Shown here: piece by piece, positions 1 to 35,949 of the stretch
Position numbering within the stretch: the stretch's first letter is position 1
How the letters are laid out: each line of letters opens with the position of its first letter
From: a virus
Lineage: Duplodnaviria; Heunggongvirae; Uroviricota; Caudoviricetes
Direction: 5' to 3' (one strand)
IMG/VR virus record: IMGVR_UViG_3300020735_000006
Coordinates: 1 to 35,949 of that record
Length of the DNA: 35,949 bases
Notes under the pieces: generated by a model
Databases searched by the model: none
Told to the model about the DNA's origin: nothing
What the model saw: the letters and a program-made list of their open reading frames with translations, nothing else
Made by a program: the position numbers and the translations under genes

Positions 1-408
1 GCACGTTTATCGATGCCTGCCTTAACTCCTCGGTGGGTATTGCAGTATTGGGGAACAGAAGTATGCCGTAGAGCATTCCATGATAACATTTGGATTGCTG
101 CGTTAGAAGCACGCCTGTCGAGACGTAGCGATAATACTGTTATCAGCGATGTACGATTCCCTAATGAAATAAAAAGTATTAAAAATGCCGGGGGTAAAAT
201 TGTATGGGTTAAACGGGGAGAATTGCCTGCCTGGTACGAAACTGCTTGCCAAGCTAATTCCGGTGTGCCGGGTGCCGAATTAACGTTGCGCGGGCTTGGT
301 ATTCATATTAGCGAAACTGCGTGGGTAGGAACAGAGTTTGATGTTATCGTTGACAACAATGGCACAATAGAGGATCTATACAATAGCATTAAAAGTCTGG
401 TACAATAG
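1..408 (+). CDS. Deoxynucleoside monophosphate kinase (T4 gp1-like), 5' truncated by window
   Basis: Motifs TPRWVLQYWGTEVCR and VISDVRFPNE typical of phage dNMP kinases; frame open from position 1. Confidence 0.75.
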   Translation, partial: ARLSMPALTPRWVLQYWGTEVCRRAFHDNIWIAALEARLSRRSDNTVISDVRFPNEIKSIKNAGGKIVWVKRGELPAWYETACQANSGVPGAELTLRGLGIHISETAWVGTEFDVIVDNNGTIEDLYNSIKSLVQ

Positions 409-739
409 GACCGGGTTTCCACGGAATACGATTTTTGTATACTTCTTGAGTACAATTTAAACAAATAGTTTTGAGATTAAAATCGTTATTATTTTTTAAA
501 TTTCCATCAACATAGAATACATTACTTTGCTCTGGAAGAGTAAACTTAAAGCCACATTTCTCGCAATGTGGCTTTTTCTTATACCCGCTTTTAGCCCACC
601 CAGGTGGTTCTGGCTTTCGTTTTCTACTATTTCTAATACAACTAGCACAACTATTTCTATAATGTCGCACCCCATCTCGGATATAGTTAACAGATACTGG
701 ATTAGCACGACATATAGGGCATAGATCACGTTTAAGCAT
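389..739 (-). CDS. Hypothetical zinc-binding protein, degenerate HNH-like
   Basis: Four CxxC pairs; VFYVDGNLKNN...ICLNC resembles an HNH motif with His residues lost. Confidence 0.5.
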   Translation of the reverse strand: MLKRDLCPICRANPVSVNYIRDGVRHYRNSCASCIRNSRKRKPEPPGWAKSGYKKKPHCEKCGFKFTLPEQSNVFYVDGNLKNNNDFNLKTICLNCTQEVYKNRIPWKPGPIVPDF

Positions 740-801
740 ATAGTATTTATTACCCTAACCTTCCCAAAGGCTCCTGTAACGCCCCTATTTTACACCTTTA
801 T

Positions 802-809
802 TATAAATA
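802..809 (+). promoter_or_regulatory. T4-late-type promoter TATAAATA before tail sheath
   Basis: Exact TATAAATA about 30 nt before ATG; NATAAATA recurs before structural genes at 4197, 4895, 7196, 7722, 14748, 22052, 23859, 29633. Confidence 0.7.
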
Positions 810-840
810 ACTATAACATGTATTTTAAAGGAATATAACC

Positions 841-3800
841 ATGGCACTAGTATCTCCAGGAATTCAGATTTCCATATCAGACCAAAGTCAATCAGTTAAC
901 GGTAATGTTGGTTCAGTACCATTAGTGATTTTAGCAACAGCGCAAGATAAAACATATAACGGTGCCCCTGCTACAGGTACATCTAAGGCTAACGCAGGAA
1001 AACTACTATCATTTAGTAGCCAACGCGATTTAGTTACACAAATGGGTACACCAACTTTCCAGTTAAGTGCTACTGGTACTCCTGTTAACGGCAGTGAAGT
1101 TAACGAATACGGACTATTAGCAGCGCATAGCGCACTAGGATTAACTAATCAACTATTTGCTATTCGTGCTGATATTGATTTAGCTGAACTAGTTGGCACA
1201 ACTGTTCGTCCAATTGGTGAGCCAGCAGATGGCACACTTTGGTTAGATACAGTAAACACAACATGGGGTATTAACTCACTAGATTCTTTAGCTGGCGCAT
1301 TCAGTGAAGTTGCTCCGTTAATAATCACAGATCCTGCCCAAGTATCTGATGTAACGATTAATAGTATAACTGTCTCAACCCCAATAAGTTCTATTGGTAC
1401 TATTGGCCAATATGCATTAGTGTTCATTAATACAGATGGTTCTACAACAACACAGGCTCGCTTATTTTACAAAAAAGGCCCAAACTCATATATTGGTGCA
1501 GTTGCATCAAACACTTGGGTATTAGTGGGTAGTCCGGATTGGCAAGTAAGTTTACCTGCAATTTATGGTACAGTAAATAATCCTAGTATTGCAACAAGTA
1601 GTACTGTGACAATTAATAGTGTTCCTGTTACATCAGATGGCACAGTAACTACACTTGGTGGTAATAATGGGTTAGTAGCTAAGATCAATGGCGCAACTAT
1701 TCCTGGGGTATATGCTGGACTATCAACGACTGGCGCTCTATTATTATTTGTAAATAGTCTTGCAACAAGTAATGGTTCTACTGTTGATGGTAAATTAATT
1801 ATTACTGACGGCACACATAGCCCGATGTATGCTGCCGGTATTGTAACTGTTCCAAGTTCCGGTACAGCTACAGCATATTGCCCAATTTTATTCTATGGTT
1901 CATATGCAGATACTCCGACATTCAACAATGGACAATCTGGCTGGTTTGTAACTGACAATGCACCACGCCCAACTGGCTCTATTTGGTGGAAAACCAGTGC
2001 ATTAGGAAATGGATTTAATCCAGTTATTAGTAAATTTAACTCTAGTTTAAATCAATGGCAACAACTAGCAGCACCAATGTTCCCATATTTCTCTGATTCA
2101 GTTTATGGCCTAGATCCAATTGGCGGCGGAGCAAACATTAAAAATGGTCAGCTATTATCATTATTTGGTGTGCTTGATGGGACTTACAACATTTTAAAAT
2201 TTGCTGAAGAAACTGAAATGGGTATGTCTAGTGCAACTGGCGGCCCAGCGGGTACCTTTACTGTTGGTAATTCATTCATTGTGCGTTCAACTGTACCGGG
2301 TACAGCAACTCAACTTGTAACAACAGTTACATTAACAGGAACAACAGCACAGAGTTTTGTGGCTAATTTATTAGCTGCTAACATTCCGTATGTTACAGCA
2401 TCTGTAACTACTATTGGTTCAACAACTACAATTACTATTACACATACAACTGGGGGTAATCTTGGTTTATCAGATAATGCCGGAACACCGTTAGAAACAG
2501 CAGGATTTGTCGCTGGTCAGGGTTCAGGATTCTTTGTTGAATCTAACCGTGTTATTATTAATAGTTTCACTGAAGTAACTAACGTTGTTTCGTATACAGT
2601 TAGCGCACCACATTCATCACCAGCAAGTGGCACACTATGGTATAACAGTGATGCAGTTGACATCGACATTATGATTAACAATAATGGTTGGAAAGGTTAC
2701 AAAAACGTAGGTAGCGATATCCGTGGATATAATTTAACTTCAACAGATCCACTAGGTGTTATTGTTACTCCTTCTACAGCACCAACAAGTCAAACCGACG
2801 GAACAGCACTAGTAGCAGGTGATTTATGGTTAGACAGTGGCGATTTAATTAACTATCCAAGTTTATATCGTTATAACGGTACTAAGTTTGTAGCAATTGA
2901 TAATACAGACCATACAAGTTCTGCTGGTATTATCTTTGCTGATGCGCGATGGGACACAAGCGGTACTACTGATATTGTTACTAGCAATTTACCGAGTGTT
3001 GTTGCATTATTAAACAGTGATTATATTGATCAAGATGCTCCGGATTATCGTTTATATCCACGTGGAACATTAATGTTTAATATGCGTCGTAGTGGATATA
3101 ATGTTAAGAAATTTGTTCCTAACTATTTTAACTCAACTAGTTTCCCTAATTTGCCAACAGTTCCTAATGCTGGTAATACTTTACCAACTATTAAAGATGC
3201 ATGGGTAACAACAAGTGGTTTAGATAATAACGGTGTTATGAATTCTGGAGCAAGAGCACAACGAGCAATGATCGCTAGTGCAATGCAATCGGCAGTTGAT
3301 AGCAACCTTGATGCATCATCATTATCATTCCAATTTAATTTATTAGTTGCCCCTGGATATCCAGAAGTAGTTCCTAATTTATTAACATTAAATAGCAACC
3401 GTGGCGATACAGCGTTTGTTATCGGTGATACCCCAATGGATCTAGCACCTAATACAGTTGACCTTACAAACTGGAACAATAACATTACTAGTACATGGGC
3501 TATAGCTGGTGCAAGTGCTAGTCCATACTTAGCAGTATATTACCCAGCTGGTCGTACAACAGATTTATCTGGTAATACTGTAGTAGTTCCGGCAAGTCAC
3601 GCTGCGTTACGTACATATTTGTATAACGATCAGGTTGCATATCCGTGGTTCGCTCCAGCAGGTACTCAACGTGGTGTAGTTACTAATATTGGCGACATTG
3701 GTTATATTAATAGTGCAACCGGTGGATTCATTCATAACTCTATTAACCAAGGGTTACGTGATGCATTGGCTACATTAGAAATTAATCCAATAACACAACT

Positions 3801-4182
3801 ACCGGGTGCCGGACTTGTTGTGTGGGGACAGTTAACACGCAGCGGCGCAACAACTTCACGTAATCGTGTAAACGTTGTTCGATTAGAAAATTACTTACGT
3901 ACAATTTTCCAATCAATTGCAAACGGTTATTTATTTGAGCCAAATGATGTTACTACACGCAAATCAATTGCATCAGCAGTTAGTGGTTCGTTGAATAGTG
4001 TATTAGCTCATCGCGGGTTATATGATTTCTTAGTAATTTGCGATTCAAGCAACAATACAAGTTCTACTATTGCTAATAACCAACTATATGTTGACGTTGC
4101 TATTGAACCAGAACGTGATGTAGAGTTTATCTTTATCCCGATTGCGATTTACAACCCAGGCACAATCGCTAGCTTCAGATAA
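841..4182 (+). CDS. gp18: Contractile tail sheath protein
   Basis: N-term MALVSPGIQISISD; C-term PWFAPAGTQRG, INPITQLPGAGLVVWGQLT, RVNVVRL, VAIEPERDVEFI sheath motifs. Confidence 0.92.
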   Translation: MALVSPGIQISISDQSQSVNGNVGSVPLVILATAQDKTYNGAPATGTSKANAGKLLSFSSQRDLVTQMGTPTFQLSATGTPVNGSEVNEYGLLAAHSALGLTNQLFAIRADIDLAELVGTTVRPIGEPADGTLWLDTVNTTWGINSLDSLAGAFSEVAPLIITDPAQVSDVTINSITVSTPISSIGTIGQYALVFINTDGSTTTQARLFYKKGPNSYIGAVASNTWVLVGSPDWQVSLPAIYGTVNNPSIATSSTVTINSVPVTSDGTVTTLGGNNGLVAKINGATIPGVYAGLSTTGALLLFVNSLATSNGSTVDGKLIITDGTHSPMYAAGIVTVPSSGTATAYCPILFYGSYADTPTFNNGQSGWFVTDNAPRPTGSIWWKTSALGNGFNPVISKFNSSLNQWQQLAAPMFPYFSDSVYGLDPIGGGANIKNGQLLSLFGVLDGTYNILKFAEETEMGMSSATGGPAGTFTVGNSFIVRSTVPGTATQLVTTVTLTGTTAQSFVANLLAANIPYVTASVTTIGSTTTITITHTTGGNLGLSDNAGTPLETAGFVAGQGSGFFVESNRVIINSFTEVTNVVSYTVSAPHSSPASGTLWYNSDAVDIDIMINNNGWKGYKNVGSDIRGYNLTSTDPLGVIVTPSTAPTSQTDGTALVAGDLWLDSGDLINYPSLYRYNGTKFVAIDNTDHTSSAGIIFADARWDTSGTTDIVTSNLPSVVALLNSDYIDQDAPDYRLYPRGTLMFNMRRSGYNVKKFVPNYFNSTSFPNLPTVPNAGNTLPTIKDAWVTTSGLDNNGVMNSGARAQRAMIASAMQSAVDSNLDASSLSFQFNLLVAPGYPEVVPNLLTLNSNRGDTAFVIGDTPMDLAPNTVDLTNWNNNITSTWAIAGASASPYLAVYYPAGRTTDLSGNTVVVPASHAALRTYLYNDQVAYPWFAPAGTQRGVVTNIGDIGYINSATGGFIHNSINQGLRDALATLEINPITQLPGAGLVVWGQLTRSGATTSRNRVNVVRLENYLRTIFQSIANGYLFEPNDVTTRKSIASAVSGSLNSVLAHRGLYDFLVICDSSNNTSSTIANNQLYVDVAIEPERDVEFIFIPIAIYNPGTIASFR

Positions 4183-4196
4183 GAGAACGTTAATTA

Positions 4197-4204
4197 GATA
4201 AATA
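4197..4204 (+). promoter_or_regulatory. Late-type promoter GATAAATA before tail tube
   Basis: Same motif and spacing as before other structural genes; AGGAG RBS follows. Confidence 0.55.
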
Positions 4205-4223
4205 AGAGTAACAGGAGAATAAA

Positions 4224-4841
4224 ATGGCATCATTAAATACACTTTCGGTACAAGCAGCAGGCGCTAATCAAGGCCTTTTGATGCCAAAGTTAAAATATCG
4301 CTTTCGTGCGATATTTACAGGATTCGGCGTTGATAATGCCGGACTAACAGAATTAACTAAACAAGTAGTTGACATTAAACGCCCAAACGTAAATTTTAAC
4401 CCAATTACAATTGACGTTTATAACTCAAAGGTTTTCCTACAAGGTAAACCGGAGTGGCAAGATACAACTATTAACATTCGCGACGACGCCACTGGCGCTG
4501 TTAGTAAAATGGTTGGTCAGCAAGTTCAGAAGCAATTTGACTTCTTGGAACAAGCTAGTGCTCCAAGTGGCGGCGACTATAAGTTTAGTATCACATACGA
4601 AGTATTAGACGGCGGTAATGGCGCTACTACTCCTAATGTTCTCGAATCGTGGGAATTAGATGGTTGCTTCCTAAGTCAAGTTGATTGGGGCGATATGGCC
4701 TATAATAGTAATGATCCTGTTCAGATTGCATTAACTATTAAATTTGATAACGCTATTCAAACAAGTGGTATAAGTGCTACTGTTTCACCTGCAATAGCTG
4801 GTACCCCTGGCGGTACAGCAGTAGGCGGTACTGGTAGTTAA
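4224..4841 (+). CDS. gp19: Tail tube protein
   Basis: Follows sheath; PKLKYRFRA, GKPEWQDTTINIRDD, WELDGCFLSQVDWGDMAY, LTIKFDNA are tube-family motifs. Confidence 0.85.
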   Translation: MASLNTLSVQAAGANQGLLMPKLKYRFRAIFTGFGVDNAGLTELTKQVVDIKRPNVNFNPITIDVYNSKVFLQGKPEWQDTTINIRDDATGAVSKMVGQQVQKQFDFLEQASAPSGGDYKFSITYEVLDGGNGATTPNVLESWELDGCFLSQVDWGDMAYNSNDPVQIALTIKFDNAIQTSGISATVSPAIAGTPGGTAVGGTGS

Positions 4842-4860
4842 TAAGTAACTTATTAATATT

Positions 4861-4889
4861 AAACCCGGAGTTAAAACCCGGGTTTTTTA
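4861..4889 (+). terminator. Intrinsic terminator after tail tube
   Basis: AAACCCGG/CCGGGTTT stem followed by T-run. Confidence 0.8.
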
Positions 4890-4907
4890 TTGACCATAAA
4901 TAATAGT

Positions 4908-6371
4908 ATGAGCATAAATCATATCCTAAATAGTAAATCTTCTACTATGCGTAGTTATCAACATGCATCTCGTATTTTTGTTGATGGTAATTATCGATTA
5001 AGTCCTAAGTACGGATTCTTGTTCTATGTAGAATTTGATTTTAACCCACTGATTAGTAATGTTAGTAATACTTCTGCACAAGAAATGGGAATGATTGTTA
5101 AAAATATCAATCTACCAAAATTCACAATGGATATTAAAGCGCACAATGCTTATAATCGTGTGAACTTAGTTCAAAATAAAATTAAGTATGACCCTATTAA
5201 CATTGTATTCCATGATGATCAAGCAGATACCGTAAGAGATTTCTGGTATGACTATTATAGTTTCTTCTATCGTGATAGTGATTACAACGATGCTACATAC
5301 AGTATTGTTAATAAGTACCAAGAGCGTCCTAGCTTCGAATGGGGGTATACTCCGCGCCCTGTTAGTAGTTATAATGCAGCTAATGCATATCAAAGCTATC
5401 AATATATACAGGCTATAAGAATTTATAGTTTGTATCAAAAGAACTTTGCCGAATATGAATTAATTAATCCTATCATTACAAGTTTTAGACATGGTGAACA
5501 TAACACAAGCGAAGGAACTGGACTATTAGAACACCAAATGAGTGTTCAATTTGAAACAGTAAAATATCAAACAGGATACACTACACAAAATACGGTAGGG
5601 GGTTATATAGATTTACATTATGACAATACTCCAACTCCGTTAGTAACAAATCCATCTGACGTTAATCTAGTAGATAACGGGCATGGCGGCGTTGCTACTG
5701 CCCCAGACACAATAACAGATTTAGCAAATTTTAATTTATCCACTAGTGGCGGTCAAGTTGTACCACAGCCATCGAGCTCTGCTTTAGCGGCATCAGTTTC
5801 ATTCTCATCTATTACAAGTTCACTTTTATCAACGTCGGCTACCAATGGCGTTAACGCAGGCGGATTTGCATTACCTGCATTAGGAAGTTTAACCTCGGGG
5901 CTTAGTAATAGCAATTTAATACAACAACAACTACAAGCGGCAACTATAAGTCTTGCTGGTAGAGCAGCGTCTACTTTAGCTGGAGGAGTAATTGGTGGGA
6001 TCACATCAGGCTTAGGACCAGCTGGTACAGCAGTTCTTGGGCTGGCAGTATCAGCAATCGCTAATCCAAGTGCTACACTTAAAACTGCCGAAAACATGGC
6101 TATTAATTATGCAACAAATGCGGCATCTTCGGCAATTCAAAATGCATTAAATCCAATTGCTAATAAGATTCAAAGTGAGATATCAGGCTTCATTGGTGAC
6201 AACATTACAACTCCTGTTACTGCGGCACTAGGCGATGCTAGTACATATATACAAAATCAAATCGGCGAAGGCCTAGCAAGCTTCTCGTTTGGCGGAGCAG
6301 ATGATGCAGTTACCGCAGCATTGTTTAGCGGTGATTCATCATATGATGCTGCTGCAGGGTGGTCAAGTTAA
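4908..6371 (+). CDS. Putative baseplate/tail-tube-initiator-like structural protein (start trimmed from 4890)
   Basis: N-terminal half resembles tube-like fold (NKIKYDPINIVFHDD); Ala/Ser/Gly-rich C-terminus; late motif at 4895 favours ATG 4908. Confidence 0.5.
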   Translation: MSINHILNSKSSTMRSYQHASRIFVDGNYRLSPKYGFLFYVEFDFNPLISNVSNTSAQEMGMIVKNINLPKFTMDIKAHNAYNRVNLVQNKIKYDPINIVFHDDQADTVRDFWYDYYSFFYRDSDYNDATYSIVNKYQERPSFEWGYTPRPVSSYNAANAYQSYQYIQAIRIYSLYQKNFAEYELINPIITSFRHGEHNTSEGTGLLEHQMSVQFETVKYQTGYTTQNTVGGYIDLHYDNTPTPLVTNPSDVNLVDNGHGGVATAPDTITDLANFNLSTSGGQVVPQPSSSALAASVSFSSITSSLLSTSATNGVNAGGFALPALGSLTSGLSNSNLIQQQLQAATISLAGRAASTLAGGVIGGITSGLGPAGTAVLGLAVSAIANPSATLKTAENMAINYATNAASSAIQNALNPIANKIQSEISGFIGDNITTPVTAALGDASTYIQNQIGEGLASFSFGGADDAVTAALFSGDSSYDAAAGWSS

Positions 6372-6373
6372 TT

Positions 6374-6760
6374 ATGTCTACTAATCAAATTTCAACAGCA
6401 ACTAATGTACAAGGTCCGGACCTTTCTAATGTACAAAATAATACGCAAAAGTTTTTTAATAACTTTTTTGCAAGAGATTTTGCCATTGGCGCTGCAAATG
6501 ATATTATTGTTGCTTATTTTGAAAAATACACAGGTAGTGCAACAAATGGAAAAATGTTAGCAGCAACAGTTATCTATACAGCACAAGCACAAAATCTTGA
6601 TCCAATGGCAGTACTTTCACAATTTCAAAAGTTAACACCCGGCCAAGTTGATAATTACTTAGCTGCATTTTTAAACTTTAATCGTGTGCCCACAAGCACA
6701 ATCGGGGTTAAACAGATTCAACAAACAAGTCCGTTTATAACTAGAAGTATACTACCATAA
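6374..6760 (+). CDS. Hypothetical protein (structural block)
   Basis: ATG 3 nt after previous stop; tight gene packing. Confidence 0.6.
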   Translation: MSTNQISTATNVQGPDLSNVQNNTQKFFNNFFARDFAIGAANDIIVAYFEKYTGSATNGKMLAATVIYTAQAQNLDPMAVLSQFQKLTPGQVDNYLAAFLNFNRVPTSTIGVKQIQQTSPFITRSILP

Positions 6761-7191
6761 TGGCAAAATACGCTCAAGGCAAATTTCAATTAACTAATCC
6801 GCAAAAGTATGCAGGAAACAAAGCCCCAACATATCGTTCAAGTTGGGAATTTGTGTTTATGCAGTTCTGTGATAACAATCCTAGTATTATTCAATGGGCT
6901 AGTGAAGCAGTACACATTAACTACAGGAATCCATTAACGGGTAAAAATACTATATATGTACCAGATTTCTTAATTACATATCAAGATTCTGGCGGCGCCC
7001 AACGAGCAGAAATTATTGAAATCAAACCTAAAAAAGAAACTACCTTAGAAGGTGCTAAGAACATACGTGATCAAGCCGCTGCTATTCTCAACCTTGCCAA
7101 GTGGGAAGCTGCACGTCAATGGTGCAAAGCACATGGTCTAACATTTAGAGTAGTTACTGAGGACATGATTTTCCATCAGGGTAAGCGTTAA
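6760..7191 (+). CDS. gp4: Head completion nuclease (T4 gp4-like, TnsA/PD-(D/E)xK fold)
   Basis: YRSSWEFVFMQFCD, WASE, YVPDF, IEIKP, NLAKWEAA motifs. Confidence 0.85.
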   Translation: MAKYAQGKFQLTNPQKYAGNKAPTYRSSWEFVFMQFCDNNPSIIQWASEAVHINYRNPLTGKNTIYVPDFLITYQDSGGAQRAEIIEIKPKKETTLEGAKNIRDQAAAILNLAKWEAARQWCKAHGLTFRVVTEDMIFHQGKR

Positions 7192-7208
7192 TACCAATAA
7201 ATATTGGT

Positions 7209-7712
7209 ATGACTAAAAAATTAGAATCACTCTTTAATCTTCCGCCATCCAATGATGCAGAAGATACCACCCCAGAACAAGCTAACAAGTTTATCCGAGA
7301 CAATAAAACAACCATTGCTGAAGTTGATTCGGCAATTGACAAAATTGATGCAGCCCTTCCTACTGTACGTGATTTAGAAACAGGAGACGACGAGCTAGAC
7401 GAATTAGCCAAACTAGCACAAGATAAAGCCGAAGATCTAATGGATTTAGGTATGAATGTTGAGCCTCGATTTGCTGGAGTTATCATGCAAACAGCCGGAG
7501 TATTGCTAGGACATGCTATTACAGCTAAAACTGCTAAATTAGACAAAAAACTAAAAATGGTACAATTACAACTAGCTAAAGCCAAGTTAGATTATCAAAT
7601 TGAAAAAGATGCCGCGAGTAAGGGTCCTGTAGAAGAAGCAATAGAAGGACACGGCGTAGTATTTGACCGCAACGAATTACTAAAACAGATTATGGGTAAG
7701 AAAGATAATTAA
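7209..7712 (+). CDS. Hypothetical helical protein, possibly terminase small subunit
   Basis: Coiled-coil character and C-terminal VVFDRNELLK reminiscent of gp16-like proteins; weak. Confidence 0.45.
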   Translation: MTKKLESLFNLPPSNDAEDTTPEQANKFIRDNKTTIAEVDSAIDKIDAALPTVRDLETGDDELDELAKLAQDKAEDLMDLGMNVEPRFAGVIMQTAGVLLGHAITAKTAKLDKKLKMVQLQLAKAKLDYQIEKDAASKGPVEEAIEGHGVVFDRNELLKQIMGKKDN

Positions 7713-7748
7713 CCTGATTTGTATAAATATAGAATATAGGAAATAAAA

Positions 7749-8363
7749 ATGAAATCGTTCCAATCATACATTTTTGAATTAAATAAGCCAAGTGAGTTTC
7801 GTATTAAACTTGCTGGTATTAATCCAACTGGTCCAGTAATGGAAAGCATTAAAAACGCACTAGAAGCATTTCAACTTGAAAGCGTTAGTACTGTTAAAAG
7901 TTTACCAATCCAAGAACACCGCGAGTTCCCACAGTGGGGCGGTCCATGCGAAGCATATCAATTTGATGTTAAATTAGCATACCCAACTACTAGTATGTCT
8001 GTCCGTCAGACTATTAAAGAACGTGCTCAAATCAACGTAGACTGGATTAACGTTCGTAACTTACTTGAAGCAGAGAACATTGAAGAAGCCGAAGCACTCG
8101 GTAAAGACCATACTGGCTCACTACTAGATGTTGAAGATCTGGGTGGCAGTACAGAAGGTCAATCATTGGCAGGACAGGTTCGCATTGGTAGTTTATTAAA
8201 AGAATTAGAGTCCCGCAAGTTTGATTTTGCTACAGACGACACTAACTTAGACAAAGTATTTCAAAGCAAAAAAGGTACAGATACAAACTCTATACCACAA
8301 GGCGATGTATCTCCAGAGGGTACAAAGCAAAACAAAATTTATCGCAAACCAAAAGGCAATTAA
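7749..8363 (+). CDS. Hypothetical protein
   Basis: TATAAATA at 7722, AGGA RBS, 204 aa ORF. Confidence 0.65.
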   Translation: MKSFQSYIFELNKPSEFRIKLAGINPTGPVMESIKNALEAFQLESVSTVKSLPIQEHREFPQWGGPCEAYQFDVKLAYPTTSMSVRQTIKERAQINVDWINVRNLLEAENIEEAEALGKDHTGSLLDVEDLGGSTEGQSLAGQVRIGSLLKELESRKFDFATDDTNLDKVFQSKKGTDTNSIPQGDVSPEGTKQNKIYRKPKGN

Positions 8364-8365
8364 TC

Positions 8366-10642
8366 ATGAGCAAGAATCACCCACACGACAATATCTATTC
8401 CATCTTAGGCAAGTTGGACGCACTAAAGCCAACTCCAGAAGAGAAGCGTATGTCTCTTGTAAAAGAAATCCGCGAAAGCATTGAAGCTCAAGGTAGTATT
8501 GTTGAGGGTGTCGATGCTGTTCAAGCTAAACTAGCTCGTCAATTTGCCGAAGGCAAAGACGAAGGCAAGCCAGGTAAAACATTTGCTAAGATTGCTAAAT
8601 CGGCTGGCAAACACTATGGTTCAGCCGAAGCTGGTAAGCGTGTAGCCGGTGCAGTTAAAGCTAAGTTAGCCAAGCAAGGTAAGTTAGAAGAAGGTGATGT
8701 TGTACCTACCGCTACCGGACTAAAGCATAAAGGTACAACAGGGTACGGCGCAGATTATGATGCTGGCCGTGGTCAAGAATTTTCTAAACAAAAACATCAT
8801 GCAGATCTTAGTAAGGTTGATAAGACACTCACTAAAAGTCTTGAAAAAGGCATGGATGTAACACTAGATGAGAAAGCTCCTCCAGGCATGGAGAAGATGG
8901 TTCGTAAGTTGAAAAAAGAATATCCCGGCGAAGAAGGCAAAGCATTTGCTACTGCTTGGTCAATTTACAACAAGAAGCATGGTAAGAAAACTGAAAGCCG
9001 TGATGCTTGCCCCGGTTGTAACGAGTGCAGTATGGAAGAAGCTCTAAATCCGGAGCAAAGCAAACGCCATGACGCTAAGTCTAAAGAAGAATTTATAAAA
9101 ATGTGCCGAATTGAAGGCATGTCCGACGAACAAATCAAGCGCAAGTTAGCCCGTTGGTCTAAGGTACCCGGTCAAGAGCACATGAAGGGTATGAAAGAAG
9201 ATCCACAAGAAGCATTTCAAGAAGGCGAACTTACACGTAAACATGGTGTAACAAAACATATTAAAACAGATTATCCTGGTTATCCAAGCGATGATTTGGA
9301 AAAAGATGATGATGGACGCACTGGTCCTAAGGCTGTTGGCGGTCGTGGTCGTCCACGCAAAGCAAGTACAGTTAATCCACGCATTGATCCTAATGCACCT
9401 AAAAAAGGTCGCGGTCGCCCATCGAGTACTAAATCGGTTGGTGCAAGTAGTTTAGCTGATCCGTTTGGCCGCACTACTGGTGTAGCACCAAAAGGACAAA
9501 AAGGTAAAGTACATTCTATGTCTGAAGCAATGAATATGGTAACAAAAAACTTATTAACTGAAGGTCGTTACTTAGAAGATAGCAATGGCGAATCATTTAA
9601 TCATATTATGAATCGTTTCCGTACTGAAGTTAAAGCATTTGAGCAAGGCAACGACTTAGATAACGACTTATATGATGCATTGTTTGACTATTATTCAGAG
9701 TGCGGCGAAATGCCATATGGCGTACAAAAAGCACGTGACGGCGATCCGTATGAATGGGTAGCAGAAAAGTTAGGCGCCGAGTTAGGCGACGTTGCGTATG
9801 GTAGCGATCCTGCTAATGCAGAAGGTTTTGGTATCGAGGATGAAGCTGCTCCAGCTGGTATTGGACACGATTTAGTAAGTCCGGAACAACGTGTAGCACA
9901 ATCAACTCCTGCTAAGCCGGGCGTTATGGGCGCAGTTAAAGACGTTGCACAAGGCGCAAGCAATTGGTTACGTGGCAAACCAGAAACAGGCCCTACATAC
10001 GAAGAAGCCGATCCAATGGAACACGAATTAAATGAACTAGCACGTTTAGCTGGATTACATTCAGCTGGTAGTCAAGTACGTGAAAGTTTTGACCAGTCAC
10101 AACCCGAGTTTAGTTTAAACACAAGCATTGATAGCGAAGGTCGTAAGTCTGTTAGTGTTAGTGCAGAAGGCGAACAAGCAGAAGCATTATTACAAATGTT
10201 AAAAATTGCTGGATTAGGTGGTGGCGATAAAGCACGTGAACTACAAGCCGGTCACAGCGAAGAAGGTTGTGAAGAAATTGAAGATGAAGGTAATGAGTTT
10301 AGTGGCGAATTAGCCCAAGCTCGCGCACAGCATCAAGATACATTTGATGTTGGTGGCCATGAGTATGAAGTCGATGAAGCAGATGCTCCAGTTGATTCTC
10401 CTGCTACTCAACCAGCTAATGCTCCAGATGAGAAGTACGCATCAATGAGAGCAAGCACTATGGGCCCAGGCGAAGGTGATGCAGGAGAAAAAGCAATGAA
10501 TCCAGATCGTCCAACTAATAACAATGGCGATAATGCACTAGCAACTCCTCCAACAAGAGCACAAAAAACTCTTATTCAGGTAGCAGCACTTGAATCTAAA
10601 TTAGCCGCAGAATACGAAAGTATTAAGAAAGTTATTAAGTAA
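8366..10642 (+). CDS. Large charged low-complexity protein, possible internal head/core protein
   Basis: 758 aa; two RGRP AT-hook-like motifs; many hydrophobic-x-E segments. Confidence 0.6.
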   Translation: MSKNHPHDNIYSILGKLDALKPTPEEKRMSLVKEIRESIEAQGSIVEGVDAVQAKLARQFAEGKDEGKPGKTFAKIAKSAGKHYGSAEAGKRVAGAVKAKLAKQGKLEEGDVVPTATGLKHKGTTGYGADYDAGRGQEFSKQKHHADLSKVDKTLTKSLEKGMDVTLDEKAPPGMEKMVRKLKKEYPGEEGKAFATAWSIYNKKHGKKTESRDACPGCNECSMEEALNPEQSKRHDAKSKEEFIKMCRIEGMSDEQIKRKLARWSKVPGQEHMKGMKEDPQEAFQEGELTRKHGVTKHIKTDYPGYPSDDLEKDDDGRTGPKAVGGRGRPRKASTVNPRIDPNAPKKGRGRPSSTKSVGASSLADPFGRTTGVAPKGQKGKVHSMSEAMNMVTKNLLTEGRYLEDSNGESFNHIMNRFRTEVKAFEQGNDLDNDLYDALFDYYSECGEMPYGVQKARDGDPYEWVAEKLGAELGDVAYGSDPANAEGFGIEDEAAPAGIGHDLVSPEQRVAQSTPAKPGVMGAVKDVAQGASNWLRGKPETGPTYEEADPMEHELNELARLAGLHSAGSQVRESFDQSQPEFSLNTSIDSEGRKSVSVSAEGEQAEALLQMLKIAGLGGGDKARELQAGHSEEGCEEIEDEGNEFSGELAQARAQHQDTFDVGGHEYEVDEADAPVDSPATQPANAPDEKYASMRASTMGPGEGDAGEKAMNPDRPTNNNGDNALATPPTRAQKTLIQVAALESKLAAEYESIKKVIK

Positions 10643-11046
10643 TGAAAATTACCGAGATTATTACTGAAGCTAATAATACCGATTTGAACAATGACGGAAT
10701 CCCGGATAGTCAGCAAACAGCTACACCGGGATTGCGTAGTCATACAAATTTAGATAACTCTAGTCCGTATCATCCTTGGCGCTATGCTGCATTGTTCTTA
10801 GCCGGTGCCGGCGATAAAAGCGGCGAGTATGAGCATCAACCTGCTAAAGATGGACCAAACGGTCAGTCATTGGTAGCAGCAGCGTATAGCGAAGGTGAAC
10901 GTGCTATTTTAGATCAAGCATCTAAAGCATTTGGCCCTGAAGCAAATTATACTCAACTTACACCAGATGGATCCAGTGAAATTAAAGATGTAAATAGCAC
11001 CAGCCCAATTCGTAAAGTTGGTGCAATTCAGCGTAAATCAAAATAA
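10642..11046 (+). CDS. Hypothetical protein
   Basis: TAATG coupling with both neighbours; MKITEIITE start. Confidence 0.65.
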   Translation: MKITEIITEANNTDLNNDGIPDSQQTATPGLRSHTNLDNSSPYHPWRYAALFLAGAGDKSGEYEHQPAKDGPNGQSLVAAAYSEGERAILDQASKAFGPEANYTQLTPDGSSEIKDVNSTSPIRKVGAIQRKSK

Positions 11047-11438
11047 TGAAACAGTATCGCATTACACAAGCAGACTTTGTATTGTCTGGGGAGTCCGGCG
11101 ATGCGGATGCTATTATGGATGCCCGCGATTTAGCTGAGATTAAAAAATTAGCTGGTATAACAGGTTTGCTAGAAGCAGAAGCAGGTATGTATACTGGACA
11201 AAACACAGTACCACAAGCCAGCGAAGGTGGGATAGTAAGTCCGGTTGGTAGTAACATTAGTACCACAGCAGAAGATCGTCGTGAACTAGAACGTGAATAC
11301 GGCGCACGTCCGGGAACTGATTTATGGTTTATTATTAACTTTACTAAGCCTTACCTTAACGGAAGTCTGCGTAAACACATTGAGGACTATTTAACAAAAC
11401 ATCCTGAGTACCGCATTAAGCCGCATCCAGGCGATTAA
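11046..11438 (+). CDS. Hypothetical protein
   Basis: Translationally coupled ORF. Confidence 0.6.
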   Translation: MKQYRITQADFVLSGESGDADAIMDARDLAEIKKLAGITGLLEAEAGMYTGQNTVPQASEGGIVSPVGSNISTTAEDRRELEREYGARPGTDLWFIINFTKPYLNGSLRKHIEDYLTKHPEYRIKPHPGD

Positions 11439-11965
11439 GCTATACGCTTGTCTAATCCCAGGTATTGATTCCATGAGTTCTGTTTTACGCTAAAGTCCAT
11501 TTTCTTCCATTGATTTACTAAACTATAGTAGTCTGGCTTGTACGGCATAACCCGTGGGCGTATATTAGTCTTATGCCCCTTAGCACTATTGCAACTCTTA
11601 CAACTAGTTGTACAGTTTTCCCAATTAGTCTTACCGCCAAGCATACGTGGAACAACGTGATCAATGGTTAGTTCGTCGTAATCAAATACATCGTCACAGT
11701 ATTGACACTTAAACAAGTCACGCATATATAAGTTATAACGACTAAACTTAACGTGCTTCTTATAGTGGAAATAATCTTTAGTTACGCAGACACTCGGCAC
11801 GTTTATTGCCACCCTTTCGGAATGAATGATCCAATCGGGATATGTTTCAATGACATGAACCCGTCCAAGATACATTAACTTGATAGCGTGTTGCCATCCG
11901 ATAACACTTAGCGGCAATACGCTAATTGGCTCGTAGTTTGAGTTGAGTAGTAAAGTGTCTGACAT
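11435..11965 (-). CDS. HNH endonuclease
   Basis: RDLFKCQYC...TIDHVVPRMLGGKTNWENCTTSCKSCNSAKG canonical HNH with zinc cysteines. Confidence 0.88.
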   Translation of the reverse strand: MSDTLLLNSNYEPISVLPLSVIGWQHAIKLMYLGRVHVIETYPDWIIHSERVAINVPSVCVTKDYFHYKKHVKFSRYNLYMRDLFKCQYCDDVFDYDELTIDHVVPRMLGGKTNWENCTTSCKSCNSAKGHKTNIRPRVMPYKPDYYSLVNQWKKMDFSVKQNSWNQYLGLDKRIA

Positions 11966-12014
11966 TTTTGATAATATAAATAATTATTATACTATATATC
12001 GATATAACCAGTCA

Positions 12015-12602
12015 ATGACAATTAAAAATAAATTAGTAATATACTACCCAGTTGGAGCTCGCGGCGATTTTTTGGCAGCTATTTTGTTAAATGCAAAACC
12101 GCGATTCTTTGATTATAGTATGATACGATATCCACCTGAATTTATTGAAGAATATTATAAATTGCATGATATAGATGCAAATCCACAATCGAGATTTTTT
12201 AAAGGATCGGTAATGGATATAAAACGGAATAGGTCTATTCGAATAAAATTAAATAGTATAGATGATTTTTTAAGTTCTGTTTATTATCGTATGATCAAAG
12301 TTGAAAAGCATACATTAAATTTACCATATGTATTTAAAAAGTTAGTTGATCACGAATTATTTGGAAGACGTATTGATTATAATTTTAAGTATACTGTTAA
12401 TTTCGCTGATTTATTTGATGTAGACTTTTTAAAAGATTTCTATTATACATACAATCAAATAACAATGCCGGATGAATTATTAGCTCCGATTATACACAAT
12501 ATTGGATTACAACCCAGAGTAACAGTTGATAATTATTCCGAATATATAACAGACTTATCCCCGCATACTGTTACCCAAGTTAAAAACAAGATGTGTTTAT
12601 AA
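12015..12602 (+). CDS. Hypothetical accessory protein (YxxGxxGxFL family), start trimmed from 11943
   Basis: AT-rich ORF; N-terminal VIYYPVGARGDFL shared with ORF 24682. Confidence 0.6.
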   Translation: MTIKNKLVIYYPVGARGDFLAAILLNAKPRFFDYSMIRYPPEFIEEYYKLHDIDANPQSRFFKGSVMDIKRNRSIRIKLNSIDDFLSSVYYRMIKVEKHTLNLPYVFKKLVDHELFGRRIDYNFKYTVNFADLFDVDFLKDFYYTYNQITMPDELLAPIIHNIGLQPRVTVDNYSEYITDLSPHTVTQVKNKMCL

Positions 12603-12619
12603 TTACTTAAATACTATAT

Positions 12620-14185
12620 ATGAGTAAAGACCTAGCAACCGCAATTATTAAAACTCCGTATAAGAGTATGTCCTATACTGAGCAACAAATCTTGGAGTTT
12701 GCCAAATGTGCGGACCCAGTAACTGGAGCACGTTACTTTATGAGTAACTACTTCTTTATTCAACATCCAACTAAGGGTAGTATCCAATATCACCCATTTG
12801 AGTATCAAGAACGCTTAATTGATGCATACCATCAAAATCGCTATAGTATATCATTAATGCCACGTCAAACTGGTAAGAGTACAAGTGCAGCGGGTTACTT
12901 GTTGTGGTATGCAATGTTTGTTCCAGATAGTACTATTTTGGTCGCGGCGCACAAATATATTGGTGCACAAGAGATTATGCAACGTGTACGCTATGCGTAT
13001 GAGAACTGCCCAGACTTTATACGAGCAGGAGTGACAAGTTATAACAAAGGATCGTTAGACTTTGAAAACGGTTCACGTATTGTATCACAAACAACAACCG
13101 AAAACACAGGGCGTGGTATGTCTATATCACTACTATATTGTGATGAGTTTGCGTTCGTTCGCCCCACTATTGCATCAGAGTTCTGGACTGCAATTACACC
13201 TACATTAGCAACTGGTGGTAAATGTATTATTACATCAACTCCAAACTCAGACGAAGATCAGTTTGCACAAATCTGGCGTCAAGCTAATAATTGTTTTGAT
13301 GAATACGGTAATTCTACTCCTTTAGGTAAAAATGGATTTAAAGCATTCCGTAGTCAGTGGCAAGAACATCCAGACCGGGACGAGCAATGGGCAAGAGAAA
13401 TGCTTGCCCAATTAGGCGAAGAACGTTTCCGTCGTGAGATGGAATGTGAGTTTATTATCTTTGATGAAACGTTGATTAATCCATTACACTTAGCTGAAAT
13501 GGCTGGAATTGATCCTATAGAGAAACAAGGACAAATACGTTGGTATAAAAAGCCAGAACGTAATAAAACTTACGTAGTTGCATTAGATCCAAGTTTAGGC
13601 ACGGGGTCAGATCCTGCGGCTATACAGGTATTTGAGTTACCCGGGCTTAAACAAGTAGCAGAATGGAGTCATAATAAAACAATCGTACAACGACAAATCG
13701 TTATTATGAAAGAGATATGTGGTTACCTAGCAGATGTAGCTGGTAACACAAACGTATATTACTCTGTAGAAAACAATACATTGGGCGAAGCAGCATTGGT
13801 TGTTATTGCACAAATGGGTGAAGAAAATATTCCAGGTACATTCTTAAGTGAACCTCGTTCCGCTGGTGGTGGTGGAACACGTTGGCGAAAGGGATTTAAT
13901 ACAACTAACAAATCTAAGTTAAGTGCTTGTGCTAAGTTCAAAAGTTTGATTGAAACACGTAGACTAATAATCGCTAGTAAAATGTTAGTCAGTGAGCTAA
14001 AGAATTTTATTGCTGTTGGCGGAAGCTATAAAGCTAAAATTGGTGAGCATGATGATTTAGTTATGAGTTCGTTATTGGCAATCAGAATGATTATGATGGT
14101 ACAACAATTTGATGCTAGTTTAGATATGGAACTAAAAGATACTATAGATAACTTTATAGAGCCGATGCCTTTTATAATGTTCTAA
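12620..14185 (+). CDS. gp17: Terminase large subunit
   Basis: Walker A PRQTGKS, Walker B LLYCDEFAF, ITSTPN coupling motif, RNase H-like ALDPSLG and HDDLVM. Confidence 0.95.
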   Translation: MSKDLATAIIKTPYKSMSYTEQQILEFAKCADPVTGARYFMSNYFFIQHPTKGSIQYHPFEYQERLIDAYHQNRYSISLMPRQTGKSTSAAGYLLWYAMFVPDSTILVAAHKYIGAQEIMQRVRYAYENCPDFIRAGVTSYNKGSLDFENGSRIVSQTTTENTGRGMSISLLYCDEFAFVRPTIASEFWTAITPTLATGGKCIITSTPNSDEDQFAQIWRQANNCFDEYGNSTPLGKNGFKAFRSQWQEHPDRDEQWAREMLAQLGEERFRREMECEFIIFDETLINPLHLAEMAGIDPIEKQGQIRWYKKPERNKTYVVALDPSLGTGSDPAAIQVFELPGLKQVAEWSHNKTIVQRQIVIMKEICGYLADVAGNTNVYYSVENNTLGEAALVVIAQMGEENIPGTFLSEPRSAGGGGTRWRKGFNTTNKSKLSACAKFKSLIETRRLIIASKMLVSELKNFIAVGGSYKAKIGEHDDLVMSSLLAIRMIMMVQQFDASLDMELKDTIDNFIEPMPFIMF

Positions 14186-14186
14186 T

Positions 14187-14756
14187 ATGAAAATAACGCC
14201 GGTAGACCGATATAATAGAATATTTCATATTGAGGATATATTTCCAAAAGAGCTATTAGATACAGTAATAGCACTAGATTGGTCAAATATGGACTGGAAG
14301 CGTGGTGACGCACAAGAAAATTGGTTACGACGTCATATAGAGTGCGATGCCAATCCTGCTTTACAAACGGTAGTAAATTATATATGGGATTCGATAACAG
14401 AAATAAGCAATATCTGCGGAGTTGCGTTTACTAATCCATATCCTCCAACTTGGTGGTGGTACGATGAACCGGGGTTTGATGTGGGTATCCACACCGATGG
14501 GCACTTACCTGCGACAATGCAGTTATTTTGGATAGCACTTGATGATTCGTATGCAACAACATTTTATAATTCGAAGAATCCCAGTGATCCGATGACCAAT
14601 CTAAGATTTATTCCAAATTCGGGATATATAATGTTAAATCAACCTAATGCAGACGGATCGCAACCATTACAATGGCATGGTATGTTAAATAAAGTACCAA
14701 TTGACACTTTTAGGCTTACTAGTTATACCACATTAGGCACTTACGAGAATAAATAG
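14187..14756 (+). CDS. Hypothetical protein, possible 2OG-Fe(II) oxygenase fold
   Basis: IHTDG (HxD), distal WHG and a C-terminal R in expected order. Confidence 0.5.
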   Translation: MKITPVDRYNRIFHIEDIFPKELLDTVIALDWSNMDWKRGDAQENWLRRHIECDANPALQTVVNYIWDSITEISNICGVAFTNPYPPTWWWYDEPGFDVGIHTDGHLPATMQLFWIALDDSYATTFYNSKNPSDPMTNLRFIPNSGYIMLNQPNADGSQPLQWHGMLNKVPIDTFRLTSYTTLGTYENK

Positions 14757-14760
14757 TATT

Positions 14761-16161
14761 ATGAAAGAAATTGAATCCATCTCTACTGCATTATTTGACA
14801 AAGTACGCTCACGCTTCCCTAATGTGACGTTAGGCGACGAAAAAGCTAAAGCATGTACTGATCCCTCTGAAGCACGTTTTTTTAATTTTACATACAGCGG
14901 TGCAGATGGTGCAGAGTTTGGTAAAGTAACTATTAGTTTAATCGACGAAGAATCTGTAAAAGTATATTTTGGGCAAAACATCTCTGGCGAGATGGACCGC
15001 GAACAACGCAAAGAATGGTATGAATTTTTACGTAATTTAAGACAGTTTGCAAAACGCAATTTACTTACATTTGATACACGTGATATCAACAAATCTAATT
15101 TACAGTTGCAAGATATTAAACAACAAGCAAAAACAGATGATGTAGCTACAATTGACGACGTCGCTGTTACGGAAAGTAAATTATATGGTACTAGTCGTAA
15201 CAGTTATGCTGATATGGGCGAGTGCAAGTTAATTATTAAACACGATGGGTTAGTCAGCGACGAAAAACGTGGCGATCGTAGTCGTAGAATTAAAGAAATA
15301 TTTGTAGAAACAAGCAAAGGCGAGAGACTGTTATGCCCCACTAAAAATCTACATGCGGCTAGAGCATTAGCACAAAATATTGCACATGGCGGCAACATGT
15401 ATGACGAACATGCTACTCATATTTGTGAGTTAGTTAAAGAAATGGCAGCAATGCAACATTTTGTTCGTAGTACTAAAAACCGTCAATTTGAAGATCAAGA
15501 AACAGCAGATATGACACATGCGGCTGTCCATCATTATGATCAAGTTAAACGTACACTACGTCAAATGCGCGGCGCTCGTGGTTATCGCAGTTACTTTGAA
15601 ACATTCAGTCCAGCAGAAAATCCTCTGGAAGGTATTGATGTTGATGCACTAAAAGAACGATTTGTTAAGAAAATATACGATCAGCGTTTTGATGAAGCAT
15701 TGCCATACGTAGAACGTGCATATCAACAACAAAAAGCTAGTGCCGGTCAAGCTGGATCTGAGTTAGAGGAGTGGGCAAACAGCGTCACTGAATCAACTTG
15801 GGCTAAACCGGATAATGCTGATAAAATTCGTGCATTAGTTGAATTGTTAAAAACATCATTGACCTGTGGAATTGATGGAATCGATGCACAAACTAAAATT
15901 GAACCGATTATTGGCGATGACGATTTAAATGATCAAATTTTTAATTTAAGTGTAGCACAAGGCCCTGATGCAGATTGTCGTCCGTTAGTCAAAGCATGGT
16001 TAGTACAAACCATGCCGGGATTATTAAAAGAATTAGAATTTGGTAAGAAAAATTCGCAAGACGGGCAAACCAATTGGGAACCACAAACAAGTCCACAACA
16101 AGATAATCATAATTATGGATCACAACCGAGCGGCACCAATGTTTCGAACATAACTTATTAA
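14761..16161 (+). CDS. Hypothetical protein
   Basis: 466 aa ORF after AATAAATA motif at 14748. Confidence 0.65.
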   Translation: MKEIESISTALFDKVRSRFPNVTLGDEKAKACTDPSEARFFNFTYSGADGAEFGKVTISLIDEESVKVYFGQNISGEMDREQRKEWYEFLRNLRQFAKRNLLTFDTRDINKSNLQLQDIKQQAKTDDVATIDDVAVTESKLYGTSRNSYADMGECKLIIKHDGLVSDEKRGDRSRRIKEIFVETSKGERLLCPTKNLHAARALAQNIAHGGNMYDEHATHICELVKEMAAMQHFVRSTKNRQFEDQETADMTHAAVHHYDQVKRTLRQMRGARGYRSYFETFSPAENPLEGIDVDALKERFVKKIYDQRFDEALPYVERAYQQQKASAGQAGSELEEWANSVTESTWAKPDNADKIRALVELLKTSLTCGIDGIDAQTKIEPIIGDDDLNDQIFNLSVAQGPDADCRPLVKAWLVQTMPGLLKELEFGKKNSQDGQTNWEPQTSPQQDNHNYGSQPSGTNVSNITY

Positions 16162-16193
16162 TTGTGTTTGGTAATAAAGTTTAAAAATAGTAT

Positions 16194-16223
16194 TTGACTT
16201 CATAAATACAAATGTTATATACT
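16194..16223 (+). promoter_or_regulatory. Sigma70-type promoter of ssb-uvsX
   Basis: TTGACT-18 nt-TATACT; contains CATAAATA late motif (16201) in the spacer. Confidence 0.55.
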
Positions 16224-16288
16224 AGCAGGGTGCTAGTAAATATCTAGGCATGTAGTAAATTAAGACCATCTTATAAAGGAAAAACATC

Positions 16289-17287
16289 ATGGCAACAACA
16301 TTAGCAGAAATTCGCGCAAAATTAGCAGCAACAGAAAATCGCGGTCAAGGTAACAAACAATCGGGTGGCGACAACGCTATCTATCCACATTGGAACATCG
16401 CAGAAGGCTCCACAGCTCGCGTTCGCTTCCTACCAGACGGTAATACAAAAAATTCATTCTTTTGGGCAGAACGTGCAATGATCAAATTGCCATTTGCAGG
16501 CGTTAAAGGCCAATCAGATAGTAAGCCAGTCATTGTTCAAGTTCCATGTATGGAAATGTATGGTGCGGCTTGCCCAATCCTTGCAGAAGTTCGTCCATGG
16601 TTTAAAGATCCTTCTTTAGAAGAAATGGGTCGTAAGTACTGGAAGAAGAAGTCTTATGTATTCCAAGGCTTTGTACGTGAAAACGCACTAAGTGACGATA
16701 AAGCACCAGCGAATCCAATTCGTCGCTTTACAATCAGTCCACAAATTTTTAACATCATCAAAGCAGCTTTAATGGATCCAGAAATGGAAGAATTGCCAAC
16801 TGACTTGCAACGTGGTTTGGATTTCCAAATCATCAAAACAAGTAAAGGTGGCTACGCAGACTATAGCACAAGTAAATGGGCTCGTAAAGAATCTGCATTA
16901 ACAGCAGAAGAACAAGCGGCAATTGACGAACATGGTTTGTTCAACTTGTCAGACTTCTTGCCAAAACAACCAACAGAAGCAGACCTTAAAGTAATTAAGG
17001 AAATGTTTGAAGCTTCGGTTGATGGCCAGCCATATGATGGCGAGCGTTGGGGTAACTACTACAAACCATACGGGTTAGATGTAGGCAATGCGGCTCCTAA
17101 AGCAGATTCTGCTCCAGTAGCAAGTGCACCTGCGCCAGTCGCAGAAGCAACCACTCCGAGTCCTTTTGTCGGCGACGAAGATGACGAAGTACCTGCCCCG
17201 ACTGCGCCTGTAGCGGCAGCACCGGCAGCATCGAGTCAAAAAGCTGAAGATATTTTAGCAATGATCCGTAACCGTCAGAAACAGTAA
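16289..17287 (+). CDS. gp32: Single-stranded DNA-binding protein (T4 gp32-like)
   Basis: VRFLPDG, VQVPCMEMYGAACPI, RKYWKKKSY, GYADYSTSKW, acidic/Ala-Pro tail; directly before UvsX. Confidence 0.85.
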   Translation: MATTLAEIRAKLAATENRGQGNKQSGGDNAIYPHWNIAEGSTARVRFLPDGNTKNSFFWAERAMIKLPFAGVKGQSDSKPVIVQVPCMEMYGAACPILAEVRPWFKDPSLEEMGRKYWKKKSYVFQGFVRENALSDDKAPANPIRRFTISPQIFNIIKAALMDPEMEELPTDLQRGLDFQIIKTSKGGYADYSTSKWARKESALTAEEQAAIDEHGLFNLSDFLPKQPTEADLKVIKEMFEASVDGQPYDGERWGNYYKPYGLDVGNAAPKADSAPVASAPAPVAEATTPSPFVGDEDDEVPAPTAPVAAAPAASSQKAEDILAMIRNRQKQ

Positions 17288-17298
17288 TAAGCTCGCAT

Positions 17299-17329
17299 GG
17301 GTAGGGGTCAGATGATCTCTACCCCTTTT
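17299..17329 (+). terminator. Hairpin/terminator between ssb and uvsX
   Basis: GGGTAGGGGTC/GATCTCTACCC stem (with G-U) followed by CTTTT. Confidence 0.55.
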
Positions 17330-17348
17330 AATTTAAAGGATTTCAATC

Positions 17349-18449
17349 ATGGCAACAAAACCATTTGACGTATCAAAGTTTCGCAAAAGTATTACAAAAA
17401 GTATTGACGGTATTAGCGTTGGCTTTAACGATCCTAGCGATTGGATCTCAACAAACAATTACGCACTAAACTATTTGATCAGTGGCGACTTTAACAAAGG
17501 TGTTCCACTAGGTAAAGTTACTGTGTTTGCTGGAGAGTCCGGCGCAGGTAAATCATTCATTTGTTCGGGCAACTTAGTAGCTAATGCACAAAAGGATGGC
17601 ATCTATGTTATCTTAATTGATTCAGAAAACGCACTCGATGAGAAGTGGCTACATGCACTTAATGTAGATACGTCGGAAGATAAGTTACTTAAACTTAACA
17701 TGGCAATGATCGACGATGTGGCTAAAATGATTAGTGAGTTTGTTAAAGAATATAAAACATTGCCAGAAGCAGATCGCCCTAAAGTCTTATTTGTAGTTGA
17801 CTCACTTGGCATGTTACTTACACCAACAGACGTTAACCAATTTGAAGCAGGCGATATGAAGGGCGACATGGGTCGTAAACCTAAAGCATTAGCCGCATTA
17901 GTTCGTAACTGTGTAAACATGTTTGGTAACTTAAATCTAGGTTTAGTATGTACAGCACACACATACGCATCACAGGACATGTTTGATCCCGATGACAAGA
18001 TCTCAGGCGGACAGGGTTTTATCTATGCTAGTTCTATCGTTGTAGCTATGCGTAAGTTAAAGTTAAAAGAAGATGAAGATGGTAACAAGGTGTCAGAAGT
18101 TAACGGTATCCGTGCGGCATGTAAGATTATGAAAACTCGTTACGCTAAACCGTTTGAGTCAGTACAGGTTAAGATCCCTTATGAAACAGGTATGAATCCT
18201 TACTCTGGTTTAGTAGACATGTTTGAAGGCAAAGACATGCTGAAAAAAGAAGGTAACAGTTTAGTGTATACTATTACTGGCGGAGAGATTATCAAGAAGT
18301 TCCGTAAAGCATGGGAACGTAATGATGACAACTGTTTAGATAAAGTAATGGCAGACTTCATTGCTAACCCACACCAAAAAGTTATTCCAGTAGCAGAAGT
18401 AGTTGATAATGAAACTGGAGAAATCACAGCAGAGGAAGTAGCAGAATGA
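17349..18449 (+). CDS. uvsX: RecA-like recombinase UvsX
   Basis: Walker A GESGAGKS, ILIDSENA, FVVDSLG, ISGGQG, KTRY motifs. Confidence 0.92.
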   Translation: MATKPFDVSKFRKSITKSIDGISVGFNDPSDWISTNNYALNYLISGDFNKGVPLGKVTVFAGESGAGKSFICSGNLVANAQKDGIYVILIDSENALDEKWLHALNVDTSEDKLLKLNMAMIDDVAKMISEFVKEYKTLPEADRPKVLFVVDSLGMLLTPTDVNQFEAGDMKGDMGRKPKALAALVRNCVNMFGNLNLGLVCTAHTYASQDMFDPDDKISGGQGFIYASSIVVAMRKLKLKEDEDGNKVSEVNGIRAACKIMKTRYAKPFESVQVKIPYETGMNPYSGLVDMFEGKDMLKKEGNSLVYTITGGEIIKKFRKAWERNDDNCLDKVMADFIANPHQKVIPVAEVVDNETGEITAEEVAE

Positions 18450-18712
18450 ATACAATAGAAAACAAAGATGGATTGTACAATTTAATCGGGATTCCCGAAA
18501 CTGGTGTCTTGTGCGCTAATCCAGAAGATATTATCATAGTTCACGTTGATCCAGAAAATACGCCAGAGCAAATGCATGAGTATGCTAAAAAAATCATTGC
18601 AGTATTGCCTACTAATAAAATTGTAGTCCTGCCTAAGAATGTATTAATTTCAACATTTCCGGCAGATATGGGTAATGGCGTATATGTTGCACAAGTATTG
18701 GAGACAGAATGA
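18446..18712 (+). CDS. Hypothetical protein
   Basis: ATGA overlap with both neighbours. Confidence 0.55.
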   Translation: MNTIENKDGLYNLIGIPETGVLCANPEDIIIVHVDPENTPEQMHEYAKKIIAVLPTNKIVVLPKNVLISTFPADMGNGVYVAQVLETE

Positions 18713-18939
18713 ATATCGACGTAGAAGTTCTTAGCGAACTATATACTATTATGAAACAGTACGTTCCTGCAAAGGATCGCCAGGAATGTGCCGATAACTT
18801 AATGAGCGTTATGGTTGATATGTTAGGTGACCAAGAGCTTAAAGAGTTTGGCACTACTGATGCAACACTAAAGAAAGCTCTTAAAGAGTACTCTACAGAT
18901 GATGACGACATTGAAGATGTTGATGGGGAAGAGTGGTAA
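18709..18939 (+). CDS. Hypothetical acidic protein
   Basis: Coupled ORF between uvsX and uvsY. Confidence 0.6.
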   Translation: MNIDVEVLSELYTIMKQYVPAKDRQECADNLMSVMVDMLGDQELKEFGTTDATLKKALKEYSTDDDDIEDVDGEEW

Positions 18940-18942
18940 TCT

Positions 18943-19398
18943 GTGTGGTATAATAAGGTAGTACGCAACCTTGGTGAGATTCCTGCATTCATTGAATATT
19001 ATGAGCGGGAATTAGTTGCGGCTCGGGCAGATGTTAAAATACAAGGCAAAGTTGAAAAAGAATTAAGCAACTTACCTGGCGAAACAGAGTATCGTTTTAA
19101 TCAATTGCAAGAAATTGAAGCAGTACTAGAGCATCTTAATATACAGTTACGTAAGATTAGGCAGAAGCACTATAAAAAGTATTTAGAAGCATACGCAAGA
19201 GCATTAACAAGTCGTGATGCTGAAAAGTATGCTGAAGCCGAAGACGAAGTTATTGATATGGAAACAATCATCAACGAAGTAGCACTATTACGCAACAAAT
19301 GGCTAGGTGTCATGAAAGGTATTGAGTCAAAGAACTTTATGCTGGGACATGTAGTTCGGTTAAGAACAGCAGGAATGGAAGATATTACGGTATCATGA
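18943..19398 (+). CDS. uvsY: Recombination mediator UvsY
   Basis: Helical 151 aa; YKKYLEAYARALTSRDAEKY, GVMKGIESKNFML and RLRTAG; near uvsX. Confidence 0.78.
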   Translation: MWYNKVVRNLGEIPAFIEYYERELVAARADVKIQGKVEKELSNLPGETEYRFNQLQEIEAVLEHLNIQLRKIRQKHYKKYLEAYARALTSRDAEKYAEAEDEVIDMETIINEVALLRNKWLGVMKGIESKNFMLGHVVRLRTAGMEDITVS

Positions 19399-20321
19399 AA
19401 ATTTTATGTACACGAAGTAACGAACACGAAACTGATCACTTATCAGATATGTTAATACACGGATTTGCCAGTCTAGGACACGAAGTTGTTGATGCTCCTA
19501 GAATTTGGCATATCTATAACGATGGACAGTTAGGCCCAAACGGCAAAGAACGTAAAACATTACACGGCCGCGGGTTTACATTAACTAGTGTCATTGACAC
19601 CGATAGTGCCGACCGTACAGATATAGAAACTAAGATTCGTAATCAATACTTTGATGTTATTGTGCTAAGTCGTGCAGACTTTAAAAGTGAATACGAAGAT
19701 TTAATTCTTGAGGTATATCCTAAGAGCAAGATTATTATCATTGATGGCAAAGATCAAGGCGACTTAACGCACTATAGAAATCACATACATTTAGTTGATG
19801 CTGGCACTTACTTTAAACGTGAACTATACTTCAACGATGCTAGAATACATCCTATTAGTTTTAGCTTTCCTAAACAAAAGATTGTTGACTGTACAGGTAT
19901 TGCAAAAGAAAAAATAATGTCGGGCGCAAAACCTATTCCCGGGAGTGACCAAACAAAGTATACGTTTGATAATGAAGTTGATTATTATCGGGATTATGCT
20001 AGTAGTTACTTTGGCGAAACTATGCAAAAGGGCGGATGGGATTGCCAACGCCACTACGAAATTATGGCCTCGGGTGCAGTTCCAATTTTCCACGGAATAG
20101 AACATTGCCCGCCTAACACTTGTGCCAGTTTACCTAAAGATTTGCTATTGGCAGTAAATGGATTAGTAACTGAACATGGGGTAGAATGGTTTACTACAGA
20201 GCCCGGTTTAACTGTATATAATGAATTACAACGTCAAATATTTGATCACTTTATTAATAATTGTACATCGGAAGCAACAGCTAAGTACGTATTAGACACC
20301 CACAAAAATCAAAATCAATGA
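19395..20321 (+). CDS. Glycosyltransferase-like hypothetical protein
   Basis: IIIDGKD, YFKREL, GGWDCQRHYEIMASGAVP resemble GT-B-like phage proteins. Confidence 0.5.
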   Translation: MKILCTRSNEHETDHLSDMLIHGFASLGHEVVDAPRIWHIYNDGQLGPNGKERKTLHGRGFTLTSVIDTDSADRTDIETKIRNQYFDVIVLSRADFKSEYEDLILEVYPKSKIIIIDGKDQGDLTHYRNHIHLVDAGTYFKRELYFNDARIHPISFSFPKQKIVDCTGIAKEKIMSGAKPIPGSDQTKYTFDNEVDYYRDYASSYFGETMQKGGWDCQRHYEIMASGAVPIFHGIEHCPPNTCASLPKDLLLAVNGLVTEHGVEWFTTEPGLTVYNELQRQIFDHFINNCTSEATAKYVLDTHKNQNQ

Positions 20322-20572
20322 CAGACTGGAAGCAACGAGCTACTGAATTACTAGAAGAGTTTGATCTTTGCTGTCAGGCAAAGCCTAAACACGATGCAAT
20401 TGATATACAATTAGAAAAAGATAGTTGTGCTAAGTTTGCCTATCACCTGGCTACTCAGCGTGGATGGGGAACAGACAATGAAATTGCTAAAGCATGTTAC
20501 CAACTTGAACCTAGACTTAATAAATTAAAAGAAAAATTAGTAATGGAAATATTAACCAATGGCCCTGTTTAA
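20318..20572 (+). CDS. Hypothetical protein
   Basis: Overlapping start/stop with neighbours. Confidence 0.55.
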   Translation: MTDWKQRATELLEEFDLCCQAKPKHDAIDIQLEKDSCAKFAYHLATQRGWGTDNEIAKACYQLEPRLNKLKEKLVMEILTNGPV

Positions 20573-21317
20573 AAATCCACAGGAAAGCCACGAACACAGC
20601 TTAAAAGTATTAAACGCTATAAGGGAATACGATACATTCTTAGAAAGTCTTACTGTTATTGCCGATATGGGCGCCGGTAGCGGTCTTGACGCAGAATGGT
20701 TTGCTACATTAACTACTAGAGATGATACCCCCGAACCACTTAATTATATTGTATATGCAGTTGACCAAAATATAAGTCAACTTGAAGTAGATACTCGAGT
20801 AATTAAAAATATTATACTACAAGAAGGAAACTTTGAAGATCGTATAATTCCACGCACAGCCGATTTAATATGGTCACACGATAGTTTTCAATTTGCACGT
20901 GATCCATTTAAAACATTAGCAACATGGAAAAACTCAATGAGTGTTAATGGTATGTTAATATTAAGTATACCACAAACTACATATTGGGATAGTAGAATTG
21001 GTCGATTAGTGGTTAGTGTTCATAATGGTCAATACTTCAGTTATAATTTACTTAACTTGATGTATATGTTAGCTATATCGGGATTTGACGCCAGAGATGC
21101 GTTCTTTTATCGTGACCCTGATAGTCCCTGGTTATATGCGGCTGTATATGCTAGTGAAGAAGGACCATTAGACAAGAACACAACGTGGTATGATTTAGCA
21201 GATCGTAATTTAATCAATGATAGCGTTATATCCAGTGTAAACAAATATGGATACGCTAGACTAGAAGATGTTGTAGTCAGATGGTTTGACAAAAATTATT
21301 ATCAAATAAACAACTAA
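20559..21317 (+). CDS. SAM-dependent methyltransferase
   Basis: Motif I VIADMGAGSG, YAVD, ADLIWSHDSFQF, NGMLIL. Confidence 0.75.
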   Translation: MALFKNPQESHEHSLKVLNAIREYDTFLESLTVIADMGAGSGLDAEWFATLTTRDDTPEPLNYIVYAVDQNISQLEVDTRVIKNIILQEGNFEDRIIPRTADLIWSHDSFQFARDPFKTLATWKNSMSVNGMLILSIPQTTYWDSRIGRLVVSVHNGQYFSYNLLNLMYMLAISGFDARDAFFYRDPDSPWLYAAVYASEEGPLDKNTTWYDLADRNLINDSVISSVNKYGYARLEDVVVRWFDKNYYQINN

Positions 21318-21318
21318 T

Positions 21319-22056
21319 ATGAAAATTGTAATTGTAACAGGCGGGTATGATCCTATACATAGCGGCCACATTAGATATCTAAATGCCGCACGAGAACTAG
21401 GCGATTGGTTACTAGTTGGCATTAATAGCGATGCATGGCTAGAGCGCAAAAAAGGCCGTGCATTTATGCCCTTTGCAGAACGTGAAGCAATACTGTACAA
21501 CATAAAGTCGGTAAATGCTGTCCGTGAGTTTGATGACTCAGATGGTAGTGCGTGTGATCTACTTGAATGGGTTAAGACAAACTTTCCCTACGCAGAAATC
21601 ATATTTGCCAATGGCGGCGATCGAACACAAGAGAACATTCCCGAAATGCGAGTGGAAGGTGTTACATTTGCGTTTGGTATTGGCGGCGAAGATAAGGCCA
21701 ATAGCAGTAGTTGGATCCTTGAGGAGTGGAAAGCACCCAAAACTCAACGTTCTTGGGGATATTACCGTGTATTACATGATGTAGAAGGCACCAAAGTTAA
21801 AGAGCTTACAGTTGACCCGGGTAAAAGCCTAAGTAATCAATCACACGCCGAGCGTTCGGAATACTGGATAGTAACAGAGGGACGGTGCACAGTTAAATTA
21901 GAAGGTCAAGCTCCGCAAGAATTGGGTAAGCATGATACTATTTGTATTCCCGTTAATGCATTACATTTATTGGCTAATCCATTTACAGAACCCTGCAAAA
22001 TAGTAGAAATACAATATGGCGTTCGTTGCGTGGAAGAAGATATAAAGCGTAGATAA
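21319..22056 (+). CDS. Cytidylyltransferase (HxGH) fused to mannose-6-phosphate isomerase-like cupin
   Basis: VTGGYDPIHSGH, VGINSD, FANGGDR; C-term RSWGYYRVL, LSNQSHAERSEYW, IVEIQYG. Confidence 0.85.
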   Translation: MKIVIVTGGYDPIHSGHIRYLNAARELGDWLLVGINSDAWLERKKGRAFMPFAEREAILYNIKSVNAVREFDDSDGSACDLLEWVKTNFPYAEIIFANGGDRTQENIPEMRVEGVTFAFGIGGEDKANSSSWILEEWKAPKTQRSWGYYRVLHDVEGTKVKELTVDPGKSLSNQSHAERSEYWIVTEGRCTVKLEGQAPQELGKHDTICIPVNALHLLANPFTEPCKIVEIQYGVRCVEEDIKRR

Positions 22057-22063
22057 ATACTAG

Positions 22064-23728
22064 ATGCGTAATTTAATTGATATCCTAGGCCAACCCGAAA
22101 TACTATCTGAAGCAATGATGCTTGCTAAAGAGTGGAATAAAGAAAAATACTGGACAGCGTTTGTAGATAATCTACGTACTGGACAAACAACTTTTAATTT
22201 TAAACTTAAAACTTCTGATCTTGTTCCTGGTAGTATTACAAATGCCGACGAAGTGGTTGAAAGAGTAGAATATGCATTTAATGGTAACTTTTCACCTGCT
22301 ACCAGAAATGACCTACTAAAAGCAATTACAGTTAAGGCAGTTGAGTTAGATGATGAAGATCAACCAATTGAAGGTAAAGAATTCGTGGCAAGACTTAGTC
22401 AAATAGCTAAGGATGAAAAAATCACCGGCGAACTAAAGCCCAACATGGGCGATATTGCCGAGGCGGTACTAGGTTGTGCTGTTACTGCTAAGTTTGAAAA
22501 ACTTGGTGCAGAAATTTCAGTAGATGATGCCAAGGCAGTAGGTCGTCGTGTAGCAGAAGCCGGCGGAGCAATAACAGGACTAGCTGGTAAAGACCAATTA
22601 TACTTTAGAGTAAGCATACCTACTATTTCTAAAAAAGCCTTTTATGCATTCCTTGACAAAGACCCGCGAGGCAAAACATTAAAAGATTATAATATTCCTG
22701 CAGAAAAAGTTGAGAAATTTAATAGCTATCTTACCAGTGCAGTAGAGTATGCTAATACATCAAAGCGTGTGTTTGCAGCTATACAACGTGCTCGGGAAGA
22801 TAAACGAAAAAACAAAGTTGACGTTATCAGTGACGGTGGCGAAAAAGCCAATCAGAGTGTTACTAAAGTCGACTTGAAAGTATTAGTTGACGGAACTAGC
22901 ATGAACCTATTAAGTATTAAGGCAGGTACAGTAAGCCAATTTGGGCAAGTTTCTGGGTATAACTATTCTCACTTAGCTGAATTTTTTGCTACCACAGTTG
23001 GTCTTAAACTAACCGATGCAGTTAAAAAGAAATTTGTTGAAGTAGCCAAAGGGGCTCGCGGCGAGGAAGCATTCAAACAAAAAATGAAAAATTATACCAA
23101 TGGGGTTAGAGCAGCCTACGGTGAAATTTTTAAACAACTTAATGCAATGTCCAAGACTGATCCTGCTAGTTTAATTAAACGTGTATACGCAGGCACATTG
23201 TTTCATCTGACTAGAGGCGAAGCTGGTGTTGAGATGGTAATTTTAGAACCTAGCGCAAAGAAAGCGTTTTCTGAATTATCATTCGGTCCAGAGTTCCGTA
23301 AAGCACTAAACCAATTACAATTATTTGTTGAAGAAGCGCATACCCCTACAGAATATTATCTACACGTCTACGGAATTCCAAAAACAGACGTAGCAAGAAA
23401 AGTATTTAAATCCAAAGAGCGTTTGGTTACTTTAAAATCAAGAGTCGAGGGTGCAACCAAGTTTCATAATACAATTGGTATGGGTTCATTGCTTAAAGAC
23501 CTAGCAGACATTGAAAAGATTATTCAGCGACCAGCAAAGGCCGTACCAAAAACTGCTCCAGTTGCACGAGCACCAGTTGCTCAAAAGCCGCCAGCGATCC
23601 CTCCTCGCCCAACTAAACCCCCAGTAGCACAAGCACCAATGCCAGCACCAAATCCAGAAATGGACGAACCTGTTGCTGAACCACGCGGTCGCAGAACCAC
23701 TGCCCAAACGGTAAGACCGCGCCGGTAA
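22064..23728 (+). CDS. Hypothetical protein with Pro/Ala-rich tail
   Basis: 554 aa after GATAAATA; KVDL...LLSIK may be a nuclease-like motif (weak). Confidence 0.6.
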   Translation: MRNLIDILGQPEILSEAMMLAKEWNKEKYWTAFVDNLRTGQTTFNFKLKTSDLVPGSITNADEVVERVEYAFNGNFSPATRNDLLKAITVKAVELDDEDQPIEGKEFVARLSQIAKDEKITGELKPNMGDIAEAVLGCAVTAKFEKLGAEISVDDAKAVGRRVAEAGGAITGLAGKDQLYFRVSIPTISKKAFYAFLDKDPRGKTLKDYNIPAEKVEKFNSYLTSAVEYANTSKRVFAAIQRAREDKRKNKVDVISDGGEKANQSVTKVDLKVLVDGTSMNLLSIKAGTVSQFGQVSGYNYSHLAEFFATTVGLKLTDAVKKKFVEVAKGARGEEAFKQKMKNYTNGVRAAYGEIFKQLNAMSKTDPASLIKRVYAGTLFHLTRGEAGVEMVILEPSAKKAFSELSFGPEFRKALNQLQLFVEEAHTPTEYYLHVYGIPKTDVARKVFKSKERLVTLKSRVEGATKFHNTIGMGSLLKDLADIEKIIQRPAKAVPKTAPVARAPVAQKPPAIPPRPTKPPVAQAPMPAPNPEMDEPVAEPRGRRTTAQTVRPRR

Positions 23729-23733
23729 ATCGT

Positions 23734-23762
23734 TTGACCTTTAATTCTCAATAGTATATAAT
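23734..23762 (+). promoter_or_regulatory. Sigma70 promoter opening the RNA island
   Basis: TTGACC-17 nt-TATAAT. Confidence 0.8.
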
Positions 23763-23774
23763 AGTTACTTAGTA

Positions 23775-23849
23775 GGGCCTTTAGCTTAATGGTAAAGCAA
23801 TCGACTCATAATCGATGGAGTGAAAGTTCAATTCTTTCAAGGCCCACCA
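23775..23849 (+). tRNA. tRNA with CAT anticodon, Ile2-like
   Basis: Cloverleaf, loop CTCATAA, encoded CCA; resembles lysidine-type Ile2 tRNAs. Confidence 0.85.
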
Positions 23850-23874
23850 GATTTGAAGTATAAATAGAAACACC

Positions 23875-23959
23875 GCCTCGATGGTGGAATTGGTTTACAC
23901 AGCGGTCTTAGAAGCCGTCCCCGAAAGGGTTGAGAGTTCGAGTCTCTCTCGAGGCACCA
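23875..23959 (+). tRNA. tRNA-Leu(TAG)
   Basis: Loop CTTAGAA, long variable arm, CCA. Confidence 0.9.
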
Positions 23960-23981
23960 CACAATTCAATTAGGAAATATT

Positions 23982-24431
23982 ATGTCAATTACATTAGAAA
24001 ACTTAAAATCGGCATTTGCAGGTGAGTCGCAAGCATTTACCAAGTATATGTATTTTGCTAAAATCGCACGTGCAGAAGGTAATGAAGATATTGCTCTACA
24101 TTTTGAACATACTGCCGGTCAAGAACTATTACATGCACACGGACATTTAGAATTATTAGTAAGCAAGCCAACTACAGCTGAATGTTTGCAAATGGCAATT
24201 GATGGCGAAACGGAAGAGTTTACTCATATGTACCCAACAATGCTTAAAGAAGCTGTTGAAGAAGGTAATATTGTTGCTGCACTCGAAGCACAAACACAAA
24301 TTGACGAAAGCAAAGAACACGCCGACGAATTTACCACTATCCTTGCCAAAGCAGAAAAGCGTTTTGCTGCATTAGCAAAAGTTGAGAAGCGTCATGCAGA
24401 AGCGTATCAATCAAAATTGGAGACACTATAA
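23982..24431 (+). CDS. rbr: Rubrerythrin (ferritin-like domain only)
   Basis: NLKSAFAGESQAFTKYMYFAKIA, ExxH di-iron motifs (ELLH, EKRH), AIDGETEEFTHMYP. Confidence 0.9.
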   Translation: MSITLENLKSAFAGESQAFTKYMYFAKIARAEGNEDIALHFEHTAGQELLHAHGHLELLVSKPTTAECLQMAIDGETEEFTHMYPTMLKEAVEEGNIVAALEAQTQIDESKEHADEFTTILAKAEKRFAALAKVEKRHAEAYQSKLETL

Positions 24432-24559
24432 TGGAACATGTTTGTATTGTATGTGGACACGTTCACAATGAAGCAGTAGAAGGCGTATGGGACGAATTAC
24501 TAGAGAATTTTGAGTGCCCAGAGTGTGGTTGCGGTAAAGAAGATTACGTAGTACAATAA
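24431..24559 (+). CDS. Rubredoxin, 42 aa (not in ORF track)
   Basis: MEHVCIVCGHVH...WDELLENFECPECGCGKEDY, two CxxCG motifs; TAATG coupling to rbr. Confidence 0.88.
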   Translation: MEHVCIVCGHVHNEAVEGVWDELLENFECPECGCGKEDYVVQ

Positions 24560-24568
24560 GCATTGAAT

Positions 24569-24653
24569 GGGATCGTGGAGAAATTGGTATACTCAGGAGA
24601 CTTAAAATCTCCCGTCGCAAGACATGGCGGTTCAAGTCCGCCCGGTCCTACCA
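24569..24653 (+). tRNA. tRNA-Leu(TAA)
   Basis: Loop CTTAAAA, variable arm, CCA. Confidence 0.9.
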
Positions 24654-24681
24654 TTAACATTCTTTCTAGCCAGTTGCATTA

Positions 24682-25311
24682 ATGAAATCTATCTTTATAC
24701 TGTACCTTCCAGGATATGCAGGTAATTTTTTAACCAGACTATTCAGCCTAGGAGCAGATACAGTACCGCATCTACCTAAAGATGAACTAACTAAAGCAGT
24801 AGATTTGGGTTGCCTCCCAGATATGGCAAACAAAATACAGTGGTATCGATTCTCAAAAGTAAATCAAACATTTGAAAATTGGCAAGAGTTTCATCGAAGT
24901 TGGCCCGATTTTTATGATAGAGAATTATTCGAAGAGTACATACAACTACTAGATCCTACTCCGGGTAATATTGTTTATAGCATACACCCCCATGAATTTG
25001 ATATATTTTTGAAAGATATAACATCAATTGAGGATCGGCAGTTATTTTATGTCGAATTGGACCTAACAAAATATGCAGAATGGTTAGCTACAGCTACACT
25101 TAAACTTGGGTTTGTTTGTAGACCAAATGAAGTTGCACAGCTAAATCATTTTTGTAAATTTGACATGGAACCGATTAGTTTAACTTCTATGTTAGACTCT
25201 GAAGAATCATTTATAGAAGAATATCATAGGGTATGTGATCTAATGTCACTTGCTAAAGTTACTAGTAGTGCAGTAGAATTATATCGAGATTGGACAAGTA
25301 TTAGAGGTTGA
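24682..25311 (+). CDS. Hypothetical accessory protein (YxxGxxGxFL family)
   Basis: FILYLPGYAGNFL N-terminus like ORF 12015. Confidence 0.6.
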   Translation: MKSIFILYLPGYAGNFLTRLFSLGADTVPHLPKDELTKAVDLGCLPDMANKIQWYRFSKVNQTFENWQEFHRSWPDFYDRELFEEYIQLLDPTPGNIVYSIHPHEFDIFLKDITSIEDRQLFYVELDLTKYAEWLATATLKLGFVCRPNEVAQLNHFCKFDMEPISLTSMLDSEESFIEEYHRVCDLMSLAKVTSSAVELYRDWTSIRG

Positions 25312-25336
25312 CAGATAAATAACTTTAATGTACAAT
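25308..25336 (+). promoter_or_regulatory. Sigma70 promoter
   Basis: TTGACA-17 nt-TACAAT. Confidence 0.8.
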
Positions 25337-25400
25337 CAGTGCATTAGTTAACAAAGTTTTACAAAAAGGATAAATAAATTACTGACAGCCAAATTGGTGG

Positions 25401-25429
25401 TTGACAGTAAAAGATCAATAAGCTACAAT
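25401..25429 (+). promoter_or_regulatory. Sigma70 promoter of leader peptide
   Basis: TTGACA-17 nt-TACAAT; ATG 10 nt after the -10 box. Confidence 0.8.
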
Positions 25430-25438
25430 AGATATATT

Positions 25439-25594
25439 ATGAAATTACAGAATTTTAAACAGTCCGTACAACATACGCAACCAGCAGGGATGTCAGCCTA
25501 TTGGTCAGTGAATTGTGCGCCGGCGATGTTTAATAGTAATTCAGATCGCGGCACAGAGATTAGAAGTAGGGTCCACGGAGTTATGGTTAGTTAA
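25439..25594 (+). CDS. Putative attenuator leader peptide, 51 aa, contains all 20 amino acids
   Basis: Stop codon lies at apex of antiterminator hairpin; near-leaderless start. Confidence 0.65.
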   Translation: MKLQNFKQSVQHTQPAGMSAYWSVNCAPAMFNSNSDRGTEIRSRVHGVMVS

Positions 25595-25629
25595 GTAAAA
25601 ACAAATCATAAAGAACTTTAAGGACCCTA
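25567..25629 (+). promoter_or_regulatory. Antiterminator hairpin
   Basis: TAGGGTCC(25567-74)/GGACCCTA(25622-29) plus inner TTATGGTT/AATCATAA; overlaps terminator 5' arm. Confidence 0.7.
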
Positions 25630-25654
25630 GGATATAAAAACCCTAGGGTTTTTT
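25624..25654 (+). terminator. Attenuator terminator
   Basis: ACCCTAGG/CCTAGGGT stem followed by T6. Confidence 0.85.
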
Positions 25655-25671
25655 GTTATTAGGAACAGTAT

Positions 25672-25827
25672 ATGAATGTAAAGAACATTAGAGAGTTTAC
25701 TGGCTTGGTTCTTTCAGCAGAGCAGAAGGTTGAACTGATGGAAGCCAAAGTTAGGCGAGCCGAAGCACATATTAAGAGTTTAGCAGAACAAGCTAAACTA
25801 CTTGAAAAAGCTCGAGCTCGTAGATAA
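25672..25827 (+). CDS. Small basic coiled-coil hypothetical protein, 51 aa (not in ORF track)
   Basis: AGGA RBS; MNVKNIREFTGLVLSAEQKVELMEAKVRRAEAHIKSLAEQAKLLEKARARR. Confidence 0.55.
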   Translation: MNVKNIREFTGLVLSAEQKVELMEAKVRRAEAHIKSLAEQAKLLEKARARR

Positions 25828-25929
25828 GAAGTAAGTGTTAACAGGAAACGAGATCCTATGCTACACTATAAACAAGCATAAATGGGCGGAACTAAGGATG
25901 GAGCACCTCGTGTGGTGTGAAAAATCTAG

Positions 25930-26048
25930 TTATAGTAAAGTACTTTGGATGACCATCTGGCGAGAGAAGCAGGCCGCATCGACCGCGGCTGACAAGTACA
26001 TAACGCACGAAAAAGTGTAAAATGTATACCCAGAGTACTTTACTATAA
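25930..26048 (+). repeat. Inverted-repeat-boxed RNA cassette, divergent outlier (element 0)
   Basis: TTATAGTAAAGTACTTTGG/CCAGAGTACTTTACTATAA, 19 bp with one G-U. Confidence 0.7.
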
Positions 26049-26053
26049 ACAAC

Positions 26054-26138
26054 GCACAAGCGGCTAAGTTGGAGAGTGGCGGCTGACTGTAAATCAGTTC
26101 CTTAGGGTGAATAGGTTCGAATCCTATCTTGTGCACCA
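26054..26138 (+). tRNA. tRNA-Tyr(GTA)
   Basis: Loop CTGTAAA, variable arm, CCA. Confidence 0.9.
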
Positions 26139-26160
26139 ATTGAAGTATAAGTAAGTATAT

Positions 26161-26234
26161 GCGGGTATGGTGTAATGGTAACCCGAGACCTTGCCAAGGT
26201 TTAGTTGAGAGTTCAATTCTCTCTACCCGCTCCA
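26161..26234 (+). tRNA. tRNA-Gly(GCC)
   Basis: GCGGGTA acceptor, loop TTGCCAA, TCCA end. Confidence 0.92.
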
Positions 26235-26250
26235 ACTTTAATAAAATATA

Positions 26251-27108
26251 ATGCCGAGTAGATTACTCTTTGTTGGATGTAACAAAATAATAGATTCAGT
26301 TATTAGTTTACAATTTGACAAATACCTAACACCTAAACCTAGTAAGACTATAATTTACCTAGGATCGCGTGAACATGGGGTACGTAACGATATTGATTTG
26401 CTTGGGTTATACCAACAGTACAACATAGATACCACAAATTTTAGTGTAGTACACGATTTAGATTTATTAGATACATACAAGAATATACGTCTAATTAATT
26501 TATTTCAACCATGGATTTTACAACAACTTTTAAAATTGATGGCAGTTGACACATGCAACGATAATAAAATATTAATTCAAGACAGTGATATTATATTGTT
26601 GAAACCTTATGTTTATTTTGAAAACAATATACCTGTACCATTTAAATTTGAGAATATGTCACACTCTGCAGGATATTACAAATACGTTGAAACATTTACT
26701 GGACAGTTAAGACAAACCGAAGATTGTTTTGTTACAGACTTTATGCCGTTTCGTAAAAGCGACTGGCAATCTCTAAAACAACACATTGAGCAATCATACA
26801 GAACAGATTGGTTAACAGCAATAACAACTCAATTTAAAAAGGATCACCCATATCCAAAAGGTAATATAGCGTTTAGTGAGTATGAATTGTTAGGTAATTG
26901 GTTGTTAATCAATTATCCCGATCTTAAAACAGTACAACAGTATCATTATCCGTTAACAGCAGAACGTACTAGATTTATAAAGAACAAAAATTTTGAGTTA
27001 AGTGATTTTAAAAAAGAATCATTTGACAGTATTGCTATAAAACTATATAATGATGACATAAGACTTAGTCTTGATGATGTAGATTATATAGTAAAGTATT
27101 TTACATGA
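26251..27108 (+). CDS. Glycosyltransferase-like protein (GT-A DxD; DUF6492-like)
   Basis: WILQQLLKL, ILIQDSDIILLKP, FSEYELLGNW. Confidence 0.6.
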   Translation: MPSRLLFVGCNKIIDSVISLQFDKYLTPKPSKTIIYLGSREHGVRNDIDLLGLYQQYNIDTTNFSVVHDLDLLDTYKNIRLINLFQPWILQQLLKLMAVDTCNDNKILIQDSDIILLKPYVYFENNIPVPFKFENMSHSAGYYKYVETFTGQLRQTEDCFVTDFMPFRKSDWQSLKQHIEQSYRTDWLTAITTQFKKDHPYPKGNIAFSEYELLGNWLLINYPDLKTVQQYHYPLTAERTRFIKNKNFELSDFKKESFDSIAIKLYNDDIRLSLDDVDYIVKYFT

Positions 27109-27180
27109 GTCTCAAGTGTTACGGTAGCACAGCGGCCTCCAAAGCCTCAGGCCGGGGTTCGACTCCCTGGAGATTCGCCA
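27107..27180 (+). tRNA. tRNA-Trp(CCA)
   Basis: Loop CTCCAAA, GCCA end; first 2 nt overlap upstream TGA stop. Confidence 0.88.
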
Positions 27181-27198
27181 GATTAAAAAGGAAATAAA

Positions 27199-27759
27199 AT
27201 GAAATATTTGTATTATGTGTTTTACTTGCCAATGGCATTAGTTGATATATTGTTATCATATGTTATATCGTATCCACTTGCACCACTGTTGCCATTGTTT
27301 GCAACAGAACAAGACGGCCCACTAGATAATGGTGGTCATACAGGATTAGGACCAAGATTACCTAAGTGGCTTAATTGGTTTCAAACGCCCGACAATAGCT
27401 TGTATGGTGATGCCGGATTTATTGCTATTAATGGCCAAAGCTATTTGTCACAAGTTAAATGGTTATGGCGCAATCCGGCATATTCGTTTGCTATGAGTAC
27501 TGTAACAAGTCCTTATACTACAAGTTTTAGTGGAGATCCAACTATCAAGGATAATGATAATGCCCGAGCTGGCTGGTGCGTAGCCCATGTAAATGATTTA
27601 TTTTTACTTAGATTAGTTTTACCAATTGGATTTAGTCGTTGTATCTATTGTAACTTTGGCTGGAACATTATGGCCATTGTAGATCCTAATGTACAACCGA
27701 AGCCAACAACATGGCAAGCAACATTTGTATTCAGTCCTAGATTATCGGGATTTAGGTAA
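27199..27759 (+). CDS. Hypothetical phage protein
   Basis: AAGGA RBS; WFQTPDNSLYGD and WLWRNPAY motifs. Confidence 0.65.
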   Translation: MKYLYYVFYLPMALVDILLSYVISYPLAPLLPLFATEQDGPLDNGGHTGLGPRLPKWLNWFQTPDNSLYGDAGFIAINGQSYLSQVKWLWRNPAYSFAMSTVTSPYTTSFSGDPTIKDNDNARAGWCVAHVNDLFLLRLVLPIGFSRCIYCNFGWNIMAIVDPNVQPKPTTWQATFVFSPRLSGFR

Positions 27760-27769
27760 CAAGTTTTAT

Positions 27770-27843
27770 GCGGGATTAGTTTAGGGGCAAAACAGCAGAT
27801 TTCCAATCTTCGGTCATCGGTTCGATTCCGATATCCCGCTCCA
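27770..27843 (+). tRNA. tRNA-Gly(TCC)
   Basis: Loop TTTCCAA, TCCA end. Confidence 0.9.
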
Positions 27844-27866
27844 AGTTTTAAAGTAGTGTATTATGT

Positions 27867-27939
27867 TCCGAGCAAGCAAACACGGTGTAGGCGGCGGACT
27901 GTTAATCCGTTAAGCCTGGTTCGATTCCAGGGCTCGGAG
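27867..27939 (+). tRNA. tRNA-Asn(GTT), no encoded CCA, acceptor stem extendable to 17 bp
   Basis: Loop CTGTTAA; flanks TGTATTATGT/GCATAGTACA pair. Confidence 0.85.
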
Positions 27940-27952
27940 CATAGTACATTAT

Positions 27953-28027
27953 GGGGGTGTAGTGCTAATGGGAACACATCTGGTTTGCAACCAGAAATTG
28001 AGAGTTCGATTCTCTCCATCTCCACCA
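27953..28027 (+). tRNA. tRNA-Ala(TGC)
   Basis: G3-U70, loop TTTGCAA, ACCA. Confidence 0.92.
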
Positions 28028-28030
28028 TAC

Positions 28031-28105
28031 GGTAATGTAGCATAATGGTAGTGCTCCACCTTCATACGGTGTTCAGTGTAAGTTCGACTCTTACCATTAC
28101 CACCA
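28031..28105 (+). tRNA. tRNA-Met(CAT), elongator-like
   Basis: Loop TTCATAC, ACCA. Confidence 0.85.
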
Positions 28106-28117
28106 AATCTTTCCTAT

Positions 28118-28194
28118 TGCGGGAGAGTAAAACGGTTTAAACGTCAGTCTCATAAGCTGAAGACATCAGGTTCGACTCCTGCTTCCCGCAACCA
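28118..28194 (+). tRNA. tRNA-Met(CAT), initiator-like
   Basis: TGCGGGA/TCCCGCA ACCA resembles fMet ends but lacks three G-C anticodon-stem pairs. Confidence 0.8.
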
Positions 28195-28204
28195 ATTTAA
28201 TACG

Positions 28205-28248
28205 GCCCTCTTCTATCGCTTAACTGGATAGCTTGAGGGTTCTTTTTT
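28205..28248 (+). terminator. Terminator-like hairpin inside tRNA array
   Basis: GCCCTC/GAGGGT and CTATC/GATAG stems followed by TCTTTTTT. Confidence 0.55.
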
Positions 28249-28322
28249 GCCTCGGTAGTTTAAAAGTAGAACACCCTCCTTACAAGTGGAAGACGGCGGA
28301 GCATTACCGCAACGAGGTACCA
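28249..28322 (+). tRNA. tRNA-Val(TAC), non-canonical T-loop AGCATTA
   Basis: Loop CTTACAA, ACCA. Confidence 0.8.
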
Positions 28323-28329
28323 ACAATTT

Positions 28330-28404
28330 GCCCTATTATCCTTAATGGTAGAGGTCCTGTTTTGTAATCAGGGTGTGGAAGTTCGATTCTTTCATGGGGC
28401 ACCA
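28330..28404 (+). tRNA. tRNA-Thr(TGT)
   Basis: Loop TTTGTAA, ACCA. Confidence 0.88.
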
Positions 28405-28504
28405 AGTTTTGAAGAAGCCTGGTTTAAATCCGGCCCGCCGGGAAACGGTTAATAGTCCGTCCTAGCGGTAGATTAATAATTAATAAATCGTCAAATTTAA
28501 CAAT

Positions 28505-28579
28505 CTCAGTGTAGGCAAGTGGTATGTCGCTTGGTTTGGGACCAAGACGTCGAGTGTTCGATTCACTCCACTGAGACCA
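28505..28579 (+). tRNA. tRNA-Pro(TGG)
   Basis: Loop TTTGGGA, ACCA. Confidence 0.9.
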
Positions 28580-28587
28580 CAAACAAT

Positions 28588-28662
28588 AGCCGGTTAGCTC
28601 AGTGGTAGAGCAGCGCCTTGATAAGGCGTTGGCCGCAAGTTCAAATCTTGCACCGGCTACCA
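28588..28662 (+). tRNA. tRNA-Ile(GAT)
   Basis: Loop TTGATAA, ACCA. Confidence 0.92.
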
Positions 28663-28669
28663 AAACAAT

Positions 28670-28759
28670 AGTGAGTTGGGCGAGAGGCTTATGCCGTTAG
28701 TTTGCTAAACTGATGATCCCTAAAAAGGTCCGTGAGTTCGAATCTCACACTCACTGCCA
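28670..28759 (+). tRNA. tRNA-Ser(GCT)
   Basis: Loop TTGCTAA, long variable arm, GCCA. Confidence 0.9.
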
Positions 28760-28765
28760 TACACA

Positions 28766-28840
28766 GGGTCTTTCGTAGAATGGATATTACGCAACGCTAC
28801 GGACGTTGAAATGTGGGTTCGATTCCTGCAGGACCCGCCA
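28766..28840 (+). tRNA. tRNA-Arg(ACG)
   Basis: Loop CTACGGA, GCCA. Confidence 0.9.
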
Positions 28841-28863
28841 ATTTAAAATGAAAGGAGAAGGTA

Positions 28864-29268
28864 ATGTCGTATTATGACAAGTTGTGTGAAGTAGACGTAT
28901 TAAAAGGTAAAACATTATCTTCTGTTCATAGAGATGGTGACGAGGAAATCTTGTTTGAAACAGTGGATGGTGACGTCTATCGAATGTTTCACAGCCAAGA
29001 TTGTTGTGAGTCGGTGTATATTGAAAGTATTGTTGGCGATTTACAAGACTTAGTAGGTGAAGAAATCTTAGTAGCTGAAGCAAATGAAAATTTGTTTGAT
29101 ATATTGAAAAATGCAGGTAAAGAAGAAGATGACTGTGATGAATCATACACTTGGACATTCTACAAGTTTGCTACACGTAAAGGTTATGTAGATATTCGTT
29201 GGTATGGATCATCAAATGGTTATTACTCAGAGTCGGTAGACTTTGTAAAAGTACAAGGAGAAGTATAA
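28864..29268 (+). CDS. Hypothetical acidic phage protein
   Basis: AAGGAG RBS; MFHSQDCCESVYIE and IRWYGSSNGYYSESV motifs. Confidence 0.75.
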   Translation: MSYYDKLCEVDVLKGKTLSSVHRDGDEEILFETVDGDVYRMFHSQDCCESVYIESIVGDLQDLVGEEILVAEANENLFDILKNAGKEEDDCDESYTWTFYKFATRKGYVDIRWYGSSNGYYSESVDFVKVQGEV

Positions 29269-29474
29269 TGAAAGCAAGAAACATATATGCAGTATTAGCC
29301 AGTAAACGGAAGGCGGGCTCGCACCGCAAGAGCAATAAAGCTCTACGTAAATTAACTAAACAGCGGGATCGTAGCTCAAAGGCAGAGCAAGAGGCTTTTA
29401 ACTTCGAGGTTGTCAGTTCAAGTCTGACCGGTCCCACCATATTAAAACATATTTGCAACCACATGGGAGTGTAA
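29268..29474 (+). CDS. Small Lys/Arg-rich protein whose frame runs through tRNA-Lys (start trimmed from 29199)
   Basis: AAGGAG RBS 8 nt upstream, TAATG coupling; first stop is TAA 29472-74 inside repeat element 1. Confidence 0.55.
   Translation: MKARNIYAVLASKRKAGSHRKSNKALRKLTKQRDRSSKAEQEAFNFEVVSSSLTGPTILKHICNHMGV
29365..29439 (+). tRNA. tRNA-Lys(TTT)
   Basis: Loop CTTTTAA, ACCA (shared with repeat arm). Confidence 0.9.
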
Positions 29475-29503
29475 AGTCCGTGGGGAGTGTGTTTTAATAT
29501 GGT
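29436..29503 (+). repeat. Inverted-repeat cassette element 1 (68 nt)
   Basis: ACCATATTAAAACATA/TGTGTTTTAATATGGT; 63/68 identical to 33611-33678. Confidence 0.9.
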
Positions 29504-29517
29504 ACAAGACGAACAAA

Positions 29518-29592
29518 GGGGGATGGGCAGGGTACCCGGATTTGCTTTGCAAGCAGATAGCCTGATCGGTTCGAGTCCGATATTCTCCACCA
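29518..29592 (+). tRNA. tRNA-Ala(TGC), second copy
   Basis: G3-U70, loop TTTGCAA, ACCA; D-arm weak. Confidence 0.78.
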
Positions 29593-29596
29593 ATTA

Positions 29597-29616
29597 CTTG
29601 TATGTTTTAATATGGT
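29597..29616 (+). repeat. Extra right arm of the repeat family closing the tRNA-Ala cassette
   Basis: CTTGTATGTTTTAATATGGT complements ACCATATTAAAACATA(29436-51)+CAAG(29505-08). Confidence 0.85.
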
Positions 29617-29656
29617 AGAGCGGCGGAGTAAGCATAAATAACTTAAAGGATATATT

Positions 29657-30268
29657 ATGCTTATTTGTAAATTTTGTAATAAAGAATGTAAGTCGCCGAA
29701 CTCCTGGAGAAACCACGAAAGATTGTGCCACTCAAATCCAAACAGACAAATATCAAGTTTCACTTGGTATAATTACGAAAATAAAGTTGCGTGGAACAAA
29801 GGAAAAACAAAAGCAGAATTCCCTTCACTGGCACGACCTAACCAAATTGGGAAAAAGTTTGGATCTGCACTTACTGGGCACACTGAGGAAACTAAGAAAA
29901 AAATTAGTGCTAAGTTATCAATAAACAATAAGGGAGGAAGATCCAAGTGGTACGAAGTTGCTGGACAAAAAGTACAAGGTACTTGGGAAAGAAATGTTGC
30001 CTTAAAGTTTGAAGAGTTGCACATTAAGTGGGAAAAACTTAAAACAAATAGAGATACACTTGAGTATGTAATGGACGGAAAAACTCGATCTTATACTCCA
30101 GATTTTTTTCTCCCTGATAATAATCTTTATTTAGAAATTAAAGGACATTGGTGGGGCAACGATAGAGAAAAAATGGATATTGTATTAAAAACATATCCTG
30201 ATATAAAGATTATCATCGTTGAAAAAGATGATTACGAAAAGATTTTGCGAGGTGAGCTAGTTTGGTAA
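29657..30268 (+). CDS. Putative free-standing homing endonuclease: zinc finger + NUMOD3-like + PD-(D/E)xK domain
   Basis: CKFC...HERLC, HTEETKKKIS, YTPDFFLPDNNLYLEIKG. Confidence 0.7.
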   Translation: MLICKFCNKECKSPNSWRNHERLCHSNPNRQISSFTWYNYENKVAWNKGKTKAEFPSLARPNQIGKKFGSALTGHTEETKKKISAKLSINNKGGRSKWYEVAGQKVQGTWERNVALKFEELHIKWEKLKTNRDTLEYVMDGKTRSYTPDFFLPDNNLYLEIKGHWWGNDREKMDIVLKTYPDIKIIIVEKDDYEKILRGELVW

Positions 30269-30325
30269 TTCCAGCGTATGCCTGAAGAGCATAAGAACTA
30301 GGTTCGATTCCTAGACCTCGCACCA
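30247..30325 (+). tRNA. tRNA-Phe(GAA), overlaps last codons of endonuclease ORF
   Basis: GCGAGGT/ACCTCGC, loop CTGAAGA, ACCA. Confidence 0.85.
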
Positions 30326-30334
30326 AAGTTCTAT

Positions 30335-30408
30335 TGAGGTATAGTGTAATGGTAACACTACGCACTTTGACTGCGTCATTCTAGGTTCAAGTCCTGGTAC
30401 CTCTACCA
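30335..30408 (+). tRNA. tRNA-Gln(TTG)
   Basis: 1-72 mismatch, loop CTTTGAC, CCA. Confidence 0.88.
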
Positions 30409-30409
30409 A

Positions 30410-31540
30410 CTAAGATATTATATCAGTGAAATATTTGACTATCTCTGGAAAAGTTTCTTTCCAGTTTAATTTACGTTTTTTATCATGAAACTCGATATAT
30501 TGAATAAACGCATTAAATTTATCTTTGTCGAACGGTCTCATTCTATTAACTAGCCAGGGATCGTTTGCGTATTTTGTTTTAATTTCTTCCATCAGATTTG
30601 GGGGAATCGACGAGGTGTTAATAATTCCATTTGTATCAAACCCCTGTAAGAATCTTAGGTCATTACTACTCTTGCGCGGGGGGAAAATTGTTTTTTCCCA
30701 TTCCATATATTGATCGTAATAAAAAATGTTCAATGGGTTAATAGCAGAACTAATTTCCAATTTGATGTCTGGGATGTTTAAATTGATAATATATTTAATA
30801 TTATTTTCAACTTGATCCCACTGCAAAGGCCACCGTAAATAATTAAAATGTTCGCCAATGCCATCAATACTGAAACTAATTTGTAAGGTTTTTAATTGTT
30901 TCCATAATTCAATAGTTTCGGCGTCAGGTTTTTGACTACCGTTAGTGACATATCTCACTGATACTTGATCTAATGGTTTAGATTTTTGAATATCTTTAAG
31001 CGTTTGTTTATGGAATTCACTAAGTAGAGGCTCTCCTCCTAAGAATACTACTAAGTTAACATCATTTAATGAAACAAACTTAAATATGTTGTTATATCGA
31101 TTTGTTGCGTTTACATCTGCAATTATATCGATTTGTTTATTAATTACACTTTTGTTTACTGCATTACTAGAACTATATTTTTGCCATGTTGTACTATTAT
31201 AATCGCCACATATTAAACAGGCAGCATTACAATTAGTATCAATTTGAAATTCCAAGGATGTAACTTTGTTGATTTCGAGGACATTAGTGATCCCAACTAT
31301 AGATGGTTTCTTTTCGGCGATTTGTCTGGGTGATATAACATTACGACTTTCTTTTTCTTGGCAAAAATTGCATTCGGGTACCCAATCGTCGATTTGTCCT
31401 AACCAATTTTGATATTCATTGAATTCATCTTGTGTACTACTCATAATATTAAATTTCTTAGTAATCCAACAACACGGTGCATAATCATTGTATTCAACAC
31501 GTGCTTGATTTTTTAGATATAAACAAAAAGGTTTTTTCAT
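30410..31540 (-). CDS. Radical SAM protein (start trimmed from 31576)
   Basis: CNAACLIC CxxxCxxC, FLGGEPLL, YVTNGS, FSIDGIG. Confidence 0.85.
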   Translation of the reverse strand: MKKPFCLYLKNQARVEYNDYAPCCWITKKFNIMSSTQDEFNEYQNWLGQIDDWVPECNFCQEKESRNVISPRQIAEKKPSIVGITNVLEINKVTSLEFQIDTNCNAACLICGDYNSTTWQKYSSSNAVNKSVINKQIDIIADVNATNRYNNIFKFVSLNDVNLVVFLGGEPLLSEFHKQTLKDIQKSKPLDQVSVRYVTNGSQKPDAETIELWKQLKTLQISFSIDGIGEHFNYLRWPLQWDQVENNIKYIINLNIPDIKLEISSAINPLNIFYYDQYMEWEKTIFPPRKSSNDLRFLQGFDTNGIINTSSIPPNLMEEIKTKYANDPWLVNRMRPFDKDKFNAFIQYIEFHDKKRKLNWKETFPEIVKYFTDIIS

Positions 31541-31641
31541 GCTATTATTTATAGAAACATTTTGTTGTATAAACAATTAACCGTGTCAACTTAGCTGTAG
31601 CTTAAGGCGTTAATATAGTATGCAAACTACAGGAGACTATT

Positions 31642-31773
31642 ATGTCACCAATGCTACTTCAAGTTAAAGAACTATTAAGTCGTAATTTAGATGCTTTTGA
31701 AATTGCTCACCGCTTACACATCAATATCGATAGTGTAAATTCTGCGATTGAGTTACTAACCCGAATAAATTAA
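31642..31773 (+). CDS. Small hypothetical protein, HTH-like, 43 aa (not in ORF track)
   Basis: AGGAG RBS; LDAFEIAHRLHINIDSVNSAIELL. Confidence 0.55.
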   Translation: MSPMLLQVKELLSRNLDAFEIAHRLHINIDSVNSAIELLTRIN

Positions 31774-31774
31774 C

Positions 31775-31849
31775 CCGCCCATAGTATAATGGAGAATACA
31801 GAAGGCTTCTACCCTTTTGATGTGAGTTCGATTCTTGCTGGGCGGACCA
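31775..31849 (+). tRNA. tRNA-Arg(TCT)
   Basis: Loop CTTCTAC, ACCA. Confidence 0.9.
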
Positions 31850-31855
31850 AACAAT

Positions 31856-31931
31856 GGTGACATTAGTGTAGAGGTTCGCACCCGACTCTGTGAAAGTCGT
31901 AGTATGGGATCGTTCCCCATATGTTACCCCA
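31856..31931 (+). tRNA. tRNA-His(GTG), T-loop ATCGTTC
   Basis: G-1:C73 8-bp acceptor, loop CTGTGAA. Confidence 0.85.
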
Positions 31932-31937
31932 AACAAT

Positions 31938-32029
31938 GCCAGCGAGACTTGGAAGTCAGAGAGGTCTTATACACCTTTTAGCGCCAGATTAGCGTTCTTG
32001 AGAAGGTTCGATCCCTTCCGCTGGTACCA
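31938..32029 (+). tRNA. Atypical tRNA with TAT anticodon (Ile), short D-arm and long variable arm
   Basis: GCCAGCG/CGCTGGT ACCA, loop CTTATAC, T-arm GAAGG-TTCGATC-CCTTC. Confidence 0.7.
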
Positions 32030-32036
32030 AAAATAC

Positions 32037-32126
32037 GGAAGAATGTCTGAGTCTGGCTTAAGGAAACAGTCTTGAAAACTGTCGGCTGTAAAAGGTCCGT
32101 GGGTTCGAATCCCACTTCTTCCTCCA
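32037..32126 (+). tRNA. tRNA-Ser(TGA)
   Basis: Loop CTTGAAA, variable arm, CCA. Confidence 0.9.
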
Positions 32127-32133
32127 ATACTAT

Positions 32134-32211
32134 GCAACGGTGGCAGAGTGGCCCAATGCACCAGCCTGCAAAGCTGAAACCCCGTGTGTTCGAATCACAC
32201 CCGTTGCTCCA
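32134..32211 (+). tRNA. tRNA-Cys(GCA)
   Basis: Loop CTGCAAA, TCCA. Confidence 0.88.
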
Positions 32212-32244
32212 AATAGTGTTGCAAAAATACAACGGTTGAAATAG

Positions 32245-32273
32245 TTGTCCGTTAATTCCCAATATTGTATAAT
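32245..32273 (+). promoter_or_regulatory. Sigma70 promoter P1 of repeat array
   Basis: TTGTCC-17 nt-TATAAT. Confidence 0.75.
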
Positions 32274-32294
32274 AGTTGTATATTAAGTAATACA

Positions 32295-32309
32295 GCTCAT
32301 TAACAATTT
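32295..32309 (+). promoter_or_regulatory. rrn-type boxA-like antitermination site 1
   Basis: GCTCATTAACAATTT versus E. coli rrn GCTCTTTAACAATTT. Confidence 0.6.
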
Positions 32310-32315
32310 ATTGGC

Positions 32316-32418
32316 ACTATATTAAATCAAACTTTGAAAATCCGTAGGTGATCGGGTAGTTGCTTGTATTACTATGAGTAATAGGTTGCTCCGACAGGTT
32401 AGTATGTTTTAATATGGT
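32316..32418 (+). repeat. Inverted-repeat cassette element 3 (degenerate)
   Basis: ACTATATTAAATCAAACT/AGTATGTTTTAATATGGT. Confidence 0.7.
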
Positions 32419-32446
32419 TGTCCAATAAAGATCATAATGCTATAAT
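32418..32446 (+). promoter_or_regulatory. Sigma70 promoter P2 of repeat array (extended -10)
   Basis: TTGTCC-17 nt-TGC-preceded TATAAT. Confidence 0.78.
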
Positions 32447-32464
32447 ACTTGTATAGTAATTAAA

Positions 32465-32479
32465 GTTCATTAACAATTT
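32465..32479 (+). promoter_or_regulatory. boxA-like site 2
   Basis: GTTCATTAACAATTT at similar distance from promoter as site 1. Confidence 0.6.
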
Positions 32480-32507
32480 GAGTAGAATATAAGCACCCTG
32501 GGAAGGG

Positions 32508-32604
32508 TTACTATATTGAAATGTATTAGTCTACGTCAGTACTAGGACTTCTGTGCGATAAGCGGCTACCTAGATAAGCCCACTAGTGCGTTTCAATATA
32601 GTAA
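32508..32604 (+). repeat. Inverted-repeat cassette element 4
   Basis: TTACTATATTGAAATGTATTAG/CTAGTGCGTTTCAATATAGTAA, 22 bp with 3 G-U. Confidence 0.9.
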
Positions 32605-32764
32605 GGTTGGCGGGCAGAGGCCCGGATTGAGTGGATGGACCTTTATCTGGTCCTACCCGCAAGAGATAGTCTGGTGGTCGCAGAGCAAGTACGCGGAGAT
32701 GCAGTCAAGAACGTTGCGTCGACGCAACGGAGGAGATAGTACCAGGGAAAGCGAAAACAACATA

Positions 32765-32848
32765 CTATATTAAAGCATACTCTGCTGAAGCTGATGCCCG
32801 GGCTTGGTTCCCGATGGTAATCGTCGGAAGGAGTGTGTTTTACGATAG
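32765..32848 (+). repeat. Inverted-repeat cassette element 5
   Basis: CTATATTAAAGCATACTC/GAGTGTGTTTTACGATAG, 16 of 18 paired. Confidence 0.75.
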
Positions 32849-32929
32849 AACTAAGTTGCTAGAAGCTTAGTCTGACGGCTGGTTAGGGATACACGGTGTC
32901 CGCGGTATAAGTGAACCAGAACTTCGAGT

Positions 32930-33028
32930 GCTGATAGGTAAGCTATCTACTATATTGAAATACTTTGCAACGGCAGCTGATAGGTAAGCTATCTACTATA
33001 TTGAAATACTTTGCAACGGCAGCTGATA
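32930..33028 (+). repeat. Perfect 46-bp tandem duplication containing a left repeat arm
   Basis: GCTGATAGGTAAGCTATCTACTATATTGAAATACTTTGCAACGGCA twice plus GCTGATA. Confidence 0.95.
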
Positions 33029-33110
33029 ATGCCAGATAGACGAACAGCGTATAAGCGGTGCACCGCCCAATTCTTAGTAGGTCTATGAAGTAGAGTGTTT
33101 CAATATAGTA
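32994..33110 (+). repeat. Inverted-repeat cassette element 6
   Basis: TACTATATTGAAATACTTT/AGAGTGTTTCAATATAGTA, 19 bp with 2 G-U. Confidence 0.9.
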
Positions 33111-33244
33111 TCCGTTCGTATATGGTAGTATATACAGTTGGGTGAAAGGTGGAACTACTCGAAGGTGCGGCCGCACTAGTTGAGACTATCACTAAGTAGC
33201 TTTTGGACAACTGTGGATAGGTTCGATTCCTATTACGGAGACTA
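33110..33244 (+). ncRNA. tRNA-like RNA with 67-nt insert replacing anticodon loop
   Basis: TCCGT/ACGGA acceptor core, D-like GTATAT/ATATAC, AGTTG/CAACT stem, T-arm ATAGG-TTCGATT-CCTAT. Confidence 0.65.
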
Positions 33245-33338
33245 TATTGAAATGCATTTATATGCTAAACGGTACAGCCGACCTGTTAAAGGGTTAGATG
33301 TAAGGTTCGAGTCCTTACTAAGTGTGTTTCAATATGGT
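33241..33338 (+). repeat. Inverted-repeat cassette element 7, enclosing an Asn-like pseudo-tRNA (33254-33325)
   Basis: 20-bp stem with 4 G-U; inside D-loop AAACGGTAC, CTGTTAA-containing irregular loop, T-arm GTAAGG-TTCGAGT-CCTTAC. Confidence 0.88.
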
Positions 33339-33451
33339 GACAGTATGAGCGTGGTACGATCCTCGAGGTAAGTGCTCGGACATACGCTATTATTTACAGG
33401 GATTAATTACCCCTTAGTAGTAGAGATCCAGGTTCGATTCCTGGTCATTAT
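33334..33451 (+). ncRNA. tRNA-like RNA with enlarged D-arm region; acceptor built from repeat arms
   Basis: ATGGTGA/TCATTAT, T-arm CCAGG-TTCGATT-CCTGG. Confidence 0.6.
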
Positions 33452-33553
33452 ATTGAAACATATTAAATTCTAGACACACTAGAGCACTGAGGTCGTGTGT
33501 TATGCCCCCAAAGGCGAGCTTAGAGACTTCTGCATAGTATGTTTCAATATGGT
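33447..33553 (+). repeat. Inverted-repeat cassette element 8
   Basis: ATTATATTGAAACATATTA/TAGTATGTTTCAATATGGT, 19 bp with 3 G-U. Confidence 0.9.
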
Positions 33554-33610
33554 GAGTCGGACAAACGTGTATGGACAACCGGGCAACTGGGGCTAATCCT
33601 ACACACCGAC

Positions 33611-33678
33611 ACCATATTAAAACACATTTGCAACCACATGGGAGTGCAATATCCGCGGGGAGTGTGTTTTAATATGGT
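33611..33678 (+). repeat. Inverted-repeat cassette element 9 (copy of element 1)
   Basis: ACCATATTAAAACACA/TGTGTTTTAATATGGT perfect 16 bp. Confidence 0.92.
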
Positions 33679-33803
33679 AAGTAACAGTAGATCGGGAGGG
33701 AGGTCGTTGCTAGTCACAATGGACCCCAAACAGAGTCGCTGTGAAGTCAGACAATAGAGAAGGACAACTCCGTGACTGGACTACTCCGAATCCACGATAC
33801 GAC

Positions 33804-33931
33804 GCCATATTGAAATGTATTTGACGGGAGTCGCTTGCCAAGAGCCGCAAGTGGGCCACCCGGTGGAGCTGTCACTCTGCGAAAAGCCACTATGACAGTA
33901 GTGGAACATATTAAGTACGTTTCAATATGGT
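33804..33931 (+). repeat. Inverted-repeat cassette element 10
   Basis: GCCATATTGAAATGTATTT/AAGTACGTTTCAATATGGT, 19 bp with 3 G-U. Confidence 0.9.
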
Positions 33932-34052
33932 TGTGTTCGCAAGCTAAGTAGCGTAGTGGTACGCCAGCTGGTAATTTCCAGTCCTTGCCCTTAGAGAGTA
34001 AACGCGATGCTCTCGTAAAGTGAGGTAGGTTCGATTCCTACTACAGCCACCA
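33929..34052 (+). ncRNA. 124-nt tRNA-like RNA with 7-bp acceptor, T-arm and ACCA but rebuilt D/anticodon region
   Basis: GGTTGTG/TACAGCC ACCA; GTAGG-TTCGATT-CCTAC; GCAAG/CTTGC domain with two hairpins; GAGAGTA/TGCTCTC arm. Confidence 0.7.
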
Positions 34053-34058
34053 AAATTT

Positions 34059-34133
34059 GGTCTCATGGTATAATGGTTATTACACCGGCCTGTCACGTCG
34101 GATACAGGGGTTCAATTCCCCTTGAGACCGCCA
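34059..34133 (+). tRNA. tRNA-Asp(GTC)
   Basis: Loop CTGTCAC, GCCA. Confidence 0.92.
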
Positions 34134-34139
34134 AATTAT

Positions 34140-34214
34140 ACTCTGTTCGTCTATCGGTTAGGACCCAAGGTTTTCAACCTTGTAAGAGGAGTTCAACTCT
34201 CCTACAGAGTACCA
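34140..34214 (+). tRNA. tRNA-Glu(TTC)
   Basis: Loop TTTTCAA, ACCA. Confidence 0.9.
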
Positions 34215-34217
34215 AAT

Positions 34218-34318
34218 TCCAGTCATGGTGCGTATGCGACCCAGGGATTAGTATCAAGGTGTTCGAACACCGACATACTGATTGTAAAGTGTACGAGTGG
34301 TTCAATTCCACTACTGGT
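34218..34318 (+). ncRNA. tRNA-like RNA without CCA
   Basis: CCAGT/ACTGG, T-arm AGTGG-TTCAATT-CCACT, long ATTAGTAT/ATACTGAT arm. Confidence 0.5.
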
Positions 34319-34319
34319 C

Positions 34320-34890
34320 TTATCTATCGGGTCAATGATCGTGCGTGAGCACACAGACGGAGGTTCTGCTGTTGAAAGTGAATCCGTGTAGCGTAATGCT
34401 ACACGCTCGGCCAATTTTCAGGATAGACGGTAGGATGAGTCCTAAGTAGCGTAAAGCAGTTCCTTTCGGCGCGAAATACAGATGTGCTCTCCTTCTCGAG
34501 ACAAACATAGTTGGACCTACGGCGTAAAAACTGCAACTATGTTCCTGAAAACCTTTTATGTTTGTATAGTGGCTACAATGGAACAACACTGAACTTGCTA
34601 TGATGCCGGTCGACGCAAGAGGTGCCATGAAGAGTTGGGGCTACCGCAGGTTCAAGCACTGAATACAAACACCTAATTCGCCCATAACGGATTTGACTAA
34701 CTCGCCTTGTACCAAGGAACTTAAATGTTCCGCCGCGGTACGGGAAGTGATTTAAGGAGTAAGTCGTCAACAGACCCCCGGGAGCCATTCGGCGGTTAAG
34801 TTCTTAACCCGGTAAAATAAATAAGAGTGAGTTCTGCCAGTAACTTTCACAAGGACAAGAGTGTAGCTTGCTACCACTCCACTGGCACCT
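34320..34890 (+). ncRNA. Candidate structured non-coding RNA region
   Basis: No convincing CDS; nested 7-9 bp stems (34415/34551, 34505/34542, 34559/34671, 34590/34654, 34835/34887). Confidence 0.5.
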
Positions 34891-34910
34891 ATTTTATATA
34901 TAGAATATAG

Positions 34911-34939
34911 TTGACTACGTTTTCTATTTGCTATATAAT
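34911..34939 (+). promoter_or_regulatory. Sigma70 promoter, predicts leaderless mRNA
   Basis: TTGACT-17 nt-TATAAT; ATG 7 nt downstream, no RBS. Confidence 0.75.
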
Positions 34940-34945
34940 ATACAG

Positions 34946-35949
34946 ATGAATCATATAGAAACCAATGATAAACTAGGCTACTATACAGTAGGCCAAGAAA
35001 AAATCCATCATAAGCCAATTGCTTTGATGCGAGCCACCGAAACTAATCAATTTCCCGAATGGCACTTTAATAGAGAAGTTCTTAACGCACATACATGGGA
35101 CCAAGAACCCGAAGTTTCCTTACAGGAACTGTATCGTATACGTGCTCAACAGATTCGTGACAAATACGATTATATTAGACTAGAGTTTAGCGGCGGCGCC
35201 GATAGCACAGTAGTATTATATTCGTTTATTAACAATGGAATTCATCTTGACGAAATTGTAACACGATGGCCTAAAACTGCTGGAGAAAAATTTGTACCAG
35301 CAGATCCGTATAATTACAAACCCGAAAATAGTTTAAGTGAGTGGGAGTATGCGGCTAAACCATTACTTGAATGGGTGAAAACACATTCGCCTAATACAAA
35401 AATTACAATACACGATTACTCAGATGACATGCTCACTGGCGAGCATGATGAATCGTGGGTGTATAATGTCAAGGATTGGTTACTTCCTAGTTATCAGTTT
35501 AAAACAAGTATCCATGCAATGGATGAGCACAAACGAACATTAGACCGAGGAAAATCTGTATGTATACTTTGGGGTGTAGATAAACCTAAATTATGTATTA
35601 AAGACGGTAAATGGTATGTATACTATATGGATACCCAGGCTAATAATTGTAGTTCTGACATTGGTGTTTACTCTAATGCTACTAATGAATATTTCTTTTG
35701 GTCACCAGACTTGCCTGAAATTGTAAGTAAACAAGCGCATACTATAAAAAATTGGTTTGAATTACCAACTAACAAGTATTTGCAACATTTAGTACGTTGG
35801 CCTAACCATTCTTTAGCGCAACGTGCTACATATGAACAGATAGTAAAACCACTGATTTTTCCCGAATACGATCCTACTACGTTCCAGTGTTCTAAACCTA
35901 GTAGCAATTTTTATAATGAAATGGATGCGTGGTTTTATAATAATTTTCA
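34946..35949 (+). CDS. PP-loop (adenine nucleotide alpha-hydrolase-like) protein, 3' truncated by window (not in ORF track)
   Basis: Frame open to window end; RLEFSGGADSTVVL contains SGGxDS. Confidence 0.75.
   Translation, partial: MNHIETNDKLGYYTVGQEKIHHKPIALMRATETNQFPEWHFNREVLNAHTWDQEPEVSLQELYRIRAQQIRDKYDYIRLEFSGGADSTVVLYSFINNGIHLDEIVTRWPKTAGEKFVPADPYNYKPENSLSEWEYAAKPLLEWVKTHSPNTKITIHDYSDDMLTGEHDESWVYNVKDWLLPSYQFKTSIHAMDEHKRTLDRGKSVCILWGVDKPKLCIKDGKWYVYYMDTQANNCSSDIGVYSNATNEYFFWSPDLPEIVSKQAHTIKNWFELPTNKYLQHLVRWPNHSLAQRATYEQIVKPLIFPEYDPTTFQCSKPSSNFYNEMDAWFYNNF

Follow-up and report, generated by a model that had tools for sequence, protein, structure and literature searches.

The window analysed here is a 35,949-nt stretch of DNA from an uncultured freshwater jumbo phage. 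It carries a conserved unit that heads a tRNA island, both here and in many relatives. The unit and the genes that follow it are:

25308..25336, + strand: P1, a sigma70-type promoter (TTGACA, 17 nt, TACAAT; score 11/12), kept in relatives
25368..25380, + strand: block GGATAAATAAATT, between P1 and P2, unchanged in 14 aligned loci
25401..25429, + strand: P2 promoter (TTGACA 25401-25406, 17-nt spacer, TACAAT 25424-25429; score 11/12)
25439..25594, + strand: ORF1, the leader ORF, 51 codons without a Shine-Dalgarno site; frame open in every homologue
25480..25505, + strand: hairpin H1 inside ORF1, predicted in 14/16 homologues; its 5' arm varies
25567..25629, + strand: predicted antiterminator hairpin (-22 kcal/mol, z = -5 versus shuffles)
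25625..25654, + strand: predicted intrinsic terminator with a 7-bp stem (CCCTAGG 25625-25631 with CCTAGGG 25642-25648), an A-rich 10-nt loop and T6 at 25649-25654
25661..25827, + strand: Shine-Dalgarno site AGGAA and ORF2, a 51-aa predicted coiled-coil protein
25838..25875, + strand: conserved element GGRAACGAGRTCC ... CACT.TAAA, with a promoter score of 9/12 in the window
25880..26050, + strand: structured RNA whose long clamp stem covaries in the alignment; no Rfam match
26054-26138 and 26161-26234, + strand: tRNA-Tyr and tRNA-Gly; they and the structured RNA are the RNA genes that come first after the switch

Homologous DNA was found at 18 distinct loci, of which 17 were tabulated in full for the hairpin and terminator arms; 14 close loci were aligned. 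At the protein level, ORF1 matched 56 protein clusters at E < 0.001 and 60 at E up to 1, whose gene calls are 46-86 aa long. Counted from the Met that is conserved, the peptide has 46-54 aa in 39 aligned protein clusters. ORFs of 38-49 aa occur in another four IMG/VR lineages, and the whole metagenomic ORF1 family spans 38-54 codons. The long ORF1 "homologues" P0024-P0026 were judged spurious, being repeat proteins in which weak per-repeat similarity adds up. A degenerate DNA pattern scan returned 28 loci, among which the HMM confirmed known ones only, and a 15-mer scan of IMG/VR gave 63 matches, 7 of them real and one new (L067). The 209-aa ORF upstream of the unit recovered a single distant locus when used as a query, and the ORF2 homology search gave 2 matches only. 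No match to the region of the unit was found among GenBank phages by blastn, no relatives by an IMG/VR scan with the window's own ORF1 peptide, and no family match for the ORF1 unit in Pfam, PHROGs, Rfam or the ESM Atlas. The 15-mer scan of bacterial genomes yielded chance matches only, without promoter or terminator signature, and gave no clue to the host.

The -35 element of P1 overlaps the stop codon of the 209-aa ORF before it. Transcription from P2 is predicted to start near 25436, with a leader of ~3 nt; P1 would yield a second transcript form with a leader of ~96 nt. The ATG of ORF1 at 25439 lies 9 nt past the P2 -10 element, and a Shine-Dalgarno site is absent, with no room for one. 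The distance from the end of the -10 hexamer to the ATG is 7-10 nt in 18/18 loci, distant ones included, likewise without a Shine-Dalgarno site, and the P2-to-ATG region is 91% identical across 11 loci. In distant gene calls the in-frame translation upstream of the start reads Y-N (TAYAAT), the same -10/ATG layout. A preliminary description of this DNA had reported a consensus sigma70 promoter before a near-leaderless ORF: the score of P2 bears out the promoter, and the spacing in all 18 loci fits a near-leaderless start. Block GGATAAATAAATT looks like the spacer of the promoters next to it, L021 having a similar string in its P2 spacer and L006/L014 in their P1 spacer, and it is perhaps the remnant of a third promoter.

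The end of ORF1 is embedded in the antiterminator hairpin. In its outer stem the 5' arm TAGGGTCC (25567-25574) pairs with GGACCCTA (25622-25629), in the middle stem GGAGU pairs with ACUUU, and in the inner stem TTATGGTT (25581-25588) pairs with AATCATAA (25604-25611); the ORF1 stop codon (25592-94) falls within the apical region. For the terminator stem the folding energy is -11 kcal/mol. Since the 3' arm of the antiterminator and the 5' arm of the terminator both use 25625-25629 (CCCUA), the two structures are mutually exclusive. The proposed layout, in which a predicted antiterminator containing the stop codon excludes the terminator, was thus confirmed in the sequence, with small coordinate corrections (terminator at 25625-25654). 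The program's terminator scan had missed this terminator only because of a loop limit of 8 nt.

An RNAalifold prediction for the whole transcript contained the outer antiterminator stem but paired the U-tract wrongly, owing to gaps in the aligned terminator stems; the arms of both structures were therefore tabulated directly, locus by locus. In 17/17 loci the A arm (GGGUYY) begins 10-23 nt ahead of the stop codon. The A' arm (RRACCC) begins 28-32 nt beyond that codon, and CCC or CCCUA is common to it and the 5' arm of the terminator, again in 17/17. ORF1 ends inside the 5' half of the hairpin in all 17, with very different peptides, so the stop position holds while the leader sequence diverges, a check that the preliminary description had put forward. 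The outer stem is paired in 101/102 cells across these loci, with compensatory changes at position 5 (C-G, U.G, U-A) and position 6 (C-G to U-A), and the inner stem varies among lineages in sequence and register. The terminator stems come in 4 variants of 6-7 GC-rich bp, each perfectly paired and each followed by U6. Across homologues the hairpin has z-scores of -4 to -6 and energies of -16 to -25 kcal/mol, versus -9 to -12 for the terminator. An architecture that is kept, with covariation, in each homologue examined is far beyond chance, and on the comparative data the predicted RNA switch is the solid part of the unit.

Several known classes of RNA element were considered and rejected. A T-box riboswitch gave no RF00230 match on 761 nt, even at E up to 10, and a riboswitch aptamer would leave the maintenance of the ORF unexplained. 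An rrn-type boxA antitermination leader does not fit its consensus (GCTCTTTAACAA-like), with which the conserved AAACTTTAAGGA shares CTTTAA only. Genuine boxA-like strings (CTCATTAACAATTT) are present in other parts of the island (~32296 and ~32466).

A recount of ORF1 agreed with what had first been reported: 51 codons, 35 distinct codons and 20/20 amino acids, the set being complete at codon 41, with a TAA stop at 25592-25594. Every ORF1 indel in the 14 close loci has a length divisible by three. Frame 0 contains no stops, against stops in 7-13 alignment columns for the other frames, and synonymous changes amount to 32% in frame 0 versus 17-19% elsewhere. ORF1 has a dN of 0.17 and a dS of 0.27; for the neighbouring ORF2, whose divergence is that of a normal coding sequence (variable sites per codon position 28/26/49), dS is 1.19. 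The alignments thus indicate that the ORF1 frame is maintained, that the peptide is not the conserved part and that synonymous divergence is suppressed. An overlapping gene in another frame or strand was rejected (only 22-27-aa ORFs are present there), as was a type I toxin or signal peptide as the ORF1 product (no hydrophobic segment).

One rival reading is an ordinary small transcription unit that does not sense translation. ORF1 would then encode a small functional peptide, perhaps disordered, a leaky constitutive intercistronic terminator would set the ORF1:ORF2 ratio, and the long hairpin would either stabilise the 3' end or be a processing site of the RNase III type. Taken jointly, these possibilities appear rather unlikely to us. 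The excess of synonymous change in frame 0 fits a functional peptide, and the motifs AYWS, DRGTEI and SRVREGWDD are conserved over many members. However, they are conserved in nucleotides too (L021 and L009 differ at 2/54 nt, with ~50% amino-acid identity in ORF2), and the C-terminal motifs are gone in L050, L051 and L067, where the C-terminal half of ORF1 is replaced and the RNA switch retained. Nor do the remaining properties of the peptide suggest a functional product: AlphaFold2 gave a pLDDT of 58 with no secondary structure and no fold, codon usage is atypical (below 99% of windows from the phage's long ORFs, with rare codons enriched), and dN/dS is ~0.6. The presence of ORF1 and ORF2 together in nearly all loci would suit a two-gene unit. 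The hairpin, ~20 bp with internal loops, has the size of phage RNase III sites, as judged from those of T7, and processing helices have been reported from other parts of the tRNA island. Yet such a unit leaves unexplained why the stop codon always lies in the 5' arm, why the 3' arm always overlaps the terminator, and why the switch persists in L067 without ORF2.

Conservation spans the whole of ORF1, including the invariant GCCTATTGGTCA and GATCGCGGCACAGAGATTA. The 3' arm of H1 sits within the family-invariant 12-mer GCCTATTGGTCA (25496-25507), which always starts 57 nt past the AUG; that H1 is an RNA polymerase pause hairpin is speculation. Conservation on this scale exceeds the need of a simple attenuator and suggests extra RNA or peptide functions. 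Nucleotide-level constraint over the whole transcript would be natural for a trans-acting small RNA of ~215 nt, possibly dual-function, running from the strong promoters to the terminator, with single-stranded blocks as seeds and the ORF secondary. Its 3' end, consisting of a hairpin, an A/U-rich stretch, a terminator and a U-tail, has the typical layout of Hfq-type sRNAs. The tRNA island is also full of non-coding RNA cassettes, and there is precedent in rnTrpL/peTrpL, an attenuator-derived sRNA that also encodes a functional leader peptide (PMC6614838, PMC7968998). We nevertheless regard a trans-acting RNA as very improbable: it does not explain an ORF that stays open from the 5'-terminal AUG into the hairpin in every lineage despite complete sequence turnover, no target complementary to the invariant 12-mer was found in the 108 kb searched, and Rfam gave no match.

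The conserved anatomy, the covariation, the maintenance of the ORF and the synteny are observed across the relatives. To account for them we suggest, with about an even chance of being right, that this unit, placed at the start of the phage tRNA island, acts as a ribosome-mediated transcription attenuator. Of the two tandem sigma70-type promoters, P2 would produce an RNA that begins ~3 nt before the AUG of a 38-54-codon leader ORF. The final ORF1 codons would serve as the 5' arm of the antiterminator, and its 3' arm would hold the CCC(UA) required by the terminator stem. On naked RNA, or with the lead ribosome lagging or stalled upstream of ~codon 38, the antiterminator, predicted to be ~2x as stable as the terminator stem, would form first and the polymerase would read through into ORF2, the structured RNA and the first tRNAs. 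A ribosome that reaches the stop codon in step with the polymerase would unwind and occupy the 5' arm; the 3' arm would then be free, the terminator would form, and transcription would end at the U6 tract. The unit would in this way report leader translation, that is, general translational capacity, tRNA supply included.

Read-through upon stalling, as first proposed, or upon absent translation would follow from the geometry of the switch, and since no structure enforces termination without translation, the default state would be ON. We infer the direction of the switch, the translation of ORF1, the transcription start, the 3' ends and the genes that depend on read-through. This ON default and the absence of regulatory codon runs count against an attenuator. 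No amino acid in ORF1 is repeated in tandem more than once, and the commonest residue, Ser (7/51), is scattered. An amino-acid-specific attenuator of the trp/his/phe type was rejected, as there is no run of a sensed codon at the control position. Leaderless translation with a 3-nt leader may also be inefficient in some hosts.

A stronger version of the attenuator had been put forward in the preliminary description, in which selection keeps all 20 amino acids in the leader, so that the entire phage tRNA pool is turned on whenever any host tRNA is lost. The geometry would indeed give read-through upon any upstream stall. All 20 amino acids are present in 31/44 family members, within 38-54 residues, among them the 38-aa L051 peptide (iid expectation 0.6%), and His and Lys shift position between clades and are never lost. 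Coverage is thus kept in most homologues but fails in 13/44, of which 10 are without Cys, 1 without Phe, 1 without Leu and 1 without both Cys and Phe. Cys is therefore missing in 11, Phe in 2 and Leu in 1, though the phage has tRNA-Cys, tRNA-Phe and two tRNA-Leu genes. Full coverage is not rare either: the fraction of all-20 windows, a comparison suggested from the outset, is 3.2% for 51-aa windows in the phage's long ORFs, and it is 3.0% for iid draws. Among the small ORFs of the genome, 1/73 has all 20, and this can only be ORF1. Column-independent resampling of the family already gives all 20 in 43.5% and 19 in 41.6% of draws. The family consensus itself has all 20 amino acids, so descendants inherit coverage; the family sequences are phylogenetically non-independent, and for one ancestor the baseline is 3-6%. 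Besides, every ORF responds to the codons it contains, which takes no special design. Given the 3% baseline, the incomplete members and the resampling, a pan-amino-acid leader by design is not supported, and the full claim seems to us very unlikely. An amino-acid-rich leader might instead be kept by selection as a general tRNA-supply sensor, such that loss or cleavage of nearly any host tRNA, or slowed translation in general, would stall the lead ribosome and so lead to the antiterminator and to more phage RNA and tRNA transcription. We find this quite improbable; if true, it would represent a homeostatic counter-measure to tRNA-targeting defences.

The second part of the stronger claim, control of the tRNA array, was assessed from the genes around the switch. 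In relatives the unit is invariably found inside a phage tRNA island or at its head. The 25 tRNAs reported downstream were found again (23 by ARAGORN and 2 by Rfam only), and there are 3 upstream. A 12/12 consensus promoter lies at 27023, and consensus promoters are also present at 32245, 32418 and 34911, inside the array. With strong internal promoters, the unit cannot gate all 25 tRNAs, and together with the three upstream tRNAs they argue against the array being a single gated operon. Between the terminator and the first tRNA there are also a protein ORF and a conserved element resembling a promoter, so gating of the array as described could not be upheld.

Dependence on read-through is favoured by the nearest genes, ORF2 and, in L067, the RNA genes. 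There is no promoter between the terminator and ORF2, which lies behind ORF1 in all relatives except L067. The conserved element at 25838-25875 has no sigma70-type match in 7/10 relatives, and its motif is kept even in L067; it could act as a promoter, weak or alternative (P3), or else form the 5' leader of the RNA that comes next. Should it be an independent promoter, the switch would control ORF2 only. In L067, where ORF2 is absent, the switch leads directly to the structured RNA and four tRNAs, and nothing scores above 9/12 as a promoter until one past the last of the four.

The proposed attenuator resembles trpL, hisL, pheL, thrL, ilvL and pyrL of pyrBI in having a short leader ORF and a terminator before the regulated genes, and its 51 codons are close to the 44 of the pyrL leader. 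As in classical attenuators, an alternative hairpin excludes the terminator and, judging from sequence for our unit, the ribosome position would select the fold. Classical attenuators, however, have single-codon runs, whereas the unit has none and is probably leaderless, and they regulate biosynthetic operons rather than a phage small ORF, a structured RNA and tRNAs. The unit also has three RNA segments versus four in classical attenuators, hence its untranslated state would be read-through. The pheL leaders have been described previously (PMC3082878).

Phage tRNA islands have been linked to evasion of tRNA-cleaving defences (PMC10264068, PMC11464382). In the literature we found nothing on the control of their expression and no attenuator before phage tRNA genes. 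In mycobacteria, leaderless polycysteine sORFs form the first cistron of operons, and pausing on them remodels downstream RNA structure and thereby controls the genes behind (Canestrari et al., bioRxiv 10.1101/834739). The unit likewise has a probably leaderless ORF first and predicted RNA structure downstream. The mycobacterial sORFs, however, use Cys runs for cysteine sensing and act at the translational level by unmasking a ribosome-binding site, whereas our unit has no run and a transcription terminator competes. In the ermC, mef/mel and msrD leaders, which respond to translation stress or antibiotics, a stalled ribosome blocks the terminator and genes are induced when translation is impaired (PMC4335068, PMC10314930). 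These leaders need short specific arrest peptides and a drug, whereas the phage leader is longer and has no known arrest motif or ligand.

In Sinorhizobium, the terminated leader is a conserved small RNA with an ORF, for which action in trans is possible (rnTrpL sRNA and peTrpL peptide; PMC6614838, PMC7968998). Trans action of an attenuator-derived RNA would explain nucleotide conservation beyond the switch, although our unit has no known trans target or peptide function. Overall, we suggest that the unit would offer a conserved switch by which the state of translation governs whether a small ORF, a structured RNA and tRNAs are transcribed, a prediction that is simple to test with reporter fusions. 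A probably leaderless, long-ORF unit of this kind in many uncultured freshwater phage lineages would widen the known forms of ribosome-mediated attenuation.

At the head of the tRNA island, the unit combines two promoters, a short ORF and two overlapping hairpins:

25308–25336, + strand: P1, a second promoter, as good as P2
25401–25429, + strand: P2 promoter (TTGACA, 17 nt, TACAAT)
25439–25594, + strand: leader ORF1; 51 codons, 35 of them different, 20/20 amino acids, the set being full at codon 41
25567–25629, + strand: predicted antiterminator hairpin (–22 kcal/mol, z = –5), with the ORF1 stop codon in its apical part
25649–25654, + strand: T6 of the terminator, which has a 7-bp stem and a 10-nt loop

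The ORF1 ATG (25439) lies 9 nt past the P2 –10 element, and a Shine-Dalgarno site is absent. ORF1 contains no codon runs. Positions 25625–25629 are common to the 3′ arm of the hairpin (25622–25629) and the 5′ arm of the terminator. The anatomy listed in the preliminary description (promoter, ORF without Shine-Dalgarno site, 20 amino acids, stop codon in a hairpin, overlapping terminator, 25 tRNAs) is thus all present in the window.

The ORF1 peptide has 22 close metagenomic relatives (72–87% identity across the aligned part), and profile searches extend the family to 56 clusters at E < 0.001 and 60 at E up to 1. ORF length from the conserved Met is 46–54 aa (39 aligned clusters). The samples come from lakes and other fresh water, some contigs being as long as 380 kb. 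No matches to ORF1 or the unit were found in Pfam, PHROG, Rfam or Atlas. DNA was obtained for 18 distinct loci: 12 of the close group (window included), L021, and the distant L048–L051 and L067. Every locus has the same promoter layout (GGTTGACA, 17–18 nt, TAYAAT, then 7–10 nt from the –10 end to the ATG), and conservation peaks between P2 and the ATG (91% mean pairwise identity). From the ATG the frame stays open into the hairpin: close-group indels are all multiples of three, and stop codons occur in no alignment column in frame 0 versus 7–13 columns in the other frames. Within ORF1, the 3′ arm of a hairpin, H1, sits in the invariant GCCTATTGGTCA, always beginning 57 nt from the AUG, and its 5′ arm is variable.

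The switch itself is kept in 17/17 loci. The 5′ arm of the antiterminator outer stem (A, GGGUYY) begins 10–23 nt upstream of the stop codon, the 3′ arm (A′, RRACCC) begins 28–32 nt downstream of it, and a CCC is common to A′ and the terminator 5′ arm. Outer-stem pairing holds in 101/102 cells and covaries at position 5 (C-G, U.G, U-A) and position 6 (C-G to U-A). The inner stem varies in sequence and register by lineage, yet some stem is found in all. The terminator occurs in four variants, each perfectly paired and followed by U6:

Variant 1: CCCUAGG with CCUAGGG
Variant 2: CCCGGA with UCCGGG
Variant 3: CCCUGG with CCAGGG
Variant 4: CCCUGGA with UCCAGGG

At the level of sequence, the anatomy of the unit is real, conserved and switch-like.

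The peptide, by contrast, is not conserved. In the close group, ORF1 has dN 0.17, dS 0.27 and pN/pS 0.68, against a dS of 1.19 for the neighbouring ORF2. Variable sites at the three codon positions number 19/22/30 in ORF1 and 28/26/49 in ORF2. The low dS and flat profile of ORF1 relative to ORF2 show constraint at the nucleotide level, with only weak codon periodicity; synonymous change is greater in frame 0 (32%) than in the other frames (17–19%). A rival reading, a trans-acting or dual-function sRNA, would account for nucleotide conservation beyond the switch, and such a role is compatible with an attenuator, as in rnTrpL/peTrpL (PMC6614838, PMC7968998). The C-terminal half of ORF1 (motifs DRGTEI and REGWDD) is replaced in three distant loci, L050, L051 and L067, where the RNA switch is kept. 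AlphaFold2 on the 39-sequence alignment gave pLDDT 58, pTM 0.13 and no secondary structure. Codon adaptation of ORF1 (0.536) is exceeded by 99% of the 51-codon windows taken from the long ORFs of the phage; TCC, ACG, GGG, GCG, AGG and GTC are among its frequent rare codons.

It had been proposed that ORF1 covers all 20 amino acids by design. All-20 coverage is found in 3.2% of 51-aa windows in this phage's long ORFs, 2.6% of windows without a stop codon, whatever their frame, and 3.0% of iid draws. Among the genome's 73 small ORFs of 45–60 aa only one, necessarily ORF1, has all 20, against a chance expectation of ~2. As a single observation the coverage is not unusual. Across the family, 31/44 peptides (70%) have all 20, 12/44 have 19 (the missing one being Cys in ten, Phe in one and Leu in one) and 1/44 has 18. 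Much of the coverage is inherited, since no amino acid is missing from the consensus; independent column sampling of the alignment gave 43.5% with 20, 41.6% with 19 and 15% with ≤18, and the observed excess (70% all-20, a single member at ≤18) would reach significance for independent sequences, which these are not. Notably, the 38-aa peptide of L051 has all 20 (iid expectation, 0.6%); that of L050 lacks two. A quarter of the family has no Cys, despite the tRNA-Cys gene of the phage. Coverage by design is unsupported. Selection for coverage is possible, unproven and improbable.

Downstream of the terminator, with no intervening promoter, come a Shine-Dalgarno site and ORF2 (25672–25827), which follows the switch in nearly all loci. 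Its 50–58-aa product is Ala/Lys/Glu-rich and a predicted coiled-coil with the motif EQK.AL.EAK.ARAEA (alignment A5); no family match was found. Next in order are a conserved GGRAACGAGRTCC ... CACT.TAAA element (25838–25875), a structured RNA and tRNAs:

25880–26050, + strand: structured RNA, ~170 nt, between ORF2 and tRNA-Tyr, starting near GGGCGGA

Its long clamp stem (TATAGTAAAGTACTTTGG paired with CCAGAGTACTTTACTATA) covaries among lineages, with homologues in L003, L006–L010, L013, L015, L021 and L067; Rfam gave no match. The 25838–25875 element is kept in all relatives. It scores 9/12 as a promoter in the window; a sigma70-type match at this position is absent in 7/10 relatives, and a correctly spaced TTGACA occurs in some lineages only. 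Its CACTATAAA core is similar to T4 late-type –10 elements. The element may be an independent or phage-specific promoter, or else an RNA leader. L067 lacks ORF2, and there the switch leads directly to the GGRAACGAGRTCC element, which is followed by the structured RNA and four tRNAs; nothing promoter-like scores above 9/12 until past the fourth tRNA. The rival reading of an ordinary small gene, in which the intercistronic terminator is leaky and the hairpin is a stabiliser or an RNase III site, would explain neither this retention of the switch without ORF2 nor the invariant geometry.

The unit was also proposed to gate 25 tRNAs. Downstream of it lie 23 tRNAs found by ARAGORN and two seen by Rfam alone; upstream there are three. 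tRNA-Trp has a 12/12 promoter in front of it, at 27023, and other strong promoters occur at 32245, 32418 and 34911. Given these internal promoters and the upstream tRNAs, the unit cannot gate the whole array; read-through would reach at most ORF2, the structured RNA, tRNA-Tyr, tRNA-Gly and a DUF6492 ORF.

The viral contig is 108 kb (IMG/VR), the window being its first 36 kb (38% GC); CheckV completeness of 29% at this length points to a jumbo phage. The closest GenBank phages are merely distant cyanophage matches to a protein neighbouring the unit. Small ORFs and auxiliary metabolic genes are scattered through the tRNA island (23.7–34.2 kb), where consensus promoters of the sigma70 type are also numerous. 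Genes for rubrerythrin (149 aa) and, after it, a 42-aa rubredoxin lie between tRNA-Leu genes (23982–24559), a pair also found in L007. Two boxA-like CTCATTAACAATTT strings (32296–32309, 32466–32479), unlike the AAACTTTAAGGA block of the unit, follow TTGTCC-17 nt-TATAAT promoters. Across loci L003–L015 the promoter-ORF1-switch block is constant while the gene upstream of P1 changes (methyltransferase, SSF or DctP/TctC transporter parts, TauD, aldolase, rubrerythrin/rubredoxin, DUF559), a pattern reminiscent of cassettes being shuffled around fixed promoter/terminator anchors. In L049, a permuted tmRNA is predicted (1034–1474; ARAGORN call only) directly upstream of P2.

The antiterminator (–16 to –25 kcal/mol) has roughly double the stability of the terminator stem (–9 to –12) and is made first, so untranslated RNA should read through. 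A ribosome has a standard footprint of 28 nt, about –15 to +12 nt at a stop codon. At the last codons it would have to open the A arm; once on the stop codon it would cover the inner 5′ arm, sitting within the would-be loop, and leave A′ (+28 to +32) free to pair with the terminator 3′ arm. Efficient coupled translation would thus favour termination, and stalled or no ribosomes read-through. The stop-to-A′ distance of 28–32 nt fits an attenuator, as it is kept even where the A-to-stop distance went from 23 to 10 nt. Since codon runs are absent, the quantity sensed would most simply be the overall translation rate of the leader. We consider a ribosome-mediated attenuator the best-supported reading of the unit, with about an even chance of being correct.

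A search of the literature for an attenuator preceding phage tRNA genes found none. Phage tRNAs have been described as counter-defence (PMC10264068, PMC11464382), and attenuators are known in classical and in leaderless form (10.1101/834739), as are leaders that respond to drugs (PMC4335068, PMC10314930). The unit would add a further form to ribosome-mediated attenuation, its switch logic being that of a leader-peptide attenuator cut to three segments.

Follow-up and report, generated by a model that had tools for sequence, protein, structure and literature searches.

Several kinds of hairpin are linked to tRNA and rRNA genes, among them the leader-trailer processing helices of rRNA operons and the tRNA-miRNA units of MHV68. 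Elements that duplicate TA and carry terminal inverted repeats include Tc1/mariner and the IS630-type MITEs. In phage T4, SegB performs homing with co-conversion in a tRNA region; it cuts tRNA genes, and the neighbouring tRNA genes are co-inherited (PMC2330249). SegB also drives a UvsX/UvsY-dependent rearrangement near tRNA genes (PMC13096335), and, more generally, nuclease genes tend to lie at the borders of DNA exchanged between phages (PMC10448857). Here we describe a locus at positions 29436-29616 of a 35,949-nt stretch of viral DNA (the window) that is probably a joint of three separately inherited modules, assembled as an endonuclease-driven mosaic in a jumbo-phage tRNA island.

The window opens a 108-kb IMG/VR record, estimated to be 29% complete, and covers its first 35.9 kb. 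Its genes include a tail sheath, a terminase, an ssDNA-binding protein and a UvsX-like recombinase, and the structural and replication genes are followed by an island of 26 tRNA genes identified with ARAGORN. The source phage is an uncultured jumbo myovirus. An Rfam search over the interval returned tRNA and no other family. The features used below are the following.

17349-18449: UvsX-like recombinase gene
29268-29474, + strand: small basic open reading frame of 68 aa
29365-29439, + strand: tRNA-Lys(UUU), called by ARAGORN, 62.6 bits against the Rfam tRNA model
29436-29503, + strand: trailer hairpin of tRNA-Lys, 19-bp stem, -27.8 kcal/mol, z = -5.5
29486-30411, + strand: near-identical (exchanged) block
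29503-29602, + strand: tRNA-Ala* module, with leader TACAAG (29503-29508), tRNA-Ala(UGC) (29518-29592, ARAGORN) and trailer CTTGTA (29597-29602)
29603-29616, + strand: second right arm (R2), an exact 14-mer and direct repeat of 29490-29503
29613-29656, + strand: 5'-half remnant of a tRNA-Phe (about 29613-29626), followed by the conserved leader of the endonuclease gene
29657-30268, + strand: gene of a predicted free-standing homing endonuclease of 203 aa (Pfam PF05367 plus a zinc-finger family)
30247-30408, + strand: tRNA-Phe (79 nt, long D-loop) and tRNA-Gln, called by ARAGORN, the right part of the exchanged block

Relatives of the locus were collected with two protein queries. The upstream DUF7448 protein was used against metagenomes and gave four relatives with a protein identity of 88-91%, and look-up of the exact endonuclease protein, which is recorded on 16 contigs, gave ten more places. 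Four haplotypes were read directly from the relatives examined.

H1 (L085 and L086): tRNA-Lys region, left arm, the same hairpin body, right arm, then directly tRNA-Phe
H2 (L084): two tRNA-Lys, left arm, a diverged body, right arm R1, TACAAG, tRNA-Ala, CTTGTA, then a different tRNA-Phe
H3 (L083, L163, L164 and L167-L172): as H2 through CTTGTA, then R2 and the endonuclease
H4 (window, L165, L166 and L219): H1-type hairpin, then tRNA-Ala, R2 and the endonuclease

H1 has no tRNA-Ala, no second arm and no endonuclease, and the last GGT of its arm forms the first bases of tRNA-Phe. H2 has neither the second arm nor the endonuclease. Among the ten endonuclease places listed, eight have one hairpin background and two have the other. 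Contigs L086 (H1, no nuclease gene) and L164 (H3, with the nuclease gene) come from one metagenome, Ga0208497; the haplotypes thus co-occur, and the phages that carry them could co-infect. A megablast of 28800-30300 against GenBank phages returned a 31-nt tRNA match only, and neither the arm plus body nor the endonuclease leader had an exact-pattern match in viral contigs. The protein-based scan of viral contigs for the endonuclease found a single close relative, L192. A look-up of the DUF7448 protein in its exact form, for the window, L084 and L085, was aimed at more haplotypes and returned identical contigs or nothing.

The left part of the locus belongs to tRNA-Lys. The ACCA end of this tRNA (29436-29439) is also the first four bases of the left arm, and the trailer hairpin consists of a left strand (29436-29454), a loop (about 29455-29484) and a right strand (29485-29503), which is R1. 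It contains the left arm plus the 53-nt segment that the original prediction had described as a cassette body. A twin of the 70-nt hairpin unit, 93% identical, is free-standing at 33610-33679. An ACCA-anchored hairpin also follows tRNA-Lys in L080, L067, L055 and L007, which are more distant phages, and tRNAs other than tRNA-Lys bear such hairpins with different yet complementary arms. Compensatory double changes were found at 12 of 16 stem positions in 27 distinct arm pairs. At stem position 15 the orthologous hairpins have U-A in L085, C-G in L086 and the twin, and U.G in the window, a classic compensatory series. The non-Watson-Crick positions comprise 92 G.U and 37 A.C in 64 arm pairs that are related by descent and were chosen by their Watson-Crick pairs only. 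The excess of G.U over A.C points to the arms acting as RNA on the tRNA strand. These hairpins share a stem of 16-20 bp that begins at the discriminator-CCA and changes in a compensatory manner. The hairpin is a conserved trailer of tRNA-Lys(UUU), and its family consists of A/U-rich stems of 16-20 bp starting at the discriminator-CCA of the upstream tRNA.

Some details of these hairpins were seen in passing. Stem position 9 shows a recurrent A.C opposition in several independent hairpins (for example L080 at 8213, L084 at 769, L067 at 10542 and L173 at 2371), along with G-C, A-U and G.U variants; the A.C could be a wobble that is tolerated or protonated, or it could serve in recognition. The hairpin bodies of the window type and of the L083/L084 type share a CCAC.TGGGAGT core (29459-29474 in the window compared with L163), and their resemblance is that of diverged orthologues separated by a 13-nt indel rather than of unrelated cassettes exchanged for one another. 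ARAGORN called tRNA-Lys in L085 and not in L086, where positions 5500-5580 keep a UUU anticodon-like loop and the hairpin-starting ACCA at the tRNA-Lys position. This L086 segment may be a decaying tRNA-Lys.

The 68-aa reading frame has a good start, runs across tRNA-Lys and meets its stop codon in the hairpin loop. The first ~30 residues (motif KRKAGSHRKSNKALR) are shared almost unchanged by L083, L085 and L086; L080 has a related version and L067 retains part of it, whereas the segment within tRNA-Lys is not conserved. RNase P cleavage at tRNA-Lys would make its mRNA stop-less, and the product might be a rescue factor like ArfA, made from an mRNA that tRNA processing has cut. Sequence searches of Pfam, PHROGs and the PDB gave no match to the 68-aa product and leave its identity as an ArfA-like rescue factor unsupported.

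The original prediction held that a 53-nt cassette had been inserted into the left arm of a tRNA-Ala cassette, and the sequence pattern behind it was confirmed by reading and by script. Positions 29436-29451 joined to 29505-29508 are the exact reverse complement of 29597-29616, and the removed segment (29452-29504) has TA on both sides, at 29450-29451 and 29503-29504. The split point is ambiguous by two bases because TA is present at both edges, and a prefix of 14, 15 or 16 nt works equally. The two halves enclose the tRNA-Ala(UGC) call. This split complement occurs at one locus only in a scan of 23000-35949 and was absent from 20 first-order Markov resamples. In the L163 lineage the script likewise recovers the join, there as 14 nt plus TACAAG.

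The 14-nt arm core is present three times at the locus, inverted at 29436 and direct at 29490 and 29603, and many further copies lie in 32316-33931. Because 29490-29503 in R1 is a second, direct copy of R2, the left arm has two candidate partners. The window left arm matches R2 with 16 of 16 Watson-Crick pairs and R1 with one U.G. In the minimum free energy fold of a 261-nt transcript the left arm is paired with R1, and a short ACAAG/CUUGU helix closes tRNA-Ala. The conformer with left arm and R1 paired has an energy of -53.8 kcal/mol compared to -49.1 kcal/mol for the boxed conformer with left arm and R2 paired; forcing the latter pairing plus CAAG/CTTG costs 4.7 kcal/mol. The perfect 20 nt can be divided into 14 nt of the arm family, 2 nt (TA) in which alleles of the left arm vary, and 4 nt from the flank complement of the tRNA-Ala module. 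The TA allele is common to the window and L085, whereas H3 has CA. The flank complement is 6 nt long if TACAAG/CTTGTA is counted, and it occurs in H2 without R2. The pattern arises from the adjacency of arm, TACAAG, CTTGTA and arm, not from insertion. The split inverted repeat is probably a by-product of a nuclease gene and a tRNA-Ala recombined beside the tRNA-Lys trailer hairpin.

The tRNA-Ala of this module, denoted tRNA-Ala*, scores 23.4 bits against the Rfam tRNA model (RF00005), below the gathering score of 29, and falls outside the canonical tRNAs. A canonical tRNA-Ala(UGC) is located elsewhere in the window (27953-28027). G3.U70 and A73 are kept in tRNA-Ala*, but the ARAGORN structure is aberrant: the D-stem has 2-3 bp, a single nucleotide links it to the acceptor stem, and the anticodon stem is 6 bp long. 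The L084 copy has two T-stem disruptions. The module is present without the second arm in L084 and is absent from L085 and L086. An unrelated viral contig, L218, carries the gene with 75/75 identity (2315-2389, minus strand) and without arms or TACAAG/CTTGTA flanks, and it is the sole tRNA-Ala among the 24 tRNAs on that contig sequence. There it sits between tRNA-Leu, followed by ~130 nt of unannotated sequence, and tRNA-Gly. tRNA-Ala* is a mobile or conserved gene of uncertain function. The idea that a functional tRNA can be a payload is supported in part: a tRNA gene is among the variable payloads of this locus, and it is fully identical on a contig without arms. The retained G3.U70 and A73, the identity in L218 and its being the sole tRNA-Ala there speak for function, and a role as a functional payload is plausible.

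The right part of the locus carries the predicted endonuclease. The protein has an N-terminal C2H2 zinc finger and a PD-(D/E)XK domain like that of T7 endonuclease I (E = 1.8e-8 against PDB 1m0d), and 456 homologues were found. Its gene is present in the window, L083 and L163-L172 and absent from L084, L085 and L086, and this presence or absence at one site holds among relatives whose neighbouring DUF7448 proteins are 88-91% identical. An open reading frame with a nuclease fold that the neighbours do not need and that comes and goes between close relatives is what a homing cassette looks like. The reading frame overlaps a tRNA-Phe in 10 of 10 family loci examined, and in seven of these (window, L173, L181, L184, L187, L189 and L191) the overlap is 22 nt with a 79-nt, long-D-loop tRNA-Phe. 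Conservation of the 22-nt overlap across the family shows that the protein end and the tRNA start co-evolve. The last seven codons (...GELVW) lie in the tRNA-Phe acceptor and D-arm, at 30247-30268 in the window.

A second tRNA-Phe sequence precedes the gene. The leader holds a tRNA-Phe 5' remnant or match in all ten loci, ending at the 5' strand of the anticodon stem. The window remnant spans the D-loop to this strand; a recognisable 5' half precedes the endonuclease in L181, L184, L173, L187, L189 and L191, and L182 and L192 have a shorter match to the conserved leader. As far as the anticodon loop, the L181 and L184 remnants agree with the intact tRNA-Phe of L085. The site is thus conserved, the target is disrupted and replaced, and the uninterrupted target type survives in L085. 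With the overlap and a remnant or leader match found in every locus, the endonuclease most likely homes into tRNA-Phe and would bring a replacement copy. Two endonuclease-free alleles have different tRNA-Phe genes behind the same arm (L085 1322-1397 and L086 5643-5721). The L085 gene is the uninterrupted target, and the L086 gene is of the long-D-loop type that usually travels with the endonuclease; given this type, L086 may be a resistant allele left by endonuclease loss.

A comparison of the endonuclease-bearing haplotypes shows that the cassette lies in a larger exchanged block. BLAST of the window against L163 and L164 and against L083 identified a tract at 29486-30411 with 99.35% identity (6 mismatches in 926 nt), whereas its flanks are 84% identical on the left (120 mismatches in 775 nt) and 87% on the right. 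The block comprises arm, tRNA-Ala, arm, nuclease gene, tRNA-Phe and tRNA-Gln. It ends on the right at the end of tRNA-Gln and on the left inside R1, where the breakpoint can be placed to within the arm and not to a single base. A near-identical tract within diverged flanks is the signature of co-conversion and a further trait of a homing cassette. Beyond the block, a radical-SAM gene (30410-31576, minus strand) directly follows tRNA-Gln in the window and is missing in the H3 lineage; the L163 alignment jumps from 30411 to 31777 and skips it. It adds a second presence/absence difference, located where the exchanged block ends on the right.

We propose that the conserved tRNA-Lys trailer hairpin (left arm, 53-nt body and R1) was the first module. 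The second would be a tRNA-Ala* unit of ~100 nt with TACAAG/CTTGTA, placed between the hairpin and tRNA-Phe in some lineages only, and the third the PD-(D/E)XK homing endonuclease targeting tRNA-Phe, with the 5'-half remnant of its target in the leader and the replacement tRNA-Phe behind. An arm stump would have been carried with the endonuclease cassette or joined to it, at GTAT in the tRNA-Ala trailer and at TGGT in the tRNA-Phe remnant. The whole block would then have spread between lineages by break repair, as homing with co-conversion, and repair would have resolved on the left inside the 18-nt arm, the sole homology there. In this scheme the alleles, the identity block, the target remnants and the covariation of the stem are observed, and the order of events, the microhomology at the joints and the nuclease activity are what we infer. 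Homologous or microhomology repair would account for the joints, and the window encodes a UvsX-like recombinase.

The origin of R2 is central to this proposal. R2 lies at the joint of the tRNA-Ala* module and the endonuclease cassette and is absent in L084. Its left joint shares GTAT with the tRNA-Ala trailer, and its right joint shares TGGT with the D-loop of the tRNA-Phe remnant. Just upstream of the arms, R1 has GTG and R2 has GTA, which is the L085 arm form and also occurs in the trailer. The position of R2 between trailer and remnant, the shared TGGT and GTA, and the H1 arm that abuts tRNA-Phe suggest that R2 is most likely the stump of an arm that once abutted the target tRNA-Phe. The better match of the left arm to R2 than to R1 counts against the mosaic and would fit R2 as the original partner; we infer that allele type and conversion of R1 explain it. 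The predicted intermediate, with hairpin, arm, tRNA-Phe remnant and endonuclease and no tRNA-Ala, was not found in the collections searched, and L084 may in principle descend by deletion instead of representing the recipient state.

R2 could instead be a product of the locus itself, copied from R1 or templated on the complement of the left arm during repair of an endonuclease break. Unequal homologous recombination or template switching would then yield arm, tRNA-Ala and arm as a one-step segmental rearrangement. We consider this in-situ duplication unlikely, although a perfect direct repeat of 15 nt on both sides of tRNA-Ala, the microhomology at both R2 joints and the encoded UvsX-like recombinase all speak for it, and SegB-dependent segmental amplification beside tRNA genes requires UvsX and UvsY (PMC13096335). 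The arms differ just upstream, however, with the GTA of R2 matching the L085 form; the arm in nuclease-free alleles already abuts tRNA-Phe, so the position of R2 needs no new copy; and the ten listed places of the exact protein include no higher-copy ladder variants. The two candidate partners of the left arm also raise the idea of an RNA switch that alternates between R1 and R2, gates tRNA-Ala maturation or expression of the endonuclease 40 nt downstream, and is selected rather than a scar. The two conformers are only 4.7 kcal/mol apart, two lineages keep the arrangement without a base change, and the interval is not split by a promoter or terminator, a scan of 28700-30500 for these having given background levels. 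But the conservation is explained by recent transfer, as the 99.35% identity extends over the whole block, the L163 left arm mismatches R2 at position 15, co-transcriptional folding favours R1, and L084 has no second arm. A selected switch is the least probable of the readings considered.

The insertion reading of the original prediction is also highly improbable. It envisages a tRNA-Ala cassette boxed by 20 bp, into the left arm of which a 53-nt cassette (body plus right arm) entered at TA, with the arms working in an integron-like manner. The exact and unique split complement, the perfect 16-nt pairing of left arm and R2, the join in the L163 lineage and the variable module content at the locus would suit it. 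But no allele lacking 29452-29504 was found in the relatives, the whole hairpin with both arms and the body is present in L085 and L086 although they have no tRNA-Ala, the hairpins behind tRNA-Lys are kept in distant phages, and the 70-nt unit stands alone as the twin. TACAAG/CTTGTA flank tRNA-Ala in L084 without a second arm, the gene has no arms in L218, and the L163 left arm ends in CA, so that TA is not on both sides there. A TA-targeting inverted-repeat transposon or MITE was considered separately and rejected; after the arm core, CA stands in place of TA both in the H3 copies and in the twin at 33611, and no empty site was found.

An integron-like array should come with a nearby site-specific recombinase, IntI or another, and with alleles that gain or lose one cassette at its recombination site. 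Searches with PF00589 and PF00239 detected no tyrosine or serine recombinase, and no integrase was found, in the 108-kb record (~29% of the genome), and the control genomes were positive. No alleles differing by exactly one cassette were observed; what sets the haplotypes apart is the tRNA-Ala module and the cassette of arm plus endonuclease, and the joints show microhomology. The lack of an empty allele together with an invariant cassette order across relatives had been named as the result that would overturn the prediction, and the order is not invariant, as the modules beside the arm vary between relatives; the nested insertion is nevertheless unsupported. The suggestion that the arms are acquisition sites likewise survives in a weaker form. 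Because an arm is one boundary of the exchange, the arms may, with rather low probability, serve as homology patches, whereas a site-specific, integron-like mechanism has no support. A broader version, in which the arms double as RNA trailer stems that set tRNA ends and as portable DNA homology patches of 14-18 nt for endonuclease-triggered repair, is speculative and on balance rather doubtful. If it were true, the tRNA islands of jumbo phages would trade nuclease cassettes and RNA genes such as tRNA-Ala* by a recombinase-free, integron-like exchange.

The locus is a natural experiment with at least four haplotypes, two of which co-occur in one metagenome, in which a selfish nuclease appears to move neighbouring tRNA genes between lineages. 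The endonuclease represents an apparently uncharacterised homing family with a T7 endonuclease I fold and a zinc finger; its predicted target is the tRNA-Phe anticodon stem, and it travels with a replacement tRNA-Phe in all loci examined. The left end of the block suggests that a short structural RNA stem can be the homology where an exchange ends, which bears on how jumbo-phage tRNA islands are assembled. Repeat geometry alone is poor ground for integron-like logic in this arm family.

Compared with the known systems, the trailer hairpin resembles the rRNA leader-trailer helices and the MHV68 tRNA-miRNA units in that a long helix begins exactly at a mature RNA end, here a predicted one, and supplies the ends of neighbouring RNAs (here ACCA and 5' GG). 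It differs from them in that the stems are A/U-rich, sequence-conserved across phages and enclose variable small bodies. Short inverted ends and the TA flanking 53 nt in the window are shared with Tc1/mariner and the IS630-type MITEs. Unlike in those elements, the TA is an allele state of the stem (CA in L163 and TA in L085), no empty site was found, and the stem covaries pair by pair with no single protein-binding sequence kept. As with integron attC sites and cassettes, imperfect inverted repeats bound variable units in one orientation. Here, however, no integrase was found in the 108-kb record, the pairing of the arms is that of an RNA stem behind a tRNA, with G.U in excess on the tRNA strand, and RNA genes make up the payload. 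The exchange boundaries fit homologous or microhomology repair and not site-specific recombination.

The near-identical, nuclease-bearing block between diverged flanks is like that of the exchange-boundary nucleases, except that one boundary here falls on a short stretch that is conserved as an RNA stem and recurs in the tRNA island (PMC10448857). T4 SegB offers a nuclease gene amid phage tRNA genes, with a tRNA-gene target, variable presence, co-inheritance of the flanking tRNAs and rearrangements through UvsX/UvsY-type recombination, and the locus would share all of these (PMC2330249; PMC13096335). SegB is a GIY-YIG enzyme that recognises a T-psi-C stem-loop motif, whereas the protein here combines PD-(D/E)XK and C2H2 zinc-finger domains and its activity is predicted. 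The insertion point also differs from that of SegB, lying at the border of the tRNA-Phe anticodon stem and loop, and this endonuclease, unlike SegB, overlaps the replacement tRNA-Phe, by 22 nt in 7 of 10 loci.

What the first reader, a model, noticed from the sequence alone, without database searches (positions are those of the whole stretch)
32316..34052. Array of alternating inverted repeats boxing diverse structured RNAs: candidate new phage ncRNA cassette system
Seen: eight left/right arm pairs here (elements 3-10, plus outliers at 25930 and 29436-29616), consensus ACYATATTRAAAYRYAYTY and complement, form 16-22 bp stems around unique payloads of roughly 30-90 nt, separated by unique structured linkers of about 55-160 nt. 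Deviations are mostly G-U on the + strand, and one position covaries perfectly within pairs (A-U in elements 1, 3, 5, 9; G-C in 4, 6, 7, 8, 10), so pairing is selected, most likely at RNA level. No credible CDS over about 1.7 kb. It does not match CRISPR (direct repeats, fixed spacers), TIGR or REP layouts as I know them. Inference: a polycistronic precursor cut at a shared stem (RNase III-like or phage nuclease) to release a library of small RNAs (decoys, antitoxins, guides, tRNA mimics), and/or a recombination-built cassette array.
Basis: partly seen in the sequence, partly recalled or inferred. Interest (0 to 1): 0.95.

Follow-up and report, generated by a model that had tools for sequence, protein, structure and literature searches.

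The report
Swappable clamped small-RNA cassettes among phage tRNAs
In the tRNA island of an uncultured jumbo phage, eight hairpins that all share one conserved 17-base-pair stem but carry unrelated inner sequences alternate with tRNA-like RNAs behind ribosomal-RNA-style promoter/antiterminator leaders; the same stem recurs in many distant phages, where the inner parts are swapped like cassettes, which points to an undescribed kind of phage small-RNA system.

Summary
Twenty arm copies (2.4 expected) alternate strictly L/R at 32317-33930, plus an outlier at 29437-29615. They form 8+1 hairpins with 17-24 bp stems.

The same stem, 5'-CCAUAUUGAAACACAUU..AGUGUGUUUCAAUAUGG-3', closes 152 units in 71 tRNA-bearing viral loci. 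Pairing is kept on the tRNA-sense strand only. There are double-sided compensatory changes and a conserved U.G.

Found here:
1. The arm's CCA is the 3' CCA of the upstream tRNA in 64 units, and its terminal GG starts the next tRNA in 25.
2. Close relatives keep the linkers and arms (about 99%) but carry unrelated payloads. Near-identical payloads also sit in unrelated flanks. The nearest relative lacks units 3-8.
3. Sigma70-like promoters followed by an rrn-type boxA (15/16 to E. coli) precede the units here and in 61 modules elsewhere.
4. Several linkers and about 9% of payloads are tRNA-like.

Best reading: clamped small-RNA cassettes made from rrn-like, antiterminated tRNA operons. The stem acts as an RNA processing or stabilising helix, and its DNA serves as shared homology for exchange. 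Transcription, cleavage and payload function are inferred, not shown.

Rfam 15 and the papers searched hold no match. Two earlier AI notes of this scan reported the same stem family on other DNA.

The parts
32245..32273 (+). Promoter-like site 1 (TTGTCC-17-TATAAT)
   Evidence: 10 of 12 matches. About 99% conserved in relative G006, where the -35 reads TTGACG.
32295..32310 (+). boxA-like antiterminator element 1 plus spacer (GCUCAUUA-ACAAUUUA)
   Evidence: 15 of 16 identical to the E. coli rrn boxA-spacer given in PMC2724277 Table 1.
32317..32417 (+). Hairpin unit 1 (arms 32317-32333 / 32401-32417, 67-nt payload)
   Evidence: The payload is replaced by an unrelated T-arm-bearing sequence in G006.
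32418..32446 (+). Promoter-like site 2 (TTGTCC-17-TATAAT, with TG extension)
   Evidence: The K1 linker has 1 mismatch in 93 nt against G006.
32465..32480 (+). boxA-like element 2 (GUUCAUUA-ACAAUUUG)
32511..32601 (+). Hairpin unit 2
   Evidence: The payload is replaced in G006.
32602..32764 (+). Linker K2, a GC-rich structured RNA of 163 nt
   Evidence: fold -51 kcal/mol. No Rfam hit and no homologue in the fetched loci.
32765..32848 (+). Hairpin unit 3 (degenerate outer stem)
32849..32949 (+). Linker K3
   Evidence: A 91% homologue over 98 nt lies in locus L118.
32930..33021 (+). Perfect 46-nt tandem duplication that creates a second left arm
   Evidence: D13
32996..33108 (+). Hairpin unit 4. 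Payload positions 33035-33054 are 19/20 antisense to 34136-34155, which is the 5' part of tRNA-Glu.
   Evidence: (I11)
33109..33241 (+). Linker K4, a tRNA-like RNA (acceptor UCCGU/ACGGA, T-arm GGTTCGATTCC, large insert)
   Evidence: Relaxed ARAGORN calls it a tRNA with a 60-nt insert.
33242..33337 (+). Hairpin unit 5. The payload is a mini tRNA-like RNA whose T-arm abuts the right arm.
   Evidence: A homologue lies in the distant complete phage genome G001, with a compensatory change in the T stem.
33338..33447 (+). Linker K5, a tRNA-like cloverleaf with T-arm
33448..33552 (+). Hairpin unit 6
33553..33611 (+). Linker K6, a short hairpin RNA ending in ACCA
   Evidence: An 84% homologue lies in L033.
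33612..33677 (+). Hairpin unit 7, a 93% paralogue of the unit at 29437
   Evidence: (D11). The same family occurs in L012 and L106 in unrelated flanks.
33678..33804 (+). Linker K7, a structured RNA ending in GCCA
33805..33930 (+). Hairpin unit 8 (92-nt payload)
33929..34052 (+). Linker K8, a tRNA-like RNA. It has a 7-bp acceptor stem starting on the arm's GG, D-like and anticodon-like hairpins (6-nt loop), a long extra arm, a T-arm and ACCA.
   Evidence: Not called by Rfam tRNA or ARAGORN.
29437..29502 (+). Outlying hairpin unit whose first three bases are the CCA of tRNA-Lys(UUU) (29365-29439)
   Evidence: A syntenic unit follows tRNA-Lys in G006.
29518..29615 (+). tRNA-Ala-like RNA (23 bits, below the Rfam cut-off) followed by an orphan right arm (29600-29615). 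The orphan arm can pair with the left arm at 29437.
29657..30268 (+). ORF with a dsRNA-type zinc finger (zf-C2H2_jaz) and a phage endonuclease I domain. It is absent at this position in G006. It is a possible free-standing homing or structure-specific nuclease, not an obligate partner.

Best explanation
The stretch is a non-coding operon inside the phage tRNA island. It is built from two kinds of modules that alternate.

Module 1: clamped cassettes. A nearly universal 17-18 bp stem (5'-CCAUAUUGAAACACAUU / AGUGUGUUUCAAUAUGG-3') closes a variable inner RNA of about 30-90 nt.

Module 2: tRNA-shaped or other structured RNAs, which in relatives are ordinary tRNAs.

Proposed mechanism:
- Transcription starts at sigma70-type promoters.
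- Each promoter is followed by an rrn-type boxA. This should recruit the host NusB/NusE-based antitermination complex, so that the long untranslated RNA escapes Rho.
- Each left arm pairs with the next right arm as it emerges.
- The arms overlap the CCA of the upstream tRNA and G+1/G+2 of the downstream one. tRNA 5' and 3' maturation (RNase P, 3' trimming) and/or host RNase III cutting in the roughly 20-bp helix would therefore free each clamped RNA. The helix then works like the leader-trailer helices of rRNA precursors.
- At the DNA level the shared arms act as portable homology. Through them, inner sequences and whole units are exchanged, duplicated and lost between positions and between very different phages.

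Shown: the structure, its selection on the tRNA-sense strand, the fusion to tRNA ends, cassette exchange, the promoter/boxA leaders, and conservation of some payload families.

Inferred: transcription itself, Nus-dependent antitermination, the nuclease(s) involved, and what the payload RNAs do. My guess is that they form a fast-turning-over set of trans-acting RNAs, some of them tRNA mimics.
For: Arms and stems:
- Arm statistics and alternation.
- 17-24 bp stems.
- 152 units in 71 tRNA-bearing viral loci share one consensus.
- Stem positions 1-17 pair in about 97% of 141 distinct units on the tRNA-sense strand. Double-sided changes occur at positions 7, 8 and 11-14, and U.G is conserved at position 16. 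No unit is inverted relative to the tRNAs.
- RNAalifold recovers an 18-bp stem, with 13 pairs showing compensatory changes.

Fusion to tRNA ends:
- 64 of 152 left arms start exactly on a tRNA CCA, and 25 right arms overlap the next tRNA by GG.
- The upstream tRNA is biased: Glu(UUC) 23/51, Lys(UUU) 14/38, Leu(UAG) 12/42.

Cassette exchange:
- Payloads are replaced inside frames that are 87-100% identical.
- Payloads that are 75-100% identical sit in unrelated flanks; the random baseline is 0.58.
- A whole-unit indel maps between two direct right arms.
- In G006 the leaders and arms are about 99% identical while the tRNAs are 75-82% identical. Payloads 1 and 2 are replaced and units 3-8 are absent.

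Leaders:
- Promoters.
- boxA is 15/16 identical to E. coli rrn boxA-spacer.
- 71 sense against 15 antisense boxA-like hits in 625 kb.
- 61 promoter+boxA modules were found. In 43 of the 50 with annotated downstream features, a unit is the first or second element.
- The rrn analogy (boxA, then a conserved 5' strand of a leader-trailer helix carrying the RNase III site) comes from PMC10250234.

Payload-level constraint:
- The P5 family is shared with a phage whose terminase is 35% identical, with an A-U to G-C compensatory change in the T stem.
- 13 of 139 payloads carry tRNA T-arm matches, against 2-4 in shuffles.

Phage specificity:
- Only two tRNA-array contigs in 185,579 cellular genomes hold true units.
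- All three units of a complete 214-kb genome lie in its tRNA island.
Against:
- Payloads taken alone are only weakly more structured than shuffles (mean z -0.46), so many could be neutral loops.
- P4 looks like a patchwork of tRNA fragments, which fits debris as well as function.
- No phage RNase III, Ro60 or RtcB was found, so any dedicated nuclease is unknown.
- A stable helix that contains the RNase P leader and the CCA should slow tRNA maturation rather than help it.
- The strong sequence conservation of the stem, as opposed to structure alone, is not explained by RNase III. It suggests an unidentified sequence-specific partner or constant homogenisation by recombination.
- The loci were chosen for holding units, so the association figures lack an unbiased background.
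Confidence: 0.55

Rival explanations
1. Stem-only, cis-acting element. The hairpins are punctuation or processing signals of the tRNA operon. They could be RNase III sites, folding insulators between tRNAs, or a boxC-like partner of the boxA antitermination complex. The loops are neutral filler that turns over by recombination and slippage at the repeated arms, and no payload acts in trans.
For: - Payload structure is weak (mean z -0.46).
- Payload P4 is made of tRNA fragments.
- Payloads are replaced freely without change in the frame.
- Units sit right behind promoter-boxA leaders, where rrn operons have boxC and the leader-trailer helix.
- The stem is about 20 bp long, which suits RNase III (this point rests on my own knowledge).
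Against: - Some payload families are conserved between phages with terminases only about 35% identical, and in unrelated flanks, with compensatory changes.
- T-arms are enriched 4-6 fold in payloads.
- Neutral loops would be expected to shrink, yet the median unit is 85 nt.
- An array of eight units with no tRNA between them, as here, is hard to explain as tRNA punctuation.
Confidence: 0.25
2. DNA-level mobile or recombination element. The arms are terminal inverted repeats, or an attC-like single-strand hairpin site. A dedicated recombinase or nuclease recognises them (for example the zinc-finger/endonuclease I protein at 29657-30268) and inserts or exchanges cassettes. The RNA structure is incidental.
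For: - Cassette exchange and unit gain and loss occur exactly at the arms.
- The hairpin length range of 57-175 nt, with a variable centre, resembles attC sites (from my own knowledge).
- The nuclease gene lies next to an orphan arm and is absent at that site in G006.
- Homologues of the nuclease lie in 10 of 71 loci.
Against: - All units keep one orientation relative to transcription, and wobble pairs exist only on the sense strand.
- The complete genome G001 has units but no homologue of the nuclease.
- There are no target-site duplications.
- Crossover points are spread through the arms rather than fixed.
- The arm core does not match the attC GTTRRRY box.
- In integrons the variable hairpin travels with its cassette, whereas here linkers stay and hairpin interiors change.
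- The promoter/boxA context argues for an RNA role.
Confidence: 0.1
3. Regulator of tRNA maturation. By pairing the CCA of tRNA-Glu, tRNA-Lys or tRNA-Leu with the leader and first bases of the next tRNA, the hairpin delays or gates release of particular phage tRNAs. This could set up a reserve against anticodon nucleases. The payload would tune stability.
For: - The arms fuse exactly to the CCA and to G+1 G+2.
- There is a strong bias to Glu(UUC), Lys(UUU) and Leu(UAG). Lys(UUU) is a classic anticodon-nuclease target (from my own knowledge).
Against: - In this window seven of eight units have no canonical tRNA on either side.
- About 58% of units elsewhere do not start on a called tRNA.
- The tRNA bias may partly reflect shared ancestry of the promoter-tRNA-unit modules.
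Confidence: 0.07
4. CRISPR mimic. The left arm contains AUUGAAAC, the usual 8-nt 5' tag of Cas6-processed crRNAs, and the right arm starts GUUUCAAU like many CRISPR repeats. The units would act as crRNA or repeat decoys (RNA anti-CRISPRs), or as Cas-independent guide-like RNAs processed by tRNA enzymes.
For: Only the sequence resemblance seen in the consensus, together with unique inner sequences between repeats.
Against: - Position 8 of the arm is G in only 58% of units.
- The tag would be locked in a helix.
- The repeats are inverted, not direct.
- Payloads are 23-140 nt long, and some are conserved, structured and tRNA-like.
- The resemblance was spotted after the fact.
Confidence: 0.03

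Closest known systems
Leader-trailer (processing) helices and boxB/boxA/boxC leaders of bacterial rRNA operons
   Same: - A sigma70 promoter is followed by a small hairpin and a boxA (15/16 identical here).
- A highly conserved sequence shortly downstream forms the 5' strand of a long helix. That helix brackets a stable RNA and still shows Watson-Crick/wobble covariation.
- tRNAs lie in the same transcript.
- The helix is of RNase III size.
   Different: - The bracketed RNAs are 30-90 nt, unrelated to each other and exchangeable, rather than rRNA.
- The same helix sequence is reused many times per operon and across phage families.
- The helix ends are fused to the tRNA CCA and G+1.
- RNase III cleavage is untested.
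Phage T4 small stable RNAs (species 1/rnaC and species 2/rnaD) in the T4 tRNA cluster (from my own knowledge)
   Same: - They are non-tRNA stable RNAs encoded among phage tRNA genes.
- They are co-transcribed with the tRNAs, have tRNA-like 3' portions and are matured by tRNA-processing enzymes.
- Linkers K4, K5 and K8 look like this.
   Different: - T4 has no shared clamp helix, no cassette exchange and no boxA leader that I know of.
- Sequence homology was not tested.
Integron attC sites and gene cassettes
   Same: - Hairpin-forming imperfect inverted repeats with conserved ends and a highly variable centre of similar length.
- Arrays whose content differs between close relatives.
   Different: - No integrase is present.
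- The core does not match GTTRRRY.
- The variable hairpin interior is what gets exchanged, while the intervening 'cassette' stays.
- The element is strand-specific in the sense of transcription.
- The cargo is RNA of under 170 nt, not ORFs.
CRISPR arrays and phage RNA anti-CRISPRs (solitary repeat units)
   Same: - Repeats alternate with unique sequences that differ between close relatives.
- The array is transcribed as one precursor and cut into small RNAs.
- The arm contains an AUUGAAAC-like tag.
   Different: - The repeats are inverted and pair with each other.
- Inner lengths are not fixed.
- Inner sequences are partly conserved, structured RNAs.
- No cas genes are present.
tRNA punctuation, and tRNA-linked small RNAs such as the gammaherpesvirus MHV68 tRNA-miRNA (TMER) units (from my own knowledge)
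   Same: tRNA or tRNA-like modules directly abut hairpin RNAs, so tRNA-processing enzymes can define the ends of the hairpin RNA.
   Different: - This is a bacterial virus, with no miRNA machinery.
- It has a universal conserved stem, cassette exchange and a boxA leader.
Other long-stem 'clamped' RNAs in phage tRNA islands noted by this scan (G000 at about 44.85 kb; the Pseudomonas-phage family of note e1-1876998)
   Same: A long closing helix around a structured, often tRNA-derived RNA, wedged between tRNA genes.
   Different: - The stem sequences are different.
- Those are single conserved genes, not a multi-copy family with swapped interiors.

Membership tests
CRISPR array | Direct repeats of constant length separated by unique spacers of nearly constant length | tested here: not met
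   The repeats alternate in inverted orientation and pair with each other. Inner lengths are 23-140 nt.
CRISPR array | Associated cas genes or a matching host repeat | not tested
   No cas-like domain appears among the ORFs scanned near the array. A search for host repeats was not possible.
Integron attC / cassette array | R''/R' core sites RYYYAAC...GTTRRRY | tested here: not met
   The arm core is TTRAAAC...GTTTYAA. Position 4 of the R' box is T, not a purine.
Integron attC / cassette array | The cassette (cargo plus its own attC) moves as a unit, and an IntI integrase is present | tested here: not met
   Hairpin interiors change while the neighbouring linkers stay. No recombinase domain was found in the ORFs scanned, but whole genomes were not scanned for integrases.
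MITE / TIR transposon | Terminal inverted repeats around a conserved interior, with target-site duplications | tested here: not met
   161 interiors fall into 115 clusters. The flanks are tRNA ends that form part of the arms, and there are no duplications.
Any Rfam 15 family (including tRNA, YrlA, GOLLD, ROOL) | A covariance-model hit at or near the gathering score | tested here: not met
   No hit with E up to 1 anywhere in 32212-34052.
Bacterial Y RNA (YrlA) / Ro60 system | A Ro60 (TROVE) protein encoded by the genome, and a Ro-binding stem with a tRNA-like module | tested here: inconclusive
   There is no TROVE hit in the 108-kb fragment, which is only 29% of the genome. There is no YrlA hit in the array. 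Some payloads are tRNA-like.
rrn-type antitermination leader | boxA consensus UGCUCUUUA(ACAAUUUA) downstream of a promoter | tested here: met
   32295-32310 matches 15/16 and 32465-32480 matches 13/16, each about 20 nt after a promoter-like site. 61 such modules occur in relatives.
rrn-type antitermination leader | Binding of NusB/NusE and read-through of Rho terminators | not testable with these tools
   This needs a biochemical or reporter assay.
RNase III processing helix | About two turns of mostly uninterrupted dsRNA | tested here: met
   17-24 bp stems.
RNase III processing helix | Staggered cleavage by RNase III in vivo or in vitro | not testable with these tools
No phage-encoded RNase III was found.
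Canonical tRNA (for linkers K4, K5, K8) | A cloverleaf with a 7-nt anticodon loop, scoring above the tRNA model cut-off | tested here: not met
   Not called by ARAGORN at default settings or by Rfam. They are called only with relaxed settings, as tRNAs with 30-60-nt inserts. The acceptor stem and T-arm are present.

The most novel reading that the evidence does not exclude
The units form a pan-phage 'RNA cassette' system. A common pool of well over a hundred small RNAs each fits one universal 17-bp clamp. They are expressed from rRNA-style antiterminated promoters, released by the host's tRNA and rRNA processing enzymes, and shuffled between unrelated phages through the clamp sequence. The hypervariable inner RNAs (tRNA mimics, decoys or aptamers) would serve as a rapidly renewable counter-defence or host-takeover repertoire. 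That would make it an RNA-level counterpart of integron cassettes or CRISPR arrays on the phage side.
Probability: 0.25. Interest if true: 0.9.

Novelty: categorically new. Interest (0 to 1): 0.8.

Why it matters
Phage tRNA islands are usually read as codon-supply or anti-anticodon-nuclease devices. This finding shows that they also hold a large, conserved and mobile class of non-tRNA RNAs that neither annotation pipelines nor Rfam detect.

Three points are directly testable and would interest RNA and phage biologists:
1. Phages appear to copy the rRNA-operon expression logic (promoter, boxA, closing helix) to make small stable RNAs.
2. One universal helix is shared by phages whose terminases are only about 30-35% identical. 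This implies either an unknown sequence-specific partner or cross-family cassette traffic.
3. Inner sequences turn over much faster than the surrounding frame, which is the signature of conflict loci.

If the payloads act in trans, they are a new reservoir of natural RNA tools such as tRNA mimics and decoys. The clamp plus tRNA ends would also be a ready-made natural scaffold for expressing small RNAs in bacteria.

If the loops prove to be neutral, the finding shrinks to a new family of processing hairpins ('new variant of a known kind').

Tried and rejected
- Rfam at E up to 1 gave nothing in the array.
- blastn of the array against 50,697 GenBank phages gave no match.
No expression or end-mapping test was therefore possible, and read laying was not used.
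- Searches for RNase III, TROVE/Ro60 and RtcB in G000, and for RNase III in five larger array-bearing records including one complete genome, all found nothing. For the fragments this is not conclusive.
- The zinc-finger/endonuclease I ORF was tested as an obligate partner and rejected. It occurs in 10 of 71 loci and 2 of 5 large records, and it is absent from the complete G001.
- Payloads as antisense RNAs were tested against the phage genome and against tRNAs. Only P4 versus tRNA-Glu stood out (19/20), and there was no enrichment overall.
- A host origin for the hairpin was tested. Of 11 hits in 185,579 cellular genomes, 9 are single chance matches in coding DNA and 2 are tRNA-array contigs that look like mis-binned phage.
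- The alternative pairing register (a right arm with the next left arm, boxing the linkers) was considered. It is sterically possible and is continuous for K4-K6. It was rejected as the basic unit because isolated units are always L..R in the tRNA direction, the array starts with L and ends with R, and the MFE uses L(n):R(n).
- The CRISPR-tag resemblance (AUUGAAAC) was noted but not tested against host repeats.

Full report
CONTEXT
The window is the first 36 kb of a 108-kb IMG/VR viral contig that CheckV rates 29% complete, so it comes from a jumbo phage. It encodes a tail sheath, tail tube and large terminase. The nearest cultured relatives by terminase are PA5oct-, Phosso- and GAP32-type jumbo myoviruses, at 54% amino-acid identity or less. 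From 23.7 kb onward all tRNA genes lie on the + strand. ARAGORN and Rfam adds a few more. The finding lies inside this tRNA island, between tRNA-Cys (32134-32211) and tRNA-Asp (34059-34133).

THE OBSERVATION
The arm motif occurs 21 times in the window against 2.4 expected. Twenty copies lie in 29437-33930 and left and right copies alternate strictly. Each left arm folds with the next right arm into a 17-24 bp helix. Folding the whole array uses that register for 7 of 8 units. No ORF in the stretch exceeds 77 aa, and Rfam gives no hit at E up to 1. A perfect 46-nt tandem duplication (32930-33021) accounts for the supernumerary left arm.

WHAT THE LINKERS ARE
- K0 and K1 are not RNA genes. Each holds a TTGTCC-17-TATAAT promoter-like site, then a small hairpin, then GCUCAUUAACAAUUUA or GUUCAUUAACAAUUUG.
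- The E. coli rrn boxA-spacer is UGCUCUUUA-ACAAUUUA (PMC2724277, Table 1). The first copy therefore matches 15 of 16 positions.
- K4, K5 and K8 fold as cloverleaves with an acceptor stem and a canonical T-arm (GGTTCGATTCC), but with large inserts or an abnormal anticodon loop. Standard tRNA finders miss them, and relaxed ARAGORN calls K4 and K5 tRNAs with 60- and 30-nt inserts.
- K3 and K6 have homologues in other loci.
- Payload P5 is itself a mini tRNA-like RNA whose T-arm stacks on the clamp.

THE FAMILY
Of these, 71 hold tRNAs and together carry 152 units.
- The consensus is 5'-CCAUAUUGAAACACAUU[payload]AGUGUGUUUCAAUAUGG-3'. The median unit is 85 nt (range 57-175).
- In 64 units the first three bases are the CCA of an ARAGORN tRNA. 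In 25 units the last two G are +1/+2 of the next tRNA.
- The upstream tRNA is strongly biased to Glu(UUC), Lys(UUU) and Leu(UAG). In this window the unit at 29437 sits on tRNA-Lys(UUU).
- Over 141 distinct units, stem positions 1-17 pair in about 97% of cases when read on the tRNA-sense strand. Double-sided substitutions occur at positions 7, 8 and 11-14.
- Position 16 is U.G in 72% of units, which would be C.A on the other strand. No unit shows the C.A signature of an inverted copy.
- RNAalifold on 37 diverse units independently predicts an 18-bp stem, with compensatory changes in 13 pairs.
- The element is phage-specific. A stringent scan of one genome for each of 185,579 prokaryotic species gave 11 hits. 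Only two are real arrays, and both are tRNA-array contigs that look like phage DNA binned into MAGs.
- Carriers are very diverse, with terminases only 29-36% identical to this phage's.
- In a complete 214-kb genome all three units lie in the tRNA island.

CASSETTE BEHAVIOUR
- The 161 payloads fall into 115 similarity clusters.
- In two phages that are 97% identical (L054 and L111), the linkers and arms are 99-100% identical, yet three payloads are replaced by unrelated sequences of different length.
- Across all orthologous unit pairs there are at least six independent replacements inside flanks that are 87-100% identical.
- Conversely, more than 20 payload pairs that are 75-100% identical lie in flanks no more alike than random. 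The random 70-nt identity is 0.58 +/- 0.04. Within this window the units at 29437 and 33612 are 93% identical in unrelated contexts.
- A whole-unit presence/absence difference between L063 and L068 maps between two direct right arms. Crossover points in payload swaps lie at various places within the arms. This fits homology-driven exchange or template switching better than a fixed cut site.
- The nearest relative of this very locus (G006) has the same tRNAs at 75-82% identity, while the promoter/boxA leaders and arms are about 99% identical. Payloads 1 and 2 are unrelated to ours, and about 190 nt stand where the window has units 3-8.
- G006 also lacks the tRNA-Ala-like RNA, the orphan right arm and the zinc-finger/endonuclease I gene that follow the tRNA-Lys unit here.

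THE LEADER
- boxA-like elements are oriented with the tRNAs (71 sense, 15 antisense in 625 kb).
- 61 of them have a sigma70-like promoter within 90 nt upstream. Of the 50 with annotated downstream features, 43 have a hairpin unit as the first or second element, typically in the order promoter, small hairpin, boxA, tRNA-Glu/Leu/Gln, unit.
- 24% of units but only 3% of tRNAs lie directly behind such a leader.
- In enterobacterial rrn operons a nearly invariant boxC lies 18-19 nt after boxA. It forms the 5' strand of the leader-trailer helix, overlaps the RNase III site and still covaries through Watson-Crick/wobble exchange (PMC10250234). The left arm here starts 10 and 34 nt after the 12-nt boxA core.
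- This supports, by analogy only, a model in which the Nus-modified polymerase transcribes the untranslated array without Rho termination and the clamp forms like a leader-trailer helix.

ARE PAYLOADS FUNCTIONAL?
For:
- Families are conserved across very distant phages in unrelated flanks. The P5 family shows an A-U to G-C compensatory change in its T stem, and another family shows GCCG...CGGC changing to GCUG...CAGC.
- tRNA T-arm matches occur in 13 of 139 payloads, against 2-4 in shuffles.

Against:
- Payloads alone are barely more stable than shuffles (mean z -0.46).
- P4 looks like stitched tRNA fragments, including a 19/20 antisense copy of the start of the phage tRNA-Glu.
- Antisense matches to tRNAs are not enriched overall.

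PROTEIN PARTNERS
- No RNase III, Ro60 or RtcB is encoded in the fragment.
- No RNase III is encoded in five larger array-bearing records, one of them complete.
- The ORF at 29657-30268 combines a dsRNA-type zinc finger with an endonuclease I domain. It is an attractive candidate, but it occurs in only a minority of carriers and is absent from the complete genome.
- It therefore looks like a free-standing mobile nuclease gene of the kind common in phage tRNA regions. Host enzymes remain the default for processing.

VERDICT
The best-supported reading is a set of clamped small-RNA cassettes expressed from rrn-like, boxA-led tRNA operons. The stem is selected at the RNA level, its ends are defined by tRNA ends, and its DNA serves as the handle for cassette exchange.

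Transcription, the nuclease and the payload function are inferred. The main rival is that only the stem matters and the loops are neutral.

I found no description of such elements in Rfam 15 or in the papers searched. Two earlier AI notes of this scan (e1-1678868, e1-1851729) reported the same stem family on other DNA with similar conclusions. I reproduced their main claims independently. I added the boxA/promoter leader, the comparison with the direct relative of this locus, the bias in flanking tRNAs, the breadth by terminase, and the tRNA-like nature of the linkers.

Noticed in passing
window 29657-30268 (+): A 203-aa ORF with an N-terminal zf-C2H2_jaz (dsRNA-binding type zinc finger) and a C-terminal phage endonuclease I domain. 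It lies right after an orphan right arm. It is absent at this site in relative G006 and present in only some array-bearing phages, so it is probably a free-standing mobile nuclease.
   Followed up: partly
window 31938-32029 (+), and many related loci: ARAGORN calls a 92-95-nt 'tRNA-Ile(tat)' with a long extra arm, here and in many related tRNA islands. The Rfam tRNA model does not hit it in this window. A class-II-like tRNA with a UAU anticodon would be unusual.
   Followed up: no
window 33035-33054 versus 34136-34155: Payload P4 holds a 19/20 antisense copy of the 4 nt before tRNA-Glu(UUC) plus its first 16 nt. Its start also resembles the 5' end of tRNA-Cys, so the payload looks like a patchwork of tRNA fragments.
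   Followed up: partly
window 32930-33021: A perfect 46-nt tandem duplication spans the end of linker K3, a left arm and the start of payload 4. This indicates recent slippage or unequal exchange, or possibly an assembly artefact.
   Followed up: no
window 25930-26048: A 19-nt inverted repeat (95% complementary) encloses 81 nt and ends 5 nt before tRNA-Tyr. It has the same clamp architecture, but its arms differ from the consensus at 4 of 16 positions.
   Followed up: no
G000 about 44.83-45.10 kb (beyond the window): Another RNA of about 220 nt is closed by a different perfect 19-20 bp stem (ACTAATAAGTTTGGGCATA...) and wedged between two tRNAs. It was already noted by the scan (e1-1847917). 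It shows that clamped RNAs between tRNAs are a general theme in this phage.
   Followed up: partly
window 23982-24431, 26251-27108, 27199-27759, 28864-29268, 30410-31576(-): Protein genes are interspersed in the tRNA island: a rubrerythrin, DUF6492, DUF7338, DUF7448, and a radical-SAM protein on the opposite strand.
   Followed up: no
window 28119-28190 and 28249-28319: Two Rfam tRNA hits (40.9 and 29.9 bits) that ARAGORN did not call. They may be further tRNA genes or pseudo-tRNAs.
   Followed up: no
L139 (G006) 1686-2110 versus window 32212-32620: The promoter/boxA leader region is about 99% identical between two phages whose adjacent tRNA genes are only 75-82% identical. This suggests recent transfer or homogenisation of the leader-plus-arm module itself.
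   Followed up: partly
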